Shown: in pieces, positions 1 to 64,000 of the stretch | Numbering within the stretch: position 1 is the first letter of the stretch | Layout of the letters: every line of letters begins with the position of its first letter | NCBI GenBank assembly: GCA_046292385.1 | Contig: JBKBRF010000033.1 | Coordinates: 16,113 to 80,112, forward strand | DNA length: 64,000 nucleotides | Source: Armatimonadota bacterium | Lineage (GTDB): Bacteria > Armatimonadota > SYMT01 | Direction of reading: 5' to 3' | Translations under genes and position numbers: made by a program | The notes under the pieces: model-generated | The model's input: the letters and a program-made list of their open reading frames with translations, nothing else | What the model was told of the DNA's origin: nothing | Databases searched by the model: none

Positions 1-303
1 GTAGGAGGCCGCGATGGCGGCCGCCTCCGGCTCAGCCCCCGGCTCGGGGTCGAAGCCGCCGACGTAAGGCTCGTAGTCGCCCGTGATCGAATTGACCGCC
101 TCGAAGACCGCCAACTGCGTGATGGCGGCCCAGCGGGCCTGGAAGAGCGGGTTGCTCGGGGCGCTCGGCGGAGCGTTGACCGACACCACCCGCTGCATGA
201 TCTCGTTCCACCCCGTAACCGTGTCGGCGCGTGCGGGACGGGCGCCCATCAGCACCAGCATCGCGACGGCCAGGTAGGCCAGTGGCTGAAGAAGCCGTTT
301 CAT
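1..303 (-). CDS. Secreted vanadium-dependent haloperoxidase/PAP2-like protein, N-terminal part (runs off the window)
   Basis: Not in the ORF track; manual translation from ATG at 303 (RBS GAGGAGG) gives MKRLLQPLAYLAVAMLVLMGARPARA-DTVTGWNEIMQ...ARWAAITQLAVFEAVNSITGDYEPY...EAAAIAASY. This is a signal peptide plus the typical N-terminus of bacterial VHPO-like proteins. The catalytic part lies outside the window. Confidence 0.7.
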   Translation of the reverse strand, partial: MKRLLQPLAYLAVAMLVLMGARPARADTVTGWNEIMQRVVSVNAPPSAPSNPLFQARWAAITQLAVFEAVNSITGDYEPYVGGFDPEPGAEPEAAAIAASY

Positions 304-377
304 CCGTCTGCCTCCTCATCGGCGCACTCTCCGGGACGGAGAGGCCGGTCGCCCGGGAAAGCGGGAGACCTGCCCTC

Positions 378-448
378 AATGTAACCGTCCACCCTCTCGG
401 GACTCTCCCAGGTGAGGGGTGGAAGGAACACTCTCGGAAGCCTCTCAG
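378..448 (-). promoter_or_regulatory. Putative SARP-activated promoter 1
   Basis: -10-like TACATT (378-383, minus strand) plus repeats TCTCGG 395, TCCCAG 406, TCTCGG 432, TCTCAG 443; same spacing as the promoters at 2272 and 7605. Confidence 0.7.
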
Positions 449-510
449 CGCTGCCTGGCTCCCCGGCGCTCCGTCCGATCCAACAGATCCGTCCGATCTG
501 CCGAAGGCAA

Positions 511-542
511 GGAAAAGCCGAACCCGTCTGGGGGTCCGGCTT
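511..542 (-). terminator. Intrinsic terminator-like hairpin after the Kelch gene
   Basis: Minus strand AAGCCGGACCC..GGGTTCGGCTT then TTCC; the G-U pair works only on the minus strand; homologous to 2357-2390. Confidence 0.6.
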
Positions 543-569
543 CATCCTTCGGAGCGGCTCGAGCCCAAC

Positions 570-2198
570 TCACCTGGTGATGGTGATGTACGTGTAGGCC
601 GTCGCCGGGCTGACACCCGCCTTGGTGATGGTGACGGTAATCCGGGAGGATGAGCGCCGCGGCTGGAACTTGTGCTTTCCCGTGACGGTGAACCCGCCTC
701 CGGCCTTCACCTGGATGGTTCCACTGGAGGAACCGCCGTCTCCCCATTGAATGGTCGCCTTGTAGGCAGTCGCTGCGGACGGGTTCAGGTCCGTAAAGTT
801 CGCGACCGGCCCAGAATACTGGCTGCTGCCGGTGACGATGTTGAGGCCCGTGGCGCTCAACTGCGGCGTCACCCTCGCGTAGCCGCTCGAGACGCCCCAG
901 GAACCGTCGGCCGCAGCCACGGTGATCCGCATTACAAGGGTGCCCGGGGTGGTGTAGGTGTGCGACCCTGCCACGCTGAACCCGCCGCTGCCGTTGGCAG
1001 TGATGAGACCGACGGACGTCTGCCCGTCCCCCCACTGGATGGAGGCGTTGAAGTCCGCGGCTCTGGTCGAGCGTGGGTCCGTGAAGCTAGCGACAACTCC
1101 CGTAAACGCGACCCTTTCGATCGCCTGGATCGACGCGGCCGTGACGTTGGGTCCCGTGGTCTGGTAGACCTCTACCTGGCGCTGTGTCAACAGATACCCG
1201 TCCCAGCTCTGGTCCCATCCGCCCAGAACATAAATGCTCCCGTCCTGGCCCATGGTTACGGCCGGCAGGTCGTGTACGGCGTTCGGCCGCGCCACGGCGG
1301 CCCAGCTATCCCGAGCGGGATCGTAAGCCTCGACCGAGTTGTAATACACCCAGCCGTATTCGTCGAAGTCGCTTCCGATCGCGTAGATCCGGCCATCCCC
1401 GGCGGGACTCAGGTGGACACCCTCGGTGTGCCCGGCCGACAGAGGGGCGAGCGACTCCCAGGCGTTCGCGAGCGCATCGAATCGGTAGACGGCGGTGCTT
1501 ACGGCGCCATCCGGGTTATAGCCGCCGGCGAAATAGATTCGCCCCCCGGCGTCGCTCGTCACACCTGCCCCCTGGAGGAGCCTGATCGGAGGGTCGATTC
1601 GCGGAGACCAGGCGTTCGTGGCGATGTTGTAGGCGATCAGGTACGGAGGCAAGGGAACGCCGTCGTGTCGACCGACTATGGCGTAGATCCGGCCGTCGTT
1701 CCCCACCGCCGCCGAGTTGACGTGTTCCGTAGACGGATCGATGGGCAGCGACGCGATGGGCGACCACTGGTTGGCACGGGTGTCGAAGGCTTCCGCACGG
1801 GTGGCATAGGGCTCCGCCAGGTCATAACCCTGGAAACCGCCGATCGCGTAGATGCGCCCGTCCCGGCCGGTGACACATCCGAAGTAGGCGCGACGATTGG
1901 CCATAGGGGCCACGGAAACCCAGGTGCCGGTCCGGCGATCGTAGGCAAACACCGCCGCCGAATAGTTCCAGCCATCGTGGCCGCCGAGGACGTAGACGCG
2001 GCCGTCTGGACCGGTGGCCGCGCCGGCCCACCCGAGACCGACAGGCATGGGTTCGACATACTTCCACGTGCCCACGTCGGCCCGCGCGGGGCCGGCGGCG
2101 CAGCAGAGCAGCACCGCTGCCGTCGCAAGACATTTGAAGGAACCCCGGAGCATCGACATCCCTTTCGCCAGGCCCATTCGCTTGATGGCCAGTTTCAT
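570..2198 (-). CDS. Secreted Kelch-repeat beta-propeller protein with two C-terminal Ig/PKD-like repeats
   Basis: Start trimmed to MKLAIK at 2198; signal peptide ending PARA-D; repeated DGRIY(A/V)IGG...YD...W Kelch blades; two 'A(S/T)IQWGDG...G' Ig-like units. Confidence 0.85.
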   Translation of the reverse strand: MKLAIKRMGLAKGMSMLRGSFKCLATAAVLLCCAAGPARADVGTWKYVEPMPVGLGWAGAATGPDGRVYVLGGHDGWNYSAAVFAYDRRTGTWVSVAPMANRRAYFGCVTGRDGRIYAIGGFQGYDLAEPYATRAEAFDTRANQWSPIASLPIDPSTEHVNSAAVGNDGRIYAIVGRHDGVPLPPYLIAYNIATNAWSPRIDPPIRLLQGAGVTSDAGGRIYFAGGYNPDGAVSTAVYRFDALANAWESLAPLSAGHTEGVHLSPAGDGRIYAIGSDFDEYGWVYYNSVEAYDPARDSWAAVARPNAVHDLPAVTMGQDGSIYVLGGWDQSWDGYLLTQRQVEVYQTTGPNVTAASIQAIERVAFTGVVASFTDPRSTRAADFNASIQWGDGQTSVGLITANGSGGFSVAGSHTYTTPGTLVMRITVAAADGSWGVSSGYARVTPQLSATGLNIVTGSSQYSGPVANFTDLNPSAATAYKATIQWGDGGSSSGTIQVKAGGGFTVTGKHKFQPRRSSSRITVTITKAGVSPATAYTYITITR

Positions 2199-2271
2199 CC
2201 CACTCTCTCCCGAAATGGTGGCACTCTCCCGATGGAGGTGCGGGCCGCCCTGGAGCGGGAGTCCCAGCCTG

Positions 2272-2342
2272 AATGTAACCGGCCGCTCTCTCGGGACTCT
2301 CCCAGGGGAGGGGTAAAACGAACTTTCTCGAAAGGCTCTCAC
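2272..2342 (-). promoter_or_regulatory. Putative SARP-activated promoter 2
   Basis: TACATT at 2272-2277 (minus strand) plus TCTCGG 2289, TCCCAG 2300, TCTCGA 2326, TCTCAC 2337. Confidence 0.7.
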
Positions 2343-2356
2343 CAGGCAGGAGCCCG

Positions 2357-2390
2357 AAAGTAAAGCCGAACCCCTCCTGGGAGTCCGGCT
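2357..2390 (-). terminator. Intrinsic terminator-like hairpin after the prepilin gene
   Basis: Minus strand AGCCGGACTCC..GGGGTTCGGCT followed by TTACTTTC. Confidence 0.6.
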
Positions 2391-2441
2391 CATCCTGCTT
2401 CTTTCGGAAACGGCCAACTGGCCGCGTCAGGGATTAAGCGG

Positions 2442-3356
2442 TCACGTGCTGATCGCGCTGGGGTGGACCGTCATGTTCGGCTCCTGTTCCGGCCGGAAGA
2501 GCAGCATGCGTCCGCAGGGGTCGACCCACGCCTGCGCGATGGTGCCGTCCGCGTGGTAGCGGAACGGCTCCGTCGCCGGGTCGGTGTTCATCGTGGTCCC
2601 CCCCACCTTCTTCCACCTGGCGTGGCCGTCCGCGTAGAGCCAGTGCTGGCCACCGTGGTGCGCCTCGGGGCGACCGTTCATGAACATCTGGACATAGAAG
2701 GTGCCCCGCGCACCGGTGCTGGTCCTCCCGGTGGCGGGATCACAGTCTCCCAGCCGGAAGGGCCAGGCACTCTCCGGCGCGAAGAGCGGGTGGACCCCGG
2801 GGTTGATCTGTCCGGCTCCCCGCCATCGGGAGCGGCCGGTCTCCCAGAGCAGCGGCACGAGCGCCGGGTAGCGGACCTCGGATTGGTTCAGCGCGCCCAG
2901 CAGCCCGTTGAACGAATAGCTGATCTCCGTCGGCTGGACGCCGGGGGTGAGGTTCGCCATCGCTGGATCTCCGGGGATCAGGTCGGCGGTCTCACCCGAG
3001 GGGCAGGCCCAGATCTTGTAGCTCCGGGTGTACGCGTAGACGGCATTGGGGCCCTGAGAGCTGTACCACGCCAGGTGTTCGGGTGAGCTCCGGTCGACCA
3101 CCAGGTTGGGCGGCGAGTAGTAAGCCAGCCGGCCGGCCCGGTCGGGAGCCTGGGCGCCGAGGGGAAAGAGCTCGTCGTGATCCTGTACGTAGAGCATGAA
3201 GGCATTGCCGAGCTGCCTCAGGTTTGAAAGGCAGGTCGCCGCTCGACCCTTCTCCCGCGCTGCCGCGAGTACCGGAAAGAGCAGCGCCGCCAGGATGGCG
3301 ATGATCGCGATCGCCACCATCAGCTCGATCAGCGTAAAGGCACGTTTGCGGGACAT
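2442..3356 (-). CDS. Prepilin-type N-terminal cleavage/methylation protein with H-X9-DG motif (DUF1559-like)
   Basis: AFTLIELMVAIAIIAILAALLFPV, CLSNLRQLG, HHGGQHWLYADGHA. Confidence 0.9.
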   Translation of the reverse strand: MSRKRAFTLIELMVAIAIIAILAALLFPVLAAAREKGRAATCLSNLRQLGNAFMLYVQDHDELFPLGAQAPDRAGRLAYYSPPNLVVDRSSPEHLAWYSSQGPNAVYAYTRSYKIWACPSGETADLIPGDPAMANLTPGVQPTEISYSFNGLLGALNQSEVRYPALVPLLWETGRSRWRGAGQINPGVHPLFAPESAWPFRLGDCDPATGRTSTGARGTFYVQMFMNGRPEAHHGGQHWLYADGHARWKKVGGTTMNTDPATEPFRYHADGTIAQAWVDPCGRMLLFRPEQEPNMTVHPSAIST

Positions 3357-3387
3357 CGGAATCTCCTGTGTGCGCGCGGAGATAAAG

Positions 3388-3996
3388 TCACTCTACAGTG
3401 CCGGCGCCGTGGGCGGCCGGGTCAAAACCGGCGGGCCAGCGGGTGCCGCGGTTAAAGCCGGCGCGTTCCAGGATGGCGCCAGTCAGGTTCGCACCGTCAA
3501 GGTTCGCGTCGTCCAACTGGGCGTCGGACAGGTTGGCGTTTGCCAGGTTGGCCCCCGAGAGGTCGGCGCCGCTGAGGTTCACCCCTTCGAGGCGCGCCCC
3601 GGTGAGATTGGCGCCGGGAAGGCGTGCCCGGGCGAGCTGGGAGCCGGTGAGAGAGGCGCCGGAGAGATCGGCGCGACTCAGGTCCGCTTCCGTCAGGTTC
3701 GCCGTGCGGAGGTTGGCGTTTCTCAGGTTCGCCCCGGCGAAGCTCCGGCCGTGGAGCGCTGCCCGCTCCAGGTTGGCCGGCCCGAGCCGACCGGGCAGGA
3801 GGAACCCGGCGACGGCCACCACTCCCACCGCGGCGGCCAGCAGCCAGCGGCTCTGGAGCGTCGCGATCCCATTCCGGATTCGTTCGCTCACCGGCGCGGG
3901 CGCCGCCGCCACGAGCTCGGCTCCGCAGTCATAGCAGGAGCTCTTCCCGGCCGGGTTGGGGGCGCCGCAGCGGCTGCAAGGGTTCATCCGGGACAT
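3388..3996 (-). CDS. Zinc-ribbon, TM and pentapeptide-repeat protein
   Basis: CSRC...CYDC, hydrophobic helix, then A(N/D)LxG repeats ending WPAGFDP. Confidence 0.9.
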   Translation of the reverse strand: MSRMNPCSRCGAPNPAGKSSCYDCGAELVAAAPAPVSERIRNGIATLQSRWLLAAAVGVVAVAGFLLPGRLGPANLERAALHGRSFAGANLRNANLRTANLTEADLSRADLSGASLTGSQLARARLPGANLTGARLEGVNLSGADLSGANLANANLSDAQLDDANLDGANLTGAILERAGFNRGTRWPAGFDPAAHGAGTVE

Positions 3997-4005
3997 TAGG
4001 CGCTC

Positions 4006-7000
4006 CTACCTCGCTCCGCCTGCCGCCGGCCGGACATCCGGCACGGTGACCGCGGCCTGGAACGGCCACATGCGTTGAACGCGCCGGCGATCGGTCTCGT
4101 TGAACGTGGCGGCGCGCCAGAGCCGCACCCTCCCGTCACCGGCTCCGGCGGCCAGCATGCGGCCGTCCGGGGAGAACACCGCCGAGTTGATGAAGTGAGA
4201 GCCGACGTCGAGCGAGGCGACCTCCCGGCGGGCAGTGACGTTGACGTTATAGATCTTGACCACCCGGTCGGTGCTGCCCACGGCCAGGCTGTTGCCGTCC
4301 GGCGAGAAGGCCACCGAGTAAATGTAGCCGTGGACCCCCTTCAGCGTTGCCGCGGGCAGCTCCGCTTTGCCGGCCCCGGGAACGGGCCGCGTCACGTCCC
4401 ACAGGCTGACATTCCCGTCGGACTGGCCGGCGGCGATCAGCCTGCCGTTCGGTGAGAAAGCGATCGAAAGCGAGTAGCCGCCGCGAGGCGAGAGTATCCG
4501 GGGTGTCTGGTCCTCTCCCCTCGCGATCTCCCAGAGGCGGATGGTCCGATCCTGGCTGGAGCTGGCCACCATCCGTCCGTCCGGCGAGAATGCGACACAC
4601 GCGACCGGTGCGGTATGCGCCTGCAGAGTGGCGATCTGGTGGACCGGGCGCTCGGCCACGTTCCAGAGCCGGACGTTGCAGTCTCCTTCCGCCGAGGCGA
4701 GGGTGCGGCCGTCGGGCGAGAAGGCGAGGGAGTAGATCCCGTGCGCGTGCCGCTTCAAGGGCCGGATCAACTCTTCTCGGGTCTCGACGTCCCAGAGGCG
4801 AATGGTGCTGTCCGCGCCCGCCGTGGCGAGGGTGCGGCCGTCGGGGGAGAACGCCACGGAGAAGACGGCGTCCTTGTGCCCCTTGAAGGTAGCGGGCGTC
4901 TGGCTCCGGCCCCCGGACACCTCCCAGAGGTAGACGCTGCGGTCGAACCCCGCGGTCGCGAGCCTCTTGCTGTCGGGGGAGAACGCCACCGCGGCGACGG
5001 TGTCGTCGTGGCGGGGGAGATGGTCCTGATCGGCGCTGACGGAGGAGGGCCACAGCTTCACGGTCCCGTCCGCGCCGGCGGAGGCGAGGGTTCTGCCATC
5101 CGGCGAGACAGCGACGCAGTGGACCTCCGCGCGGTGTCCAGCGAGTGTGCGGAGCAGCTCGCCACGCCCGTTGTCACGCGGGGTACTCACGTCCCAGAGC
5201 ATGATCGCGGTGTCCCAGCCGCCCGAGACCAGCATCTTGCCATCGGGGGAAAACGCCAGCGAATGCACGTTCGTGGAGTGGCCCCGAAAGCTTCGCAGCA
5301 GCTTGCGGGTGCGCACGTCCCAGAGTCGGCCGAACCCGTCCACTCCACCCGCCGCCAGGAGTGAGCCGTCGGGCGAGAGCGCAAGCGAGGTGAACGCCAC
5401 CTGCCGGCGGCGGCTGTTGGCGGCGGCCCCGTCGAACGGCCGCTTTCGGAAGTTCGCGGTCGCGAAGATGCGTCCGTTGCTTAGCGTCCGGGCCCCGGGC
5501 TTCGCCTCCGCCAGGCTCCAGGTCCGGATCGTGTCGTCGCCGGCGGACGCGAGAGTCTTTCCGTCCGGAGTAAAGGCGACCACGAAGACCCGGGCCGTAT
5601 GTCCCGTCAGGGTCAGCGCGGTCTGGTCCTGACCCTTCACCATGTCCCACACCCGGATCGTCCGGTCGTCGCTGGCAGTCGCCACCTTCCCGCCGTCCGG
5701 GGAGAAGGCAACCGACCAGACGATGCCGTTATGCGCGGGAATGCTCATCACCTGGCGGCGGGAGGGGACATCCCAGATCCTGAGTGTGCCGTCCAGGCTT
5801 CCGGAGGCGAGTCGCCGTCCATCGGGTGAGAACGCGACGCAGTCCACCTCTTCCGTATGGCCGGTCAGGGTGGCGACTTCATGGCCCGTAGCCGCGTCCC
5901 ACAGCCGCACCGTGCGGTCTCCGCCCGCGGAGGCGACACGGCGTCCGTCCGGGGAGAAGGCGACGGAGGTAACCACCCCTACGTGCCCGGTAAAGGTCGC
6001 GCTGGCCTCGCCCTGGCAGAGGCGCCAGAGATAGCGCCACTCGAACCCCCGCACGTCCGCGTCGCCGGGTCGGGGGCGGTGTCCTTCTAACAACTCCGCC
6101 GCCCGGGCAAGATCCCGCCGCTCCCAGGCGCGCTGGGCGAGGTTCATGTCCGCCGCGTAGAGGTAGTGCTCCGCCATCCGCCGATTCTGGGCTTCCCGCT
6201 GTGCCGTGCTGCGCTCCGAGAACGCCAGACCGCCGATGACCGCCATAATCGCGGATGAGACGGCGGCGGTGCGCAGGAGCCCCCGCCGGAACGCGGCTTT
6301 CTGGCGGCGCACCTCCGCATCCGGCATGTGCAGCCTGACCCAGTCCAGATCGAAGACCCGCTCGTAGATCCGGTTGCGGACGGCCAGGAATGCCCTGCAC
6401 TTTCTTCTCGCGGGCAGTCCCACCTGATCGGCGACGCGGACGATCCCCGAGAGGCGCAGGAGGCTGACCAGAGGGTTGTTCTCGTCGCCGCTCACCCGCT
6501 TGCCGCGCCGCACCAGCCCGTAGAGATCCAGGAGGGCGGCGAGATCGACCTCGCTTCGCAGGAGACGGTCCCGCACGAAGAGCAGGTTGTCGTCCCGCTC
6601 CCGGGCGGCCAACGAGAGGAACAGCGCTTCGCAGACCCGATCCACGCCCGCGGCATCGCGGACGGTCCCATCCTGGACGACGGCCAGGCAGAGGCGCTGC
6701 GTCAGGTACGGGTGCCCGCCGGTCCAGAACAGAGTGCGCCGCAGCAGAAGGCCGGCGTGGCTCTTCCCCAGTCCCGGCACGTCGCGCTTCTCCAGGCCGA
6801 ACGCCAGCGGCATGGCCTCCGCTTCGGTGAAGTCCGTGAGCTCGATCCGGCGGCCGATGTTGAACGGGGTGGTGCGGGTGTCCTGAATCAGGTCCGAAGG
6901 AGAAGCGACGCCGAGCAGGCAGAAGGTGAGCCGCTCGTAGCGCGGGTCTTCCGACCGCCGGTTGAAGCAGGCGCGGAGAGCGGCGAAAAACTCGTCCGTG

Positions 7001-7476
7001 GAGAACGGGAGGGAGCGCACGGTATCGATCTCGTCGATGAAGATCACCAGCCGCTGGCCGGGTCCGCAGGAGAGCGTCACCACGGTGGGAAGCACCACCT
7101 CCCGGAGCGCCCGCACCCAGCGCTGCAGCGGGCTCAGGTGCGCGTGCTCCCTCCAGAACCGGTGCAACTCCCGCTCCAGGTCCAGCTGCTCGCCGATGAT
7201 GCCCAGCAGCCCCTCGTACCACTGCTCGGGGGAGAGGTTCTGGCCTAGCGTGGTGAGGTCCAGGACTGCGACGCTCGTGCCCACCTCACGCAGGCGCACC
7301 GCCGTGCGGACCATCAGGGAGCTCTTACCCATCTGCCGGGCGGTGAGGAGATAGCAATACTCCCCTTGCAGCAGCGCGTGGTACAGCTCGTCGTCCGCCC
7401 GTCGTTCCACGTACGAGGGCGCCTCCGGACGGAGGGTTCCCCCCGTGACGTAAAAGCTGGAAGTGAGCGTCTTCAC
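4006..7476 (-). CDS. AAA_35-type P-loop ATPase with TM helix and about 14 WD40 repeats
   Basis: YVERRAD, Walker A ARQMGKS, Walker B IFIDEID, TGGHPYLTQ, hydrophobic segment AAVSSAIMAVIGGLAF, many GH...VAFSPDG...LWD repeats. Confidence 0.92.
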   Translation of the reverse strand: MKTLTSSFYVTGGTLRPEAPSYVERRADDELYHALLQGEYCYLLTARQMGKSSLMVRTAVRLREVGTSVAVLDLTTLGQNLSPEQWYEGLLGIIGEQLDLERELHRFWREHAHLSPLQRWVRALREVVLPTVVTLSCGPGQRLVIFIDEIDTVRSLPFSTDEFFAALRACFNRRSEDPRYERLTFCLLGVASPSDLIQDTRTTPFNIGRRIELTDFTEAEAMPLAFGLEKRDVPGLGKSHAGLLLRRTLFWTGGHPYLTQRLCLAVVQDGTVRDAAGVDRVCEALFLSLAARERDDNLLFVRDRLLRSEVDLAALLDLYGLVRRGKRVSGDENNPLVSLLRLSGIVRVADQVGLPARRKCRAFLAVRNRIYERVFDLDWVRLHMPDAEVRRQKAAFRRGLLRTAAVSSAIMAVIGGLAFSERSTAQREAQNRRMAEHYLYAADMNLAQRAWERRDLARAAELLEGHRPRPGDADVRGFEWRYLWRLCQGEASATFTGHVGVVTSVAFSPDGRRVASAGGDRTVRLWDAATGHEVATLTGHTEEVDCVAFSPDGRRLASGSLDGTLRIWDVPSRRQVMSIPAHNGIVWSVAFSPDGGKVATASDDRTIRVWDMVKGQDQTALTLTGHTARVFVVAFTPDGKTLASAGDDTIRTWSLAEAKPGARTLSNGRIFATANFRKRPFDGAAANSRRRQVAFTSLALSPDGSLLAAGGVDGFGRLWDVRTRKLLRSFRGHSTNVHSLAFSPDGKMLVSGGWDTAIMLWDVSTPRDNGRGELLRTLAGHRAEVHCVAVSPDGRTLASAGADGTVKLWPSSVSADQDHLPRHDDTVAAVAFSPDSKRLATAGFDRSVYLWEVSGGRSQTPATFKGHKDAVFSVAFSPDGRTLATAGADSTIRLWDVETREELIRPLKRHAHGIYSLAFSPDGRTLASAEGDCNVRLWNVAERPVHQIATLQAHTAPVACVAFSPDGRMVASSSQDRTIRLWEIARGEDQTPRILSPRGGYSLSIAFSPNGRLIAAGQSDGNVSLWDVTRPVPGAGKAELPAATLKGVHGYIYSVAFSPDGNSLAVGSTDRVVKIYNVNVTARREVASLDVGSHFINSAVFSPDGRMLAAGAGDGRVRLWRAATFNETDRRRVQRMWPFQAAVTVPDVRPAAGGAR

Positions 7477-7604
7477 GCAGGTTCCTGGCTCTGTACCGGC
7501 TGCACCCGTCCGCTCCGCCGCGTCTGGGTGGCCACTCGCTCACCCACCCGCCATTCCGAGTCGCTGCTCTTCGTTCGAGGACCCGGCCCCGGCACGCTGC
7601 TGAT

Positions 7605-7675
7605 ACTGTAGCTGGGGTCCGTCTCGGAGCTCTCTCAAAACCAGCGTCTCCGCAAGTCTCTCAGAACTCTCTCAC
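7605..7675 (-). promoter_or_regulatory. Putative SARP-activated promoter 3, upstream of the AAA_35-WD40 operon
   Basis: TACAGT at 7605-7610 (minus strand) plus TCTCGG 7622, TCTCAA 7633, TCTCAG 7659, TCTCAC 7670. Confidence 0.7.
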
Positions 7676-7693
7676 CACCGCGGGGGCGGGCTT

Positions 7694-9565
7694 TTACATG
7701 GCCAGCTTGCGGTGGAGGAAGCGAGCATAGACTTCACACCGAAGGCGCGCCGCACCCGATGCCTCTCCGGTGAGGACCCCGGCGCTGCGCAGGCGGAAGA
7801 AGCTCTCCGCGGAGGGGCACGGGTGTCCGTCCAGCACGGCGCGGAGCGCCTGGGTGAGGTCGGGATCCCGCGCCAGAGCGGCGAGCAAGCGGCGAAGGTG
7901 ATCGCTGAAGATTCCTTCCTCTCGCTCCGCGTCGGCTTCGAAGGCATCGATCGGCCGCTGGCGCGGGTCCGACTCGGTCCCATGCCGCGTCGCCATCTCG
8001 TGGAGGCCGCGCCGCACGAGGTAGGGATGACCGCCCACCAGCCGGTAGAAGCGCCCCAGCTCCTTCGCGTCGCGGAGTGGCCCGCCGTACCGGCTGTTGA
8101 GCTCCGCCACCTGGTCCCAGGTGAAGTCCTCCAGCACCAGGCGCGTCCCCACATTGAAGGGCGAATGGTTCAGGTCGCTGATGAAGAGGTGCGCCTCCGT
8201 GGCGTAGGCCATCGCGAGGGTCAGCCGGCCCCACGGCCCGGCGGGGTCCAGGGCTCGCTCGTTGTGCCACGAGCGGAAGATGCCAAATACCTCGCTGGCA
8301 AACCCGCACGAGAACAGCCGGTCCACTTCATCCAGCCCCCACACCAGGCGGGTCTCCAGCCGGCCCAGGACCTCCCGGCGCAGGTAGCGCCGGAGGCTCA
8401 GTCCTGCGCCGCCGCCTTCCCACGTCTCTGTGGGAACCCTATCTAGCTCCAACTGCTCGGAGATCCAGCTGGCGAGGACCCGGAACAGCGAGTCGGCCGA
8501 GGCAAGGTGCGCCTCGCTGAGGACCTGGAAATCGGTGAAGACCACCCGCGCTCCCGCCTCGCGCGCGTGCTGGAGCTCCCGGGCCAGGAGCGAGGTTTTG
8601 CCCACCTGGCGAGCGCCCTTTACCAGGACCAGGCTGTCCCCCCGCTTCACGGCCTGCCGGAACTCGCGATCCGCCGGGCGCGGCAGGTAGAACCGGGAGC
8701 CGAGCGGTACCGCCCCGCCGACCGGCTCCAGAAGCTCCCGGGGGACGGGGGGTAGAGAGGGCTCCGGCGCCGTGTCGCTCGCGCGCTCCGCTGGTACCGC
8801 CGTATGGGCGGGGCTGGCGGAGCCTCCCGCCAGCTCCGCGGCCAGTGCCCGGGTAGCGGCAGCTGGGGCAGCGTTCAACTCGCCCTTGAGGTGGGCCGCC
8901 AGCTCTTCGTAGTGGCGAAGCGCGGCGGCCGGCTGTCCCATCGCCGCGTGCAGCCGCATCACGGCGCGATGCGCGGTCTCGCGGAGTGGATCCGAATGCG
9001 CCGCGCGCAGGGCATAGAACAGCGCGCGCTCGTACTCCGCCATCTTCTCCAGCTCGGCGGAGAGCTGCTCCAGTGCCTGGAGCAGCAGCGAGCGAAGGCG
9101 GTGCTGCTCCGGAGGGATCCAGTCGTCATAGAACCCCGGCAGCAGCTCTCCCCGATGAAGATCCACCGCTTGCACCAGCAGGTCGATCCGCTCTTCGGAC
9201 CTCGAAACGGAGCGGGCGGCCCGCAGCCCGGCCTCGAACTCCCAAACGTCCGTCGTCACCGCGGCCGGATCCAGATGGACGGAAAAGCGGTTGGTCACCA
9301 GCACGGCGCCGTCCGGCACTCCCGGGGGCTCCAGATCGCGCCGGAGAGAGGAGAGCGCGACACTCAGGTTGTGCCGGCTGGACTCGACGCTGCCCTCCGG
9401 CCAGAGCAACCCGACCAGCACCTCGCGCGGATGACCGCGCGGAAGGTGGTAGGCCAGGTACGCCAACAGCGCCGCGGTCTTCTGAGTGCGGAATTGCGTG
9501 ATCTCCCGCTGGCCCTGGTTCACCCGCAGCCCGCCGAGGAGTTGGATCCTGCATCGAGTCTCCAT
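7694..9565 (-). CDS. SARP-family transcriptional activator (wHTH + BTAD) fused to an AAA_35-type ATPase
   Basis: Start METRC with [34 protein letters not shown] (wHTH); [15 protein letters not shown] (BTAD); [26 protein letters not shown]. Confidence 0.92.
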
Positions 9566-9815
9566 GCAGCCTCCTTGCCGCCCTGAACGACGCCGCGCCA
9601 CCCCGGTTTCCGGGAGCACCGGACAAACTGTTTCCCACATCGACTAAGACGCTTGTTCTCGCCAAAGGCAGACTCCTTGCTATATGCCATGACGTGGGGA
9701 ATACGGAGGGGTTCCGTCATCGGTTTTACGACGATGGGGTGCGACCGCACGGTGGAAGCTGCTTACAACGAGAGATTGCAAGCTGCACGCGAGGGCGAGT
9801 CTCCGTTCAAGAGCA

Positions 9816-10058
9816 CTACTGCTCACTGGAGTAGCAGCAGGCACCTCCACCGGTGGTGGTTGGGATCCTGCTCCACGCCAGGGATGACCGCACCAAACCA
9901 GGCGACAGAGGGTCCAGGTGCAACGCCTCGCCCGCAACCTGCGCCAGCCGCCAGACGAACCGCTCCAGGATCCGCGTGCGGTCCATGAGGGTCCGTCGGC
10001 TCCAGCCCTGGGCCTTGCCGGTGATCCAACGGCCAACGGCGCGATTGAGATCGACTCC
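9816..10058 (-). pseudogene. Probable tyrosine-integrase N-terminal (SAM-like) remnant
   Basis: Manual translation with no proper start: DLNRAVGRWITGKAQGWSRRTLMDRTRILERFVWRL...LSPGLVRSSLAW, then stop; lies ~200 bp from the tRNA 3' end. Confidence 0.4.
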
Positions 10059-10251
10059 GGACGCCGGGGCGCAGCGATGCGGGAGCTCCGGGCGGCGCCC
10101 GGGGTGGAGACGGAAACAGCCGCCCGCCCCAGTCGAGGGGTAGAGGGTCTGAGCTGCGTTTTCAGCTCCTATCGAAGGATCGAAGGAGCTGGCGGATCAG
10201 GGAGTAGATGCGCTGTTTGTGCCTGATGTGGGAATCGGCACCGCTGAAAAG

Positions 10252-10324
10252 TGGGTCGGCTGGGACTCGAACCCAGGACCACCTCCTTAAAAGGGAGATG
10301 CTCTACCGACTGAGCTACCGACCC
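10252..10324 (-). tRNA. tRNA-Lys (anticodon UUU), CCA not encoded
   Basis: GGGTCGG-TA-GCTCAGTCGGTAGAGC-A-TCTCC-CTTTTAA-GGAGG-TGGTC-CTGGG-TTCGAGT-CCCAG-CCGACCC-A folds as a cloverleaf. Confidence 0.97.
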
Positions 10325-10368
10325 ATGCCCCGCGTGCGGAGGAGACCGTCCGACCGAAAGGCGCGCGT

Positions 10369-10377
10369 AGTATAGCA
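10369..10377 (-). promoter_or_regulatory. Extended -10 promoter for tRNA-Lys
   Basis: TGcTATACT on the minus strand ~45 nt upstream of the tRNA. Confidence 0.55.
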
Positions 10378-10547
10378 CACCGCGCGCCCGGCTGCTACCT
10401 CTTCCGCGCCGCCCCGCGCCGGCGGCGCCCCGGCGGGCGGACAGGGAGTGTAAACTGAGTCCGGCCGGGCAATACCTTCTCCTGGAGGCGCGCGCCTGGC
10501 TGCTCCGAGCCCCGGGGCTCGCGATCCGCGCCGGTGTCTGGTACTGC

Positions 10548-12005
10548 ATGGCTTTCCGACTGCTTTCCGCGCTCACCCTGGTACTCCTGCTGCTCGCCGT
10601 CGCTCCGGCCCCGGCCCGACCGGGAGCGGAGCCGGAGTCTCCCGATTTCCGCTGGCGCCTGCCGGTGCGCCCGGCGGCGCTCGAAGCCTCCGCCGGGGAG
10701 TTGCTGCCGGGGCCGGACGACGGCCCCCCGCAGCTCCGGTGGAGCCTCTCCCTCTCGCCCGGGCAGGCCGCCGAGCTGCGGGTGCCGACCCGCCGCGCGC
10801 GGGACCGGGACCTGCTGCTATTCACGGTGGCGGACGTCGAGCCGAAGGTGCCGCTGCGGCTCACGCTGCTGGATGCGGACGGCGCCGCCGCGGCGGAGGA
10901 GCTGCTCTCCGCGGACGAGATCCGCGTGGCGCGGCAGCGAAGCCTGATCCTGCGGGAGGCGGACGGCCGTCCCGCGACGCTCCGCGTGGAGCTGGTACCG
11001 CCGGAGAACGGCAGCCCGCTGCCGGAGCGGGTGGAAGTCACCCTCTCCCGGATGCAGTTCTTCCGTCTCTCGGAGCGCTCCCGCCCGGACGCCTGGCTCG
11101 TCGTCGGCGCCAGCCTGGAAGAAGCGGCGTTCAAGGACCCGGACCAGTTCTGGCGCGCCGTGCGGCGCCGCTACCCCCAGGCAGACCCGCTCTTGATCTC
11201 CCTGGCCCAGGGCGGCTGGGTCATCGACAACGCCCTCCGCCGGGCGCCGGAGACGCTGCGACGGCATCCCCAGATTCGGACGGTGCTGGTCCATATCGGC
11301 GGCAATGACATCACCCGCGCCCGCTACTACCCGAATGACGCCGGCCGCATCCGGGACCGGATGCGCGAGCTGCTCGAGCTTCTAAGTGGCGACGGCCGGC
11401 AGGTCTACCTTTCCCGGATGAGCTACCGGGCGTACAAGACCGAGCCGCGGGTGCCGCCGGAGTTCCACGGCTCCCTGCCGTACAACCAGATGATCTATGA
11501 TCCGCTGATCCGCGAGTACTCCCCCGCGCTTCTCGATCCGCGCACGCTGCAGACGCGGATGGACCCGTACGACTACTTCCTCCGCCACCCGGAAGAGCTG
11601 AGCCCGGACGGGGTCCACAACACCGAAAAGGGGCAGGAGAGCTGGATCCGGCTTTGGACCGACGCGGTCACCCCGCTGGTCTATGAGCCGGAGGTGCGCC
11701 GCGCCGCCCTCCGGGAAACGAGTGCTCGCCTGGCCGCCGAGGAGTCCCGGCGGAATTCCGCGAACCGTACTCTGAGCAGTCGCTCGGGGAAAGCAGGACG
11801 CGGAGCCGCCCAGCCGGCCCCGCCCGTTTCACAGAAGGGGAAGGGCCATGCGCAGGGCAGCACTCGGAGTGGTGGGGGTGGGAATCGCGGCAGCGGGCCT
11901 GCTGTGGCTCCGGCCCGTGGCGTCGGAGGTGAACCAGGTCAAGGAAGTAGCCCCCGGAGTGTTCTTCCACGAGGGGGATCTGCACGGGCACGGGCACTGC
12001 AATAA
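10548..12005 (+). CDS. Secreted SGNH/GDSL-family hydrolase
   Basis: Signal peptide; blocks VVGASL, HIGGND, DGVH; low-complexity tail overlaps the next gene. Confidence 0.8.
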   Translation: MAFRLLSALTLVLLLLAVAPAPARPGAEPESPDFRWRLPVRPAALEASAGELLPGPDDGPPQLRWSLSLSPGQAAELRVPTRRARDRDLLLFTVADVEPKVPLRLTLLDADGAAAAEELLSADEIRVARQRSLILREADGRPATLRVELVPPENGSPLPERVEVTLSRMQFFRLSERSRPDAWLVVGASLEEAAFKDPDQFWRAVRRRYPQADPLLISLAQGGWVIDNALRRAPETLRRHPQIRTVLVHIGGNDITRARYYPNDAGRIRDRMRELLELLSGDGRQVYLSRMSYRAYKTEPRVPPEFHGSLPYNQMIYDPLIREYSPALLDPRTLQTRMDPYDYFLRHPEELSPDGVHNTEKGQESWIRLWTDAVTPLVYEPEVRRAALRETSARLAAEESRRNSANRTLSSRSGKAGRGAAQPAPPVSQKGKGHAQGSTRSGGGGNRGSGPAVAPARGVGGEPGQGSSPRSVLPRGGSARARALQ

Positions 12006-12909
12006 CGCCTGGGTCGTCTTCGACGACTACGTGCTGGTGGTCGACGCCAACTTCCCCTCCGGCGCGCAGGTCGTTATCCCCAAGATTCAGGCGAGCACCC
12101 GGAAGCCGATCCGCTTCGCGTTCGACACCCACCACCACGGCGACCATGCCTACGGCAACCAGGTGTGGGTGGAGAACGGCGCGATCCCGGTGGCGCACGA
12201 GGGCGTGATCCGGGAGATGAAGAAGTACGAGACCGGCTACTACGGCAGCAAGCCGGGCCGCTGGGAAGAGGCGGCCCGGGACCGGCCGGACGTCGCCGCC
12301 AGCCGCCTGAAGCCGCCCACCCTCCTCTTCCCGAAGGAGCTGGTCTTCGATGACGGGAAGCACCGCCTGGAGCTGCGGCACTTCGGCGTCGCCCACACCC
12401 ACGGCGACGGCTGGGGCTGGATGCCGAAGGAGAAGATCCTCTTCAGCGGCGACGCCTGCGTGAACGGCCCGTTCAACTACGTCGGCGACGGCCACGTGGG
12501 CCAGTGGATCAAGACGCTGGAGGCGGCGCAGAAGCTGGGTGCCACGACCGTCGTCCCCGGCCACGGCCCGGTGGCGGACGGCTCGCTGCTCGAAGACCAG
12601 CGGCAGTTCTTCCTGGAGCTCTACCGCCACGGCCGGCGGCTGCACAGCACCACGAAGTCGCCCCGCGAGGCGCAGGAGCAGGTGGAGCGGATCAAGGCAG
12701 AGATCCGGAAGAAGCCGCGTATCGCGAAGTATGTCGGCGACTCCTTCGCGGCGCAGGTGGAGAAGGTCTATATCGAGCTGGGCGGCACGCCGTTCCCGCC
12801 GAAGACCCTGGCCCGCCGCGCCCGCGAGACGCACGCCCGCGACCACCGCCTCCTCCTGCGGGACGCCCCTACGCAGCGCGGACCGTTCGTCGCGCGGAAA
12901 GGCAAGTAG
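11848..12909 (+). CDS. Secreted MBL-fold metallo-hydrolase
   Basis: THHHGDH, AHTHGD, FSGD, VPGHG; N-terminal signal. Confidence 0.9.
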   Translation: MRRAALGVVGVGIAAAGLLWLRPVASEVNQVKEVAPGVFFHEGDLHGHGHCNNAWVVFDDYVLVVDANFPSGAQVVIPKIQASTRKPIRFAFDTHHHGDHAYGNQVWVENGAIPVAHEGVIREMKKYETGYYGSKPGRWEEAARDRPDVAASRLKPPTLLFPKELVFDDGKHRLELRHFGVAHTHGDGWGWMPKEKILFSGDACVNGPFNYVGDGHVGQWIKTLEAAQKLGATTVVPGHGPVADGSLLEDQRQFFLELYRHGRRLHSTTKSPREAQEQVERIKAEIRKKPRIAKYVGDSFAAQVEKVYIELGGTPFPPKTLARRARETHARDHRLLLRDAPTQRGPFVARKGK

Positions 12910-12911
12910 CC

Positions 12912-13484
12912 ATGAAATCGACTCGACGTTTACTCGGCTGGGCCATGGTCTTGTCGGTCGCCGCGGCGGCGCTGGCCGGCAGCGCGCTCGCCGCCCGGCC
13001 GCGGGTTGCGGTCGGCTGGCACGACGAGCTGAACAAGCCGCGTCGCTGGACGGCTTTCCCGCCTCCCAATGCCGCGGAGAAGCGGGTGCCGCGCCGCGGC
13101 GTGATGCGGCTCCGGATTCCGCCGGCGGCAGCCCAGGACCCGGCGCCGCCGTTCTACTGGGCGACGGTACACCGCGTCGCCGAAGTCGATCTGGACCGCT
13201 ATCCGATCCTCGCGGTGCGCACCACGCGGCTGAGCGGCGACACCTGGTGGGACTTCATGGTGCAGGAGGTACAGGACGGGGAGCTGGTGGGGCCGGAATA
13301 CAAGACGCCCAGCTCGCGCGAGCCGGGCGTGCTTCTGTACGATCTCGCCAGTGAGACCGGGCTTTCCGGGACCAGGGAGCTCCGCATTCGCCTCAACGTA
13401 GCGCGAGTCACCCCCGGCTGCTGGGCCGACTACACCTACGTGCGGTTCTTGAGCCGCGGCGAGGCCGCCTCGCTGGCGGAATAG
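12912..13484 (+). CDS. Secreted hypothetical protein
   Basis: ATG 2 nt after the previous stop; MKSTRRLLGW...ALA signal peptide. Confidence 0.7.
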   Translation: MKSTRRLLGWAMVLSVAAAALAGSALAARPRVAVGWHDELNKPRRWTAFPPPNAAEKRVPRRGVMRLRIPPAAAQDPAPPFYWATVHRVAEVDLDRYPILAVRTTRLSGDTWWDFMVQEVQDGELVGPEYKTPSSREPGVLLYDLASETGLSGTRELRIRLNVARVTPGCWADYTYVRFLSRGEAASLAE

Positions 13485-13509
13485 GAGAACGGACGCCCGC
13501 GCGGACGGC

Positions 13510-13929
13510 TCACGCGTCGCCGAGGACGGTGACGACGACGGTGCGCCGCCGGGGACGGACGTCGCACTCCAGGTGGAAGATCTGCTGCCAGGTGCCGAGA
13601 GCCGGCTCCCCCTCCGTCACCGGCACCGTGACGCCGGGGCCGAGGAGGGTCGCCTGGAGGTGGGAGTGGCCGTTGCCGTCGTGCCAGCGCTGCTCGTGGC
13701 CGTAGTCCCGGCTCGGCGGGATCAGCCGGTCCAGCATGGCCGGCAGGTCCTCTCGCAGCCCCGGCTCGAGCTCGATCACGCCGACCGCTGCCGTGCTGCC
13801 GAGGTTGAAGACGTGGGCCAGCCCCGTGCGGATGCCGGAGCGGCGCACCACCTCTGCCACCCGCTCCGTCAGGTCGTGCGTCTCTCCATGGCCGCGCGTC
13901 TCAAGGGTAAGCTGTTCCTGGTGCACCAT
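13510..13929 (-). CDS. yjbQ: YjbQ/UPF0047 family protein
   Basis: NGHSHL, LGTWQQIF, RRRTVVV motifs; start trimmed to MVHQEQ. Confidence 0.9.
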   Translation of the reverse strand: MVHQEQLTLETRGHGETHDLTERVAEVVRRSGIRTGLAHVFNLGSTAAVGVIELEPGLREDLPAMLDRLIPPSRDYGHEQRWHDGNGHSHLQATLLGPGVTVPVTEGEPALGTWQQIFHLECDVRPRRRTVVVTVLGDA

Positions 13930-14155
13930 CGCGGACTCCTGCGGTTTGGCTGACGGCCCGGCAAGCTGCAGGTTCGAAGCCGGAGTGACTGTGGGCAATA
14001 CTTCCTCCGGCCTCGCGAAACCAGCCGGGGTCGCCGGGCCGGCCGGTTTGTTCGCTCGATACCGACAGGCCCTCTCTTCATTGATAAGCTTTGCGTGACC
14101 GCCCCGCGGCCTCCTTTACTCCTCCGCCGCCCATCCGGATGCGCCACGTCCGACT

Positions 14156-17100
14156 ATGCCTACTGAACCCTCGTCTTTTCTCCACCTGGGCACCGCCGCC
14201 ACCCTGATCGGCGCCGCCCTCTCCGTGCTTCAGATGGCGCCTGCCGAAGAGGCAGAGGCCCCGTTCCGAGCGGAGCTCCTGAGCCGGGAGCAGCTCGCCG
14301 AGCGGGCGCGGCAGCTGGCGCGGGAGCACCGGGTGCTCCCCGGAAGGCAGCGCGGGCGCCCGCTGCTGCGCCGGGTGGAGGAGAGTGCGCGGTCGCTGGT
14401 CCGCAGCTACCAGGCGATCGCGGCGGCGGCGCGCCGGGGCGAGCCGGTGACGCCGGCCTCGGAGTGGCTGCTCGACAACTTCCACATCGTGGAGGAGCAG
14501 ATCACCGGCATCCGCAAGCACCTGCCGCGCACCTACTACGCGGAGCTGCCGAAGCTGCGGGACGGGGAGCTCGCCGGCTACCCGCGGGTCTACGCGCTGG
14601 CGCTGCTGATCATCTCCCACTCCGACGGCGCGCTGGACGAGGAGACGCTGGCGGAGGTGGTGCAGGCGTACCAGAGCATCTCGCCGCTCAGCATCGGCGA
14701 GCTCTGGGCGGTGGCGATCATGCTGCGCGTGGGGCTGGTGGAGAACCTCCGTCGCCTCACCGAGCCGCTGGAGGCCCAGCGCCTGGCGCGCGCGGAGGCC
14801 GACGCCTGGGCGGAGCAGGTGATCGCCGCCGCGGCGAACGGCGCCTCCGAAGTAGCAGTGGTGCTGGGACAGCTCGCCGGGAGCCGGCTGCGGCTGCGGG
14901 ACCCGTTCGTCGTGCGACTGGTCCAGCGGCTCCGCGGTCGCGGCGCCGCGGTGCAGCCAGTGCTCGACTGGCTGACGCGCCACGTCTCCGGCCAGGGCGG
15001 TCCCACCATCGAGGAGCGGGTCCGCGCGCAGAACCAGCTGCAGGCGGCGGACCAGGTCTCGATCAGCAACACGATCACCAGCTTCCGGCTGCTCGACCGC
15101 ATCGACTGGGCCTCCTTCTTCGAGAAAGTGAGCCTGGTCGAGGCGGTGCTCCGGCGAGATCCCGCCGGGATCTACACGCAGTGCGACTTCGCCACGCGGG
15201 ACGCCTGCCGGCATGAGGTGGAGCGGATCGCCCAGCGCAGCAACTCCACCGAGCTGGAAGTTGCCACGGAGGCGATCGACCTCGCCCGGGAGGGAGAGGC
15301 GCGCCGTCCCGGAGAGGTGCGACGGGCGCACGTCGGTTATTACCTGATCGACCGCGGCTGCCGGGAGCTGGAGCGGCGGTCGGAGTACCGCCCCACTTCC
15401 GGCGAGCGGGTCCATACCTGGGTGCTGGACCACCCGACCGCCATCTTCCTCGGCGCAATCACGCTTTTCACCGTGCTCTTCACGGCGATCGCGGTCTGGT
15501 ACGCCGCCGTGGCCGGGCCGGATGCCTCGCCCTGGCTGGTGGCGCTGGCCGGCCTGGCGGCGCTCATCCCCGCCAGCGATCTGGCGGTCTCCGTGGTCAA
15601 CCGCACCACCACGCTGCTGCTCCGGCCGCGCGTGTTGCCGAAGCTCGACTTCAGCACCGGCACGCCGACGGAGTTCCGCACGCTGGTGGTGATCCCCACG
15701 CTGCTCACCAGCGAAGAGGGGGTCGACGAGCTGCTCGACAACCTGGAAGTTCACTACCTGGCCAACACCGACCGGAACCTCCACTTCGCGCTGCTGACTG
15801 ACTTCGCCGACGCGCCGCAGGAGGAGATGCCGTCCGACCTGGCGCTCCTCCACCGCGCCATCAGCGGCATCCTGCGGCTGAACGACCGGTATGAGGGGGT
15901 CAACTGCTATCAGCGGTTCTACCTCTTCCACCGCCCCCGCAAGTGGAACCCGTGCCAGGAAGTCTGGATGGGCTGGGAGCGGAAGCGCGGCAAGCTGATG
16001 GAGCTGAACCGGCTGCTGCGCGGCGCGGAGGACACCAGCTACCAGATCGTGATCGGCGACCGCGAGGCGATCCAGGGGGTGAAGTACATCCTCTGCCTCG
16101 ACTCGGACACGCAGCTTCCGCCGGAGTCGGCCCACCGCCTGATCGGGACGATGGCGCACCCGCTCAACCGCCCGGTCATCGATCCGGAGACGCGGCGCGT
16201 GGTGGAAGGCTACGGGCTGCTCCAGCCGCGCGTGAGCATCAACCTGCCGAGCGCCGCGCAGACGCTTTTCACCCGCATCTTCTCCGGGAACGCCGGGGTC
16301 GACCCCTACACCACGGCAGTCTCCGACGTCTACCAGGATCTCTTCCGCGAGGGGATCTTCTGCGGAAAGGGGATCTACGATCTCGACGCCTTCGAGCAGG
16401 TGCTAGAGGGGCGGGTCGGCGAGAACGAGCTGCTGAGCCACGACCTCTTCGAGGGCAGCTTCGCCCGCTGCGCGCTCGCTACCGACATCGAGCTGTTCGA
16501 CGACTACCCGGCCCGTTACAACAGCCACGCCGCCCGGCAGCACCGGTGGATCCGGGGCGACTGGCAGCTCCTGAAGTGGCTGGCGCCGCGGGTCCGGCAG
16601 CCCGCCACCGGGGGGCGCCCGGGCCCGAACCCGCTCTCCGCCATTGCACGGTGGAAGATCTTCGACAACCTCCGCCGGAGCATGGTGGCGCCGGCGCTGG
16701 CGCTGATGCTGGCGCTCGGGTGGCTCGTGCTGCCGGGAGAGCCGGTGGTCTGGACTCTCGGCGCGCTCCTGGTGGTGCTCTTCCCGATCTACGCGCACCT
16801 CGCCGGCGCGCTCATCGTCGATCCGCGCGCCGTCCCCTGGACCAGCTACTTCTGGAACGTCTGGTACGACGCGCTGACCAACCTGGAGCAGGGGGCGCTC
16901 ACGCTGAGCTTCCTGATGCACCAGGCGGTGAACGCGGTCGACGCGGCGGTGCGCACCCTCTGGCGCATGTTCGTCACCCGACGGAACCTGCTGGAGTGGA
17001 CCACCGCCGCCGCCGCGGAACGGATGCTCGGCTCGGACCTCGTCAGCTTTACCCGGCGGATGGCGCCGTCGGTTGCCGTCTCCGCCCTGCTGCTGGTGCT

Positions 17101-20100
17101 GGTGGCGGCGCTCCGGCCGGGGGCGCTCGGCGCGGCCTTGCCGGTGCTGCTCACCTGGTTCGCCGCGCCCTGGGTCGCCTGGGCGGTCAGCCGGCCGCTC
17201 CGGAAGGAAGTCGTCACCCTGGCCCCGGATGAGATCGACTACCTGCGCCTGACCGCCCGAAAGACCTGGCGCTTCTTCGAGGAGACGGTCAGCGAAGCCG
17301 ACAACTGGCTGCCGCCGGACAACTACCAGGAAGACCGGTTGCCGGCGATCGCGCACCGCACCTCCCCCACCAACATCGGCCTCCTGTTGCTCTCCACCGT
17401 CTCCGCGCGCGACCTCGGTTATGTCGGCCTGCTGGAGATGACCGACCGGCTGGAGCGCACCATGGCGACCCTGGACGGGATGGAGAAGTTCTGCGGGCAC
17501 TTCTTCAACTGGTACGACACGGAGACCGCGAAGCCGATCCTGCCGTTCTACATCTCCACCGTCGACAGCGGCAACCTGGCCGGGCACCTGATCGCGCTCA
17601 AGCAGGCGTGCTGGGAGCTGCAATCGGAGCCGGTCTTCGGGGAGCAGACGCTGGCGGGCCTGCGGGACGTGCTGGCCGGGCTCCGCGAGGCGCTGGGCGA
17701 CAAGGAGGGCGTGCTGGCGGAGCCGCTGGCGACGATGTCCCAGCTCCTGAACGATCCGTCTTACAGCGGCCCGGCTTGGCACTTCCACCTGCAGAAGATC
17801 CGGTCGGTCGCCACCGTGATCGAGCAGCAGGCGGCGTCACTCTCCGAGATCGAGCTCGGCCGGGAGCCGCGGGCCTGGATCGGGATGCTTTCCCGGTCCG
17901 CGGCGGAGCTGCAGCGCGACCTGGAGACATTGATCCCCTGGGCCGGCCTCCTCACCATGCAGCCGGTGCCGTTCGGCGACGGCAAGCCGCTGTTCGGCGA
18001 CCTCGAGGACCGGCCGCACGTCTTCGCGGAGCTGGTGACGCCCCCGGGAAAGCGCCCGCGCGGGCTCTTCCAGCTCGCGGAGGCGATGGACCGCGCCCTC
18101 GCGCACCTGGAGCGGCTCTACGCCCGCCTGGAGCTGGACGGGGTCTCCCCGGAGCAGCAGGAAGCGGCGCGGACCTGGCTGGGCGAGCTCCGGAACGCCT
18201 TCGAGCAGTGCCGGGTGCAGCGGGTGCAGCTCCTGCGCCGCCTCAGCGCCCTGGCGGAGCAGGCGAACCGGATGGTCGAGGAGATGAGCTTCGCGTTCCT
18301 CTACGACGAGGCGCGCGATCTCTTCGCCGTCGGCTACAACGTCACCGAGGCGCGGCTGGACGGGTTCCACTACGACCTCCTCGCCTCCGAGTGCCGGCTG
18401 GCGAGCTTCGTAGCGATCGCCAAGCGGGAAGTGCCGCAGAAGCACTGGTTCCGGATGGGCCGGGCTCTCACTTCCGCCGGCGGCGAGCGGGCGCTCGTCT
18501 CCTGGAGCGGCACGATGTTCGAGTACCTCATGCCGCTGCTCGTGATGCGCTCCTACGGCGGCACGCTGCTGGCGGAGACGATGCCGGCGGTGGTGCGGCA
18601 GCAGCAGCGCTACGCCGCGCGCGAAGGGGTGCCGTGGGGGATCTCCGAGAGCGGCTTCAGCGCTCGCGACCCCGGCATGAGCTACCAGTACCACGCCTTC
18701 GGGGTGCCGGGCCTGGGGCTCAAAGCGGACCTCTCCGAAGACCTGGTGATCGCGCCGTACGCCACCCTGCTCGCGCTGCCGCTGGCGCCGCGGGAGGCGG
18801 TGCGGAACCTGGAGGCGCTGGAGCGCGAGGGAGGCGAGGGCCCGCTCGGCTTCTACGAGGCGATCGACTACACCCCGACCCGCCTGCCGCGCGGCGAGCG
18901 GAGCGAAGTGGTGCGCAGCTACATGGCGCACCACCAGGGCATGGCGCTGGTGAGCCTGGCGAACTATCTGCTCGGCGACCCGATGCAGCAGCGCTTCCAC
19001 GCCGACCCGCTGGTGAAGTCGGCGGAGCTGCTGCTCCAGGAGCGCAACCCGCGCGAGGCGACGCCGGCCCACCCGCAGACGCAGGAAGTGCTGGCGGCGC
19101 AGACCGTCCGGCGCGAGCTGGCCGCCGCCTCCGTGCGCCACTACACCACGGCGCAGACGAGCACCCCGCGCGTGCAGCTCCTCTCCAACGGCAGTTACGC
19201 GGGAATGGTCACCAACTCCGGCGGCAGCTACAGCACCTGGAAGGGGATCGCCGTCACCCGCTGGCGGGAGGACCCGACCCGCGACCACTGGGGGACCTTC
19301 CTCTACCTGCGCGATCTGCAGAGCGGCAGCGTCTGGAGCGCCACGCAGCAGCCGCTGCCGCAGGTCGCCGCGGAGTACGAGGTCTACTTCACGGAGGACA
19401 AGGCGGAGTTCCAGCGGCGCGAGCACGGCATCATGAGCCGGCTGGAGGTTTGCGTCTCCCCCGAAGACGACGTCGAGATCCGGCGGCTCACGCTGACCAA
19501 CCTCTCCGACCAGCCGCGGGAGATCGAGGTGACGAGCTACGCGGAGGTGGTGCTCGCCAAGCCGCAGGCCGACATGGCCCACACCACCTTCAGCAACCTC
19601 TTCCTCGAGACGGAGTTCCGTCCGGAGCGCACCGCCCTGCTGGCCACGCGCCGGCCACGCGCCGCGGGACAGGAGCGGCTCTGGGCGGTCCACGTGCTGG
19701 CGCACGAGGGGGTGCCGGCGGAGATCTGGGCCGCCACCGAGTACGAGACCGACCGCGCCCGCTTCACCGGCCGCGGACGCACCACCGCCAACCCGCTCGC
19801 CCTGGAGACGAATGAGCCGCTCTCCGGCGCCACCGGACCGGTTCTCGACCCGATCTTCTCCCTGCGGCAAAAGGTGCGGATGGCGCCGCGGCAGACGGTC
19901 CAGCTCGCCTACATCACCGGCGCCGCGGCCAGCCGGGAAGAAGCGCTCGCCCTGGCGGAGCGGTACCACGACCTCCGCGCCGCGGGCCGCGCCTTCGAGC
20001 TGGCGTGGACCAACAGCCAGGTAGAGCTGCGCCACCTGGGGCTCACCCCGGAGCAGGCGAACCTGTGCCAGCGCCTCGCCTCCCGGGTGCTCTACGTCGA

Positions 20101-23086
20101 CTCGTACGTCCGTCCCCCGGCGGAGGTGCTGGCCCGCAACACGCAGGGGCAGTCCGGCCTCTGGGCCTACGGCATCTCCGGTGACCTGCCGATCGTGCTG
20201 GCGCAGGTCGACAGCTTCGACGACCTCCCGCTCGTCTGCGACCTGCTGGTGGCGCACGAGTACCTGCGCCTGAAGGGGCTCAGCTTCGACCTGGTGATCC
20301 TGAACGCCCACCCGCCCGGCTACCTGCAGCCGTTCGAGGAGGCGCTCTTCGACGCGGCGCGCAACGAGGGCGCCTACTTCGACCAGCCGGGCGGCGTCTT
20401 CATCCGCAAGGCGGAGCACATCCCGGACGCCGGCCGCCACCTGCTGCTCTTCGTGGCGCGGGCGGTCTTCAACGGCGACTACGGCTCCCTGGCGCACCAG
20501 CTCGACTGGCGGCCGGAGCGCAAGGAGCCGCCCGCGGAGTTCCAGCCGGCCCGCGCGCCGCTGCCGCCGCAGCACCACGAGCCGATGCACATGGACCTCC
20601 GGTTCTTCAACGGCTTCGGCGGCTTCAGCGCGGACGGCCGCGAGTACGTGATGCTGCTGTTCGGGCGGGAGTGGACCCCCGCGCCGTGGATCAACGTGAT
20701 TGCGAACAAGAGCTTCGGCTTCCTCGCGTCGGAGGCGGGCCTCGGCTACACCTGGTCGGGGAACAGCCGGGAGAACCGGCTGACGCCGTGGTCGAACGAT
20801 CCGGTCTCCGACACCCCCGGCGAGGTGCTCTACCTGCGCCACGAGGACACCGGCCGGCTCTGGTCGCCCACCCCGCTGCCGATCCGGGAGCGAAACACCT
20901 TCGTGGTGCGGCACGGCCCCGGCTACACCACCTACCAGCACGAGTCGCACGGGCTGAACCAGGAGCTGACCGTCTTCACGCCGCCGGACGAGCCGGTCAA
21001 GATCGTCCGGCTCAAGCTGCGGAACGTCTCCGACCGCGTCCAGCGCGTCTCCGCCACTTACTACGCGGAGTGGGTGCTCGGCGTGCTGCGGGACCTGAAC
21101 CACCCGTACGTCGTCACCTCGCTCGACTCCGCCACCGGGGCGCTGCTGGCGCGCAACAGCTACAACACCGAGTTCGCGCAGCGGATCGCCTTCCTCGACG
21201 TGAACCGGATGCAGCGCACCGTCACCGGCGACCGGACCGAGTTCCTCGGCCGCAACGGCAGCTACCGCAGCCCGCGCGCGCTCAGCCACTCCGACCTCTC
21301 CGGCACGGTGGGCGCGCAGCTCGACCCGTGCGGCGCGGTGCAGGTGAAGCTGGCGGTGCAGCCGGAGACGGAGCGGGAGCTGATCTTCACCCTGGGTGAA
21401 GGCGCCGACCTGGCGGAAGTCCGCAACCTGGTGAACCGCTACCGCGATCCGAAGGAGGTGGATAACGCGCTGGCGACGGTACGGCAGGTGTGGGAGGACG
21501 TCCTCGGCACCGTCCAGGTGGAGACGCCGGACGGCGCGCTCGACCTGCTGCTGAACCGCTGGCTCCTCTACCAGGTCCTCGCCTGCCGCGTGTGGGCGCG
21601 CTCCGCGCTCTACCAGTCGGGCGGCGCCTTCGGCTTCCGGGACCAGCTTCAGGACGTGATGGCGCTCATCTCCAGCGGCTCCGCGCTGGGCTGGCAGGTG
21701 GCGCGGGAGCAGATCCTGCTCCACGCCAGCCGCCAGTTCATCGAGGGCGACGTGCAGCACTGGTGGCACCCGCCCACCGGCCGCGGCGTCCGCACCCGCT
21801 TCTCCGACGACCTGCTCTGGCTGCCGTACGTCACGCACCATTACGTGAAGACGACCGGCGACACCTCGATCCTGAGCGAGCAGGCGCTGTTCCTGATCGG
21901 CCGCCCGCTGGCGGAAGGCGAAGACGAGTACTACGACCTGCCGACCGTGGCGGACGAGAGCGCCACGCTCTACGAGCACTGCCTCCGCGCCATCCGCAAG
22001 GGCATGACCCAGGGCGCGCACGGCCTCCCGCTCTTCGGCAGCGGCGACTGGAACGACGGCATGAACCGCGTGGGCCACGAAGGCCGCGGGGAGAGCGTGT
22101 GGGTCGGCTGGTTCCTCTGCTCCATCCTCCAGGACTTCGCGCCGATCTGCGAACTGCGCGGCGAGCACGAGCTGGCAGAGGAGCTCCGGGCGGAGGTCGT
22201 CCGCCTGCAGGCCGCGATCGAGGAGCATGCCTGGGACGGCGAGTGGTACCGCCGCGCCTACTTCGACGACGGCACGCCGCTCGGCTCGAAGGTGAACGAG
22301 GAGTGCAAGATCGACGCGATCGCGCAAAGCTGGTCGGTCATCTCCGGCGCCGGCGACCCGGCCCGTTCCCGCCAGGCGATGGAGAGCGTGGAGAAGTACC
22401 TGGTGAACGAGAAGGACGAGCTGATCCTGCTCTTCACCCCGGCCTTCGACAAGAGCAGCCTCGACCCCGGCTACATCAAGGGCTACGTCCCCGGCGTGCG
22501 GGAGAACGGCGGACAGTACACCCACGCCGCGCTCTGGACCGTCCTCGCCACCGCCCTGCTCGGCAAGGGCAAACGCGCCCATGAACTCTTCACGCTGCTC
22601 AACCCGATCTGGCACGGCGACACGCCGGAGGCGGTGGCGAAGTACAAGGTCGAGCCGTACGTGGTCGCGGCCGACGTCTACGGCGTCCCGCCGCACACCG
22701 GCCGCGGCGGCTGGACCTGGTACACCGGCTCCGCGAGCTGGATGTACCGCGTGGGGCTGGAGGCGCTGCTCGGCTTCAGCCTGCTCGGTGACGCGCTCAC
22801 GATGAACCCGTGCATCCCCGCGGAGTGGCCCGGCTTCCGCCTGAACTACTGCCACGGAGAGACGAAGTACGTGGTCACCGTGGAGAACCCGGACCGCGTG
22901 GAGACCGGCGTCCGCGAGGTCACCCTCGACGGCAATCCGGTCCCGGACGGCCGCGTCCCGCTCGTCGACGACGGCCGCGAGCATGCCGTCCGCGTGGTGA
23001 TGGGCACCCCCACCGTCTCCACCGCAGGCGACGGCCGCGCCCCTATCGCCAGCCCCGCGCCGACCCCCGCGGCGGGGGCTGAGTAG
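14156..23086 (+). CDS. ndvB: Cyclic beta-1,2-glucan synthase (GT84 plus GH94 phosphorylase-like domains), Cgs/NdvB/ChvB-like
   Basis: 2976 aa; EWLLDNF, GWERKRGKL, LLSHDLFEG, RQHRWIRGDWQL, TM region, RTSPTNIG, YQSGGAFGFRDQLQD, GDWNDGMN, ENGGQYTH. Confidence 0.95.
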   Translation: MPTEPSSFLHLGTAATLIGAALSVLQMAPAEEAEAPFRAELLSREQLAERARQLAREHRVLPGRQRGRPLLRRVEESARSLVRSYQAIAAAARRGEPVTPASEWLLDNFHIVEEQITGIRKHLPRTYYAELPKLRDGELAGYPRVYALALLIISHSDGALDEETLAEVVQAYQSISPLSIGELWAVAIMLRVGLVENLRRLTEPLEAQRLARAEADAWAEQVIAAAANGASEVAVVLGQLAGSRLRLRDPFVVRLVQRLRGRGAAVQPVLDWLTRHVSGQGGPTIEERVRAQNQLQAADQVSISNTITSFRLLDRIDWASFFEKVSLVEAVLRRDPAGIYTQCDFATRDACRHEVERIAQRSNSTELEVATEAIDLAREGEARRPGEVRRAHVGYYLIDRGCRELERRSEYRPTSGERVHTWVLDHPTAIFLGAITLFTVLFTAIAVWYAAVAGPDASPWLVALAGLAALIPASDLAVSVVNRTTTLLLRPRVLPKLDFSTGTPTEFRTLVVIPTLLTSEEGVDELLDNLEVHYLANTDRNLHFALLTDFADAPQEEMPSDLALLHRAISGILRLNDRYEGVNCYQRFYLFHRPRKWNPCQEVWMGWERKRGKLMELNRLLRGAEDTSYQIVIGDREAIQGVKYILCLDSDTQLPPESAHRLIGTMAHPLNRPVIDPETRRVVEGYGLLQPRVSINLPSAAQTLFTRIFSGNAGVDPYTTAVSDVYQDLFREGIFCGKGIYDLDAFEQVLEGRVGENELLSHDLFEGSFARCALATDIELFDDYPARYNSHAARQHRWIRGDWQLLKWLAPRVRQPATGGRPGPNPLSAIARWKIFDNLRRSMVAPALALMLALGWLVLPGEPVVWTLGALLVVLFPIYAHLAGALIVDPRAVPWTSYFWNVWYDALTNLEQGALTLSFLMHQAVNAVDAAVRTLWRMFVTRRNLLEWTTAAAAERMLGSDLVSFTRRMAPSVAVSALLLVLVAALRPGALGAALPVLLTWFAAPWVAWAVSRPLRKEVVTLAPDEIDYLRLTARKTWRFFEETVSEADNWLPPDNYQEDRLPAIAHRTSPTNIGLLLLSTVSARDLGYVGLLEMTDRLERTMATLDGMEKFCGHFFNWYDTETAKPILPFYISTVDSGNLAGHLIALKQACWELQSEPVFGEQTLAGLRDVLAGLREALGDKEGVLAEPLATMSQLLNDPSYSGPAWHFHLQKIRSVATVIEQQAASLSEIELGREPRAWIGMLSRSAAELQRDLETLIPWAGLLTMQPVPFGDGKPLFGDLEDRPHVFAELVTPPGKRPRGLFQLAEAMDRALAHLERLYARLELDGVSPEQQEAARTWLGELRNAFEQCRVQRVQLLRRLSALAEQANRMVEEMSFAFLYDEARDLFAVGYNVTEARLDGFHYDLLASECRLASFVAIAKREVPQKHWFRMGRALTSAGGERALVSWSGTMFEYLMPLLVMRSYGGTLLAETMPAVVRQQQRYAAREGVPWGISESGFSARDPGMSYQYHAFGVPGLGLKADLSEDLVIAPYATLLALPLAPREAVRNLEALEREGGEGPLGFYEAIDYTPTRLPRGERSEVVRSYMAHHQGMALVSLANYLLGDPMQQRFHADPLVKSAELLLQERNPREATPAHPQTQEVLAAQTVRRELAAASVRHYTTAQTSTPRVQLLSNGSYAGMVTNSGGSYSTWKGIAVTRWREDPTRDHWGTFLYLRDLQSGSVWSATQQPLPQVAAEYEVYFTEDKAEFQRREHGIMSRLEVCVSPEDDVEIRRLTLTNLSDQPREIEVTSYAEVVLAKPQADMAHTTFSNLFLETEFRPERTALLATRRPRAAGQERLWAVHVLAHEGVPAEIWAATEYETDRARFTGRGRTTANPLALETNEPLSGATGPVLDPIFSLRQKVRMAPRQTVQLAYITGAAASREEALALAERYHDLRAAGRAFELAWTNSQVELRHLGLTPEQANLCQRLASRVLYVDSYVRPPAEVLARNTQGQSGLWAYGISGDLPIVLAQVDSFDDLPLVCDLLVAHEYLRLKGLSFDLVILNAHPPGYLQPFEEALFDAARNEGAYFDQPGGVFIRKAEHIPDAGRHLLLFVARAVFNGDYGSLAHQLDWRPERKEPPAEFQPARAPLPPQHHEPMHMDLRFFNGFGGFSADGREYVMLLFGREWTPAPWINVIANKSFGFLASEAGLGYTWSGNSRENRLTPWSNDPVSDTPGEVLYLRHEDTGRLWSPTPLPIRERNTFVVRHGPGYTTYQHESHGLNQELTVFTPPDEPVKIVRLKLRNVSDRVQRVSATYYAEWVLGVLRDLNHPYVVTSLDSATGALLARNSYNTEFAQRIAFLDVNRMQRTVTGDRTEFLGRNGSYRSPRALSHSDLSGTVGAQLDPCGAVQVKLAVQPETERELIFTLGEGADLAEVRNLVNRYRDPKEVDNALATVRQVWEDVLGTVQVETPDGALDLLLNRWLLYQVLACRVWARSALYQSGGAFGFRDQLQDVMALISSGSALGWQVAREQILLHASRQFIEGDVQHWWHPPTGRGVRTRFSDDLLWLPYVTHHYVKTTGDTSILSEQALFLIGRPLAEGEDEYYDLPTVADESATLYEHCLRAIRKGMTQGAHGLPLFGSGDWNDGMNRVGHEGRGESVWVGWFLCSILQDFAPICELRGEHELAEELRAEVVRLQAAIEEHAWDGEWYRRAYFDDGTPLGSKVNEECKIDAIAQSWSVISGAGDPARSRQAMESVEKYLVNEKDELILLFTPAFDKSSLDPGYIKGYVPGVRENGGQYTHAALWTVLATALLGKGKRAHELFTLLNPIWHGDTPEAVAKYKVEPYVVAADVYGVPPHTGRGGWTWYTGSASWMYRVGLEALLGFSLLGDALTMNPCIPAEWPGFRLNYCHGETKYVVTVENPDRVETGVREVTLDGNPVPDGRVPLVDDGREHAVRVVMGTPTVSTAGDGRAPIASPAPTPAAGAE

Positions 23087-23107
23087 CCGCCTCTCACTGG
23101 AGAAAAC

Positions 23108-23142
23108 CCCGTGATTGCGTGAAACATCCACGCAATCACGGG
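23108..23142. terminator. Perfect 14-bp hairpin after the glucan synthase gene
   Basis: CCCGTGATTGCGTG-7nt-CACGCAATCACGGG; no clear U-tract on the plus strand. Confidence 0.5.
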
Positions 23143-23239
23143 ATAATCCTGTCACGGGTGCTGCCTATGGCACCCGTGGCGCCGGTGACGCAGCACGCGC
23201 AGGGGATCCGTGTCGCTGTCTCACCGCATGAGAGCGAGC

Positions 23240-24535
23240 ATGCTGGTCGATTTCACCGTAGCGAACTTCCGCTCCATCAAAGAGCCGGTCACCCTCTCCG
23301 CCATCGCGACCGGCCGGAGCACCGGGAGCGGCAAGAGCGGCGCCGCGTCAGCCCGCTACCTGACGGACGAGCAGATTGCCCCCGCTCGCCCTGTCGAGGG
23401 GCACGGCGTCTCGCTGCTCCCCGCCCTCGCCATTTTCGGCGCCAACGCCTCCGGGAAGAGCAACGTAATCCGTGCACTCTCGGAGCTGCTACTCCTCGCC
23501 TCCGGCAGGAGAGACTCGGATCGCGATGCGTTAAGGGGGATCGTGCCGTTCAAGCTAGACGCGCCTACCCGAAAAGCGCCTACCGAGTTCCAGATTCGAG
23601 TAGCGGCGGGCGAAGCCGTCTTCACTTACGAGATCCACGTTGATGCGTCCCGCGTCTGGAAGGAGCAGCTCGATTACGCCCTCAAGCCGCCGCGTCGCTC
23701 CAGGCTACTCTATCGTCGGCAGTGGCTTCCGGAGCGGGAGCAATACCGCTGGAAGAACGGCGAGGACTTTCTGGGAGCGCATACGCAGCTCCAGGAAGCA
23801 CTGCGCCCGCAGCAACCGTACCTGGGCTTGTTGGTTAAGCAGCTTCAGGTCGAAGTAGTAGAGCCGCTCCGTGACTGGCTCTTCTCCACAGGTCCGTGCT
23901 GGTGCCCTGAAGACGAGGCGGCGCTCCTTCGCTGGACCACCTACAACGCGAGTGAGCATCCGGAGTTTCTCGTGAGCCTGAATCAACTCGTCCGGTCAAG
24001 TGACACCGGCATTGACCGCGTGGGGCTCCAGCCTCGAAAGAGGGTCGTTGGCCCGGACGGATGGGAAGATCTCGAGTTGATCGTGACGCGCTCGGGAAAC
24101 GATGGGTTGGTTTCCTGGGGCATGTCCGAGGAGTCAGCGGGAACGCAGCGCCTCGTCGCGCTCTCGTACGCGTTGCTCCTCTCGTTGAGACACGGTGGCG
24201 TGTGCCTGATCGATGAGCTCGACGCCAGCCTACATCCCCACCTCGCTCGGCGGATCGTGCGGATGTTCCAGGATCCCGCCACCAACCCGAACGGAGCGCA
24301 GCTCGTTTTCACCAGTCATGACGCCACCCTGCACGACGGCGAGACGCTGCGGCGGGACCAGACCTGGTTCACGCAGAAGCGAGAGGACGGCTCGACCGAG
24401 CTCTACTCCTTGAGCGACTTCAAGGTGCGGCGGGACCTGGCGATTGAGCGGGCCTATCTCGACGGTCGATTTGGCGCCGTTCCCGTACTACCACCCATCA
24501 CGCAGATGCTCTCGGAGCCGGAGAAGGCCGCGTGA
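23240..24535 (+). CDS. AAA_21-family ATPase (RloA/AbiLi-like)
   Basis: MLVDFTVANFRS, GANASGKSN, ESAGT, IDELDASLHP, QLVFTSHD, RRDQTWF, YLDGRFGAVP. Confidence 0.9.
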   Translation: MLVDFTVANFRSIKEPVTLSAIATGRSTGSGKSGAASARYLTDEQIAPARPVEGHGVSLLPALAIFGANASGKSNVIRALSELLLLASGRRDSDRDALRGIVPFKLDAPTRKAPTEFQIRVAAGEAVFTYEIHVDASRVWKEQLDYALKPPRRSRLLYRRQWLPEREQYRWKNGEDFLGAHTQLQEALRPQQPYLGLLVKQLQVEVVEPLRDWLFSTGPCWCPEDEAALLRWTTYNASEHPEFLVSLNQLVRSSDTGIDRVGLQPRKRVVGPDGWEDLELIVTRSGNDGLVSWGMSEESAGTQRLVALSYALLLSLRHGGVCLIDELDASLHPHLARRIVRMFQDPATNPNGAQLVFTSHDATLHDGETLRRDQTWFTQKREDGSTELYSLSDFKVRRDLAIERAYLDGRFGAVPVLPPITQMLSEPEKAA

Positions 24536-24967
24536 GCCCGAGTCGGAGCCTGCAGCGCCCGTCAGGACATCGGACCTATGGGACTCGGGTGCTGATTGCC
24601 TGTGAGGGTGCGAGTGAAAACGGCTCTCGCGGGAGGATCACGGTCGGTTGGCACCCTGGCGCGGCCTAACCCCCCAGCCCCCTTCCCTGAAGTGGAAGGG
24701 GGAGCTACAGCATCACACCCATAGCTCCCCTCTCCTCTCAGGAGAGGGGCCGGGGGTGAGGCCGCGAATGAAGTAGCGCTCACCGTGTTTTCGCCCATCC
24801 CGGGTGCCCGCAGCCGCATCGGCAACTCTGTGAGCCAAGCCATCCGCCGCGCGGAGGCGCTGGCAGTCCGCGTCGCGGAGGTGGGGGACGATCCCCATCT
24901 CAACCCCACTACCGGCGTCGGCAGGCTGGTGGTCCACCTTCGCGAGCTGAGGTCCTCGCGCCCGTAA
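24532..24967 (+). pseudogene. rloB: rloB-like gene with its centre lost
   Basis: GTG overlapping the ATPase stop gives ...RVLIACEGASE... then stop at 24667-24669; a downstream fragment AIRRAEAL...NPTTGVGRLVVHL matches the RloB C-terminal pattern. Confidence 0.7.
24663..24763. repeat. REP-like double-hairpin element (CCCCTCTCC/GGAGAGGGG type)
   Basis: Two inverted units: CCCCCTTCC..GGAAGGGGGAGCTA and TAGCTCCCCTCTCC..GGAGAGGGG, with outer IR GGCCT(A/C)ACCCCC. Confidence 0.75.
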
Positions 24968-25020
24968 ACTGCCGCGGCGGACCGAGGTCGTTCGAGAGTG
25001 GACGCCGAACGGGGCGCCGT

Positions 25021-25554
25021 ATGCTGACGATCCGCCCTGCCCGGTGGCCGGACGATGCCGCCGCGCTCGCCGGTCTGGATACCTCGTTCACGACCGAGCG
25101 GATCTACCGGGTGGTCTGCGAGGAGCTCGGGTTCACGCTGGTGGAGGAGCCCGTCGACCCGCCACTGTGGAAGAGCTACGGGCCGATCTCCCCGCCGGAG
25201 CCCTCGGCAGTGCCGCCGATCGCCCTGGTCGCGGAGTTGGATGACCGCGTCGCCGGCTATGCGGTGGTGGAATTCTCGGAGTGGAACCGGCGGCTCCAGG
25301 TGTCTCACCTCTACGTGGCGCCGGAATGCCGTGGGCGCGGGGTGGGGACGGCGCTGCTGGCGAAGCTGGAGTGGTTCGGACGCACGTTCGGCGCCCGGTG
25401 CCTCTGGGTGGAGACGCAGAACGTGAACCTTCCGGCGGTCGAGTTCTACCTCCGCCGCGGCTTCCGGCTCTGCGGGCTCGACACCTCCCTCTACGACCCG
25501 GCGGAGCCCGGCAGCGGCGAAGTGGCGCTCTTTCTCTCCCGCGATCTCTCCTGA
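25021..25554 (+). CDS. GNAT acetyltransferase, streptothricin-acetyltransferase-like
   Basis: RGRGVG acetyl-CoA motif; ETQNVNLPAVEFY..GFRLCGLDTSLY. Confidence 0.85.
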   Translation: MLTIRPARWPDDAAALAGLDTSFTTERIYRVVCEELGFTLVEEPVDPPLWKSYGPISPPEPSAVPPIALVAELDDRVAGYAVVEFSEWNRRLQVSHLYVAPECRGRGVGTALLAKLEWFGRTFGARCLWVETQNVNLPAVEFYLRRGFRLCGLDTSLYDPAEPGSGEVALFLSRDLS

Positions 25555-27689
25555 TGGAATATCCGATGACCGACCTCTCGCGAACCGCCCTCCCGGCCCG
25601 TGCCCTGGCCGTGCTCCTCGGCATGCTGGCGCTGGGCGCCGTCTCCGGTGGGGTCTCCCACGGCGCCGGCGCGGCGGAGACAACCCCGATCCACCCGAAC
25701 CTGCGCTACTACGAGCCCCCGCCGCGCACTCCCAGGAAGGAGACGCTGGACGTCGACCTCTGCGTCTACGGCGGTACCTCCGCCGGGGTGGCGGCGGCGG
25801 TGCAGGCGGCGCGCGACGGGCACACCGTGGTGCTGGTCGCGCCGGAGGCGAACCTCGGCGGGCTCAGCAGCGGCGGGCTCACCTGGACCGACTTCGGCAA
25901 CAAGAGCGCGATCGGCGGCCTCTCGCGGGAGTTCTACCGCCGCGTGGGGCAGAAGTACGGTGCCGAGGTGGAGTGGACCTTCGAGCCGAAGGTCGCGGAG
26001 CAGGTCTTCCAGGAGTGGATCGCGGAGGCGAAGGTCCCGGTCCGCTACCGCCACTTCCTGAAGGGGGTGAAGAAGGACGGCCGCCGCCTGATCTCGCTCA
26101 CCACCGAGCGGGGACTCACGGTGAACGCGCGGATCTTCATCGACGCCACCTACGAGGGCGACCTGCTGGCGCGCGCGGGGGTGCGCTACACCGTCGGGCG
26201 GGAGTCGAACGCCACCTACGGCGAGACGCTGAACGGCGTGCAGGTGCGGGACAAGCACCAGTTCGAGCACGCCGTCTCCCCGTACGTGGTGGAGGGCGAC
26301 CCGAAGAGCGGGCTGCTCCCCGGCATCGAGCCGGGCCCGGTGGCGCCGGCCGGCTCGGGCGACCACCGCGTGCAGGCGTACAACTTCCGCCTCACCCTCA
26401 CGAAGGACCCCGCCAACCGGATCCCGTTCCCCAAGCCGGCGGGCTACGACCCGCGCGAGTACGTCCTGCTCTCCCGCTACCTGCAGCGCGACACGCAGTT
26501 CGTCTTCGGCAAGTTCGATCCGCTGCGCGGGGGGAAGGTCGACAAGAACAACCACGGCGCGATCTCGACCGACTACATCGGCCAGAACTACGGCTGGCCG
26601 GACGGCAGCTACCGGGAGCGGGAGAAGATCTTCCAGCGGCACGTGGTCTACCAGCAGGGGCTGATGTGGTTCCTCGCCAACGACCCGAGCGTCCCAGCCG
26701 AGGTGCGAAGCCGGATGAGCGAGTGGGGCCTGCCGAAGGACGAGTTCACCCGCACCAGCGGCTGGCCGCACCAGCTCTACATCCGCGAGGCGCGCCGCAT
26801 GCTCGGCGACTACGTGATGACGGAGCACGACTGCCGCGGCAAGCGAAAGGTCGACGACTCGGTCGGCCTCGGCTCCTACGGCATGGACTCCCACAACTGC
26901 CAGCGGGTGGTGATCGACGGCCGCGTGATGAACGAGGGCGACGTGCAGGTCGGCGGCTTCTCTCCGTACCCGGTCTCCTACCGCGCCATCGTGCCGAAGC
27001 GGGCGGAGTGCGAGAACCTGCTGGTGCCGGTCTGCGTCAGCTCCTCCCACATCGCCTACGGCTCGATCCGAATGGAGCCGGTCTTCATGGTACTGGCGCA
27101 GTCGGCGGCGGTCGCGGCCGACATGGCGCTCGACGGCGACGGCGTGGTCCAGAACGTGCCGGTGCCCAGCCTGCAGGAGCGTCTCCGGGAGCTGGGGCAG
27201 GTGCTCGAATGGACCGGCACCGCCGCGGCGAACGGCTCCGCCCCGCTCATCGCGCCGGGCTCGCTCCCCGGAGTGGTGCTGGATGACGTGGACGGCCAAC
27301 GCTCCGGCACCTGGGCCGTCTCGACCCGCTCCGTGGAGCGGCGAGTCGGGACCGGCTACCTCCACGACAACGACACCCGCGACGGCCGCTCGCAGATCCG
27401 CTTCACGCCGGAGATCCCCGCCGCCGGCGAGTACGAGCTGCTGATACTCGCCCCGCCCCACCCGAACCGCGCCACCAACGCGCCGGTGGAGATCGCCATC
27501 GGCAAGGAAGACCCGATCCGCGTCCGCGTCGACCTCCGCGGCCCGCAGGGCAGCGGCTTCCGCCCCGTCGGGCGCTTCCTGCTCCCCGCGGGCCGCCAGA
27601 CCACCATCACCGTCTCCAACGGCGGCACCGACGGCTACGTGGTTGTCGACGGGGTGCAGCTCCTCCGGCACTCGGTGGAGGTCCCGTAG
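25554..27689 (+). CDS. Secreted FAD-dependent oxidoreductase with C-terminal golvesin/xanthan-lyase-like domain
   Basis: VYGGTSAGVAAA, IDATYEGDL, YIREARRM, SIRMEP; C-terminal NRATNAPV..GYVVVDGV; start codon uncertain (25554 or 25566). Confidence 0.85.
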   Translation: MEYPMTDLSRTALPARALAVLLGMLALGAVSGGVSHGAGAAETTPIHPNLRYYEPPPRTPRKETLDVDLCVYGGTSAGVAAAVQAARDGHTVVLVAPEANLGGLSSGGLTWTDFGNKSAIGGLSREFYRRVGQKYGAEVEWTFEPKVAEQVFQEWIAEAKVPVRYRHFLKGVKKDGRRLISLTTERGLTVNARIFIDATYEGDLLARAGVRYTVGRESNATYGETLNGVQVRDKHQFEHAVSPYVVEGDPKSGLLPGIEPGPVAPAGSGDHRVQAYNFRLTLTKDPANRIPFPKPAGYDPREYVLLSRYLQRDTQFVFGKFDPLRGGKVDKNNHGAISTDYIGQNYGWPDGSYREREKIFQRHVVYQQGLMWFLANDPSVPAEVRSRMSEWGLPKDEFTRTSGWPHQLYIREARRMLGDYVMTEHDCRGKRKVDDSVGLGSYGMDSHNCQRVVIDGRVMNEGDVQVGGFSPYPVSYRAIVPKRAECENLLVPVCVSSSHIAYGSIRMEPVFMVLAQSAAVAADMALDGDGVVQNVPVPSLQERLRELGQVLEWTGTAAANGSAPLIAPGSLPGVVLDDVDGQRSGTWAVSTRSVERRVGTGYLHDNDTRDGRSQIRFTPEIPAAGEYELLILAPPHPNRATNAPVEIAIGKEDPIRVRVDLRGPQGSGFRPVGRFLLPAGRQTTITVSNGGTDGYVVVDGVQLLRHSVEVP

Positions 27690-27702
27690 GTGCCGGGCCG
27701 TG

Positions 27703-28266
27703 TCAAGCGTCAGCAGCCGCGTGGTCTGTCGATGGCTCAAAGCCCGCGGAGGCCATCTGCTGGACTACCGGCTCGATCGGGGTGGGGTCCGTGAAGTAGA
27801 GCGTGGTGAAGTCGTCGTCGTCGGTCCGGAGCAGCGCGCGGCCGTGATCCGGCACCACCCAGAGGTCGTAGTAGCCGCTCCAGCCGAAGGCGATCTGCGC
27901 CGTCACGAGCAGCGTCAGGGCGGGCCGCTCGTCGGCGGTGAACCGCAGCGCGCCTTCGAAGTCCGCCGGGATACCGAGGCTCCGCAGCACCGGCTCCAGC
28001 CCTTCGTTCTCGCCCTGGTCCCACCACTTCCCCTCGCGCTTGAGGACCCAGCAGTAGTCGAAGGGCGAGAGCGTGTCGAGGAGCGCGGTGACGAACGCGA
28101 GGAGCGTCTTCGTCTCGTAGGGAGTCGACCACTCGCGACTCTCCGTCGTGCCGGAGCGCGAGGTGAGCTCCAGCGAGAAATGGCCCTCAGACCACTCGCG
28201 GTTCTCGGCCTGAATCGGCGAGTCCGCGCACCAATCGTGAAACGTCTCGAGCGACGCAAGCTGCAT
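27703..28266 (-). CDS. Hypothetical protein
   Basis: Protein-like composition from MQLASLETF; co-oriented with neighbours. Confidence 0.65.
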   Translation of the reverse strand: MQLASLETFHDWCADSPIQAENREWSEGHFSLELTSRSGTTESREWSTPYETKTLLAFVTALLDTLSPFDYCWVLKREGKWWDQGENEGLEPVLRSLGIPADFEGALRFTADERPALTLLVTAQIAFGWSGYYDLWVVPDHGRALLRTDDDDFTTLYFTDPTPIEPVVQQMASAGFEPSTDHAAADA

Positions 28267-28295
28267 TCTCGGGTCTCGGTCGGAGGACGATGGCG

Positions 28296-28847
28296 TCACC
28301 GTCGGGCGGAACGGAGTGCCTCCGCGGCGAGGTTGCGCACGGCGCGGGTGGCTCCGGTGGCGGCGAGGCGCTCCAGTTGGGCGGTTGAAAGGGGGTGGAT
28401 CCGCAGCAACTCGCGCTGCGCGCCGCCGTCCCCAGAGGAGAAGATCCGGTCGAAGGTCGCTTCCGTCAGGCCGGTCCGGAGCTCGGCGTAGAGCCGGAGA
28501 CGGCTGACCAGGCGCACGAGGTCGGACTCTCCGGAGGCGAACGCGCGCTCCCGCATCTCGTCCGGGCACTCGCTGAGTTTCAGGATGTCATGCATCATCG
28601 CCCGGCCCATCGCGGGGTCGGGATCCTCGCCGCCGAGCGAATAGAGCGCTTCGCACTGGTCCGGGTCGATCGGCCGGCTCCCGGAGAGATACTCGCGGAA
28701 GGCGTAGTACCGGTAGTGCTCCGGGTGCGGGTCTTCCCCGCGCTCGAAGATCCGCCCCAGCTCCGCGAGCCGGTCCGGCGTCACCACCCCCAGCTCGCTC
28801 CAGCGGCTCGTGAACCCGAGGATCTCGGTGTAATCTCGACTATTCAT
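28296..28847 (-). CDS. Hypothetical protein
   Basis: 183-aa ORF, start overlapping the upstream stop. Confidence 0.7.
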   Translation of the reverse strand: MNSRDYTEILGFTSRWSELGVVTPDRLAELGRIFERGEDPHPEHYRYYAFREYLSGSRPIDPDQCEALYSLGGEDPDPAMGRAMMHDILKLSECPDEMRERAFASGESDLVRLVSRLRLYAELRTGLTEATFDRIFSSGDGGAQRELLRIHPLSTAQLERLAATGATRAVRNLAAEALRSARR

Positions 28848-29811
28848 TGAAGAGCTGCTCCAGGTATTCGCGGGCCTCGAAGGCCAACTCGACTAGCGGT
28901 AGCCATTCCTCCGGGCCGCTGCACCACCAGGTCCACTCCGATTGGTGCGGCCAATGTCCGAGGGTAAGCCGGTAGGTCGTTCCGTCCTTACCGCCGCCGA
29001 GCTCGGGCACGTAGGCGGGTATCCGGATCTTCTGCAACTCCAGCAACAGGCTCTCGGCCCACGCGCCGTCGAGTGGCACCTCGTCTTGAACCAGAGATGC
29101 GGTCCAGCCCTGCTCCTCCACCGGAAGCCGCACCCGTTCCCGGAACGAAAGCTCGGTGCCGTACGTCCACGACACGTACTGCGCGAAGTAGGCGGTGATC
29201 TCTCCCGGGGAGCGGCGCCCGACAATCCGCCAGCTCGAGGCAGGCTCGAACGGGGGCTTCTCGAATAGCCGCAGGTAGAGGGTGCCGTCGACTTCGGCAG
29301 TCTCCTCCTCAACCTGTAGATTGAGCTCCGCCTCCTGCTTAACGTTCAACTGCGGAGAGATGGCGTCCAGATCCGGAATCTCGATCAGCTCGACGCTCGC
29401 CGCCAGCATCCGCTCCACGACCGCGTCGCGGACAGGGTCTTCGTAGATCGGATAGACCTCTCCCTCTTCGTCGTAGATCAGGTTCCGCGGGGACCCGTCC
29501 GGCGGTTGGAAGCGGATCACCAAAAACCGATCCGCTCGGCCGGTCCAGAGATACTTGTAGGGCGCCAGCTTCTGCTGGAGGACCCAGGCGTCGCCATCGA
29601 GGACGGGCACGCCTGCCGCCAGCATCCGCTCCAAGACCAGCGCACAGAGCCTTGCATCCGGCGGGGTGAGGTAGGTTCCGTCCCGATGGTAGATATCGAG
29701 GTATTCGCTTTCGTCCGGCAGCACCACACGCACGAGCACGTGGTTCTGGCGCTCGGAGGTCCACCAGGGGGCGCAGTCCGTGAGCTCTTCTGGGGGTGGC
29801 AGGTCACTCAT
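28840..29811 (-). CDS. Hypothetical protein with an internal ~60-aa duplication
   Basis: Two units ending VLERMLAAGV and VVERMLAASV; translationally coupled to neighbours. Confidence 0.7.
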   Translation of the reverse strand: MSDLPPPEELTDCAPWWTSERQNHVLVRVVLPDESEYLDIYHRDGTYLTPPDARLCALVLERMLAAGVPVLDGDAWVLQQKLAPYKYLWTGRADRFLVIRFQPPDGSPRNLIYDEEGEVYPIYEDPVRDAVVERMLAASVELIEIPDLDAISPQLNVKQEAELNLQVEEETAEVDGTLYLRLFEKPPFEPASSWRIVGRRSPGEITAYFAQYVSWTYGTELSFRERVRLPVEEQGWTASLVQDEVPLDGAWAESLLLELQKIRIPAYVPELGGGKDGTTYRLTLGHWPHQSEWTWWCSGPEEWLPLVELAFEAREYLEQLFNE

Positions 29812-30742
29812 CGTCTACAGCCGTTTTGAAGCTCAACTCCGCCGCGTCGTTGCTCCGCCGGACGGCGAACCCCGGCAGCTCCATCACCAGGCCGAAGTGG
29901 TATCCACCGCTCCGGTAGCGGAGCAGCCAGAGGGTGCGGGGCGGGCCCGTGTCGATTCGTTCGCCCGCGGCGGCCACGTTCCATTCTACGGGGTGGCGGC
30001 GACGCTCCACGGTGTCGAAGCGGTGGTAGCGGGGGACGTAGGCGGCGGCCCAGAGGTGAGGATCGCCGGCATAGTCGCCGAGCTGCGGGCGGAACCGCTG
30101 GAGCAGCTCGCCGTAGGTCCGCTCCGGCGGGAGCTTCGCGTGGGATTCGACGTACTTCTCCACGGCGCGGCGGAACTGTCCCTGAAGCCAGACCTGGCGG
30201 TGCGCTCCCACTCGTCCCTCCAGGCCGGGATAGGGGCGCTCCGGCAGCAGCAGGATGGCCAGCCCGAGCGGGACTCCGAGCAGGTGCACCGCCACCGAAG
30301 CGCCGAATACGCGCCGGAGCGGGAGGCTGCCGGACTTCGACGGCGCTCTTCGCCAGACCAGTGCCTCGACCGTCGCGGAGAGCAGCCCGAACAGGGTGAA
30401 GAGCAGGACGGCGGATCCGAACGGGTTCGGGTTCAGGCGGCTGCCCAGGATGCCGTCCAGACCATAGACGAAGATGCCCGAGAAGAAGCCGCCCACTCCC
30501 GCCGTAAGCAGGTTCGCCGTGAAGGCGCAGCCGAGGGCGCGGAGGGGCGGCACGCGGAGCCAGCGTCCGAGCAGCAGCGCCTCGAAGAGCAGCGTCGCCG
30601 CCACGTAGGCCAGCCAGGGACCCCAGGCGAAGGTCGCGAGCGCGAGGCCCATCGCGCCGTTCGCCCACGCCGGGGAGGCGGCGAGCAGGAGCGGTGCCGC
30701 GGCGAGAGCGATCCGCCCCAGCGGCGGCGATGGTGGCGACAT
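29804..30742 (-). CDS. Hypothetical multi-pass membrane protein
   Basis: Signal-like N-terminus, about 4 hydrophobic helices, soluble C-terminal domain; start uncertain. Confidence 0.7.
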   Translation of the reverse strand: MSPPSPPLGRIALAAAPLLLAASPAWANGAMGLALATFAWGPWLAYVAATLLFEALLLGRWLRVPPLRALGCAFTANLLTAGVGGFFSGIFVYGLDGILGSRLNPNPFGSAVLLFTLFGLLSATVEALVWRRAPSKSGSLPLRRVFGASVAVHLLGVPLGLAILLLPERPYPGLEGRVGAHRQVWLQGQFRRAVEKYVESHAKLPPERTYGELLQRFRPQLGDYAGDPHLWAAAYVPRYHRFDTVERRRHPVEWNVAAAGERIDTGPPRTLWLLRYRSGGYHFGLVMELPGFAVRRSNDAAELSFKTAVDDE

Positions 30743-30835
30743 GGACGGCCTCTTTCTCCGGCAGGGGTGCATCTTCACAGAAGGAATGCTGCCGGACGGG
30801 GGATTGGGTGGGCGGATCCGATACGATAGAGTGGA

Positions 30836-31459
30836 ATGCCGAAGCTGGAGCTGCTGGTCAATACGGGGTGGGACCTCTTCCTGGGGGTGGTGCCGGTGGC
30901 GCTCGGCTACCTGCTCGCGTGGGGGGTCGGCCGCACGCGTCCGTGGCTACGCCTCCTCTGGCTGCCGGTGGCGGCGGCCTGGCTCTTCTTTCTGCCGAAC
31001 GCGCCGTACCTGCTGACGGAGGTCCGGCACTACCTGAGCGACTACGCCGGCGAGTTTCCGAACTCCGAGCGACAGCGGCAGCGCTTCCTCTTCTGGACCG
31101 GCTTCTACCTGCTCTTCAGCGGCGCCGGCGCCTGGCTCTGGACGCTCTCAGTGAGACCGGTGCTCAAGGGGCTGGGACGCGCCCGGATCCCCGGCGCCCT
31201 CGTCCTGCCGCTGCTCTCGCTCGCCTCGGCGTTCGGGGTCTACCTCGGCCTGCGGCCCCGCTTCAACAGCTGGGACCTGCTGACGCGTCCCGCCGAAGTG
31301 CTGCGGATCGCGCGGAACGTGCTGCTCTACGAGGAGCTGGCGTGCTGGTACATTCTCGCCTTCGGCGCAGCGCTCTGGCTGCTCTACCTGGCGATGGATG
31401 CCTGGGTCGACGGGATCGCGCTGCGGTTCAAGAAGGATCGCAAGACGGAGCGGAAGTAG
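30836..31459 (+). CDS. DUF1361-like membrane protein
   Basis: WLFFLPNAPYLLT and GVYLG..RFNSWD motifs. Confidence 0.85.
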   Translation: MPKLELLVNTGWDLFLGVVPVALGYLLAWGVGRTRPWLRLLWLPVAAAWLFFLPNAPYLLTEVRHYLSDYAGEFPNSERQRQRFLFWTGFYLLFSGAGAWLWTLSVRPVLKGLGRARIPGALVLPLLSLASAFGVYLGLRPRFNSWDLLTRPAEVLRIARNVLLYEELACWYILAFGAALWLLYLAMDAWVDGIALRFKKDRKTERK

Positions 31460-31461
31460 GA

Positions 31462-31613
31462 CGTATTGCGTATTCCGTATTGCGTAGCGGCTCGTTGATC
31501 CCACTGTCCATTACAGCGTGCCGTGCGGAAGGCAGCTCCCGGCGCCCCGCCCGGCACGACGTCTCGTGAAGCGGTCGCGGCGCCTCGCTACGCAATACGG
31601 AATACGCAATACG
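31462..31613. repeat. Nested-palindrome element, copy A
   Basis: Perfect 28-bp terminal IR CGTATTGCGTATTCCGTATTGCGTAGCG; inner IR CGTGCCG..CGGCACG. Confidence 0.9.
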
Positions 31614-31682
31614 GCGCCTCTCTGCGCCATACGCAATACTCGATACGGCCACCCCGACGCAGCGGAACACGCCTACGCTACC

Positions 31683-32840
31683 ATGCGCATCGCCCAGTTT
31701 ACCGAGAGCTACCGGCCTGTCATCAACGGAGCGGCGGTGGCGGTGCGCTTGCTCTCCGAGGAGCTCTCGCGGCGGCACGAGGTGCGCGTCTTCGCGCCGC
31801 GGTATCCCGGGTTCGCCGATGACGAGGCGGTGCTGCGGTTCCCCTCGTACCGGGTGCCGCACCAGCGCGACTACCCCCTGGCGATCCCCTACTCCCGCCG
31901 CCTCCACCGCGCCTTCGCCGGATCGGGGTTCGAGGTGGTGCACACCCACTCGCCCTTCGCGCTGGGGCAGACGGGTCTGCGCTGGGCGCGGCGGCACGGG
32001 GTACCGGTGGTGACGACCTATCACACCATCTACGAAAGCTACGCCCACTACGCGCCGTACTTTCCGAAGGCCTGGGTGGCGTCGTTCCTGAGGCGGCTCT
32101 CCCGGCTCTACTGCGACCGGTGCGACGTGGTGGCGGCGCCGACCGCCCCGATTCGCGACCTGCTGCTGGAGTACGGGGTGCGCACCCCGATCCACGTAGT
32201 GCCGACCGGCCTCCGCTTGCTCCCGCCGGCGCCGCCGGACCCGGCCTTTCCCCGAGGTCGCTACGGCATCCCGCCGGACGCCCCGCTGGCGCTCTATGCC
32301 GGCCGGCTGGCGCGGGAGAAGAACCTGGAGCTGCTCTTCGCGGGGTTTGCCCGGGTCGCGCGGGAGCTCCCCGTCGCCTGGCTCCTGGTCTGCGGCAGCG
32401 GGCCCGTCGAGGCCGAAACGCGGCGCCTGGCGGCGGCGACCGGCGCCGCGGAGCGGATCGTCTTCACCGGGTTCATCCCCCCGGAGCAGATGCCGCCGGT
32501 CTACGCCGCCGCCGACGTCTTCGCCTTCAGCTCCCTCACCGATACGCAGGGGCTGGTGCTGACCGAGGCGAAGGCGGCGGGGCTGCCGGCGGTCGCGGTC
32601 GACGCGTACGGTCCCGGACAGGTGGTGGCGCACGGGGAGGACGGGCTGCTCACCGCTCCCGACGTGGAGGCCTGGAGCGACGCGCTGCTGCACGTGCTGC
32701 GCGACCCGGCCGTGCGGTCACAGATGCGGAAGCGAGCCCTGGAGCGGGCGCGGGACTTCACGATCGAGGCGACCGCCGCCCGCTACGAGGAGCTCTACGC
32801 CGAAGCGAGGGAAAGAGCCGGACGGCGGAAGCGGGACTGA
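31683..32840 (+). CDS. GT4 glycosyltransferase (diacylglycerol glucosyltransferase-like)
   Basis: MRIAQFTESY.P..NG, HTHSPF, TYHT, GRLAREKN, DTQGLVLTEA. Confidence 0.9.
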   Translation: MRIAQFTESYRPVINGAAVAVRLLSEELSRRHEVRVFAPRYPGFADDEAVLRFPSYRVPHQRDYPLAIPYSRRLHRAFAGSGFEVVHTHSPFALGQTGLRWARRHGVPVVTTYHTIYESYAHYAPYFPKAWVASFLRRLSRLYCDRCDVVAAPTAPIRDLLLEYGVRTPIHVVPTGLRLLPPAPPDPAFPRGRYGIPPDAPLALYAGRLAREKNLELLFAGFARVARELPVAWLLVCGSGPVEAETRRLAAATGAAERIVFTGFIPPEQMPPVYAAADVFAFSSLTDTQGLVLTEAKAAGLPAVAVDAYGPGQVVAHGEDGLLTAPDVEAWSDALLHVLRDPAVRSQMRKRALERARDFTIEATAARYEELYAEARERAGRRKRD

Positions 32841-32912
32841 GTGGGAGAGCCGGGGAGTGGAGGAAAACCAGATCCCCCACTCCCCCACTCCCCCCTGCGC
32901 CCGCTCCTGCCG

Positions 32913-33764
32913 CTAGTCCCGGCGGCGGGAGTCGCGCACCAGCTCGATCGCGGTGGCGTTCACCGTCCGGGTGCCGGTGCTGCTGCCGGAGACGCGCACG
33001 TCCTGACCGAGGCGGAGGTCGTTCAGCCCGAACTGCTGCCCGCGGCCGCGGAAGTTGGCGCGGTCCACCTTCACCGTCCACACCTCGCCGTCGAAGTCGA
33101 CGTCGATCTCCCGGTTCCGGCTGTCGAGCCCCACGACCTCACCCACGGCGTTGTTGGTCCAGCCGGCGCGGCCGCCGAAGAGGACCCGCCGCGCGTTGAT
33201 CGCGTTGAGGCCGGCGCGCTCGCCGACGATCCGCACCCGCTCGCCGGTCTTGAAGTCGCGGAGCCGCGACGCGGTGCCGTTCCGGAGGAAGGTGGTATCC
33301 CGGTCGATCGTCACGCGGACGTTCCCGGCGGGAACCGTCACCTGGATGTAGTTGCCCTGGCGGTCGATCTCGCGGATCGTCCCCTCTACCGTGCGGGACT
33401 GCCCCCGGACGGGCCGGTCGCGGTCATCGTCCCGGCCGCCGCTGCGCACGAACTGCACCTGGTTGGCGTGGATCCGCTCGGTGCCCTTCAGGTCGCCGAA
33501 GATGCGGACGGTGTCCCCGCGAGAGATCGTCCGTCCCGCCGGCACCGCCCCGCGCTGCGCGAAGACGCGGAAGGTCATCCCCTCCACCGCAATCACGAAG
33601 GTGTCGCGGTCCACCACCTCCCGGACCCGGCCGTAGGCCTGGACGCGGATGCCTTCTTCGTTCAGGGCGGTCTGGGTATCGCGGGGCAGGATCTGTGCCG
33701 CCGCCATCGTAGCCGCCAGCACGGAGCTGAGCGCGGCCAGTACCACAACGTTGCGCCGTTTCAT
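32913..33764 (-). CDS. Secreted protein with three DUF5666-like OB repeats
   Basis: Signal peptide; repeated G.V..(V/I)D...G..VR(I/V).G...A..(V/I). Confidence 0.75.
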   Translation of the reverse strand: MKRRNVVVLAALSSVLAATMAAAQILPRDTQTALNEEGIRVQAYGRVREVVDRDTFVIAVEGMTFRVFAQRGAVPAGRTISRGDTVRIFGDLKGTERIHANQVQFVRSGGRDDDRDRPVRGQSRTVEGTIREIDRQGNYIQVTVPAGNVRVTIDRDTTFLRNGTASRLRDFKTGERVRIVGERAGLNAINARRVLFGGRAGWTNNAVGEVVGLDSRNREIDVDFDGEVWTVKVDRANFRGRGQQFGLNDLRLGQDVRVSGSSTGTRTVNATAIELVRDSRRRD

Positions 33765-33884
33765 CGTTCTGTTTCTCTTTCTTCAACCCGGCCAGCTGAA
33801 CCCCGTTCCGGGCTCGCGCCGCGCTGACATATAGACCAGGAATCGGTCCTCAGGTTCCCACGATTGCAGAGCAGGCGAGCAGCC

Positions 33885-34661
33885 TCACCGGCAGAGCAGC
33901 GCTCGCGCTACCGCGCGGGTCGCGTCCGCCACCTCGGAGACCGGCACATCCTTCAACGCGGCGATCCGCTCCGCCACCAGCGGCAGGTAGGCCGGCTCGT
34001 TGCGCCGGCCGCGGTGGGGAGTCGGCGCCAGGTAGGGGCAGTCGGTCTCCAGCACCAGCTCCCACAGCGGCGCTTCCACTACCACTTCTGGCAGAGCGCC
34101 CGGTTTCTTGTAGGTCAAGACACCGCCGATCCCCAGCAAGAGCCCCAGCTCCCGCGTCCGGCGGGCTTCTTCCACCGTGCCGCTCCAGCAGTGCATGATG
34201 CCGCGGAGGCCGGCGCGGGCGAACGGCTCGATCAGGTCGAGCGACGGCGTCACCGATTCCCGCGTGTGCACCACGATCGGCAGTCGCAGCTCCGCGGCGA
34301 GAGCGAGCTGTGCCTGCAGCGCCGAGTACTGCGCTTCGCGGGGGGAGAGATCGCGGTAGAAGTCGAGCCCGATCTCCCCGTACGCCACCACCGCGGGGCT
34401 CGCCGCCAGCTCCCGCAGCTCCCGCTCCGCCGCGGCCGACCACGACTCCGCGTCGTGCGGGTGGATCCCGACGGCCGCGAAGAGGCCGCGCTCCGGGTCC
34501 GCCATCCGCACGGCGGCGCGGCTCGACTCGAGGTCGTACCCGATCAGCAGCAACTCCTCGACCCCGGCGGCGCGGGCGCGGGCCAGCGTCTCCGGCAGGT
34601 CCCCGGAGAACTGGACGTGGTTCAGGTGGCAGTGGGTCTCGAAAAAACGCGGCTGGTCCAT
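33885..34661 (-). CDS. tatD: TatD-family hydrolase
   Basis: THCHL, GIHPH, GEIGLDFY, HTRE, HCW, LETDCPYLAP..RNEP. Confidence 0.95.
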   Translation of the reverse strand: MDQPRFFETHCHLNHVQFSGDLPETLARARAAGVEELLLIGYDLESSRAAVRMADPERGLFAAVGIHPHDAESWSAAAERELRELAASPAVVAYGEIGLDFYRDLSPREAQYSALQAQLALAAELRLPIVVHTRESVTPSLDLIEPFARAGLRGIMHCWSGTVEEARRTRELGLLLGIGGVLTYKKPGALPEVVVEAPLWELVLETDCPYLAPTPHRGRRNEPAYLPLVAERIAALKDVPVSEVADATRAVARALLCR

Positions 34662-34866
34662 AGCTGAGAACGCGGAGCCGGGGCCCCCCAATCCGGGCAC
34701 TCCTCTTCGCACTCGTTATCTTACTCCTACTCGGCGGTCTCTCGACTGGAGTGCTGGTGTCGGGACCCGCGGGCGCGGCCTCGGCTCCTCGCTAATGGCC
34801 CCCGGATGATTCTCGAGATATTGTATTTCCAGCCACTCTGCACCATCACCGGAAAGGGGTGACCCA

Positions 34867-35766
34867 ATGCGCCTCCTCATCAGGCTGCTGGCGCTCGCGG
34901 TGTGTCTTGCGGCTGTCGGGCTCGTTCAGGTATGGCTTCCGCGGCGCCGCGCGAGCGAGGCATTGATTCCCGCTCTGATGACGGGGGAGCCAGAGAGGGT
35001 TCAGGAGCTGCTTCGCGCGGGGGCCGACCCGAACTGGCGAGGCCGGACCGGGGAGCCCGCGCTGGTGCTGGCCGTGCACCATTGCCCTTCGTCGCTGTCG
35101 ATGCTTCTGGAAGCGGGAGCCGACCCGAACGCTCGCGCGGTCGACGGTACCCCGGTGCTGGTGCTGGCGGCCCGGCATCAGTCGTGGCTCGGGTACCCCT
35201 TACTGCGCGCGGGCGCGGACCCGAACAGCGCCGGGCCCGATGGCGAGGCGGTGCTCGCCGTCGCGCTGCAGCGAGCGCCGCACCTGGCGTGGTCGCTCGT
35301 AAATTCCGGGGCCGACGTGAACGTGCGCAGCCGCAGAGGGGTTCCCTCGCTCGTTCTGGCACTGCGAGCTCGGGACAGCTCTCTCGCTCTGCGGATGCTG
35401 GAGATGGGCGCTGACCCTCGCGCCGCCAGCCCCGACGGGACAACCCCCCTCATGCTGAGCTGCCGCCTGGGGGATCCCCCGATCTGGAGAACGTGGACGC
35501 GAAGCAATGGACCCTGGCGACCGGCTTCACTCGCTTCGAGGCTGCTAGACGAGAGGGTAGAGATGAACGTCAGCCACACGAGTGGGCTGAACGCCCTGAC
35601 GGAGGCAATCCGATCCGGAAACGTTTCGCTCGTGCGGCGGCTGCTCGCGGCAGGAGTAGAGGTGAACCCGGCCGCCAGGGACAGCGGCGCACTCACGCAC
35701 ATGGCGCCGGAGAGAGCGCGGCCCGAGGTTTCACGGCTGCTCCGGCGGGCGGGGGATCGTCGTTAG
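34867..35766 (+). CDS. Ankyrin-repeat protein with N-terminal membrane anchor
   Basis: Repeated LL.AGADPN...G.(T/P).L. Confidence 0.85.
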   Translation: MRLLIRLLALAVCLAAVGLVQVWLPRRRASEALIPALMTGEPERVQELLRAGADPNWRGRTGEPALVLAVHHCPSSLSMLLEAGADPNARAVDGTPVLVLAARHQSWLGYPLLRAGADPNSAGPDGEAVLAVALQRAPHLAWSLVNSGADVNVRSRRGVPSLVLALRARDSSLALRMLEMGADPRAASPDGTTPLMLSCRLGDPPIWRTWTRSNGPWRPASLASRLLDERVEMNVSHTSGLNALTEAIRSGNVSLVRRLLAAGVEVNPAARDSGALTHMAPERARPEVSRLLRRAGDRR

Positions 35767-35836
35767 TAGCGTGCCGGGGGAGGGTTCAGGCTATCGGCTG
35801 TCGGACATGGGGGCAGTTCCGACCGACCAGAGTCTT

Positions 35837-37486
35837 ATGAAGCTCTTCCGCTCCCTCGGCTCCCTGAAGCTCCTCCGATCCGGCGCTCTCCTGCTAATCC
35901 CGTCCCTCACCGCCGCGGCCGGGGCTGCCGCGGTGCAGCCGCCGCCCGCGCCGGCGGCGCTGCCGGAGGCGCCCGCCAGGGCGGTTTCGCCGGAGGACGC
36001 GGTGGTGCTGATCCGCACCAGTAACTCGCTCCGCTCCACCCGCGGCAGCGGCTTTCTGATCGGCGACGGGAGCTGGGTGGTCACCGCGAGCCACGTGGTG
36101 TCGGTCGATCTCGGCAAGGGACGACGGGTGAGCGACCAGACCGCCCTCGTCTACGTGCCGTGGACCGGTCGCCCCTACGAGGCGCGGGTGATGGCGCTGG
36201 ACGGCCCGGCCGACATCGCGCTGCTGAAGCTGCCGCAGAGCGGCTTTCCGGCGCTCCCGCTGGAAGGGCTGGAGGTGACCGACGCCAACGCCGCGCTCGC
36301 CGCGCTGAAGGACCGCCCGCTGCGCCTCTTCGGCTTTCCGCTCACCTACGGCGAGGCGACGGTCGCCTCCCTCGCCAGGCCGGAGCAAAACGACAGCAAG
36401 ATCCGCGAGATCGCGAAGCGGGGCGACACGAGCCTGAGCGTGCTGCAGTCGTGCCCGGACGCGCAGCCGGGGTGGAGCGGCGGGCCAATCGTCAGCCTCG
36501 ACCGCAACAGCGTGGTGGCGGTCTTCCACTCCCGGTACTACCCGAAGGCGAACGCGGAAGAGAGCTACCCCGCCGGCAGCGTGACGGGACACCTGGCCCA
36601 GGTGCTGCGCTCCGCCGGGATCACCGACTTCGCTCCGTTCGTCCGTCCGCCGGCCTCCACGCTGCCGCGCCCGAAGGCGGCCGGGGAGCTGATGGCGCAG
36701 GAGATGCGCTCTCTCTCCTGGAGCGCCGCGGGGATGTGGGAGAAGGCGGAGGAGGAGCAGCGCAGCATCGTGGCGCGGGAGCCGTCCGACGCCCTCGCCC
36801 GCTGCGAGCTGGGCCGGCTCCTGCTGGTGCAGAAGAAGTACCCGGAGGGCCTGAAAGAGCTGCAGGAAGCGGCCCGGCTGGCGCCGCAGAGCGTGACGGT
36901 GAACCTTTACCTCGGGAAGGCCTACCACCTCAACTTCAAGCCGAAGGAAGCGGCGGCGGCGCTCCAGGCGGCGCTGCGCAGCTCCCCCGACGAGGTGGAG
37001 CCGCAGCTTGCCCTCGCCGATCTCCACGAAGCGAACCAGCAGCCCGCCGAGGCGGAAGCGGTCCTCCGCGCGGCGCGGGAGAAAGCGCCGCTCCACCCGG
37101 GGCTCGTCTTCCGCCTGGGGCAGCTCGTCACTGCCCAGGGGAAGAAGCAAGAGGGCCTGAAGCTGATGGAGGAAGCGGCGGAGCTGGCAAGAGCCGACCC
37201 GGCCATCGTCACGATCCCGCTCCACTACGGCCGCGCGCTGGAGGACAATAAGAAGTACCGCGAGGCGGAGTCGCTCTACCGGGTGCTGCTGAAGAACGAT
37301 CCGGGGAACCCCTCGATCCACTTCGCCCTCACCGTGCTCTACTACCGCACCGGCCGGTTCGAAGACGCCCAGATCCAGCTCAACCAGGGCATCCGCCTGC
37401 CGGGCCTCTCCGAGCCGATGCTGCAGAGCTTCCGGCAGCTCCAGGAGCTGATCAACAACCGCGGCGGAGTGGGTCCGCCGAAGTAG
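35837..37486 (+). CDS. Secreted trypsin-like serine protease with TPR repeats
   Basis: GSGF, TASHVV, DIALL, PGWSGGP triad motifs; C-terminal TPRs. Confidence 0.88.
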   Translation: MKLFRSLGSLKLLRSGALLLIPSLTAAAGAAAVQPPPAPAALPEAPARAVSPEDAVVLIRTSNSLRSTRGSGFLIGDGSWVVTASHVVSVDLGKGRRVSDQTALVYVPWTGRPYEARVMALDGPADIALLKLPQSGFPALPLEGLEVTDANAALAALKDRPLRLFGFPLTYGEATVASLARPEQNDSKIREIAKRGDTSLSVLQSCPDAQPGWSGGPIVSLDRNSVVAVFHSRYYPKANAEESYPAGSVTGHLAQVLRSAGITDFAPFVRPPASTLPRPKAAGELMAQEMRSLSWSAAGMWEKAEEEQRSIVAREPSDALARCELGRLLLVQKKYPEGLKELQEAARLAPQSVTVNLYLGKAYHLNFKPKEAAAALQAALRSSPDEVEPQLALADLHEANQQPAEAEAVLRAAREKAPLHPGLVFRLGQLVTAQGKKQEGLKLMEEAAELARADPAIVTIPLHYGRALEDNKKYREAESLYRVLLKNDPGNPSIHFALTVLYYRTGRFEDAQIQLNQGIRLPGLSEPMLQSFRQLQELINNRGGVGPPK

Positions 37487-37494
37487 AGCGGGTG

Positions 37495-37647
37495 CGTATT
37501 CCGTATCGCGTATTGCGTAGCGGAGGGCTGGGCCCTCGCTGCGGCAAATCCTGCCGGGCGTTTCGCTGTTGAGGAGCGCCTCGCCCGGCACGACGCAAGG
37601 TAAAGCGGCGGCAGCGTTCCGCTACGCAATACGGAATACGAAATACG
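37495..37647. repeat. Nested-palindrome element, copy B
   Basis: (CGTATYS)3-CGTAGCGGA ... TCCGCTACG-CAATACG-GAATACG-AAATACG; inner TGCCGGGCG..CGCCCGGCA. Confidence 0.9.
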
Positions 37648-37649
37648 GC

Positions 37650-39665
37650 ATGCGCTCTCCCCTTCCATCCTCCAGCGAGCCGTCCACCAAAGCCGCCGTC
37701 GACATCGGCGGGACGTTCACCGACTTCGTCGTCGTGCGCGGCGGGGTCCTCACGATCTACAAGGTGCCGTCGACCCCGGCCGATCCGGCCGAGGCGTTCC
37801 TCCGAGGTGCGGCGGAGCTGGAGATCCCGGCCGGGGCCCGGTACGTCCACGGCTCCACCGTCGCCACCAACGCGATCCTGGAGCGGCGGGGCGCGCGGGC
37901 GGCGCTGCTCACCTCGGAGGGCTTCCGGGACGTGCTGGAGCTGGGGCGGCAGACCCGCCTGGGGCTCTACGACCTGGAGCCGCGGAAGCACGTGCCGCTG
38001 ATCCCGCGCGACCGCTGCTTCGAGGTGCCGGAGCGGGTGGACCGGGACGGCGAAGTCGTGGCTCCGCTGGATGAAGCGGCGCTGGAGGCGGCGCTCGACG
38101 CCGTCCTCGCCTCCGGGGCGGAATCGCTAGCGGTCTGCTTCCTCTTCAGCTTCGCGCGGCCGGAGCACGAGCGGCGCGCCGGGGAGCGGGCGCGCGCCCG
38201 GGGGCTCTCCGTGAGCCTGAGCAGCGAGATCCTGCCGGAGTACCGCGAGTACGAGCGAGCCAGCACCACCGCGGCGAACGCCTACGTGGCCCCGCTGATG
38301 GACCGCTACCTCGGCAGCCTCGACCGCCGCCTGCGGGAGCGGGGCCGGGAGCGGCTGCAGGTGATGCAGTCGAACGGCGGCATCATCTCGGTCGACCAGG
38401 CGCGCCAGGAAGCGGTTCGGACGGTGCTCTCCGGACCGGCGGGCGGCGTGGTCGGCGCGTGGCGGGTCGGCGCCGCCGCGGGCTACCCGCGGCTGGTGAC
38501 GTTCGACATGGGCGGCACCTCCACCGACGTCTCGCTGATCGACGGGGAGCCGACCGGCTCCGCGGAGGGCGGAGTGATCTCCGACCTGCCGATCCGGGTG
38601 CCGATGCTCGACATCCACACCGTCGGGGCCGGCGGCGGGTCGATCGCGCGGGTCGATCCGGAAGGCGGCCTGCGCGTGGGACCGGAGAGCGCCGGCGCCG
38701 ACCCGGGCCCCGCCGCCTACGGCCGCGGGATGCTCGCCACCGTCACCGACGCCAACCTGGTGCTCGGGCGGCTGCCGGAGGACCAGTTCCTCGGCGGGCG
38801 GATGCACCTCGACCCGAACCGCTCCCGTGCTGCCCTGGAGCCGCTGGCGCGCCAGCTCGGCCTGGGGCTGGAGGAGCTGGCGGAGGGGATCGTCCGCGTC
38901 GCCGACGTGCAGATGGCGCGGGCGCTGCGGCGGGTCTCGGTGGAGCGGGGGCACGACCCCCGCCGCTTCGCGCTCCTCGCCTTCGGCGGCGGCGGCCCGC
39001 TGCATGCCTGCGCCCTCGCGGACGAGACCGGCATCCCGGAAGTGCTGGTGCCCCGGTACCCGGGCATCCTCTCCGCGCTCGGGATGCTGCTCAGCGATCT
39101 TCTGAAGGAGTACTCTCGCACGGTGATGCGGCCGGCGGACGAGACCCTGCCGGAGCTGGAGTCGCTCTTTGCCGAGCTGGAGGCGCTCGCGCTGGCAGAG
39201 CTGGCGGCGGAAGGCACGGCGCCGGCGCGCATCCGGCTGTCGCGCCACCTCGACGCCCGCTTCCGCGGCCAGAGCTACGAGCTGACGATCTCCGGGGAGA
39301 CGCTCGACCCCGCGCAGGTGACTCGCGGCCTGCGAGAGGCGCACACGCGGCGCTACGGCTTTGCGCCGGAGAACGGCGCGGCAGAGGTGGTGAACGTGCG
39401 ACTGCGGGCAATCGGCCTTACGGAGAAGCCGCAGCTCCCTACCGCCATCGTGGAAGAGCTGCGAGAGCCGCAGCCGGTGGGCCGGCGAAGGGTGTGGCTC
39501 GACGGCGCCTGGGGCGAGTGCCCGGTCTACGCGCGCGCCGGGCTGGCTCCGGGGCACCGCTGGCGGGGACCGGCACTGGTGACGCAGGAAGACACCACCA
39601 CCTGGATCCCACCCGGCCGATACGCCGTGGTAGACGGTGGTTACAATATCTTGATCCGCCGCTGA
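37650..39665 (+). CDS. Hydantoinase A / 5-oxoprolinase-family ATP-dependent subunit
   Basis: DIGGTFTD, HGSTVATN, SGPAGG, DMGGTSTD, GAGGGS, TVTDANL. Confidence 0.92.
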   Translation: MRSPLPSSSEPSTKAAVDIGGTFTDFVVVRGGVLTIYKVPSTPADPAEAFLRGAAELEIPAGARYVHGSTVATNAILERRGARAALLTSEGFRDVLELGRQTRLGLYDLEPRKHVPLIPRDRCFEVPERVDRDGEVVAPLDEAALEAALDAVLASGAESLAVCFLFSFARPEHERRAGERARARGLSVSLSSEILPEYREYERASTTAANAYVAPLMDRYLGSLDRRLRERGRERLQVMQSNGGIISVDQARQEAVRTVLSGPAGGVVGAWRVGAAAGYPRLVTFDMGGTSTDVSLIDGEPTGSAEGGVISDLPIRVPMLDIHTVGAGGGSIARVDPEGGLRVGPESAGADPGPAAYGRGMLATVTDANLVLGRLPEDQFLGGRMHLDPNRSRAALEPLARQLGLGLEELAEGIVRVADVQMARALRRVSVERGHDPRRFALLAFGGGGPLHACALADETGIPEVLVPRYPGILSALGMLLSDLLKEYSRTVMRPADETLPELESLFAELEALALAELAAEGTAPARIRLSRHLDARFRGQSYELTISGETLDPAQVTRGLREAHTRRYGFAPENGAAEVVNVRLRAIGLTEKPQLPTAIVEELREPQPVGRRRVWLDGAWGECPVYARAGLAPGHRWRGPALVTQEDTTTWIPPGRYAVVDGGYNILIRR

Positions 39666-39821
39666 GGCAAGTTAGACTGGCGCTGAGGACCCATTCGGAC
39701 CATCTCTAAGGAAGAAGATGGAAGGGTTTCGGCGCCTGATACGTCTTAGGGGAGGACACCTGGGGCTTTTGCGGCTCCAGAGTCGGCCGCCGGCCCCCGG
39801 ATCGAACGAATAACGCCCGCG

Positions 39822-41372
39822 ATGCAGTCGCCCCCCACCGCCGCAGAACAGGAGCAGGTGCGGACGGCGCGGTCCACCACCGCGTCGCCGCGCATCGTCG
39901 CGCCGGTGGTGACGCTCTCGCTCATCGCGGTGAACCTGCTGATGGCGCTCGGGCAGCTCGCCGCCACCGGCTTCCAGCTCCGGCCGGAGGAGATCGGCAA
40001 CGCTCCCGTCAACTGGGCGCTCGGCGTCAAGCTGCCCTCACTGGTCCAATACGGCGAGTACTGGCGCCTGGTGACCGCCAACTTCCTGCACCACTCGTGG
40101 GGACACCTGGCGACCAACATGCTCGGGATTTACCTGCTGGGACGCCTGGTCGAGGCGTTCTACGGGCATGCCCGCCTGCTGGTGATCTTCGTGCTCTCCG
40201 CGATGACCGGCGCCGTCGCCAGCTACCTGCTCACTCCGAACGAGAGTCTCGGCGCCTCCACCGGCCTGATGGGGCTCCTGGGGGCGCTGATCGCCCACAA
40301 CGCTCGCTACCGGCGGTACTTGCCGGAGCGGGTGAACGGCATGCTCTGGTTCCTGATCGCAGTGCTGCTGCTGCAGCTGGCGATCGATACCTCCCGACTG
40401 GTGAACAGCGACGGCTGGGGCCACTTCGGCGGCGCGGTGGGCGGCGCGATCATGGCGCTGCTGCTGGAAAGCCGCATCGCCGGGCCGCTGCAGTCGGAGC
40501 GGGACTGGCTGCCGCTCCCCACCGCCCTCGCCACCGCCATCGCGGTGCTCGCGTACGGCGCCTTCGGGCTGGCGAGCAGCCTTCCCAACGAGCTCGACCT
40601 GCTCCGCGCCGGCCGCGCGCGCAGCGGCAGCGGCATCACCCAGAACCTGAAGCTGGTGGTGGAGCAGCGGCCCTACTTCGTGGAGGCGCGGATCTTCCTG
40701 GCACGGGTGCTGGAGCGCATGCAGCGCCACGAAGAAGCGGCGCGGCAGTACGAGCAGGTGCTGGAGCAAGGCCGCGCTAACCGCAGCCTCTACAACCAGG
40801 TGGAGGTGCTGGCGTCCAAGTTCTGGCTGGAGGCGAACCTCGCCTACGAGGCGGAGCGCTGGGAAGAGGCGCTCGATCACTATGCCCGCGCGGCGCGACT
40901 GACGCAGGACCGGGATTTGCTGGCCCAGGCGCACAACAGCATTGCGTGGATGCTGGCCGACAAGCTCCAGCGCGACTACCCGCGAGCGGAGCGGCACGCG
41001 CTGCTGGCGTTGAAAGCCCGCCCGAACGACCCGGCCATCACCGACACCCTGGCCTGGACCTACTACCGCCAGGGACGGCTGGAAGAGGCGCTCCGCACCC
41101 AGAAGCGGGCGGTCGGGCTGTGGGAGCAGCTCCCGGCGCAGCCAGGGCGGATGGAATACCGCCGGATCATGGGGGAGCTCACCTACCATCTCGGCGCCAT
41201 TTACGAGGCGATGCAGCGGCCCGACGAAGCCCGCGCCTACTACGAGCGCGCGCTGGAGCACCGGCCGGTCTATCCGGAAGCCCTGGAAGGCCTCCACCGC
41301 CTGCAGCAGGCCCACCCGGCCCCCACCGCCCCGCCCCCGGACCCCGCCGCCCGCACCGGCCTGCTCTCCTGA
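39822..41372 (+). CDS. Rhomboid intramembrane serine protease with TPR repeats
   Basis: WRLVTANFLH..HLATNM, GAS, HFGG; C-terminal TPRs. Confidence 0.9.
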   Translation: MQSPPTAAEQEQVRTARSTTASPRIVAPVVTLSLIAVNLLMALGQLAATGFQLRPEEIGNAPVNWALGVKLPSLVQYGEYWRLVTANFLHHSWGHLATNMLGIYLLGRLVEAFYGHARLLVIFVLSAMTGAVASYLLTPNESLGASTGLMGLLGALIAHNARYRRYLPERVNGMLWFLIAVLLLQLAIDTSRLVNSDGWGHFGGAVGGAIMALLLESRIAGPLQSERDWLPLPTALATAIAVLAYGAFGLASSLPNELDLLRAGRARSGSGITQNLKLVVEQRPYFVEARIFLARVLERMQRHEEAARQYEQVLEQGRANRSLYNQVEVLASKFWLEANLAYEAERWEEALDHYARAARLTQDRDLLAQAHNSIAWMLADKLQRDYPRAERHALLALKARPNDPAITDTLAWTYYRQGRLEEALRTQKRAVGLWEQLPAQPGRMEYRRIMGELTYHLGAIYEAMQRPDEARAYYERALEHRPVYPEALEGLHRLQQAHPAPTAPPPDPAARTGLLS

Positions 41373-41388
41373 TCTCCGCCCCCGGGAC

Positions 41389-41632
41389 TCACCGCAGAGC
41401 CGCAAAGGACACGGAGAGGAACCGAACGGGAATTCACCGCCGAGCCGCAGAGCGCGCGGAGAGAACCGGAACCAGAGGGAGGGGCCTGTTCCGCCTCACG
41501 GGTCCCGGACTGCAACCCCGAAGGTTTTCTCCCTACTGGTTCATTGCTTGGCGTTCTTGGCGCTCTTGCCGGTAAACCCGGTTCGGATCCTGGTTCGGGT
41601 TCTCTCCGCGTTCTCCGCGTCTCTGCGGTGAA
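41389..41632. repeat. Inverted repeat cluster of TCACCGCAGAG..CGGAGAG units between convergent genes
   Basis: Direct units at 41389 and 41433; inverted units at ~41547 and 41598-41632. Confidence 0.75.
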
Positions 41633-41651
41633 TCCGGTTCGGGAAGGACCC

Positions 41652-43493
41652 CTATTCCGCTCCCACCTCCGCCAGCTCGCGCTCCCGCTGGCGGACCACC
41701 TCCTCTTGCTCCTGCGCCTCTTCCAGGCGGGCCTGCAGGTTCCAGAGCTTGGCGTAAAGACCGCCATGGGCGAGGAGCTCGTCGTGGGTGCCGGCTTCGG
41801 CGATGTGCCCGTGCTCCAGCACGTAGATCACGTCGCTGTCCACGATGGTGGAGAGCCGGTGCGCGATGACGATCGTGGTGCGGCCGCGGGCGAGCTGGTC
41901 CAGGGAGGCCTGGATGATCTTCTCGCTGTGGGAGTCGAGGTTGGAGGTCGCCTCGTCAAAGACCAGGATCTTCGGGTCGCGGACCACGGCCCGCGCGATG
42001 GCGACCCGCTGCTTCTCCCCGCCGGAGAGCTTCAGGCCGCGCTCGCCGACCACCGACTCGTAGCCTTCCGGAAGGCGCTGGATGAAGTCGTGGATGTTCG
42101 CCAGCCGGCAGGCGGCTTCGATCTCCGCCTGGGTGGCGTCCGGCTTGCCGAAGCGGATGTTGGCGGCAATCGTGTCGTTGAAGAGCACCGGCTCCTGCGG
42201 CACGATGGCGAAGACTTCCCGCCGCGTCTCCGCGGAGAGGTCGCGCAGGTCGACCCCGTCGATCCGGATCCGTCCTTCCGACGGATCGTGGAAGCGGAAG
42301 AGGAGCTTGACGAGCGTCGACTTCCCCGCGCCGGAGGGGCCGACCACCGCCACGCGCGCGCCGGGCGGGATCGCCAGGTCGAGCCCCTGCAGCACGCCCG
42401 CGCGGCCCGCGTAGTTGAAGGTGACCTCCTCGAAGCGCACCTCGCCGCGCGGCTGCGGCAGCGGCACCGGGCGCGCCGGCTCCTGCACCGTGATCGGGTT
42501 GTTGAAGATGCGGCCCATCTCGTCCAGGTCCGCGATGCCGTCCTTGATGCCGCGGTAGATCATGCCCAGCACGCCGATCGGTGTGGAGAGGCGCACCACG
42601 TAGGTGGTGAGCAGCACGAGGTCGCCGATCGTGAGCAGCCCGGCGGCGGCCTGCCGGATGGCGAGGTAGAGGATCGAGCCGAGCCCGACCAGGATGATCG
42701 CGCCCTGCCCCGCCGAGATCGCGGAGTAGAGGCGGTTGGAGAGCACGGAGAGGTCGTACCAGCGGCGGATCCCCTCGCCGAAGCGGTCCATCCGCAGCCG
42801 CTCGTTATTGAAGTACTTGACCGTCTCAATGTTGGTGATGCTGTCGATCTGGACGCCGCTCGCCTCGTCGTCGGCGATGTTCGCGTTGAGGCGGAAGATC
42901 TGGCGCTTCTCCGTGGTCCAAATCGTGAAAGCGGTGTAGACCACCACCGTCGCCAGCGTGATCAGGCCGTAGCTGCCCGGATAGAGCTTGAGGAGCAGGG
43001 CGGAGACGAAGACGAGCTCCACCAGCACCGGCAGGATGTTCATCACCAGGAAGTCGAGGATCCAGGTGATGGAGCGGGTGCCGCGGCCGATCTTCCGGGC
43101 GAGTGCGCCGGTCTTCTGCTCCGCGTGGTAGGAGACCGGGAGCCGGAGCAGGTAGTCGAACACCGTCTCGCCGACCCGCCGCCCCACCCCGATCTGCACC
43201 GGCGCGAAGATCCAGTCGCGTGCGAACTCGCCGATGATCGTGATCACCCGCAGGCCGAAGTAGAACCAGACGGCATTCATGATGACGGAGAGCGGGTCTC
43301 GGGCGCCGATGCCGTCGATCACCTTCTTCAGGTAGAGCGGGTCCGCCGTCGCCGCCGCCCGCGCCAGGGCGAGGAAGAGGAGCGTCGCCGCGATGCGCGG
43401 GCCGTAGCCGCGGAAGCACGCCCAGAGATAGCTCCAGTCGGTCTTCCCCGTCGCGCCCGGCCGCCCGTTCACCCGCTCTTCTGCCGCCGCCAT
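41652..43493 (-). CDS. ABC transporter, fused permease and ATPase (ATM1/HMT1-like)
   Basis: DSITNIETVKYFNNE, GPSGAGKS, VGERGLKLSGGEKQRVAIAR, DEATS. Confidence 0.93.
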   Translation of the reverse strand: MAAAEERVNGRPGATGKTDWSYLWACFRGYGPRIAATLLFLALARAAATADPLYLKKVIDGIGARDPLSVIMNAVWFYFGLRVITIIGEFARDWIFAPVQIGVGRRVGETVFDYLLRLPVSYHAEQKTGALARKIGRGTRSITWILDFLVMNILPVLVELVFVSALLLKLYPGSYGLITLATVVVYTAFTIWTTEKRQIFRLNANIADDEASGVQIDSITNIETVKYFNNERLRMDRFGEGIRRWYDLSVLSNRLYSAISAGQGAIILVGLGSILYLAIRQAAAGLLTIGDLVLLTTYVVRLSTPIGVLGMIYRGIKDGIADLDEMGRIFNNPITVQEPARPVPLPQPRGEVRFEEVTFNYAGRAGVLQGLDLAIPPGARVAVVGPSGAGKSTLVKLLFRFHDPSEGRIRIDGVDLRDLSAETRREVFAIVPQEPVLFNDTIAANIRFGKPDATQAEIEAACRLANIHDFIQRLPEGYESVVGERGLKLSGGEKQRVAIARAVVRDPKILVFDEATSNLDSHSEKIIQASLDQLARGRTTIVIAHRLSTIVDSDVIYVLEHGHIAEAGTHDELLAHGGLYAKLWNLQARLEEAQEQEEVVRQRERELAEVGAE

Positions 43494-43632
43494 ACCGTCT
43501 CCCCACGCCTGCGCGCTTGCTGCACTGCCCGTCCGGCAGTCGACCGGGGTTCAGTATAACGCTGCGGCTGACGGATGTTCGAGGCTCTCGCGGTGATTCA
43601 GGCTATCGATACGGACGCGTGCTGCATCGAAC

Positions 43633-43853
43633 TATTGCGTATTCCGTATTGCGTAGCGGAGAGCCGGGAGCGCTCGGCGAGAACATCGTGCCGGGCGAAA
43701 GGCAGCTCCAAGTGCCTCGCTCGGCACGACGTACTGGTGACGTGGGAAAGGCCTGCCGCTACGCAATACGGAATACGGAATACCAGCCGCCCGGCACGAC
43801 GTCAGGTAAAGCGGGACCAGCGCTCCGCTACGCAATACGCGATACGCAATACG
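43633..43853. repeat. Nested-palindrome element, copy C, with a duplicated right half
   Basis: Left arm 43633-43660; inner CGTGCCGGGCGA..TCGCTCGGCACG; right arms at ~43756-43783 and ~43824-43853. Confidence 0.9.
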
Positions 43854-43870
43854 CCATAATAGCTCTTGAG

Positions 43871-45268
43871 ATGATGGACCCCAAAAAGCTCCTGGAGAAG
43901 CTCCCGCGGTTCGACCGGGACAAGCCGTTCCGATTCCTGGGCCGGCGCGTGGTGCAGGCGATGGCGGAGGCGGCGACCGCCAACCTGGTGCTGGGCCAGC
44001 GCACCGCGCCCGGACAGTACCTGGTGGTGCGGCTGCTGCCGGACGCCGACACGCGCGACACCTGGGAGCAGCAGTTCGCGGAGAGCCGCCCCGCCCTGGT
44101 CCAGGAGCTGGAGCGAGAAAGCCAGGCGCGCGACATCAAGCCGCGCTCCGCCCTGGCGATCGACCTGGTCGCCATGACCGACGCCGAGGCGGAGCGCGGG
44201 GAGGCGGAGCGGGCGCTCTCCACCGTGCTGGAGGGCGACGACCTCACCGCCGCCCTGGCGCAGCTCCGGGAAGAGCGGGAGGTGATCCTGCCGCGCCGGG
44301 TCCGGACGCTGCTGCTGGAGAGCGAGCCGAAGGAGGCGCAGGCCTACGTCGACCACCGCCCGGTCGGAGTCACGCCGTGCCGGGTGGAGGACATCGGCGA
44401 AGGGGAGCACGTCATCACCCTCTCCCGTCCCGGGTTCCTGCTCCACGAGGAAACCTACCGCGTGGAGCCGGGCCGGCCGGGACAGAAGCTGGTCTACCGG
44501 GCGCGCCTGCAGCCGGAGCCGGACATGGGGGTGCTGGAGGTGAAAAGCTTCCCGCCCGGCGCCCAGGTGACGGTGGGAGCCGAGACCCGCGTGGCGCCCG
44601 CGCGCCTGCGCCTGCCGGCCGGACCGCTGGAGGTGCGGGTCGAGATGGAGGAGTACGAGCCGCAGACGCTGCAGGTGGAGCTTCCGCCTTCCGGCGAGGA
44701 GCGCCCGCACCGGCTGCAGGTGCGCCTCCGCTACCAGGGGCCGCAGAAGGACGAGATCGCGGCGCGGCTCATCATCTACAAGCCGGGCACCTTCGCCCCC
44801 GCACCCGTGCCGGAGCGGCCGGAGCGGCCGGAGAACCGGATCAGCAGCTTCTTCCGGGATGTGGACGAGGACCTCGACCGCACGCAGGAATGGGACCTCT
44901 CGCCCGCGGAGCCGGCGCCCAGTCCGGAGCCGGAAGTGCTGGCGGAGCGGCCGCTGCGCCGCGGGGTGATCCTGATCGGCCGGGAGGATCCCCGCGCGGA
45001 GCTGGTCCCGGACATCCGCCTCTTCGACGCGGAGAACAGCGTCTCCCGCGGCTGCCACGCCTGGCTCTGGATCTACGCGGACAAGTCGACCGGCGCCACC
45101 TACAACACGCTCCTGATCGGCAACAACAGCCCCGCCGGGATCCGGGTGGACGGGCAGCTCGTGATGGAGACCCGCCGCCTCTCCGAGGATTCCGAGATCG
45201 AGATCGGCAACTTCCGCATGCGGGTGGTGAAGGAGGTGCCGGAGGCATGGGTGGAGATCGACCTGTAA
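43871..45268 (+). CDS. PEGA-domain protein with C-terminal FHA domain and possible FhaA-like N-terminus
   Basis: Two PEGA units (ESEPKEAQAYVD..GVTP; SFPPGAQVTV); FHA motifs IGR..VSRGCHA..G..VDG; start trimmed to MMDPKK. Confidence 0.8.
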   Translation: MMDPKKLLEKLPRFDRDKPFRFLGRRVVQAMAEAATANLVLGQRTAPGQYLVVRLLPDADTRDTWEQQFAESRPALVQELERESQARDIKPRSALAIDLVAMTDAEAERGEAERALSTVLEGDDLTAALAQLREEREVILPRRVRTLLLESEPKEAQAYVDHRPVGVTPCRVEDIGEGEHVITLSRPGFLLHEETYRVEPGRPGQKLVYRARLQPEPDMGVLEVKSFPPGAQVTVGAETRVAPARLRLPAGPLEVRVEMEEYEPQTLQVELPPSGEERPHRLQVRLRYQGPQKDEIAARLIIYKPGTFAPAPVPERPERPENRISSFFRDVDEDLDRTQEWDLSPAEPAPSPEPEVLAERPLRRGVILIGREDPRAELVPDIRLFDAENSVSRGCHAWLWIYADKSTGATYNTLLIGNNSPAGIRVDGQLVMETRRLSEDSEIEIGNFRMRVVKEVPEAWVEIDL

Positions 45269-46761
45269 ATCGCCGGCGGGTGCTGAAGGGAGCGCTCGCC
45301 ACCGGCTTCGCCGCGGCCGTGCCGCGCCTGGCCTCCGCCGCGCCGGAGCCCCGCCGCCGGCCGGAGCTGATCCGGGAGGAGAACGCCCGCCAGGGTACCC
45401 GCGACTGGCTCCTCACCCGCACCGGGATCGACCCGAAAACCCGCTACCGCTGTCCCTGGATCGAGGGCTACTGCTCCCGCGCTTCCGTCGCGGCGGGCGA
45501 GACGCTGGAGATCATGGTCAGCGCCAACCCCGCCTCCCCCTTCCGGATCGACGTCTACCGGCTGGGCTACTACGGCGGCACCGGAGCGCGTCACCTGGAG
45601 ACGCTCGGCCCCTTCAAGGGAGAGCCGCAGCCGGACCCGCCGGAGGGGGAAGGGCGCCTCCGGGAGTGCGCCTGGGAGCCCGCCGTGCGGCTGCGGATTC
45701 CGGAGGAGTGGCCGAGCGGCGTCTACCTCGGCAAGCTCACCGCGGAACGGGAGGGCTGGCAGAGCTACGTGATTTGGATCGTGCGGGACCACCGCCCGGC
45801 CGACTTCCTCTTCCAGTGCAGCACCAACACCTGGCACGCCTACAACCGCTGGCCGAGCCAGTTCTCCCTCTACGACGACGGCAAGAAGGAATGGTACTGG
45901 GGACCGGACGTGCGGATCAGCTACGACCGCCCCTACGGCAAGTACTGCCAGATCTTCGACGCGCCGCTCTCCACCGGCTCCGGGGAGTTCCTGCTCTGGG
46001 AATTCCCGCTCGCCTACTGGATGGAGCAGCAGGGCTACGACGTCTCCTACATCACCAACGTGGAGACGCACGCGGAGCCGGAGACGCTGCTGCGCGGTCG
46101 CGCCTTCCTCTCCGTGGGACACGACGAGTACTGGTCGCGGGAGATGTACCGCAACGTGAAGCGCGCGCTGGATGCCGGGGTGCACGGCGGCTTCCTCTGC
46201 GGGAACAGCGTCTACGGAATCACCCCGATGAGCCCCAGCAGCAAAGGGGTGCCGCACCGCACCCTCACGCGCACCGGCATCTTCGGGCCGATGGACCCGC
46301 GCTACGTGCCCGGCTGGCCGGAGATGGAGCGCTTTACGGAGAACGGACCGAACGAAGCCCTGCTGATGGGCGCCCGCAGCGTGTGGCCCACAACGGGCGG
46401 AGGGCCCTGGGTCTGCTCGAAGGAAGACCACTGGCTCTTCGAAGGCACCGGGATGAAGAACGGCGACGGCATTCCGGGGCTGGTCGGCTGGGAGTTCCAC
46501 GGCGCGCCGGCCGAGCTGCCGGGGCTGGAAGTGGTGAGCACCGGGAAGACGAGCGGCGGACGGGAAGACGGGACGTACACCAGCGTGCTCTTCCCCGGCG
46601 CGAAGGGCAACCTGATCTTCAACGCCGCCACGATCTGGTGGGGCGACGGGCTCTCCGAGCCGCCCGGCTACGTGCGTCCGAAAGTCTACACCGAGCCGAA
46701 AGGGCCGGACCCGCGGGTCCAGCGGATTACGCGCAATCTCTTCGAGCGGTTCCGCGGTTGA
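45247..46761 (+). CDS. Tat-exported N,N-dimethylformamidase beta-subunit-family protein
   Basis: NRRRVLK Tat signal; IEGYC, YRLGYYGG, TWHAYNRW, SVGHDEYWS. Confidence 0.85.
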   Translation: MGGDRPVNRRRVLKGALATGFAAAVPRLASAAPEPRRRPELIREENARQGTRDWLLTRTGIDPKTRYRCPWIEGYCSRASVAAGETLEIMVSANPASPFRIDVYRLGYYGGTGARHLETLGPFKGEPQPDPPEGEGRLRECAWEPAVRLRIPEEWPSGVYLGKLTAEREGWQSYVIWIVRDHRPADFLFQCSTNTWHAYNRWPSQFSLYDDGKKEWYWGPDVRISYDRPYGKYCQIFDAPLSTGSGEFLLWEFPLAYWMEQQGYDVSYITNVETHAEPETLLRGRAFLSVGHDEYWSREMYRNVKRALDAGVHGGFLCGNSVYGITPMSPSSKGVPHRTLTRTGIFGPMDPRYVPGWPEMERFTENGPNEALLMGARSVWPTTGGGPWVCSKEDHWLFEGTGMKNGDGIPGLVGWEFHGAPAELPGLEVVSTGKTSGGREDGTYTSVLFPGAKGNLIFNAATIWWGDGLSEPPGYVRPKVYTEPKGPDPRVQRITRNLFERFRG

Positions 46762-46768
46762 GAGCGAC

Positions 46769-46794
46769 CGGGAGCGGCGCTCACCGCCGCTCCC
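46769..46794. terminator. GC-rich hairpin between convergent genes
   Basis: GGGAGCGGCG..CGCCGCTCCC. Confidence 0.5.
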
Positions 46795-46810
46795 GTGGTC
46801 CCGCTCCGGA

Positions 46811-47464
46811 TTACGAGGCGGAGGCGACCATGGCCCGGACCGCCTCTGGGTGGGGGTGTGCCACCGGTCCGCGGCTGTGCTGCTGCAGCGCGTGATCCGG
46901 TTCCGGCTTCTCCGGCGCTGCGTGGTGCGCCGCTACCGGCCGGCGCACGGTCGGCACCGTCTCGTAGACGAGCGCCTTGGTCCGATCCACCTCCAGGTTC
47001 GCCCGGCCGAGGATGGCGCTGATCGGGATCGGTCCGAAGGTGCGGCTGTCCTCCGAGTTGTGGATGTTGTCGCCCACCACGAAGACGGAGTCTTCCGGGA
47101 TCGTGGTCTCGCAGACCCGGATCGCGCTGATGCCGCCCTCGTACCGCCGCCGCATCTCATCCTCGCGGTTCTCGCGGATCGCCGCCAGCCACTCGCCGCC
47201 GACTTCCAGATAGCTCAGCTTCTCGCCGGGCCCGCGGTAGACCCGCTTGATGTAGGTCTCGCCACCCAGCCGGAAGACCACCACCTCGCCGCGCTGCGGC
47301 TTGTGGGTCTGGTAGTAGAGCCGGTCCACCAGGAGCACCTGTCCGTTGTCGAGGGTCGGCTTCATCGATTCGCCGAGCACCACCGTGGGGCTGAACAGGT
47401 TGCCGAAACCGTAGATCGCCGCGGCGACCACGCCGAGCGCGAGCAGTCTTCGCTGCCGGGTCAT
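46811..47464 (-). CDS. lepB: Signal peptidase I
   Basis: GESMKPTL, YIKRV, GDN...SEDSR.FG. Confidence 0.92.
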   Translation of the reverse strand: MTRQRRLLALGVVAAAIYGFGNLFSPTVVLGESMKPTLDNGQVLLVDRLYYQTHKPQRGEVVVFRLGGETYIKRVYRGPGEKLSYLEVGGEWLAAIRENREDEMRRRYEGGISAIRVCETTIPEDSVFVVGDNIHNSEDSRTFGPIPISAILGRANLEVDRTKALVYETVPTVRRPVAAHHAAPEKPEPDHALQQHSRGPVAHPHPEAVRAMVASAS

Positions 47465-47653
47465 TCCAGGTTCCTCTTTTACCAATCGTCCGGGTGACTT
47501 GCTGATTATCTGCGAGACCGGTCCGCATCTTGAGGCCGGGGAGCCCGCCTGTGAGCGAGACCACACGACCCCCGTGCTATAATCCCCCTGCTCACCCGCT
47601 TTTCGGGAGATGAAGCCGGTCTCTCTTCGAACAGCTCTTACCCATCCCCGGTC

Positions 47654-48247
47654 ATGCTTAACGCGTCCTTAGGATCGAAGTTGCGGAGAATCCGCTTGCT
47701 GGCCATGGATGTCGACGGCGTGCTGACCGACGGCCGCATCGGCTGGGCGGCCGACGCGGCGGGCGCGCTCACGGAGCTAAAGAGCTTCAACGTAAAGGAC
47801 GGCCTGGGGATCAGCGTGGCGCTGGCGGCCGGACTCCACGTGGCGTGGATCACCGGCCGTCTCTCCCCCATCGTGGAGCGGCGCGCCCGCGAGCTGAACG
47901 TCACCGAAGTCGTCCAGTGGGCGCGGAACAAGCGGACCGCCCTGGAGGAGCTCCGCGGCCGCCTCGGCCTGGGACGGGACGAAGTGCTCTACCTCGGCGA
48001 CGACCTGAACGACCTCCCCGCCTTCGACGCCGCCGGGGTCCGCGTGGCGGTCGCCGACGCCGTCGCCGACGTGCGCCGCAGCGCCGACTGGATTACCAAG
48101 ACCCCCGGCGGGCACGGGGCCGTGCGCGAGGTGGTGGAGGAGCTGCTGCAGTCCCGCGGCGAGTGGGAGCCGGCGGTGCAGGCGTTCCTCGCCCGCCTGG
48201 AGGAGGAGCAGCACCGCACGCCGCCGGGCACCGCCCCCGCGCAGTGA
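47654..48247 (+). CDS. kdsC: KDO-8-phosphate phosphatase (HAD family)
   Basis: DVDGVLTDG, FNVKDG, GDDLND, GGHGAVRE. Confidence 0.9.
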   Translation: MLNASLGSKLRRIRLLAMDVDGVLTDGRIGWAADAAGALTELKSFNVKDGLGISVALAAGLHVAWITGRLSPIVERRARELNVTEVVQWARNKRTALEELRGRLGLGRDEVLYLGDDLNDLPAFDAAGVRVAVADAVADVRRSADWITKTPGGHGAVREVVEELLQSRGEWEPAVQAFLARLEEEQHRTPPGTAPAQ

Positions 48248-48255
48248 ACTGCGGG

Positions 48256-48297
48256 CTAGGGTCTAGGGTCTAGGGTCTTGGGTCCAGGGATTAGGGG
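48256..48297. repeat. Heptamer tandem repeat (CTAGGGT)n
   Basis: About 6 degenerate units; related arrays at 51831-51863 (reverse) and 56638-56663. Confidence 0.75.
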
Positions 48298-48327
48298 CCG
48301 GACCGAGCTGGACGGCGAATTCGCCTT

Positions 48328-48990
48328 TCATCCGTCCAGCTCGGCCAGCACCGCCCGGGTGTGGGTCGCCACTTCCGGCGCGGCGTGCGCCAGTCGCTCC
48401 CGGAGAGCGCGCAGGTCGTCCGGCGTGTCGACGTCTCTCCATGGTGGAAGCAGCCGCACGCGCAGCCCGGCCGCAGCGGCGCGACTAAGCGTGAGCGCCA
48501 GGACCTCCGGGCCGCTCCACGGGATGTCGCGGAACAGCTCCGGATGCGGACCCCGGGCCGCGATCAGGTAGTAGCCGCCGTCGTCCGCGGGGCCGAGCAC
48601 CACTTCTGCCTCGCCCTCTTCCAGCAGCCGGAACGCCGCCTCGAGCCGCTCGGGTGAGAGGTCGGGGCTGTCACCCCCAACCACCACCGTCGGGAGTCCG
48701 GTCTCGTCGAACACGCGAAGCAGCCGGGTGCCGAGGTCGCCGTCCGCTTGAGGCTGGAGTGAGACGGGAAGTCCCTCCGCGAGAGGGAGCATTTGCTCGC
48801 GAGCGGCCGCCGGGGAGTAGCAGAGCCACGCCTCACGGTGAGGTAAGCGGGAGAAGGCGGCCAGCTCGTCCCGCAGGAAGGCAGCCGCCAGGGCAGCGGC
48901 GAACGCGGGGGCAAGCGGGGGAGAGAGGCGGGTCTTGACGGCGCCCGCGACCGGGGCCTTCGCCATCACGACCAGCCGGCGGCGGGGCAC
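48328..48990 (-). CDS. DUF2064/TIGR04282-like nucleotidyl/glycosyltransferase
   Basis: MAKAP..G.VKTRL, GDLG.RL, GGDSP, GPADDGGYYLI, DVDT.DDL. Confidence 0.88.
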   Translation of the reverse strand: MPRRRLVVMAKAPVAGAVKTRLSPPLAPAFAAALAAAFLRDELAAFSRLPHREAWLCYSPAAAREQMLPLAEGLPVSLQPQADGDLGTRLLRVFDETGLPTVVVGGDSPDLSPERLEAAFRLLEEGEAEVVLGPADDGGYYLIAARGPHPELFRDIPWSGPEVLALTLSRAAAAGLRVRLLPPWRDVDTPDDLRALRERLAHAAPEVATHTRAVLAELDG

Positions 48991-48998
48991 CGGCAGGG

Positions 48999-49364
48999 TT
49001 ATTCCTGCTCGATGCGGGCGAAGCGAAGGAACGGCGCCTCGCCGGGACCGGGCATCGCGTCGAAGAGGGCGCCGACGAAGCCTTCCGCGGCGGCCTGCCG
49101 CGCGCCGCGCCCGAACTCCTTGCGGTTGCGGGAGAAGAGCTGCGGATGCAGGCCCGCCTCGCGCGCGTCATCACAGCCGGCGATGTACGAGTGAACCGCG
49201 TCGAGTGAGGTGAAGAGCAGCAGGCACTCGCCGAGCGAGATCTCCGCGCTCCGCCACTCATCGCGGTGCGTCTGTACTCCCCAGAGGCAGTGGGCGAAGA
49301 TGGAAGACGGGATGCAACGTGTCGTCTGCATGAGAACGATCCTTCCGCGCGTGAGGCCCGTCAT
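48999..49364 (-). CDS. Hypothetical protein
   Basis: Protein-like ORF co-oriented between htrA-like and DUF2064 genes; start uncertain. Confidence 0.6.
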   Translation of the reverse strand: MTGLTRGRIVLMQTTRCIPSSIFAHCLWGVQTHRDEWRSAEISLGECLLLFTSLDAVHSYIAGCDDAREAGLHPQLFSRNRKEFGRGARQAAAEGFVGALFDAMPGPGEAPFLRFARIEQE

Positions 49365-49532
49365 TGCGCCCCAGCGGCGAGGATAGGCAGATTATATCCT
49401 TCCGCAGGAGCCTGCCGTCAGGCGATTGGACCAGGATGATACTGAACTCGATCGCCCGCCTTGCCGCTTTCCAGGGCAGAGACCAGGAGGCAGTTCGGGG
49501 ACATCCGGTTCCGCCTCCCGGTCGCAAAGCCA

Positions 49533-50681
49533 CTACCGCCGTCCCGGCATCTCCTCCGGCGGGGGCGCCTCGCCCAGCTCCACCGTTACCGTGCGCTGAC
49601 CCTCGCGGGAGCGCACCGTGAGCTGGAACCGGTCGCCCGGCATCTTGTTCCGCAGCGCCTGCCGGAGATCGCCAGCGTCTTTGATCTCCCGGTCGCCCGC
49701 CCGCACGATGATATCCTCCGACCGCAGGCCCGCGCGCTCCGCAGGACCGCCCGGCTGGACGTCCGCGATGATCGCGCCCTGCTTTACGGGAAGGTTGTAC
49801 TGCTCGGCGATCTGCTCCGTGAGCAGGGTGTAAGTGAGGCCCAGCCACGGCCGGATCACCCGCCCGTGCTGCAGGATGTCCTGGAGCACCTCCCGGGCCG
49901 TGTCGATCGGCACCGCAAAGCCGAGGCCGCCGCCGCCGTACGGGGGCGAGACGACCGCGGTGTTGATCCCGATCACCTGGCCCTGGCTGTTCACCAGCGG
50001 CCCCCCGGAGTTGCCGGGGTTGATCGAGGCGTCGGTCTGGACCATGTTGTCGAGCAGGCTGCCCTCACCCGGCAGCGTACGGTTCAGGGCGGAGACGATT
50101 CCCGCGGTCACCGTCCGCTCCAGCCCCAGCGGGTTCCCGATGGCGACCGCCAGCTGGCCCACGCGGAGGTCGTCCGAGCTGCCGAGCTCGGCCGCGGGGA
50201 GATCGCTTCCGGGGATCTTTACCACGGCGATGTCGACGGAGGGGTCCTGTCCCAGCACCGCTCCGTTCACTTCTCGACCGGTTGCCAGCGTCACCGTCAC
50301 CCGCTCTTGCCCCCGGACCACGTGGCTGTTGGTAAGCACGTAGCCGTTCTTAGTGACGATCAGCCCGGAGCCCATGCCGCGTTTATCGAGCGGCTGAATA
50401 CTGACCACGGAGGGCGTCACCTCCTGTGCCACTTCGACGATGCCGCCCTCTGCCTGCGTGCCGCCGAAGCTGGGAGGCGTCGCCCCGTCCTGCGCCGCCC
50501 CGGTCCGGCTCTCCGGCCAGACCGGCGGCTCCATGTTCCGCGGCGCGGGCGTGGTTACCCCGGCCCGCGGGCGGTTTTCCCGGCTCTGCATGTACGCGGG
50601 AATGGTAGCGCACCCGGCGAGGCTCGCCGCTCCCAGCGCCGCCGCTGCCAGTCCCAAACCCCTCACTACGCGCTGTCTCAT
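49533..50681 (-). CDS. HtrA/DegP-family protease with PDZ domain, probable lipoprotein
   Basis: LAGC lipobox; GSG, TNSHVV, DIAV, QTDASINPGNSGGPL; PDZ. Confidence 0.93.
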   Translation of the reverse strand: MRQRVVRGLGLAAAALGAASLAGCATIPAYMQSRENRPRAGVTTPAPRNMEPPVWPESRTGAAQDGATPPSFGGTQAEGGIVEVAQEVTPSVVSIQPLDKRGMGSGLIVTKNGYVLTNSHVVRGQERVTVTLATGREVNGAVLGQDPSVDIAVVKIPGSDLPAAELGSSDDLRVGQLAVAIGNPLGLERTVTAGIVSALNRTLPGEGSLLDNMVQTDASINPGNSGGPLVNSQGQVIGINTAVVSPPYGGGGLGFAVPIDTAREVLQDILQHGRVIRPWLGLTYTLLTEQIAEQYNLPVKQGAIIADVQPGGPAERAGLRSEDIIVRAGDREIKDAGDLRQALRNKMPGDRFQLTVRSREGQRTVTVELGEAPPPEEMPGRR

Positions 50682-50874
50682 ACTCCCTCCCGGTCCGCAA
50701 CGCCGTCTCACCGCCCCGATTTACCCGGCCGCTCTCCGGCTCGAAACGGCGGCGCCTGAAGCAGCGCTTACCGGGGAATGATCTTCCTGGGGAGGGAACG
50801 CTCTCGCGCCTCCGGCGGCGGGAACTACTCCGGAAAGCGGTCCGTCTAACGACCAGAAACCAGGCTGACGCGCC

Positions 50875-51732
50875 ATGCCCCCCGTCTACATCGTCTGCCA
50901 TCTCCTGCTCGCGGGACTCTGCGCGGTCGCGGCGCTGCGCCTGCCGCCGCACTCCGCGGCTCGTCGCCTGGCCGGAACGGTGCTCGTGCTCCTCACCACC
51001 GCCGGCCTCTTCGCGGAGCGGAGCGCGCACTGGACTGCCGGTGTGATGGCGCTGCGCTGGCCGGACGCGGTCTTTTTCACCAATCTCTCCCTGCCGCTTT
51101 CGGCCGTGCTGGTGGCGCTCCTGGCGCAGGCGGCGCGAGACCGCGGGTCACGGGTCCGAGCCGCCGTCCTGGGGGTCGGGCTGGTGGGGGTATCGCTCTG
51201 GAGCTATACCTGGTACTTCGCGCCGCTGCCGGACGGCCTGCACGGGGAGGTCGACGGCCGCGGCTTCTGCCCCCAGACCAGCTCCGATAGCTGCAGCGCC
51301 GCCGCGGCGACGATGCTGCTCGACCGGCACGGGGTTCCGTCCAACGAAGCGGAGATGGCGCAGCTCTGCCTCACTCGCTCCGGCCGGGGCACCACTCCGC
51401 TCGGCATGTTTCGCGGCCTCACCATCGCCGGAGGGGAGGCCGCGCTGCGACCGCGTCTGGTGCGCTTCGACCCGGAGACGCGGCTGCGCCAGCTGCGGCA
51501 GCCGGCGCTGGTCGGCGTAGGGCTGGCCCGCAACGCGCCCGCGGATCTGGTCGCCCGCATGGAGCAGTACGGCTGGGCTCCCGGCCTGCGCCACACGATC
51601 CTCGTCGAGCGCACCGACCCGGCGGGAGAGTGGATCGAAGTCTCCGATCCCACCAACGGCCCGGAGCGCTGGCCGACCCGGGACCTGGAGCACCTGTGGG
51701 ACGGCTACGCGCTGATCCTGGAGCCCAACTAG
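50875..51732 (+). CDS. Membrane-anchored peptidase C39-like protein
   Basis: About 4 TM helices, then QTSSDSCSAAAATMLL ... HTILV ... SDP. Confidence 0.75.
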   Translation: MPPVYIVCHLLLAGLCAVAALRLPPHSAARRLAGTVLVLLTTAGLFAERSAHWTAGVMALRWPDAVFFTNLSLPLSAVLVALLAQAARDRGSRVRAAVLGVGLVGVSLWSYTWYFAPLPDGLHGEVDGRGFCPQTSSDSCSAAAATMLLDRHGVPSNEAEMAQLCLTRSGRGTTPLGMFRGLTIAGGEAALRPRLVRFDPETRLRQLRQPALVGVGLARNAPADLVARMEQYGWAPGLRHTILVERTDPAGEWIEVSDPTNGPERWPTRDLEHLWDGYALILEPN

Positions 51733-51867
51733 CCGCCGCAGTGGCAACTGGCAGCCAGGACTGGTCGGGGAGAGGTTATGGGTGGGAGTAGGAGTAGCTG
51801 CACACGCAGGGCGCACCCTGACGCGCACAGACCTACACCCTACCCCCTAAACCCTAGACCCTTCATC

Positions 51868-52710
51868 CTAGCGAAGCGGGGTGAGCTCGACCTTGCGGAA
51901 GTAGATCTCCGCGCCCTCGGACTGGAAGATGATCTTGCCCTTGGTCAGGCTCGACTTCGTGCCCTTGTTGACCACCTTGCCGTTCACGATGTTGGTGATC
52001 GAGTCGCCGTCGCAGATCACTTCCACGCGGGTCCACTCTCCGTAAGGGCTCTCTACGTCCTGTTTGCCGCGGAAGCCGAGCACGTCCCGCCATTCCGGAT
52101 CGCGCCCGTACCAGTTGATGCGGCCGCCCTGGAACTCGCGCGCCGGCGCGGTCGGGTCGTAGATCGTCTCCCCGTCCCGGTCCTTGGACGCGGTGACGGT
52201 GAGCTTCGGCACGATCTGGTTGCCGTCCTTATCGTGGCCGCCCACCAGGATGAAGTCCCCGGTCCCGCCCTCGATGATCTGGCACTCCTGGGAGAGCATC
52301 CAGGGACCGTTGAAGTCCTTGCTGGTATTCCCGTCCGGCCCCTGGCAGTGCAGCAGGATGCCGCTGTCCCGCGTGGCGTTCTTGCGGCCGCCCCAGGTAG
52401 CGGGACCCCAGCGGTATTCCGTCACCAGGTGGTAGTTCTCGTACGGCTCCTTGGTGATGAAGGCGCCGAAGTGCTGGCCGCTCACCCGGATGGCGGGGGC
52501 GCCGTCGACCTGGTCGACCACGCTGAAGACGCGGTCCGGGTCCGAGTACTTGTGGCCCACCAGCCAGGTGTAGAAGTTGGTGAGATCTTTGCCGTTGAAG
52601 AGCTGGATCGTGTCGCGCTTCTGCGCGGCGGCGGGGGCGACGGCGGTGAGCGCCGCGGCCACGGCCAGGGCGAGCCCGGCGCCGATCCACCGGCGGGGAG
52701 TGCGGTTCAT
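51868..52710 (-). CDS. Secreted DUF1080 (3-keto-disaccharide hydrolase-like) protein
   Basis: LFNGKDL, YENYHL..EYRWG, DSGIL, GEWTRVE, QSEGAEIYFR. Confidence 0.9.
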   Translation of the reverse strand: MNRTPRRWIGAGLALAVAAALTAVAPAAAQKRDTIQLFNGKDLTNFYTWLVGHKYSDPDRVFSVVDQVDGAPAIRVSGQHFGAFITKEPYENYHLVTEYRWGPATWGGRKNATRDSGILLHCQGPDGNTSKDFNGPWMLSQECQIIEGGTGDFILVGGHDKDGNQIVPKLTVTASKDRDGETIYDPTAPAREFQGGRINWYGRDPEWRDVLGFRGKQDVESPYGEWTRVEVICDGDSITNIVNGKVVNKGTKSSLTKGKIIFQSEGAEIYFRKVELTPLR

Positions 52711-52960
52711 GGGAGCGTTCGTCCTGCGGGGAAAGCGGGGCCGACCATTCGACTCCGCTACTGAGTTCCCGATGTCGGGCTGCGGCTTTGCGGAGGTGAG
52801 TGGGGGAAAGGGAGAGCGAGCGAGCGGGAGAAGCCTTTCGCGTGGAGGTTTCTCCCACTCTCCAATTCGCCCACTCACCCACTCTGGGGCACCGGGAGAG
52901 GATTGCAGCCTGACGATCTACAGGGAAGTTCGCGTTCCCGCGCGCTGCTTCCTACTCGGA

Positions 52961-54088
52961 TCAGGCAAGCCCTTTCAGGAGCGCTACCACCGCTTCCACC
53001 TGGCGGCGCACCTCCTCCGGCTGGATCTGCGGCACCAGCTCTTCCAGCGCCTTGGAGGCAGCGTAGACCCCGTCGCGGACACGGTCGCCGCTGGCTCCGG
53101 GCGCCGGCTCGTCCGCGGAGCCCCAGAACGGGCTGTACGGCATGTCGCCGCGCTCCTGGGCGTTGTCCTCCGCGCGGCGGAGCAGCTCGCGGACCTGCCG
53201 CTCGTCCACTCCCCCACCGGCGCGCTCGATCTCCTCGTCGACGGCGCGGGTCCGCTCGAACGCCTCCGTGTCGCCGCCCTTGAGCGGGCTCTCCCACTCC
53301 CGCTCCCAGGGACGGGAGCCGCCGCTCTCTTCCACGAACGGATCGTCGCTGTTGGTGGTCGGCCCCGCCTCGATCGGCGCCACCGCCGGCGGGGTGGTGG
53401 GGTTGGCGGCTTTGGGGCGGGCCTTCGGATCGTTCAGGAGCCGGTTCAGCTCCGCGGAGGGGGTGGCCGGGTCGAGCATGCGGTCGACCAGCAGCTTCAG
53501 CTCCGCCCCGGTGAGCGGGTACGGCTGGCCGTCATCGTCGACCTTGCTCACCACCGCTTCCAGGAGACGCTCCCGCTGCTCCGGCCCCACGCGGTAGAGC
53601 GCGCGGACGTGCGCGGAGTTGATCACCTGGACGGTGGAGCCGAGCTTCTCCGAGAGCATCTCGTTGTACTGGTGCTCGCGGAGCGCCAGCGTCACCGCGC
53701 TCGGGCTCATCCCGAGCAGCCGCGCCACTTCTTCCCGCAGCTTGCCGTACTGGCTCACCAGCGCCACCGCCAGCGTGTTCCGCTCCGCGCGGGTCAGCGG
53801 CTGTCCGTGCGCCGCGTTCGCTACGCCCGCCTGCAGGCGGAGGTCCTCATCCGGAATCGGCTCCTCGTTCACCAGGAGCTGCTCCATCCCCAGGCGGATG
53901 GCGGCCTCCACGCGGTGGTAGCCGTCGATCACCACGTTGGTCTTCGCCTGGATCCGCGGAGGGGGCAGCGAGGGGAACGATTCCATGTATCGGATGACGG
54001 TCTCCTCGCAGAGACGCGCCCGGGGACTCAACTCGGGGAGCAGCACGAGGTCGGCGATCGGGACGACGCGCTGAGCGGGGACGGACAT
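52961..54088 (-). CDS. ParB/Srx-like N-terminal domain protein with HTH and acidic tail
   Basis: VIDGYHRVEAA, NAAHGQPLT..ER, EEVARLLGMSPSAV. Confidence 0.8.
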   Translation of the reverse strand: MSVPAQRVVPIADLVLLPELSPRARLCEETVIRYMESFPSLPPPRIQAKTNVVIDGYHRVEAAIRLGMEQLLVNEEPIPDEDLRLQAGVANAAHGQPLTRAERNTLAVALVSQYGKLREEVARLLGMSPSAVTLALREHQYNEMLSEKLGSTVQVINSAHVRALYRVGPEQRERLLEAVVSKVDDDGQPYPLTGAELKLLVDRMLDPATPSAELNRLLNDPKARPKAANPTTPPAVAPIEAGPTTNSDDPFVEESGGSRPWEREWESPLKGGDTEAFERTRAVDEEIERAGGGVDERQVRELLRRAEDNAQERGDMPYSPFWGSADEPAPGASGDRVRDGVYAASKALEELVPQIQPEEVRRQVEAVVALLKGLA

Positions 54089-54328
54089 CGGGGAACTACC
54101 TCCTGAGCGCCGGCAACGAGTTCCGGCAAGACACCGAAACCATTATCGGCTGCCGCCCCGCCGCGCGAACAGGCGTTCCGTATCCGAACGAGCGGACGCT
54201 TCCCGAGCAAGCCCGCCGGGGGAACCATACGCAGGCCGGCCGGCGCGAGTCGCCCCGGCTCCACCTACCGCCACTCCGTGCGCGCGCCGGGGGTCCCCTC
54301 GCGCCCTCAAGTGCGTCCGTACCGGCAG

Positions 54329-54760
54329 CTACATGCTGATCTCGGAGCGGCCGGTCTCGTCCAGGTGGAGGTCGCCGCGGCCCGGGTGCGGGTTGACGGT
54401 GAGCACCACGGCGCCGTCCGGGGACTCGATCTGGAGCGCGTCCCAGCCGACCGGGCCGGTCTTCCGCACCCAGATGGCGGTGGGGCGGCTCACCACGTGC
54501 CGGAACGACGCGGGGGAGCTGCCCACGGTATCGCCGCACTCGATGATGAGCTGGTCGACGCCGGCTTCCTCATCCAGCGTCACCGCCAGCAGCGGCTCCT
54601 CCTCGGAAAGGATCTGCGCCCCGGTCTCCGGCGCGCCCAGGATCTCCACCCGCACGGTGGTCTCGGCGTTCATCTCCGTGAACTGGTCCAGAAACTGTTC
54701 CCAGTCGCCTCGGGGAACGACTTCCGTCGTCGTCTGCGGCGTGTTCTCCGGCATGGCCAT
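54329..54760 (-). CDS. DUF5335-like protein
   Basis: W..FLD.F......VRVEIL....GAQ...PL..VT.D...H.V..P..I pattern. Confidence 0.7.
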   Translation of the reverse strand: MAMPENTPQTTTEVVPRGDWEQFLDQFTEMNAETTVRVEILGAPETGAQILSEEEPLLAVTLDEEAGVDQLIIECGDTVGSSPASFRHVVSRPTAIWVRKTGPVGWDALQIESPDGAVVLTVNPHPGRGDLHLDETGRSEISM

Positions 54761-55076
54761 GGCTTTCCTCCGCTGCGGGGATCACTGCTAGCCCGGATCA
54801 TTCACGAGGCCCGGGAGGAGTGTGGTCGAGGGCCGCGCAGGCCAGGAGGGAGGGCTCGGCCCGCAGCCCAGTTCCGGCACCGGGTGCTCGTGAATGATTC
54901 GGGCTAAGCCCAGGATAGCCGGGGGTCCGGCCCGTAAAACGCAGTCTCGAACACAGACCTCCGGTTCAATCACGCGGGAGGCGGGTAGCCACGTACTTGA
55001 AGAGGCATTCTCCCCATCCTTTCCAGGCTCGCGCCAGGCGCGCGAGCCGCTTCGCCTCCGACTTGAGGGACAGACG

Positions 55077-56246
55077 ATGAGCACACTGAACCGAAACGCG
55101 GCCCTGCTGCTGGGCGGCGCCGGCGTGGGCGGCGCGCTGATGTACCTGCTCGATCCCGACCGCGGCCGCCGCCGCCGCGCCTACCTGCGAGATCAGGCGG
55201 TCCACGCGGCCCACGCCGCCAGATCTGCGCTGGCGACCGGCTCCCGGGACCTGGCGAACCGCAGTCGCGGGGTCGTCTCGGAGGCGAGCGGAATGATCCG
55301 GGAGAAAGCGGTATCGGACGAAGTGCTGGTCGCGCGCGTCCGCGCGGAGATGGGACACGTCGTCTCCCACCCGCGAGCCCTGCACGTCGAGGCCCGCGAG
55401 GGGCGGGTGACGCTGAGCGGCCCGATCCTGCGGCGCGACCTCCCGGCGCTGCGCGCGCGGATCCACCGGGTCCGCGGTGTCCGCGAGGTGGTGGAGCAGC
55501 TCGAGGTGCACGACACTCCCGGCGACGTGCCGGCCCTGCAGGAGTCGCCCGGCGAGCATGGCTCCGGCGGCACCGAGATGTGGCTGCCCGCCACCCGCCT
55601 GCTGGCCGGGGCGGCCGGAGGGGCGCTGACCGCGTACGGCGTGGCGGCGGCGCGGCGTCGGGATCCGCTGGGAGTGCCGGCGGGGCTGCTGGGGGCGGGG
55701 CTGATGCTGCGGAGCATGACGAACCGCCCCCTGGGCGAGGCGCTCGCTCTGTCGGGCGCCTGCTGCTCCGGGGAGTTCCGGCAGTCGATGGAGATCCGGG
55801 CGCCCGCGGAAGAGGTCTACCGCTTCTGCTCCCGGCCGCAAAACGTTCCGCACTACATCTCGTACGTCAAGGACGTCCAGCGCCTGAGTGAGAACCGCGT
55901 GCGCTGGGTGCTGGCCGGGCCGGCGGGAATGACGCTGGAGCTGGACGAGCTGATGAGCGAGCCGGTCCCGGGCCGGCGCATGGAATGGCGCAGCGCGCCG
56001 GGCGCCATGATCTCGTTCGAAGGCTCCCTGGAGGTCCACCCCACCTCGGACCACAGCTGCCGCCTGGAGATGGAGATGCGCTACGGCCTCCCCGGCGGGC
56101 GCGTCACCGAAGCGCTGGCGAGCCTCTTCGGCGCCAGCCCGCAGCAGTGCATGCGCGGGGACCTGATGCGGCTGAAGTCGCTCCTCGAGACCGGTAAAGC
56201 CACCGTCGGCGGGCGAGAGGTCTACCGGGAAGAGATGGAGCCGTAG
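55077..56246 (+). CDS. BON-domain plus SRPBCC (START/cyclase) protein
   Basis: LMYLLDPDRGRRRRA, BON (D..L..RVR..G.VTLSG), C-terminal DLMRLKSLLETG. Confidence 0.85.
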   Translation: MSTLNRNAALLLGGAGVGGALMYLLDPDRGRRRRAYLRDQAVHAAHAARSALATGSRDLANRSRGVVSEASGMIREKAVSDEVLVARVRAEMGHVVSHPRALHVEAREGRVTLSGPILRRDLPALRARIHRVRGVREVVEQLEVHDTPGDVPALQESPGEHGSGGTEMWLPATRLLAGAAGGALTAYGVAAARRRDPLGVPAGLLGAGLMLRSMTNRPLGEALALSGACCSGEFRQSMEIRAPAEEVYRFCSRPQNVPHYISYVKDVQRLSENRVRWVLAGPAGMTLELDELMSEPVPGRRMEWRSAPGAMISFEGSLEVHPTSDHSCRLEMEMRYGLPGGRVTEALASLFGASPQQCMRGDLMRLKSLLETGKATVGGREVYREEMEP

Positions 56247-56259
56247 CCGGGATCGATGT

Positions 56260-56362
56260 CAGGCTGCAGGTCGGCAGGCTGGCAAGTTACAGGTTGCAAG
56301 CTCCGAGCCACCGCGTATCCGGGTTCGGCAACCTGCAACTTGCTAACCTGCCAACCTGCAAC
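56260..56362. repeat. Inverted pair of (CAGGTTG)n arrays
   Basis: Left array 56260-56300, right array (AACCTGC)n 56330-56362; between convergent ORFs. Confidence 0.75.
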
Positions 56363-56371
56363 AGCGAGAGC

Positions 56372-56590
56372 TCAGTCCCGCAGCATACCGAACTCTTCCG
56401 CGTAGTCATCCTGGGCCATGCGGTCGAACGGAAGCTGGTCCGGTGTCCAGGGGTGGTCCGTCGGCGGCTCCTCGCCGAGCTGCAGGGCGGCGACCAGGAG
56501 CTGGCAGCCGTCCATCCGCGTGTCCCGTGCCGCGTCGAGCGCGCGGGCCGCGTCCATCAACATCTCGTCCAGTTCGTCTCCAGGCCACAT
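56372..56590 (-). CDS. Small acidic hypothetical protein
   Basis: 72-aa ORF with protein-like composition. Confidence 0.5.
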   Translation of the reverse strand: MWPGDELDEMLMDAARALDAARDTRMDGCQLLVAALQLGEEPPTDHPWTPDQLPFDRMAQDDYAEEFGMLRD

Positions 56591-56637
56591 CGGCCCGTTT
56601 TGTCCGTCCCGCGCCGAAACGAAACCCCGATCTATCG

Positions 56638-57142
<505 letters not shown>

Positions 57143-57207
57143 CTCCGGAAGGCCTCGGAACGGCGTGATTTGCGCCGGGAGAGGACGGGGCGTATAATGC
57201 GCGCGGC

Positions 57208-58617
57208 ATGGACATCGCAACATCTCTGACGGTTCTCACCCCCAAACCACCCGCCTTTCCGCGGCCGATCAATCCGTACCGGCCGCCGGAGCCGCACGCC
57301 ATGGTGGAGACGGTGGAGCCGGGCTCCATCGCGGAGGAGCTCGGCATCGAGCCGGGCGACGAGATCCTCCGCATCAACGGCGAGCGGATGGAAGATGTCA
57401 TCGACTACCGCTTCCTCGTCACCGACGAGGAGATCGAGGTGGAGGTGGCGCCGGGCGGAAACCGGGACGAGGCCTACACCGTGGTGGTGGAGAAGGAGCT
57501 GGACGAGACGCTCGGCGTGACCTTCGCCGCGGATGTCTTCGACGGCATCCGGATCTGCGCCAACAACTGCGATTTCTGCTTCGTCTACCAGAACCGGCGC
57601 CGCATGCGGAAGTCGGTCTACGTGAAGGACGACGACTATCGTCTCTCGTTCCTGCACGGCGACTTCATCACGCTCACCAACCTGACGGAGCCCTGCTGGG
57701 ACCGAATCGCGAAGTACCGGCTCAGCCCGCTCTACGTGAGCATCCACGCCACCGATCCGGAGGCCCGCGTCGCCATGCTGCGCAACGCGGACGCCGCCCG
57801 GCTGCGAGAGCACCTGGACCGCCTCTTCTCCCTGGGGATCGAGATCCACGGCCAGGTGGTGCTCACCCCCGGCATCAACGACGGCCATCTCCTCGACCGC
57901 ACGGTCGAGGAGATGGCGCAGCTCTACGGCGGCCCCGACGGCGGCGGCTGCCGCACCCTCGCCATCGTTCCGGTGGGGCTGACCGGCTTCCGGTCGAACC
58001 TGCCGGCCCTGCGCACGCTGAGCGCCGAAGAGGCGCGCGAGGTGGTGCGGAAGTCGAAGGCGTGGCAGCGTCGCTTCCGCGCGGAGCTGGGCACCCGGTT
58101 CGTCTACCCGTCCGACGAGATGTATCTCCTCGCCGGCGCTCCCCTGCCGGCGGAGAGCAGTTACGAGGAGTTCCCCCAGCATGAGAACGGCGTGGGGATG
58201 ATCCCGCGCATGCTGGCGGAGTGGCGCCGGGTGGAGCGGAAGATCCCCGCCCGGGTCGGCCGGCCGCGCCGCGTGACGATCGCCACCGGCACCCTCGCCG
58301 CGCCGGTGCTCCAGCCGTTCGCGGAGCGCCTCTCGCAGGTGGAGAACCTCGACGTGCGGGTGGTGCCGATCCGCAACGACTTCTTCGGCCCCACCGTTAC
58401 CGTGGCGGGCCTCCTCGCCGGCGCCGACCTCGCCGCGCAGCTTGCGGAGCGGGAGCTCGGCGACGCGGTGCTCCTGCCGAGCGTCGCCGTGCGCGACGAG
58501 TGGTTCATGGACGACTGGACCGTCCCCCAGCTCTCCGAAGCGCTCCGCTCCCCCGTGGAGATCGTCAAGCCAACCGCCGCCCACCTGGCCGAAGCGGCGC
58601 TCGGGCCGGACTGGTAG
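57208..58617 (+). CDS. DUF512 / PDZ putative radical-SAM FeS protein (TIGR03279-like)
   Basis: PDZ-like N-terminus, CANNCDFC, KDDDYRLSFL.G..ITLTN, ENGVG; TATAAT 9 nt upstream of ATG. Confidence 0.9.
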   Translation: MDIATSLTVLTPKPPAFPRPINPYRPPEPHAMVETVEPGSIAEELGIEPGDEILRINGERMEDVIDYRFLVTDEEIEVEVAPGGNRDEAYTVVVEKELDETLGVTFAADVFDGIRICANNCDFCFVYQNRRRMRKSVYVKDDDYRLSFLHGDFITLTNLTEPCWDRIAKYRLSPLYVSIHATDPEARVAMLRNADAARLREHLDRLFSLGIEIHGQVVLTPGINDGHLLDRTVEEMAQLYGGPDGGGCRTLAIVPVGLTGFRSNLPALRTLSAEEAREVVRKSKAWQRRFRAELGTRFVYPSDEMYLLAGAPLPAESSYEEFPQHENGVGMIPRMLAEWRRVERKIPARVGRPRRVTIATGTLAAPVLQPFAERLSQVENLDVRVVPIRNDFFGPTVTVAGLLAGADLAAQLAERELGDAVLLPSVAVRDEWFMDDWTVPQLSEALRSPVEIVKPTAAHLAEAALGPDW

Positions 58618-58696
58618 CTCGCCCCCTTCCCCCCGGACTGGGTAGCGGTATGCTATGGAAGGAGGCTCGCGCCTGGCGGGCCCCAGGAGCAACCAC

Positions 58697-59728
58697 ATGG
58701 CTGATCAACCGGCATCCGGCGGCACAGGCGGGCCGTCTCCGATCGGGATTTTCGAGGCGCTCAACGGCTACCAGCGCACCGCCGCGCTGAAGGCGGCGAT
58801 CGAGCTGGATCTGTTCACGGCGGTCGGGGAGGGATCCGACACCTCCGCGAAGCTGGCACTGCGGTGCGAGGCTTCGGAGCGCGGGATCCGGATCCTGGCG
58901 GACCACCTCACCATCCTCGGCTTCCTCACGAAAGAGGGTGACCGGTACGGCCTGACGCGAGACTCGGCGGTATTCCTGAACCGCCGCTCAGCGGCCTACG
59001 TGGGCGGCGCGATCGAGTTCATGCTCTCCCCCGAGATCATGGAAGCGCACCAGAGCCTGGCCCAGGCGGTCCGCCAGGGGAGCACCACCCTCTCCGGCGA
59101 AGGCTCGATGGAAGACAACCACCCGGTGTGGGTCGCCTTCGCGCGCGGGATGGCGCCGATGATGGCCCCGGCCGCGGCGCAGCTTCCGGAGATCGCGCCG
59201 CTGCCGGCCGACCGTCCCACGCGCGTGCTCGACATCGCCGCCGGGCACGGCCTCTTCGGCATCGCGTACGCCAAGCGGTTCCCCCCGGCGGAGGTGACCG
59301 CCCTCGACTGGGCCGCGGTGCTGGAGGTAGCGCGGGAGAACGCGGAGCAGGCGGGCGTAGCGGACCGCTATCGCCTGCAGCCGGGCAGCGTCTTCACCGC
59401 AGAGCTGGGGCAGCGATACGATCTGATCCTGCTCACCAACTTCCTCCACCACATGGACCTGCCGGCATGCGAGGAGCTCCTCCGCCGCCTCCGCCCGGCG
59501 CTGGCCGAAGGAGGCCGCGTGGTGACACTGGAGTTCGTCCCCAATCCGGACCGCGTGACCCCACCCCCGGCCGCGGCGTTCGCCCTGACGATGCTCGCCA
59601 CCACCCGCAGCGGCGACGCCTACACCTTCGAGGAGTACGACCGCACCTTCCGGAGCGCCGGCTACGGAGAGAGCCGCATCTATCCGCTGCAGGCCAGCGC
59701 GGAGCAGGTGATCGTCACCGAACGATAA
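58697..59728 (+). CDS. SAM-dependent methyltransferase with dimerisation domain (O-methyltransferase family 2)
   Basis: LKAAIELDLF, VLDIAAGHG, NFLHH; RBS AGGAG. Confidence 0.9.
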   Translation: MADQPASGGTGGPSPIGIFEALNGYQRTAALKAAIELDLFTAVGEGSDTSAKLALRCEASERGIRILADHLTILGFLTKEGDRYGLTRDSAVFLNRRSAAYVGGAIEFMLSPEIMEAHQSLAQAVRQGSTTLSGEGSMEDNHPVWVAFARGMAPMMAPAAAQLPEIAPLPADRPTRVLDIAAGHGLFGIAYAKRFPPAEVTALDWAAVLEVARENAEQAGVADRYRLQPGSVFTAELGQRYDLILLTNFLHHMDLPACEELLRRLRPALAEGGRVVTLEFVPNPDRVTPPPAAAFALTMLATTRSGDAYTFEEYDRTFRSAGYGESRIYPLQASAEQVIVTER

Positions 59729-59737
59729 TCGCTGTTT

Positions 59738-59810
59738 CAGGTTGCAGGTTGGCAGGTTGCAGGTTCCGAACCCCACCTCCCGGGGAGCTAACCTGCCAAC
59801 CTGCAACCTG
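59738..59810. repeat. Perfect 21-bp inverted repeat built from CAGGTTG units
   Basis: CAGGTTGCAGGTTGGCAGGTT (59738-59758) and AACCTGCCAACCTGCAACCTG (59790-59810), between convergent genes. Confidence 0.85.
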
Positions 59811-59814
59811 CTAA

Positions 59815-60768
59815 CTACCGCGTCGGGCCGGCTGCGTTCATCCGCAGGCTGTAGACCTTCTTGCTGCAGGTCATGTAGAGCGTCTTGCCGTCCGGACCGC
59901 CGAAGGTGACGTTGCTGCAGAACTCCGGGATCGGGATCAGCCCCAGGCTCTTCCCTTCCGGCGTCACCACCCACACCCCGCCGCGCATCGCGAAGTAGAG
60001 GTTTCCCTCGGCGTCGGTGCACATGCCGTCCGGCGCGTTCTGGTTGGCCGTCTGCGGATCGAAGAAAACGCGCACCCGCCCCTGGTCCACCGTCCCGTCC
60101 GGCAGGATCGGGTAGCTGTAGATCCGCAGCTCGAAGCTGTCTCCCACGAAGAGGGTCTTGCCGTCGTTGGAGACCTCCACGCCGTTTGGGACTTTCAGGT
60201 TCTCGATGATCCGGTGGACCCGCCCCTCCGGGCTCAGGTAGTAGACCGCGCTGCGGGTGCGGCCGGCGAAGTTCGGGTCGGTGTAGTAGATGCCGCCGGT
60301 GACGAGCGACTGACAGACGTCGTTCGGCTGGAGGTACGGGACGCCCTGGAAGTGGTTGGTCAGGCTTTTCAGCTCCTCCGGGCCCTCTTTGCCGATCCGC
60401 ATGCTGTAGAGGTTGTGCCCGAACGCCTGCGCGCCGAGGAACCGTCCGTCCTTCGCCAGATAGGTCCCGTTGATCCCTTCCGTCCTGTCCATCCAGACCG
60501 AGGCGCGGCCGCGGTCGTCCAGCCGCAGGATCTGTGTGTTCACCCGCTCCCCGCTCGGAAACGAGGTGAAGTAGAGCTTGCCCGTGCCCGGGTCCCAGGT
60601 CGGCCCCTCGAAGAAGTGCTCCGCCTCGTACTCCACCGTCAGCCGGGCGCCCTCCGCCACCGTCCGCGGCAGCGGGTGCTGCTCCTGCGCGAGCGCGGGA
60701 CGCCAGGTGAGCGCGGAGGTGACGCCGAGACAGGTCAGCGCGAGAGCAAGGCTGCGGAAGAGCGACAT
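59815..60768 (-). CDS. Secreted SMP-30/gluconolactonase-family protein
   Basis: FEGPTW, PND, YYTDP, PNG, PDGM..D.EGNLY, SNVTFGG. Confidence 0.9.
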   Translation of the reverse strand: MSLFRSLALALTCLGVTSALTWRPALAQEQHPLPRTVAEGARLTVEYEAEHFFEGPTWDPGTGKLYFTSFPSGERVNTQILRLDDRGRASVWMDRTEGINGTYLAKDGRFLGAQAFGHNLYSMRIGKEGPEELKSLTNHFQGVPYLQPNDVCQSLVTGGIYYTDPNFAGRTRSAVYYLSPEGRVHRIIENLKVPNGVEVSNDGKTLFVGDSFELRIYSYPILPDGTVDQGRVRVFFDPQTANQNAPDGMCTDAEGNLYFAMRGGVWVVTPEGKSLGLIPIPEFCSNVTFGGPDGKTLYMTCSKKVYSLRMNAAGPTR

Positions 60769-60816
60769 GGGCAGGGGGCTCCTGGAAGAGACGACACCCC
60801 GCCGTTCACCCGGCGC

Positions 60817-61200
60817 TCCAGTGTCTCCTGTCTTGGCGCCGGAAGCGCGGCTGAGTAGCCGGGTTACGGGCGCTGCGCACACGCACGCGAGATGAGACCC
60901 GATGGAGCCCGGAGGCGGTGCCGAAGGCAGCGGCGGAGAGCTCCCTTGTGAAGACCCCTGGCGAGGGGTCTTCGCTTGAGCCGGACGGAGCGGCCCGTGA
61001 ATCGCTGACCTGTTGCTGCCGCAGCCCGCGAACGCGGAGCGCTGCCTGGTGGGGAGCACGCCCGGACCAGCCCGTTAGCGCCGTAGGCGCGTGAGAGGGC
61101 TGAGGGAGGGCCAAATACGCGTGAGGGCCGCTCCGGGAGGTGAGGGCGCGGGGTGGGACTTCGGGGTGATACCGATCTTGACAGGTACGCCCACACTGGA
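60817..61200. ncRNA. Candidate structured non-coding RNA or mobile-element end
   Basis: Closing IR TCCAGTGT/ACACTGGA; 10-bp hairpin 60950-60973; 11-bp long-range stem 60986-60996/61125-61135 enclosing further hairpins; no credible ORF. Confidence 0.45.
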
Positions 61201-61205
61201 TCAGA

Positions 61206-62717
61206 TCACCAGCCCATCCGCGCAATCAGGGCGTGCACGTCATCCGCCGTCACCTCCAGCTTGGCGGCGCCGTGGACCACGTCCGCCAGGTCGGCCGGGT
61301 ACCAGCTCCGCTTCGACGGGTCGCAGAGCCCCGCCACGTTCCACGGCTCCACCCGGGCGGCCACCTCTTCCAGCCGCAGCGGATTGCCGCCGCGAGCGCG
61401 GTCCCGCGCGTGGAGCAGCCCTTCCCGGAAGCCAGGCTGATTCTGGAGCAGGAACTCGCTGGCCAGGCGACCGCGATCGAGGCGCCGCGCCATCTCGCTG
61501 TAGCTCGCCGCGGCGAAGTAGAACATCGAGAGCGCGGCGAAGGCGGGGAAGCGCGGGAAGGCGGCGTAGGAGCCGGAGACGAGCGCCGCCGCGGCGTCCG
61601 CCTCTCGCTCTGCCAGGCGGTAGTAATCAGATCGGTCCGCCGCGAGCTCCCCGCGCTCCAGCCCGGCCAGCAGCCGGTGGATCCCGAGCAGCGTGAGCGG
61701 AAAGCCGGTGCTGAAGAGCGGGTCGACGAACCCCAGCGCGGAGGGGAGCATCGCCAGGCGCGGGTGTGCCGGCGGAGCGCAGCCCCACGCGATCCGCGGC
61801 ATGAACCGGAACGGCTCCACCGCCTCCGCCTCCGCGAACTGCTCCCGCACGCTCGGAAGGCGCGACAGGACCCGCTCCCACGCGGGCTCCCCTTCAGCCA
61901 GGCCCAGCTCTTCCGCGAGCCGGTCCTCCGCCGCGATCCCGGCGCTGGTGATGCCGTTCTCGAACCGGAGCATCCAGATCCAGCCGCCGTCGAAGACGTG
62001 GTGCAGCGCGGCGTCGTCCGGGTGGTAGGGCGGGGTGCCGGGACCGGGTGGGACGAGCGTCTCCCACCGCCGCACGCCCGTGAAGTGGGAGAAGAGCGAC
62101 TGCGTCCCCGGAAAGCGCGCGATCTCTCGCTCCGGCAGCCCCAGCAGCCGGAAGAGCGCGCCGCGCGGTCCGCTGGCATCGACCACCAGCCGCGCTTCGC
62201 ACGTCACCGGGCGGCCGCGGCGCTCCCCTTCCAACCGCACCTGCTCCGCGCCGGGCTCCACCCGCCGGATCTCCGTGCGGTCGAGGTACTCCACGCCCAG
62301 CCCCACCGCCTCCCGCATCAGGAAGGCGTCGAAGTCGGGGCGGTACCAGTGGGTGTCGGCGAGGTCGTCGTTGGGTGAGGCGGCGACCAGCAGCTCGCTC
62401 TCACGCTCCGGCTGCGGCTGGAACGGGTGACCCGCCTGGTGGTGGTAGAAAGTGAAGCCGCGCTTCAGCCCCACCCCGACCTCCGGGTACGTCCGCTTCC
62501 ACGTCCCGTAGGAGGCAAGTGGGAGGAGACGGGGGAGGTCGCAGCGGCGCCCCAGCTCTTCCAGCAGCAGGTTGGCGAGCGGCGAGCTCGACTCCCCGAT
62601 CGCAAACCGCGGGTGCGTGCCGCGCTCCAGGAGGAGGACGCTGAGCCCCAGCCGCCGGGCCGCCATCGCCAGCAGGGAGCCGCCGAAGCCGGAGCCGAGA
62701 ATCGCCAGGTCGAACAT
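61206..62717 (-). CDS. Flavin-dependent halogenase-like FAD protein
   Basis: GSGFGG, HPRFAIGES, LKRGF, GWIWMLRF, FVDPLFSTG. Confidence 0.85.
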   Translation of the reverse strand: MFDLAILGSGFGGSLLAMAARRLGLSVLLLERGTHPRFAIGESSSPLANLLLEELGRRCDLPRLLPLASYGTWKRTYPEVGVGLKRGFTFYHHQAGHPFQPQPERESELLVAASPNDDLADTHWYRPDFDAFLMREAVGLGVEYLDRTEIRRVEPGAEQVRLEGERRGRPVTCEARLVVDASGPRGALFRLLGLPEREIARFPGTQSLFSHFTGVRRWETLVPPGPGTPPYHPDDAALHHVFDGGWIWMLRFENGITSAGIAAEDRLAEELGLAEGEPAWERVLSRLPSVREQFAEAEAVEPFRFMPRIAWGCAPPAHPRLAMLPSALGFVDPLFSTGFPLTLLGIHRLLAGLERGELAADRSDYYRLAEREADAAAALVSGSYAAFPRFPAFAALSMFYFAAASYSEMARRLDRGRLASEFLLQNQPGFREGLLHARDRARGGNPLRLEEVAARVEPWNVAGLCDPSKRSWYPADLADVVHGAAKLEVTADDVHALIARMGW

Positions 62718-62721
62718 CGGC

Positions 62722-63681
62722 TCAGTCCCCCGCCCCGCAGGCAGCACAGCCGACCGCCGGCGGCACCGCCTGGGTTCGGTTCATCGCGCCGAGCCGCTCG
62801 ATCCGCGCGGAGGCGCAGTGAGGGCAGCGCGCGAACTGCTCCACATCCCAGAGATCGGCCAGTACGCGGCCGCGGCCCAGCCGGAGGCCGTACTCCGCGC
62901 AGAGCTCCAGCGACCGCAGCGAGGGCGGGGTGAACTCTCCCGCCGCCTGAAGCGTCTCCATGGCGCCGTTCCCGGCGCGCGTCGGGATCAGCGCGGCGAC
63001 CGCGGCGCCGCAGTCGAAGGCGAAGTCGAGCGAGCGGCAGGCCCACTCCCGGCCCTCCGCTTCCGAGAGCCACGGCGGCCGGACCAGGATGAAGACGCGC
63101 AGGTCGACGCCGGCCTCCTGCAGCAGCTCGGCGGCCTGGCGGAAGCGGTCCAGGGTGACCCGCTTGTTCAGCCGCGGCAGCACCTCCGGGTGGACCGTCT
63201 CCAGCCCCATCGCCACCTCCAGGCGTCCCGGCAGGAGGTCGCGCAGCTCGAGCGTGCGGGGCCCCACCAGCGCCGGGTGCGACTCCACGATCACCCGCTC
63301 GAACGGCGCCGCCAGCCGGGCGATCTCCGCGTACTCCGCCGGCGGAATTGCCCGCGGGTCGAAGAAGCTGCCGGCGTTGTAGAGCTTCAGCACCGGCGCC
63401 GCCGGGAGCCGCTCCAGCGCGTACCGCACCTGCGCCGCGATGGCGCCCGGCGGCACCGTCTCCGACAGGGTGTTGCGCCAGAGGTCGCACATCAGGCAGC
63501 GCCACGGGCACTCCCGGTTGGTGAGGAAGATCGTCGCGACGAGCGCTTCCCGCCCGTCCGCGCCGACCTCCGGCTCCGCCAGGAACGCGTACGGGCGCCA
63601 CGGGTCGAGCCCGTTCCGCTCCGGCCGGTGGGAGAGGATCCAGCGGTCGCGGGCGGTAGAGCGGGAGGGATAGAGGCTCAT
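62722..63681 (-). CDS. Radical SAM protein, archaeosine-synthesis RaSEA/TIGR01210-like
   Basis: CPWRCLMC, KLYNAGSFFD, VESHP, LEVAMGLET, FILVRPP. Confidence 0.85.
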   Translation of the reverse strand: MSLYPSRSTARDRWILSHRPERNGLDPWRPYAFLAEPEVGADGREALVATIFLTNRECPWRCLMCDLWRNTLSETVPPGAIAAQVRYALERLPAAPVLKLYNAGSFFDPRAIPPAEYAEIARLAAPFERVIVESHPALVGPRTLELRDLLPGRLEVAMGLETVHPEVLPRLNKRVTLDRFRQAAELLQEAGVDLRVFILVRPPWLSEAEGREWACRSLDFAFDCGAAVAALIPTRAGNGAMETLQAAGEFTPPSLRSLELCAEYGLRLGRGRVLADLWDVEQFARCPHCASARIERLGAMNRTQAVPPAVGCAACGAGD

Positions 63682-64000
63682 CCGGCGTGTCCCCGCGGCG
63701 AGGTCAGGTGTTCGCTGCGAACCGGTTCCTGGTCGACGAGAGGGAACCGCCTGCGAGCCAGTCTGTGGAGTGCGAATGCTTGCTTTCGCGGCCCGCGCCA
63801 GCGGGGCTCCGGAAGCAGCATCCATGCCCGCGCCCTGCAGCTACCCTCGGAAGCAGGATCCGAAGCTGCCTGGCGGCAGGCGGTGGCAAGTGTCACACGC
63901 TGTAAAGTTACGCCGCTGGTGGCGCAGGAAGGTTTTGCCGCATCGCTCGCTTGCGCGAAGGAGGCCGGGGATGCGCTACCTGCAGGCCCACGATCCGCTC

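Follow-up and report, generated by a model that had tools for sequence, protein, structure and literature searches.

Which protein would read the repeated boxes that stand before three transcription units beside a SARP-like gene in this Armatimonadota bacterium? The stretch analysed here (the window) comprises 64,000 nucleotides and carries three such promoters, P1, P2 and P3. All lie within 7.3 kb on one strand, each upstream of a gene and adjoining the SARP gene, and they form an ungapped alignment on the gene (minus) strand. Each contains four 11-nt units (nYGRGAGnGTn) starting 65, 54, 28 and 17 nt before a -10-like hexamer, and the pattern common to the three, read on the gene strand, is TGAGAG-N5-YGAGA-N21-TGRGAGAG-N3-CGAGA-N11-TACA(T/G)T. 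At P1, 11 nt separate the proximal CGAGA box from the hexamer TACATT (378..383, minus strand; AATGTA on the plus strand) that follows it. The units of the proximal pair, CTGGGAGAGTC and CCGAGAGGGTG (390..411), begin 28 and 17 nt ahead of the -10, and those of the distal pair, CTGAGAGGCTT and CCGAGAGTGTT (427..448), 65 and 54 nt ahead of it. P2 has the same hexamer at 2272..2277 (again AATGTA on the plus strand), with CTGGGAGAGTC and CCGAGAGAGCG at 2284..2305 and GTGAGAGCCTT and TCGAGAAAGTT at 2321..2342. P3 has TACAGT at 7605..7610 (ACTGTA on the plus strand), with TTGAGAGAGCT and CCGAGACGGAC at 7617..7638 and GTGAGAGAGTT and CTGAGAGACTT at 7654..7675, this last pair ending 18 nt past the SARP stop codon; all these elements are on the minus strand.

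On the plus strand, TCTCG is found 11 nt beyond each hexamer (395, 2289 and 7622), and the second box reads TCCCA in P1 (406) and P2 (2300) and TCTCA in P3 (7633). In the distal pair, the first box is TCTCG in P1 (432) and P2 (2326) and TCTCA in P3 (7659), and the second is TCTCA throughout (443, 2337 and 7670). Direct reading bears out every coordinate that the first-pass annotation gave for boxes and hexamers. With their TCCCA second box, P1 and P2 can also be read in a 9-nt register (CTCTC...CTCTC). The pair-to-pair distance of 37 bp corresponds to about 3.5 helical turns, which would place the two pairs on opposite faces of the helix. A consensus scan of positions 1-10200 of the window found no sigma-70-like -35/-10 pair, and AGAGTC, the hexamer located 17 nt ahead of the P1 -10, matches TTGACA at 0 of 6 positions.

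The genes downstream are those named at first pass (haloperoxidase-like, Kelch and an AAA_35-WD40 operon, with the SARP gene at 7694-9565). P1 precedes a gene for a secreted PAP2/vanadium-chloroperoxidase-like protein of 430 aa, whose 5' end occupies 1..303 (minus strand, ATG at 303) and which runs past the window start (G000:C33:15123-16415). Its PAP2 match scores 27.6 bits (cut-off 27.2), and its VCPO_2nd match, at 24.3 bits, is below the cut-off of 27. The P2 target (570..2198, minus strand) encodes a secreted Kelch-repeat protein of 542 aa (Kelch_1, E 1.3e-34). P3 heads an operon of three minus-strand genes. The first (4006..7476) encodes a 1156-aa protein with an AAA_35 NTPase domain (aa 13-262), about 14 WD40 repeats behind it and no DNA-binding domain; the second (3388..3996) encodes a zinc-ribbon and pentapeptide-repeat protein, and the third (2442..3356) a prepilin-type N-methyl/DUF1559 protein. 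Terminator-like hairpins on the minus strand separate these units. One, with a U-run, lies at 509..549 after the Kelch gene and upstream of P1 (12-bp stem; fragment minimum free energy -37.4 kcal/mol, z -2.76; missing from the consensus scanner's output), and the other, with a U-rich tail, lies at 2363..2391 after the DUF1559 gene and upstream of P2 (12-bp stem; whole-fragment z only -1.48). Since the boxes sit between the hairpins and the -10-like hexamers, transcripts from these promoters probably do not include them; the region has no Rfam family match.

How many independent instances of the arrangement does this represent? P1 and P2 are identical in 65 of 86 columns, and the likeness continues through the 5'UTR to the start codon; by this alignment they are a single promoter-leader cassette that appears twice. 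The count of three promoters is therefore right for sites, but only two of the instances are independent. P3 differs. It shares 27 of 32 box and -10 columns with P1, compared with 18/44 between the boxes, 8/40 in the upstream flank and 24/80 in the 5'UTR, which agrees with the earlier remark that P3 has no obvious similarity to the others beyond the motifs. The between-box value slightly exceeds the roughly 29% that base composition would give. Boxes and a -10 held at exact spacing between flanks at chance identity are the signature of selection on the boxes.

The arrangement is also unique in the genome. The pattern YGAGA-N6-YGAGA-N21-YGRGA-N6-YGAGA, searched as a regular expression on both strands of the 7,043,135-bp assembly, matches three times, at P1, P2 and P3, compared with 36 matches for a lone YGAGA-N6-YGAGA pair. 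We then scored 14,075,714 genome positions with cross-validated 11-mer matrices set at offsets 0/11/37/48, the spaced-matrix scan proposed in the first-pass annotation, and the four-box arrangement again emerged only at these promoters. With the matrix built from P1 and P2, P3 scored 48.2 bits and ranked 3/14,075,714 after P1 and P2 themselves, the next best position reaching 15.5; with the matrix from P3 alone, P1 and P2 scored 43.0 and 42.0, and the next best 20.2. The P3 proximal pair alone ranked only 28th genome-wide. Its distal pair ranked first (matrix from P1 and P2) and is the best-conserved part of P3. Uniqueness thus resides in the four-box arrangement and not in single pairs, and a chance origin of that arrangement is excluded.

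The candidate regulator is a 623-aa protein (7694..9565, minus strand) with an OmpR-type wHTH, a BTAD and an AAA_35 NTPase domain. The wHTH is a weak Pfam match: Trans_reg_C (positions 52-106 in the 648-aa ORF, corresponding to 27-81 in the 623-aa protein) scores 22.1 bits (E 1.6e-4), below the Pfam cut-off of 26.2, which counts against a SARP reading, and the orthologue at locus L025 scores 28.7 bits, above it. The BTAD that directly follows is clear (72.7 bits versus a cut-off of 22.1; E 5.3e-20). In profile searches with a profile of 10 homologues (matched span, profile positions 5-277), the first ~275 residues are collinear over the wHTH and BTAD with both AfsR (8jke, 8k60, 8hvr; E about 1e-19) and EmbR (2fez; E 4e-16). 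The C-terminal half matches AAA_35 (PF14516; E 2.3e-68). Across the 10 homologues, the Walker A residues G317, G322 and K323 (GxxxxGKT/S, the next residue being T or S) and the Walker B residues D412 and D415 (DEVD, in an hhhhDExD stretch) are invariant. A domain search found no NB-ARC and no TPR match, which sets the protein apart from the "large" SARPs of the AfsR type. Sensor repeats are absent; the polypeptide ends with the AAA_35 domain, and the WD40 repeats are on the neighbouring AAA_35 paralogue.

What the protein shares with SARPs is the OmpR-type wHTH, the BTAD behind it and, on the DNA side, 11-bp direct repeats by the -10. Neither an actinobacterial host nor the control of a secondary-metabolism cluster is found: WhiB was found in none of four family genomes (0/4; the control, Corynebacterium glutamicum, was positive), DUF1559 was matched 43-110 times per genome, and there are no biosynthetic enzymes among the P1, P2 and P3 targets. 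A 2024 review describes SARPs as "exclusively found in actinobacteria" (PMC10972967). Because the host is not an actinomycete, we use "SARP" for a domain architecture and not for membership of the Streptomyces antibiotic-cluster regulators, a sense in which the original label was overstated.

Taken together, these observations favour, with a probability of about 0.6, a reading of the four boxes as a bipartite operator for the adjacent wHTH-BTAD-AAA_35 protein, acting as a SARP-type activator. We infer which protein binds, whether it activates or represses, where transcription starts and what the distal pair does. The proximal pair would stand in for the absent -35 element; two adjacent protomers would occupy it and, in the manner of AfsR at the afs box, bring in a sigma-70-type RNA polymerase or adapt it to the weak TACAnT -10. 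The distal pair, 37 bp further upstream, would hold a second dimer, and oligomerising AAA_35 NTPase domains would link the two dimers and make occupancy cooperative and nucleotide-dependent. The regulon would comprise three transcription units: the PAP2/haloperoxidase-like gene, the Kelch gene and the operon for the AAA_35-WD40, pentapeptide-repeat and DUF1559 pseudopilin proteins. The positive feedback suggested in the first-pass annotation would concern the partner gene only, as the SARP gene's own upstream region contains none of these boxes.

The proximal half of this operator closely resembles a known one. SARP targets are described in PMC10936776 as direct repeats 11 or 22 bp apart by the -10, with the afs box covering -40 to -19. 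The geometry proposed at first pass matches this published arrangement: with TACAnT at -12 to -7, the proximal units would likewise span -40 to -19. The same account gives AfsR of Streptomyces coelicolor an N-terminal OmpR-type wHTH and BTAD followed by an oligomerising P-loop NTPase, as in the protein here, and the afs box of the afsS promoter two 11-bp direct repeats that stand in for the -35 beside a weak -10; as in the units here, conservation or contact is confined to the first ~8 bp of each repeat (PMC10936776). Unlike in AfsR, the NTPase is AAA_35 and not NB-ARC/NOD, there is no TPR sensor, the host is not actinobacterial and the targets are secreted or surface proteins outside any known antibiotic pathway; unlike the afs box, the operator has a second pair 37 bp upstream and the repeat word YGAGAG. 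PimR, a SARP-LAL acting at the pimM promoter, is also a large SARP with an NTP-binding C-terminal half and a bipartite operator. According to PMC5930380, its two groups of repeats lie within one promoter and are bound cooperatively; the main operator has three heptameric repeats with 4-bp spacers and does not overlap the -35, and the secondary operator has two repeats, in 10-bp units. The operator here instead has 2+2 units, all of 11 bp, and its proximal pair overlaps the -35 position. Winged-helix regulators of the PhoB/OmpR type also line up head-to-tail on direct repeats of 11 bp; a promoter has several such boxes, the proximal one replacing the -35. Unlike those response regulators, the protein here has a BTAD and no receiver domain, and its control would come from the NTPase and a partner rather than from phosphorylation.

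Homologous SARP loci, a comparison suggested at first pass, carry repeats of the same kind in six further places. GAGAG-type 11-nt repeats adjoin the SARP genes of L024, L025, L026, L027, L039 and L112, and in L025, L026 and L039 they lie directly past the SARP stop, as at P3. There are four boxes at 0/11/36/47 in L025 and at 0/11/32/43, twice, in L027; one box is inverted in L026, and L039 and the first L025 site have one pair only. Of 27 distinct full-length SARP-AAA_35 loci examined in relatives, only five have such repeats next to the genes; L112, whose SARP has another architecture, has them too, and L028 is ambiguous. No repeats were found at L028 (second SARP gene), L003 (a 3.2-kb contig), L054 or L031, which are among the loci with the closest DNA-binding domains, and one same-strand GAGAG triple at G005:C2 has no SARP gene within 10 kb, which counts against the association. 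Other SARP paralogues have different words, repeated at 11-nt spacing, upstream of their own genes: TTCATGC four times in L032, TTCACGC three times in L036 and CGTCAAC three times in L022. On the tree of DNA-binding domains, three word classes, set after inspection and with labels shared by relatives, require 3 changes against a shuffled mean of 6.5 (0 of 200 shuffles as low). An unbiased count of 6-mers recurring at each distance in the SARP loci gave no overall excess at 11 nt (103, against 98 at 10 nt and 106 at 14 nt).

Could the operator be real and the adjacency of the SARP gene coincidental? The genome has 13 Trans_reg_C matches, and the 12 proteins other than the candidate include 11 of response-regulator size and one SARP-like protein on C43. 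Members of the OmpR/PhoB family also bind 11-bp direct repeats near the -35, and the wHTH of the adjacent SARP is a weak Pfam match. However, none of the other genes is on this contig near the sites, the four-box motif occurs at this locus only, the same repeat type recurs beside homologous SARP genes in six other places, and the C43 protein has its own, different repeat upstream of its start, TCACA-N6-TCACA. We therefore consider binding by one of these other regulators unlikely. The SARP might instead bind with a different logic, repressing by occlusion of the -35, or working through the proximal pair alone with the distal pair as a decoy or a site for a partner-loaded form. The 3.5-turn separation of the pairs, a gap that varies among relatives (32, 36 and 37 bp), the inverted L026 box and the single pairs in L039 and at the first L025 site would all suit this idea. 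It is made rather improbable by the lack of a -35 hexamer for a repressor to occlude, by the genome-wide first rank of the P3 distal pair, and by the characterised SARPs named in the relevant part of the review, which are all activators (PMC10972967).

A last alternative dispenses with a dedicated regulator: a promoter cassette would have been copied, recently for P1/P2 and long ago for P3, and the boxes would be promoter-intrinsic signals, such as UP-like or curvature elements, or RNA-level ones. P1 and P2 are clearly duplicated up to the start codon, promoters in L027 and L026 are duplicated too, and the slight excess in between-box identity of P1 with P3 (18/44) points the same way. Yet P3 keeps its boxes and -10 spacing between flanks at chance, the boxes are probably untranscribed and without an Rfam match, and the repeat words differ among SARP lineages, so copying alone seems very unlikely. 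An activator operator for the adjacent SARP remains our preferred reading.

More speculatively, the locus may belong to a split, two-gene STAND-like transcription switch that is widespread in Armatimonadota, a tentative and on balance doubtful proposal. The SARP-AAA_35 protein, itself without a sensor, would join through its NTPase domain with the AAA_35-WD40 paralogue, a putative sensor lacking a DNA-binding domain, and the bipartite 2+2 operator would be bound by a mixed oligomer with two SARP dimers. Each paralogous pair would have evolved its own 11-bp repeat word (GAGAG, TTCAYG, CGTCAA and others). The gene pair is conserved in seven related loci besides the window, with the AAA_35-WD40 gene after the SARP gene in L022, L023, L024, L025, L026, L027 and L029, and a complex prediction of the two proteins weakly supports putative co-assembly. 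NAIP-NLRC4 and paired plant NLRs are sensor/helper pairs of STAND NTPases. The likeness here would lie in two side-by-side NTPase paralogues with WD40 repeats on one and the wHTH-BTAD on the other; unlike in those pairs, the output would be transcription and not cell death, and AAA_35 is a putative STAND module.

The wHTH-BTAD module and the 11-bp repeat logic are already known from SARPs. What is new is that an apparent SARP-type operator occurs in a host other than an actinobacterium and goes with a SARP that has no sensor of its own and is paired with an AAA_35-WD40 paralogue; to our knowledge, no transcription factor-operator pair has been described in Armatimonadota. The literature treats SARPs as activators of actinobacterial antibiotic clusters, and here the same module appears in an uncultured Armatimonadota lineage, attached to a different NTPase and with the presumed sensor on a separate paralogue. 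The operator is so distinctive that the sequence itself lets one read off the regulon, three transcription units in all, though the operator itself does not reveal the signal sensed or the role of the secreted targets. The homologous loci form a ready-made set of regulators with their repeat words, in which the evolution of winged-helix specificity can be followed. The predicted activator and its operator would also supply an orthogonal activator/operator set for synthetic biology. If the split switch is real, these bacteria would have many mini-regulons for secreted or surface proteins, each insulated from the others and readable from sequence.

Read on the gene strand, the three minus-strand promoters P1 (~378-448), P2 (~2272-2342) and P3 (~7605-7675) align without a gap. 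Re-reading the sequence returned every repeat coordinate of the first-pass annotation as correct, and the exact spacing it had described holds at all three sites. Each site contains four 11-nt units, whose starts lie 65, 54, 28 and 17 nt upstream of a -10-like hexamer (counted to its first base) that is TACATT in P1 and P2 and TACAGT in P3. Over the twelve units the consensus is CTGAGAGAGTT, with information at positions 2-7 and 9-11 and the others free. In the proximal pairs (units 28 and 17) of P1 and P2 the plus strand also permits a 9-nt register (CTCTC...CTCTC); only the 11-nt register is valid for 4/4 units in 3/3 sites.

We then scanned both strands of the 7,043,135-bp assembly (91 contigs). 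The expression YGAGA-N6-YGAGA-N21-YGRGA-N6-YGAGA has three matches genome-wide, which are P1, P2 and P3, while the single pair YGAGA-N6-YGAGA has 36, four of them at this locus. On the columns where P1 and P2 agree, P3 scores 40/65, the best of 14,070,800 positions besides P1 and P2 themselves (mean 17.5, sd 3.5), with the next positions at 38, 37 and 36. A sharper test took a leave-one-out matrix for the 11-nt unit and added up its scores at offsets 0/11/37/48. With the matrix built from the eight units of P1 and P2, P3 scores 48.2, the two training sites themselves score 55.8 and 50.2, and the next-best position in the genome scores 15.5; with the matrix built from the four units of P3 alone, P1 and P2 score 43.0 and 42.0 and the next position 20.2. 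The four-box motif is thus matched nowhere else in the genome by this spaced matrix, and it is far beyond chance. Pairs by themselves are weak: the proximal pair of P3 ranks only 28th genome-wide, and a matrix of all twelve units gives 20.1 for the best foreign pair, close to the 21.4 of the weakest true one. What is unique is therefore the arrangement of all four boxes. The best pairs outside the locus in the matrix scan (20.1 at position 170591 of contig C5 and 20.0 at position 1493 of contig C29) are not followed by TAnnnT at the correct distance, and the genome scan for extra single pairs gave no convincing fourth promoter.

The three sites do not count as three independent instances. P1 and P2 are identical at 65/86 positions over the operator, and in a gapped alignment (mean column identity 75% over 411 columns) the likeness extends across the 5'UTR and ribosome-binding site to the ATG AAA start. 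Because it persists although the genes downstream, PAP2/vanadium-chloroperoxidase-like and Kelch, are unrelated, the alignment identifies P1 and P2 as a single duplicated promoter-leader cassette (window 303-450 and 2198-2345). Their common 5'UTR also carries a further GGAGAGTGC element ~45 nt downstream of the -10. The first-pass count of three promoters stands as a count of real sites, and comes down to two independent instances. P3 is the independent one. It matches P1 at 27/32 box and -10 columns but at only 18/44 between the boxes, 8/40 upstream and 24/80 downstream, where base composition predicts ~29% identity, so the flanks bear out the earlier statement that P3 has no obvious likeness outside the motifs. 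This is the pattern that selection on boxes and spacing would leave.

Every gene in window 1-9565 is encoded on the minus strand. The candidate regulator gene, encoding the 623-aa SARP (7694-9565), is first in transcription order, and a 217-nt gap containing P3 separates it from the AAA_35-WD40 gene (4006-7476). This is followed by a zinc-ribbon/pentapeptide-repeat gene (3388-3996), a prepilin-type/DUF1559 gene (2442-3356) and a hairpin with a 12-bp stem and U-rich tail (2363-2391). P2 then precedes the gene for a secreted Kelch protein (570-2198), and a second hairpin with a 12-bp stem and a U-run (509-549) precedes P1 and the gene for a secreted, 430-aa PAP2/vanadium-chloroperoxidase-like protein, which runs from its ATG at 303 past the window edge to position 15123 of contig C33. 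A consensus terminator scan missed both hairpins, though folding shows them. Rfam gave nothing at the promoters (window 1-10200, E up to 1); its only two matches there were sub-threshold eukaryotic lncRNA/miRNA models within coding regions. Also in the window are a tRNA-Lys(ttt) gene (10251-10324, minus strand), ~690 nt upstream of the SARP start, which may mark the edge of an island, and a very long open frame of 2976 aa at 14156-23086 (plus strand).

The SARP matches Trans_reg_C at 22.1 bits (below the cut-off of 26.2), BTAD at 72.7 bits and AAA_35 at 230.9 bits. Its sequence alone finds AfsR with an E-value of 2.8e-4; when a ten-homologue profile is used instead, AfsR (8jke, 8k60, 8hvr; E about 1e-19) and EmbR (2fez; E 4e-16) are matched, collinear along the first ~275 positions. 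The C-terminus is an NTPase domain with Walker A and B residues invariant across the alignment, and a repeat sensor is absent. The partner encoded by the next gene combines a paralogous AAA_35 domain (84.7 bits) with WD40 repeats behind it and has no DNA-binding domain. NCBIfam and PADLOC gave no informative name for either protein, the partner matching repeat models only and the SARP matching PDC-S01 over 50 residues (E 2e-4). Trans_reg_C has 13 matches in the genome, 11 of them response-regulator-sized, and just two proteins combine it with a strong BTAD match: this SARP and a 1019-aa protein on contig C43 (18831-19853, plus strand). The latter wHTH-BTAD frame has its own 11-nt direct repeat, TCACA-N6-TCACA, about 75 nt upstream of its start.

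A complex of the SARP NTPase domain (residues 270-623) and the first 400 residues of the partner was predicted with a score of 0.50, versus 0.00 for the best control; three runs share at least 85% of contacts, and the partner pLDDT is at least 80. The mark for this score is passed by 116/157 solved complexes and 2/215 mismatched pairs, counts that are rough given the custom alignments used here, and scores of 0.60 or below include just 18/157 solved complexes and both mismatched pairs that passed. Because the prediction pairs NTPase domains that are paralogues, a generic oligomer interface may account for the score, and the model lends weak support to a SARP-partner complex.

The arrangement resembles known SARP operators. 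According to an AfsR structure study, SARP targets are direct repeats 11 or 22 bp apart, the 3' copy lying 8 bp away from the -10; the afs box reaches from -40 to -19, where it overlaps a poor -35; and two protomers bind next to each other, touching just the leading 8 bp in each 11-bp repeat (PMC10936776). Counting TACAnT as -12 to -7, the proximal units at this locus likewise span -40 to -19. A consensus promoter scan of window 1-10200 found no sigma-70-like sites and no -35 hexamer, and the 17-nt-spacer position of P1 reads AGAGTC. A second repeat group within one promoter, like the distal pair (units 65 and 54), has precedent in the large SARP PimR (PMC5930380). We rejected an RNA-level reading of the boxes, as a leader or protein-binding RNA, as the main reading because they stand upstream of the -10-like hexamer. 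The best-supported explanation, to which we give a probability of roughly 0.6, is that the boxes are the operator of the adjacent SARP-type activator. SARP dimers would bind the proximal pair, standing in for the -35 contact, with a second dimer on the distal pair and the dimers held together by their AAA_35 domains; signal input may come from the WD40 paralogue. Since P3, the partner's promoter, carries the operator, activation would raise the level of the sensor. The region upstream of the SARP gene itself has no such boxes, so any feedback would run via the partner alone.

The SARP query matched 26 of the 41 genomes searched, including this one and 6/6 same-family genomes, and the order SARP-AAA_35 then AAA_35-WD40 recurs at seven homologous loci (L022, L023, L024, L025, L026, L027 and L029). 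We examined 27 distinct full-length loci, ten from a first set and 17 new among 80 in a second. A scan for the repeats proposed in the first pass was positive in part: YGRGA-N6-YGRGA repeats lie directly beside genes at 5/27 loci, the others being without them and L028 ambiguous, with a pair close behind the SARP stop. L024 has three boxes 56 nt past the partner's stop, L039 a pair directly after the SARP stop, and L025 a pair in the same place plus four boxes (0/11/36/47) after the partner gene. L026 has a 64-nt promoter unit, tandemly duplicated between the SARP and partner genes (10100-10260, plus strand), each copy combining two direct TGAGA boxes with one inverted TCTCTCA box and, 11 nt downstream, TATCCT. 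At L027, four boxes (0/11/32/43) occur twice, before two paralogous secreted TLDc proteins. A 1153-aa SARP of other architecture (L112) carries TGAGAG-N5-TGAGAG at two places, 50 nt ahead of its start and beyond its stop. About 90 nt on from the three-box promoter of L024 (5540-6200, minus strand) lies a terminator-like hairpin and T-run, with the start of the next ORF ~430 nt further, and this element may be a small RNA or attenuated leader.

YGRGA-N6-YGRGA occurs 0.70 times per 10 kb at 21 full-length loci versus 0.31 times at 59 AAA_35-only loci. TGRGAG-N5-YGRGA has a background of 17-51 matches per 5-9 Mb genome versus 18-33 for the reversed control. Among the matches listed (150 of 185), same-strand clusters occur in related genomes at G003:C265, G006:C298 (two), G005:C1 and G005:C2, and SARP pairs adjoin the first four. 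The last is a TGAGAG/TGGGAG/CGAGAG triple at 11-nt spacing (G005:C2:1016320-1016346, equivalent to L111:9821-9850, plus strand), with neither a SARP nor a partner homologue inside 10 kb. It appears to lie in coding sequence, and is a counter-example to strict SARP association.

Other SARP-AAA_35 paralogues have different 11-nt-spaced words upstream of their own genes: TTCATGC x4 (L032), TTCACGC x3 (L036), TTCACG x2 (L031), CGTCAAC x3 (L022), ATTTTGCGT x2 (L046) and TTTATG x2 (L054). At L037 (8800-8960, plus strand), the SARP-partner gap is taken up by short tandem arrays (CCTGAACA x6 and CATCAAC x4). When 28 DNA-binding-domain segments were placed on a maximum-likelihood tree, 6/7 of the loci with a TTCAYG-like or other upstream word fell in one clade (100/98 support), which contains no GAGAG loci. 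The three word classes require 3 changes versus a shuffled mean of 6.5, and 0/200 shuffles were as low. This is suggestive only of a repeat word that tracks the DNA-binding-domain tree, since the classes were set post hoc, 13 rows are classless and relatives share labels. An unbiased count of 6-mer recurrence by distance showed no overall 11-nt excess across 27 SARP loci; coding DNA dominates this count and makes it too noisy.

We take the host lineage to be non-actinobacterial and probably Armatimonadota, because WhiB was not found, DUF1559 is abundant and the closest records are mostly titled Chthonomonadaceae, Chthonomonadales or Armatimonadota. DUF1559 had at first suggested a planctomycete, a reading given up in view of these titles. 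WhiB was found in 0/4 family genomes (completeness 69-98%), with the Corynebacterium glutamicum control matched, and DUF1559 has 43-110 matches in each of these four and none in 14 control genomes. Two same-family genomes are titled Actinomycetota or Actinomycetes by their submitters, yet WhiB is missing from both and their DUF1559 genes number in the dozens, which makes these titles probably wrong. A literature search combining Armatimonad and SARP returned no related paper, and a 2024 review describes SARPs as confined exclusively to actinobacteria (PMC10972967). The locus is a variation on the known SARP arrangement and not a new kind of system.

Follow-up and report, generated by a model that had tools for sequence, protein, structure and literature searches.

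The locus raises the question of whether two neighbouring ATPase genes, one carrying a transcriptional output and the other a putative membrane sensor, are the two halves of one signalling device. Both lie in a window of 64,000 nucleotides, the whole stretch of DNA analysed, from an Armatimonadota bacterium. An earlier note on this DNA had proposed that sensor and output are split between the two genes, coupled by hetero-oligomerization of the ATPases, and that the pair may control secreted proteins.

Two adjacent genes of one ATPase family

Gene A (7694..9565, minus strand) encodes a SARP-AAA_35 output protein. Its open reading frame extends to 9640; given the AAGGAGG just 5′ of the ATG at 9565, the alignment of homologues from residue 26-29 of the frame onward, which supports the later start, and the 623 aa of its closest homologue, P0003 (93% identical in the ATPase), this ATG is the probable start, yielding a protein of 623 aa. 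In the SARP part (8831..9487, minus strand), a putative winged helix of the OmpR type (ORF residues 52-106) precedes a BTAD domain (130-270). BTAD scored 72.7 bits against the Pfam cut-off of 22.1, as in the SARP family; Trans_reg_C scored 22.1 bits, under its Pfam cut-off of 26.2, and reached up to 32.8 bits at the same position in orthologues. The A-type AAA_35 NTPase module (7712..8716, minus strand; ORF residues 309-643) carries the Walker A motif GARQVGKT and the Walker B motif LDEVD together with SPFNVG and GGHPYL, has a winged helix in its C-terminal part, and matched the full PF14516 profile (positions 4-330/331) with 230.9 bits against a gathering score of 27 bits. The chain stops after AAA_35 without a repeat domain, and a Pfam scan at E up to 0.01 detected neither NB-ARC nor TPR, in agreement with the earlier description of A as a SARP-ATPase lacking a repeat sensor. 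This layout is not in itself new, as 'medium SARPs', composed of SARP and NB-ARC in about 600 aa, have been described (PMC10972967); A departs from it in the ATPase family, AAA_35, and in the dedicated partner. Immediately upstream of A is a gene for tRNA-Lys, and base composition is even around the A-B locus.

Gene B (4006..7476, minus strand; 1156 aa) begins with a B-type AAA_35 NTPase module (6322..7476, minus strand; residues 1-385) bearing Walker A ARQMGKS, Walker B IDEID, TPFNIG and GGHPYL; its PF14516 match (84.8 bits, same gathering score) covers profile positions 4-239 only. It is followed by the hydrophobic helix LLRTAAVSSAIMAVIGGLAF (6220..6279, minus strand; residues 400-419; KD19 1.69), taken as membrane-spanning, which sits within one continuous helix, residues 387-452, in the AF2 model. 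Fourteen WD40 blades, the presumed extracytoplasmic sensor, occupy residues about 480-1130 (4087..6039, minus strand). The 14 Pfam stretches (E 1.6e-152) and 14 blades counted by hand are as expected of a closed propeller, and both helix and blade number agree with what had been noted before. The blades share a mean pairwise identity of 38%, and no DNA-level tandem repeat was found in the WD40 region. Of 42 complete B proteins, 39 have a hydrophobic helix at a matching distance, 362-410 residues past the ATPase start; Lys plus Arg content drops from the N-terminal to the C-terminal side of the helix in 38 of the 42, is equal on both sides in 4 and rises in none. Based on this hydrophobicity and positive-inside charge bias, B is predicted to be a single-pass membrane protein with its N-terminus inside and the WD40 part outside.

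The two genes, adjacent on the minus strand, proved to belong to one ATPase family as originally claimed: A and B share 32% identity over 247 residues (E 9e-22), far beyond chance, and the Walker A/B, (S/T)PFN(V/I)G and GGHPYL motifs are present in both translations. Among 52 A and 45 B sequences, the Walker A Gly and Lys and one Walker B Asp are invariant in both clades and the acidic residues beside this Asp are at least 90% conserved; both proteins have intact P-loop NTPase motifs.

AF2 models (pLDDT 94.2 for the A module and 88.2 for the B module, the latter with NBD, helical and hairpin-bearing domains) suggest that both modules have the NBD-helical-winged-helix build, in the domain order of STAND proteins. 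Foldseek matched the A module to PAB2304, SSO1545, ORC/Cdc6, Avs3, MalT and CED-4 and the B module to PAB2304, ORC2, SSO1545 and CED-4, with Apaf-1, NOD2 and plant resistosome chains as further fold matches across the two. Among these structural matches, ORC/Cdc6 and archaeal ATPases rank equal to or above STAND proteins. The best, PAB2304 (2qen), SSO1545 (2fna) and ORC/Cdc6 (E 7e-10 to 2e-8, TM about 0.5-0.6), share 13-18% identity with the modules and lack the SARP, TIR, membrane-helix and propeller parts; a sequence search of the PDB returned nothing. STAND proteins differ from ORC/Cdc6-type AAA+ proteins in having a GxP motif in the helical domain and no arginine finger, and we presume that GGHPYL of A and B may be this GxP motif.

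A and B are the only AAA_35 genes in the 7.04-Mb genome. The family is absent from all 14 control genomes and patchily distributed, with matches in 12 of 41 related genomes and up to 14 in a single genome. Each half comprises thousands of 90%-identity clusters, and the family extends over several phyla, annotated so far only as 'AAA-like domain-containing protein'.

Pairing and domain exchange across the family

The earlier note had called for a gene-neighbourhood survey, in which a failure of the two genes to co-occur would speak against their coupling. We collected metagenome loci using the A-type ATPase alone as seed (79 loci, 68 of them testable). The genes do co-occur: a B-type gene stood directly downstream of A on the same strand in 54 of the 68 loci, with a median gap of ~0 and 27 overlapping gene pairs; 3 loci had B in another position, and the remaining 11 had no B within the available locus DNA. 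The order A then B recurred in three named-genome loci (Chthonomonadaceae, an Actinomycetota MAG and Blastocatellia) and in 14 of 20 hand-picked loci of relatives, a biased sample. Pairing is not strict, as A-A and B-B tandems exist, and the genes neighbouring the present pair are not conserved beside pairs elsewhere. A literature search found no published account of A-B pairing.

A tree containing 62 A and 62 B modules plus 17 others has a single long branch (3.09, support 1.0) that parts all A from all B. Four proteins (P0203, P0244, P0245 and P0246) combine both modules in one chain, A first, and in each the first module falls on the A side and the second on the B side. Across 62 pairs, the distance matrix for A correlates with that for B (Mantel r 0.82), a value reached in none of 2000 permutations. 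A and B are hence two deeply split, co-diverging paralogue clades, although such co-divergence would be equally expected from shared descent alone. Collectively, the frequency of pairing, the matrix correlation and the deep A/B split identify the pair as a conserved modular cassette of co-inherited paralogous NTPases encoded side by side, and we are confident that A and B work together.

The structure prediction of the hetero-oligomer, also proposed in the earlier note, lends weak support to a physical A-B complex. B residues 1-395 with the A ATPase scored 0.56 and the best of three controls 0.00, in a range (up to 0.60) that held just 18 of 157 solved complexes together with both of the mismatched pairs that passed the mark; overall, it was passed by 116 of the 157 solved complexes, as against 2 of the 215 mismatched pairs. 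Contacts agreed by at least 90% between runs and partner pLDDT was at least 80, but the score may reflect recall of side-by-side packing in solved ORC or STAND assemblies. The four A-B fusions support a complex indirectly, and on the whole direct contact between the two NTPases appears to us more likely than not.

The domains attached to the paired NTPases vary. The N-termini of A in 22 relatives comprised 11 BTAD, 8 TIR, 1 wHTH only, 1 HTH_31 and 1 with none, and 68 other A N-termini yielded TIR_2 (42), Pkinase (39), cyclase (11), Trans_reg_C (10) and BTAD (2); the fused forms P0245 and P0246 have a trypsin-like peptidase and TIR. TIR, kinase, cyclase, wHTH and SARP outputs are therefore interchangeable on A. 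Behind the helix of B, WD40 was present in 22 of 42 proteins; 12 re-scanned B proteins had PEGA/CarboxypepD_reg (5), TPR (3), NHL (1) or short WD40 (3), and CHASE2 and PD40 occur among database relatives. With outputs on A and sensor-type domains behind the helix of B, NLR-like modularity is supported. The earlier idea of a split sensor and output thus gains one cassette, four fusions, co-divergence and this modularity; the signalling step itself is our proposal, set out below.

The same catalogue of outputs suits a family engaged mainly in conflict or defence, which would sense envelope attack and fire TIR, kinase or peptidase effectors, while the SARP version described here would have branched off to induce envelope proteins. 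Among the 68 N-termini TIR predominates, often together with a kinase; the peptidase-TIR fusions, the patchy spread with up to 14 matches in one genome and the tRNA-Lys gene beside A point in the same direction. However, no PADLOC system model matched the A or B ATPase, base composition does not change around the locus, and the output of this particular copy is transcriptional. We regard a primary role in defence as unlikely, and it would add to the two-subunit explanation developed below without excluding it.

Candidate SARP sites at three promoters

The 217-nt gap between A and B contains a SARP-box-like element (7605..7674, minus strand) with heptamers TGAGAGA (7674), TGAGAGA (7663), TGAGAGA (7637) and CGAGACG (7626), then 9 nt and TACAGT (7610-7605). 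An 18-mer of this element is unique in the genome, and a related repeat occupies the gap between A and B at loci L109 and L119, which come from two other genera. Two further elements on the minus strand have the same design: one at 2272..2341 (heptamers at 2341, 2330, 2304 and 2293; 9 nt; TACATT at 2277-2272) and one at 378..447 (heptamers at 447, 436, 410 and 399; 9 nt; TACATT at 383-378). All three align without internal gaps, with the four heptamers and the -10-like hexamer conserved, and they stand upstream of B, a Kelch gene and a PAP2-like gene, respectively, the latter two presumed to encode exported proteins.

Beyond B, 9 nt downstream, lies a gene for a zinc ribbon, a hydrophobic helix (51-69) and pentapeptide repeats (3388..3996, minus strand), which is probably co-transcribed with B, and 31 nt past it a gene (2442..3356, minus strand) whose DUF1559 product bears an N-terminal methylation motif of the prepilin type. 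The Kelch-repeat protein (570..2198, minus strand; likely start ATG 2198) has a signal-peptide-like N-terminus. Only the start of the PAP2/vanadium-chloroperoxidase-like gene (1..303, minus strand; 430 aa; PAP2 27.6 bits) is within the window, as it runs off the end.

The element pattern occurs 3 times in the 64 kb against 0.07 expected, with none of 100 shuffles reaching 3, although it was derived from the same sites that it then counts. Seven genomes of the family gave 15 matches against 6 for the reversed control, of which 14 were outside long same-strand ORFs and 6 in or right after SARP-AAA_35 pairs; genome-wide, the pattern was not enriched (11 versus 12 control matches, and 30 versus 28). 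SARPs follow an 8-nt spacing rule. We consider the three elements candidate SARP sites, formed by heptamer direct repeats with 11-nt phasing near the -10 hexamer. In AfsR, two SARP domains arranged side by side as a dimer are described as binding direct repeats that overlap the -35 element (PMC10936776). These common promoter elements provide some support for the suggested control of secreted proteins. A second strong SARP, encoded on contig 43 of this genome, could also bind these boxes.

A candidate box upstream of B is equally what a purely transcriptional link would leave: after an old tandem duplication, A would act like a medium SARP with its own nucleotide switch and turn on B, a self-contained membrane protein, and the two would never touch. 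The weak complex score, the 11 A genes with no B in the available DNA and the existence of sensorless SARP-ATPases (PMC10972967) are compatible with this account. On the other hand, pairing persists where A has TIR, kinase or cyclase and no DNA-binding part, which a transcriptional link cannot explain; the 27 overlapping gene pairs and the four independent A-B fusions are also at odds with it, and B would be left with an NTPase lacking an output of its own. We therefore consider this account quite improbable.

A proposed two-chain receptor and its relation to known systems

We favour the view, which we judge moderately probable, that A and B each contribute one subunit to a single signalling device, with B as membrane receptor and A as soluble SARP output, both built from anciently diverged AAA_35 paralogues of the ORC/STAND kind. 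In this device, the NTPase of B would reside in the cytoplasm, a single helix would cross the membrane and the 14-blade WD40 propeller would face outward. A cue bound by the outer domain would alter how the NTPase of B is packed or which nucleotide state it adopts, and this NTPase would then engage the NTPase of A in a hetero-oligomer, and this assembly would free or pair the SARP domains for binding to the heptamer direct repeats at 11-nt spacing. Transcription would follow from the three like promoters, covering B with the pentapeptide and DUF1559 genes, the secreted Kelch protein and the PAP2-like protein, and A driving the promoter of B would constitute a positive feedback loop. In relatives, the identical chassis would drive TIR, kinase or cyclase outputs. 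The helix of B, however, is only moderately hydrophobic, which counts against this explanation; the predicted export of a WD40 part of ~700 residues is another weak point, and a DNA-binding output would sit awkwardly at the membrane if A were not set free.

The last point is better met if B restrains A in an inactive state at the membrane through NTPase-NTPase contact and releases it on cue, much as MalK holds back MalT or an anti-sigma factor its sigma factor. Pairing, fusions, co-divergence and the tree apply equally to such restraint, and a soluble released SARP is better suited to binding DNA than one kept at the membrane. The fold matches include MalT (entry 8bob, titled as maltose-system negative regulation), and the SARP of AfsR is reported to be inhibited by its own ATPase and sensor parts, NOD and TPR, until ATP binds (PMC10936776). 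Control of B by A through a SARP box would then make a negative feedback, a plausible arrangement as well. Output in TIR and NLR systems usually needs induced proximity. The TIR and kinase variants hence favour activation by assembly, and we rate restraint by B as rather unlikely; for activation of A by B, taken by itself, we see an even chance.

Paired NLRs such as RRS1/RPS4, the NRC network and NAIP/NLRC4, which in plants are often encoded by adjacent genes, provide a close conceptual parallel to the two-subunit device. In sensor-helper NLRs as described, two paralogous NTPase receptors split sensing and output (PMC6187137, PMC10410763). Here, by contrast, the sensing partner has a membrane helix with its repeats predicted outside, the NTPase family differs and the assembly is a prediction. 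MalT, Avs and bNACHT STAND proteins share with A-B the order effector, NTPase and repeat sensor, with TIR and other effectors common to both, but are single chains with cytoplasmic sensors, whereas here effector and sensor are divided between A and B, both of which contain an NTPase. The large SARPs AfsR and PolY and the medium SARPs CdaR and CpkO of Streptomyces resemble A in joining SARP to an NBD-helical-winged-helix P-loop NTPase, as described in PMC10936776 and PMC10972967. A differs from them in having AAA_35 instead of NB-ARC, no TPR in its chain, and hence not the single-chain NB-ARC/NOD-TPR layout of AfsR-type large SARPs, and a paralogous membrane partner next door; its host belongs to the Armatimonadota, theirs to the Actinomycetota.

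More broadly, and with somewhat less confidence than an even judgement would carry, paired AAA_35 NTPases may constitute a widespread, undescribed form of bacterial transmembrane signalling, in which a membrane STAND-like receptor acts on a paralogous cytoplasmic NTPase with swappable output and no His-Asp phosphorelay is involved; SARP and wHTH would serve transcription, and TIR, kinase, cyclase and peptidase other responses. If true, the sensor/helper split of plant and animal NLRs would also be found in bacteria, in a form equivalent to a receptor at the cell surface that is coupled to a helper NLR, and SARP regulators outside the Actinomycetota would gain a defined upstream input. The locus, which brings together a putative receptor, a regulator and three candidate target promoters within 10 kb, would be a compact test bed. 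A two-chain NTPase switch of the NLR kind would then represent a third general transmembrane route, beside two-component systems and receptor kinases. Receptor Ser/Thr kinases, such as PknD with its NHL propeller, join a cytoplasmic enzyme to an outer propeller through a single membrane helix. B is predicted to have the same layout, and the same outer domain types (WD40, NHL and PEGA) occur in B proteins, but an NTPase takes the place of the kinase and the output is carried by a second protein.

Gene content and pairing of A and B

Within the first 16 kb of the window (GC 0.66–0.73), two large ORFs lie on the minus strand, at 4006–7476 (gene B) and 7694–9640 (gene A). The likely start of gene A is the ATG at 9565, the end coordinate in the earlier note, since AAGGAGG lies just upstream, homologues align from residue 26–29 and the closest homologue has 623 aa. 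The translation of gene A contains an OmpR-type winged helix (sub-threshold), a clear BTAD and a full-length AAA_35 with no domain after it; in gene B, an AAA_35 match at the N-terminus precedes a hydrophobic helix (about residues 400–419) and 14 WD40 blades. These domain matches agree with the earlier description of a SARP effector protein without C-terminal repeats next to a protein with a TM-like helix and about 14 WD40 repeats. The claim that the two adjacent genes carry the same ATPase family also held, as all the quoted motifs were present and the ATPases were 32% identical over 247 residues (E 9e-22). No NCBIfam model matched gene A and only weak propeller matches were returned for gene B, PADLOC held no system model for either ATPase, the WD40 region of gene B showed no tandem repeats at the DNA level, and a scan of 3000–10600 for consensus promoters and terminators gave nothing above chance.

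About 690 nt upstream of gene A, and likewise on the minus strand, is a tRNA-Lys gene (anticodon TTT; 10251–10324), the only hit of an Rfam scan. tRNA genes are common island insertion points; base composition around the A–B locus is even. Elsewhere in the window, a 2976-aa ORF (14156–23086, plus strand) encodes GH94 supersandwich, GH94 catalytic and glucoamylase domains, resembling a cyclic beta-1,2-glucan synthase.

Genes A and B are the only two AAA_35 matches in the host genome. A planctomycete host, hinted at by the DUF1559/prepilin gene, was discarded because the closest named relatives of gene A belong to Chthonomonadaceae and other Armatimonadota MAGs. The AAA_35 family occurred in 12 of 41 related genomes (6/6 of those from the same family) and reached up to 14 matches per genome; it was absent from all 14 control genomes. 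Among 20 relatives' loci, a sample biased because the loci were hand-chosen from homologue search matches, 14 had a same-strand B-type gene immediately after the A-type gene; of the rest, two were otherwise arranged, two had no B and two ended at a contig edge. For an unbiased count, a metagenome scan was seeded solely from aligned A-type ATPases and returned 79 loci; 11 with less than 700 nt downstream of A were left out as unjudgeable. A B-type gene stood directly downstream of A on the same strand in 54 of the 68 judgeable loci, elsewhere in the locus in 3, and nowhere within the available locus DNA in 11. The median gap between the A stop and the B start was approximately 0; 27 pairs overlapped, 13 of them by 4 nt. 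The refuting condition of the earlier note, that the two genes do not co-occur in other genomes, was not borne out. Loci from named genomes (Chthonomonadaceae, an Actinomycetota MAG and Blastocatellia) had the order A-B or A-A-B. Tandem A-type genes with one common B were seen at two loci (L028 and L053), and without B in the available DNA at a third (L113, on contig C16 of genome G005); tandems sharing one B suggest that several outputs may share one receptor. No third gene was conserved beside the pairs when pentapeptide, DUF1559, Kelch, GDSL and MBL neighbours were sought, with only three weak matches. The counts of a profile search (19265, 10646 and 4041) are not usable as family size, as they mix ATPase and TIR-type matches because the profile included N-terminal columns.

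Two ATPase clades with exchangeable output and sensor-type domains

A tree of the first 270 residues of 62 A modules, 62 B modules and 17 modules from other proteins parted all A from all B by a single long branch (3.09 substitutions per site, support 1.0). A search for longer proteins gave 17 matches, and in four of them (P0203, P0244, P0245 and P0246, one named as from a Tolypothrix strain) an A-like module is followed by a B-like module within a single chain, with a hydrophobic helix after the B module in three of the four and an N-terminus carrying a kinase, a TIR, or a trypsin-like peptidase plus TIR. Gene fusion is a classic indirect sign of two proteins working together. Furthermore, the A–A and B–B distance matrices of 62 pairs, kept only when both modules were near full length, were correlated with a Mantel r of 0.82, a value reached in 0 of 2000 permutations; shared descent by itself would likewise give some correlation. 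Other architectures among the database proteins included two B-type modules with several hydrophobic helices between them (P0130), three B-like modules with CHASE2 (P0132), and SARP plus NB-ARC/TPR with an A-type AAA_35 module at the end (P0243).

The A-type ATPase is highly conserved, at approximately 60–65% identity between phyla, and its N-terminus varies. Among 22 relatives, the N-termini of A comprised 11 BTAD, 8 TIR (some with a cyclase), one wHTH only, one HTH_31 and one with none; 68 further N-termini carried TIR_2 (42), Pkinase (39), cyclase (11), Trans_reg_C (10) and BTAD (2), and the same output range was found among the best 120 of 3900 A-type matches in a large database search. 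B-type proteins, with 4503 database matches, keep the ATPase and vary in the region after the helix. This region was WD40 in 22 of 42 B proteins; 12 that were re-scanned held PEGA/CarboxypepD_reg (5, with YfiO-like and SnoaL-like parts), TPR (3), NHL (1) or short WD40 arrays (3), and database relatives also carried PD40, CHASE2 and others. When 31 complete pairs were roughly tabulated, wHTH/SARP outputs had WD40 partners in 4/4 cases and kinase-plus-TIR outputs had partners of the non-WD40 class in 13/13.

The finding on A–B is real and more general than the earlier note could see: the pair, whose output is a SARP and whose sensor is WD40, is one member of a large family of two-part cassettes. 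As judged from these genomic comparisons, the proposal that genes A and B function together is well supported, and we infer direct contact between the NTPases, an outward-facing sensor, a sign of control and a regulon.

AfsR-type SARPs unite SARP, NOD and TPR within a single chain, and 'medium' SARPs consist of SARP plus NB-ARC only (PMC10972967, PMC10936776). Gene A shares the layout of the medium SARPs, but its NTPase belongs to another family and it has a dedicated partner. Gene A, with no NB-ARC and no TPR match, accordingly falls outside the AfsR type. In having one paralogue with the output and another with the sensor, the pair resembles paired and helper NLRs (PMC6187137, PMC10410763). 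A–B signalling would be of an NLR/STAND-like kind. The layout of gene B also recalls receptor Ser/Thr kinases with outer propellers. We found no description of AAA_35 pairs in the main texts searched, and one may exist under another name or in supplements; AAA_35 and SARP were both absent from the main texts of Kaur et al. 2020 and 2021, the 2026 STAND survey and the DGR paper.

Modelled fold, predicted partner contact and membrane orientation

A sequence search of the PDB found no relative of either ATPase. Confident AF2 models from alignments of the A ATPase (pLDDT 94.2, pTM 0.90) and of B(1–470) (pLDDT 88.2) both combine a P-loop core with a helical and a winged-helix-like domain. The top Foldseek matches were the archaeal ATPases PAB2304 (2qen) and SSO1545 (2fna), next came ORC/Cdc6, and the STAND proteins Avs3, MalT, CED-4, Apaf-1, NOD2 and plant resistosome chains followed. 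The term 'NLR-like' used in the earlier note is therefore fair as a description of the build; on the models, the AAA_35 family may lie either inside STAND or beside ORC/Cdc6.

Hetero-oligomerisation of the two ATPases had been proposed as the coupling step. A single complex prediction of B(1–395) with the A ATPase, both chains given as alignments, scored 0.56 against 0.00 for the best of three controls, with runs agreeing in at least 90% of contacts and partner pLDDT of at least 80. Among solved complexes, 116 of 157 pass the mark applied, as do 2 of 215 mismatched pairs; at scores of 0.60 or below, however, the passes comprise only 18 of the 157 solved complexes and both of the passing mismatches. 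Paralogous ATPases of this kind are represented by many solved oligomers, so the pass may partly reflect likeness to those known assemblies. The prediction gives weak support and would be a small addition to the genomic evidence.

Of 42 complete B proteins, 39 had a hydrophobic 19-mer (Kyte-Doolittle at least 1.6) located 362–410 residues past the start of the ATPase; two of the remaining proteins scored 1.58–1.59, and one had no hydrophobic 19-mer. In the relatives' loci, 15 of 16 complete B proteins had such a segment about 380–530 residues into the ORF, the exception being that of L114, and the A proteins of these loci had none at the matching place. The helix of gene B itself is only moderately hydrophobic (1.69) and lies within one continuous helix, 387–452, in the AF2 model. 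Comparing the 15 residues before with the 15 after the helix, Lys and Arg were more frequent before it in 38 of the 42 B proteins, equal in 4 and fewer in 0, with a mean net charge of +4.9 before versus +1.7 after. This charge bias fits an arrangement in which the ATPase would be inside and the repeats outside. Domains of the PEGA, CarboxypepD_reg, NHL, PD40 and CHASE2 types usually lie outside the cytoplasm.

Candidate promoter elements and neighbouring genes

SARPs bind direct repeats of heptamers with an 11-nt phase beside a -10 element. AfsR binds repeats overlapping the -35 element as a side-by-side dimer (PMC10936776). The A–B gap in the window, unusual at 217 nt, holds TGAGAGA-N4-TGAGAGA with 11-nt phasing, an 18-mer pattern that is unique in the genome; an exact 7-mer repeat at that spacing arose in 79 of 5000 shuffles of the gap. 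The TGAGAGA repeat also occurred in the A–B gaps of two relatives from other genera, once at L119 and twice at L109. A scan of seven family genomes gave 15 matches versus 6 for the reversed control; 14 of the 15 lay outside long same-strand ORFs, 6 fell within SARP-AAA_35 pairs or immediately behind them, and two bordered another SARP gene.

The window contains three copies of a composite candidate promoter element of approximately 70 nt, each intergenic and on the minus strand: before gene B (7605–7674), before a Kelch gene (2272–2341) and before a PAP2/VCPO-like gene starting at 303 (378–447). The three copies align without internal gaps, with heptamers at 0, 11, 37 and 48 nt followed, after 9 nt, by a -10-like hexamer, TACAGT or TACATT. 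A degenerate pattern, written from the same three sites that it counts, matched 3 times in 64 kb versus 0.07 expected; genome-wide it was not enriched (11 versus 12 for the control; looser form, 30 versus 28), and what stands out is limited to the local cluster and, in relatives, the stricter pattern. The other strong SARP of the genome could also be the binder of these elements.

The Kelch gene is listed at 570–2417 on the minus strand (TTG 2417), and its real start is probably the ATG at 2198, with GGAGAGAG upstream; the stretch at the 5′ end of the listed ORF holds the element, and the protein read from ATG 2198 has a signal-peptide-like N-terminus. After gene B come a zinc-ribbon/helix/pentapeptide protein and then a prepilin-type DUF1559 protein, with spacings of 9 and 31 nt. 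The three candidate elements and the genes behind them give some basis to the suggestion that the pair may control secreted proteins. The genes neighbouring A and B here show no conservation next to pairs at other loci.

Among relatives, the motif stands before varied genes, including those for a sigma-70 region-4 protein (L217:768–1499, minus strand), a collagen-repeat protein (L213:228–1448, minus strand) and a SARP-cyclase (L204:1551–3017, plus strand). At three loci of one genome (L209, L215 and L217 of G002), TCTCTCA, the reverse complement of the heptamer, lies 6–8 nt upstream of the direct repeat, so the site could also form a hairpin or be bound in another mode.
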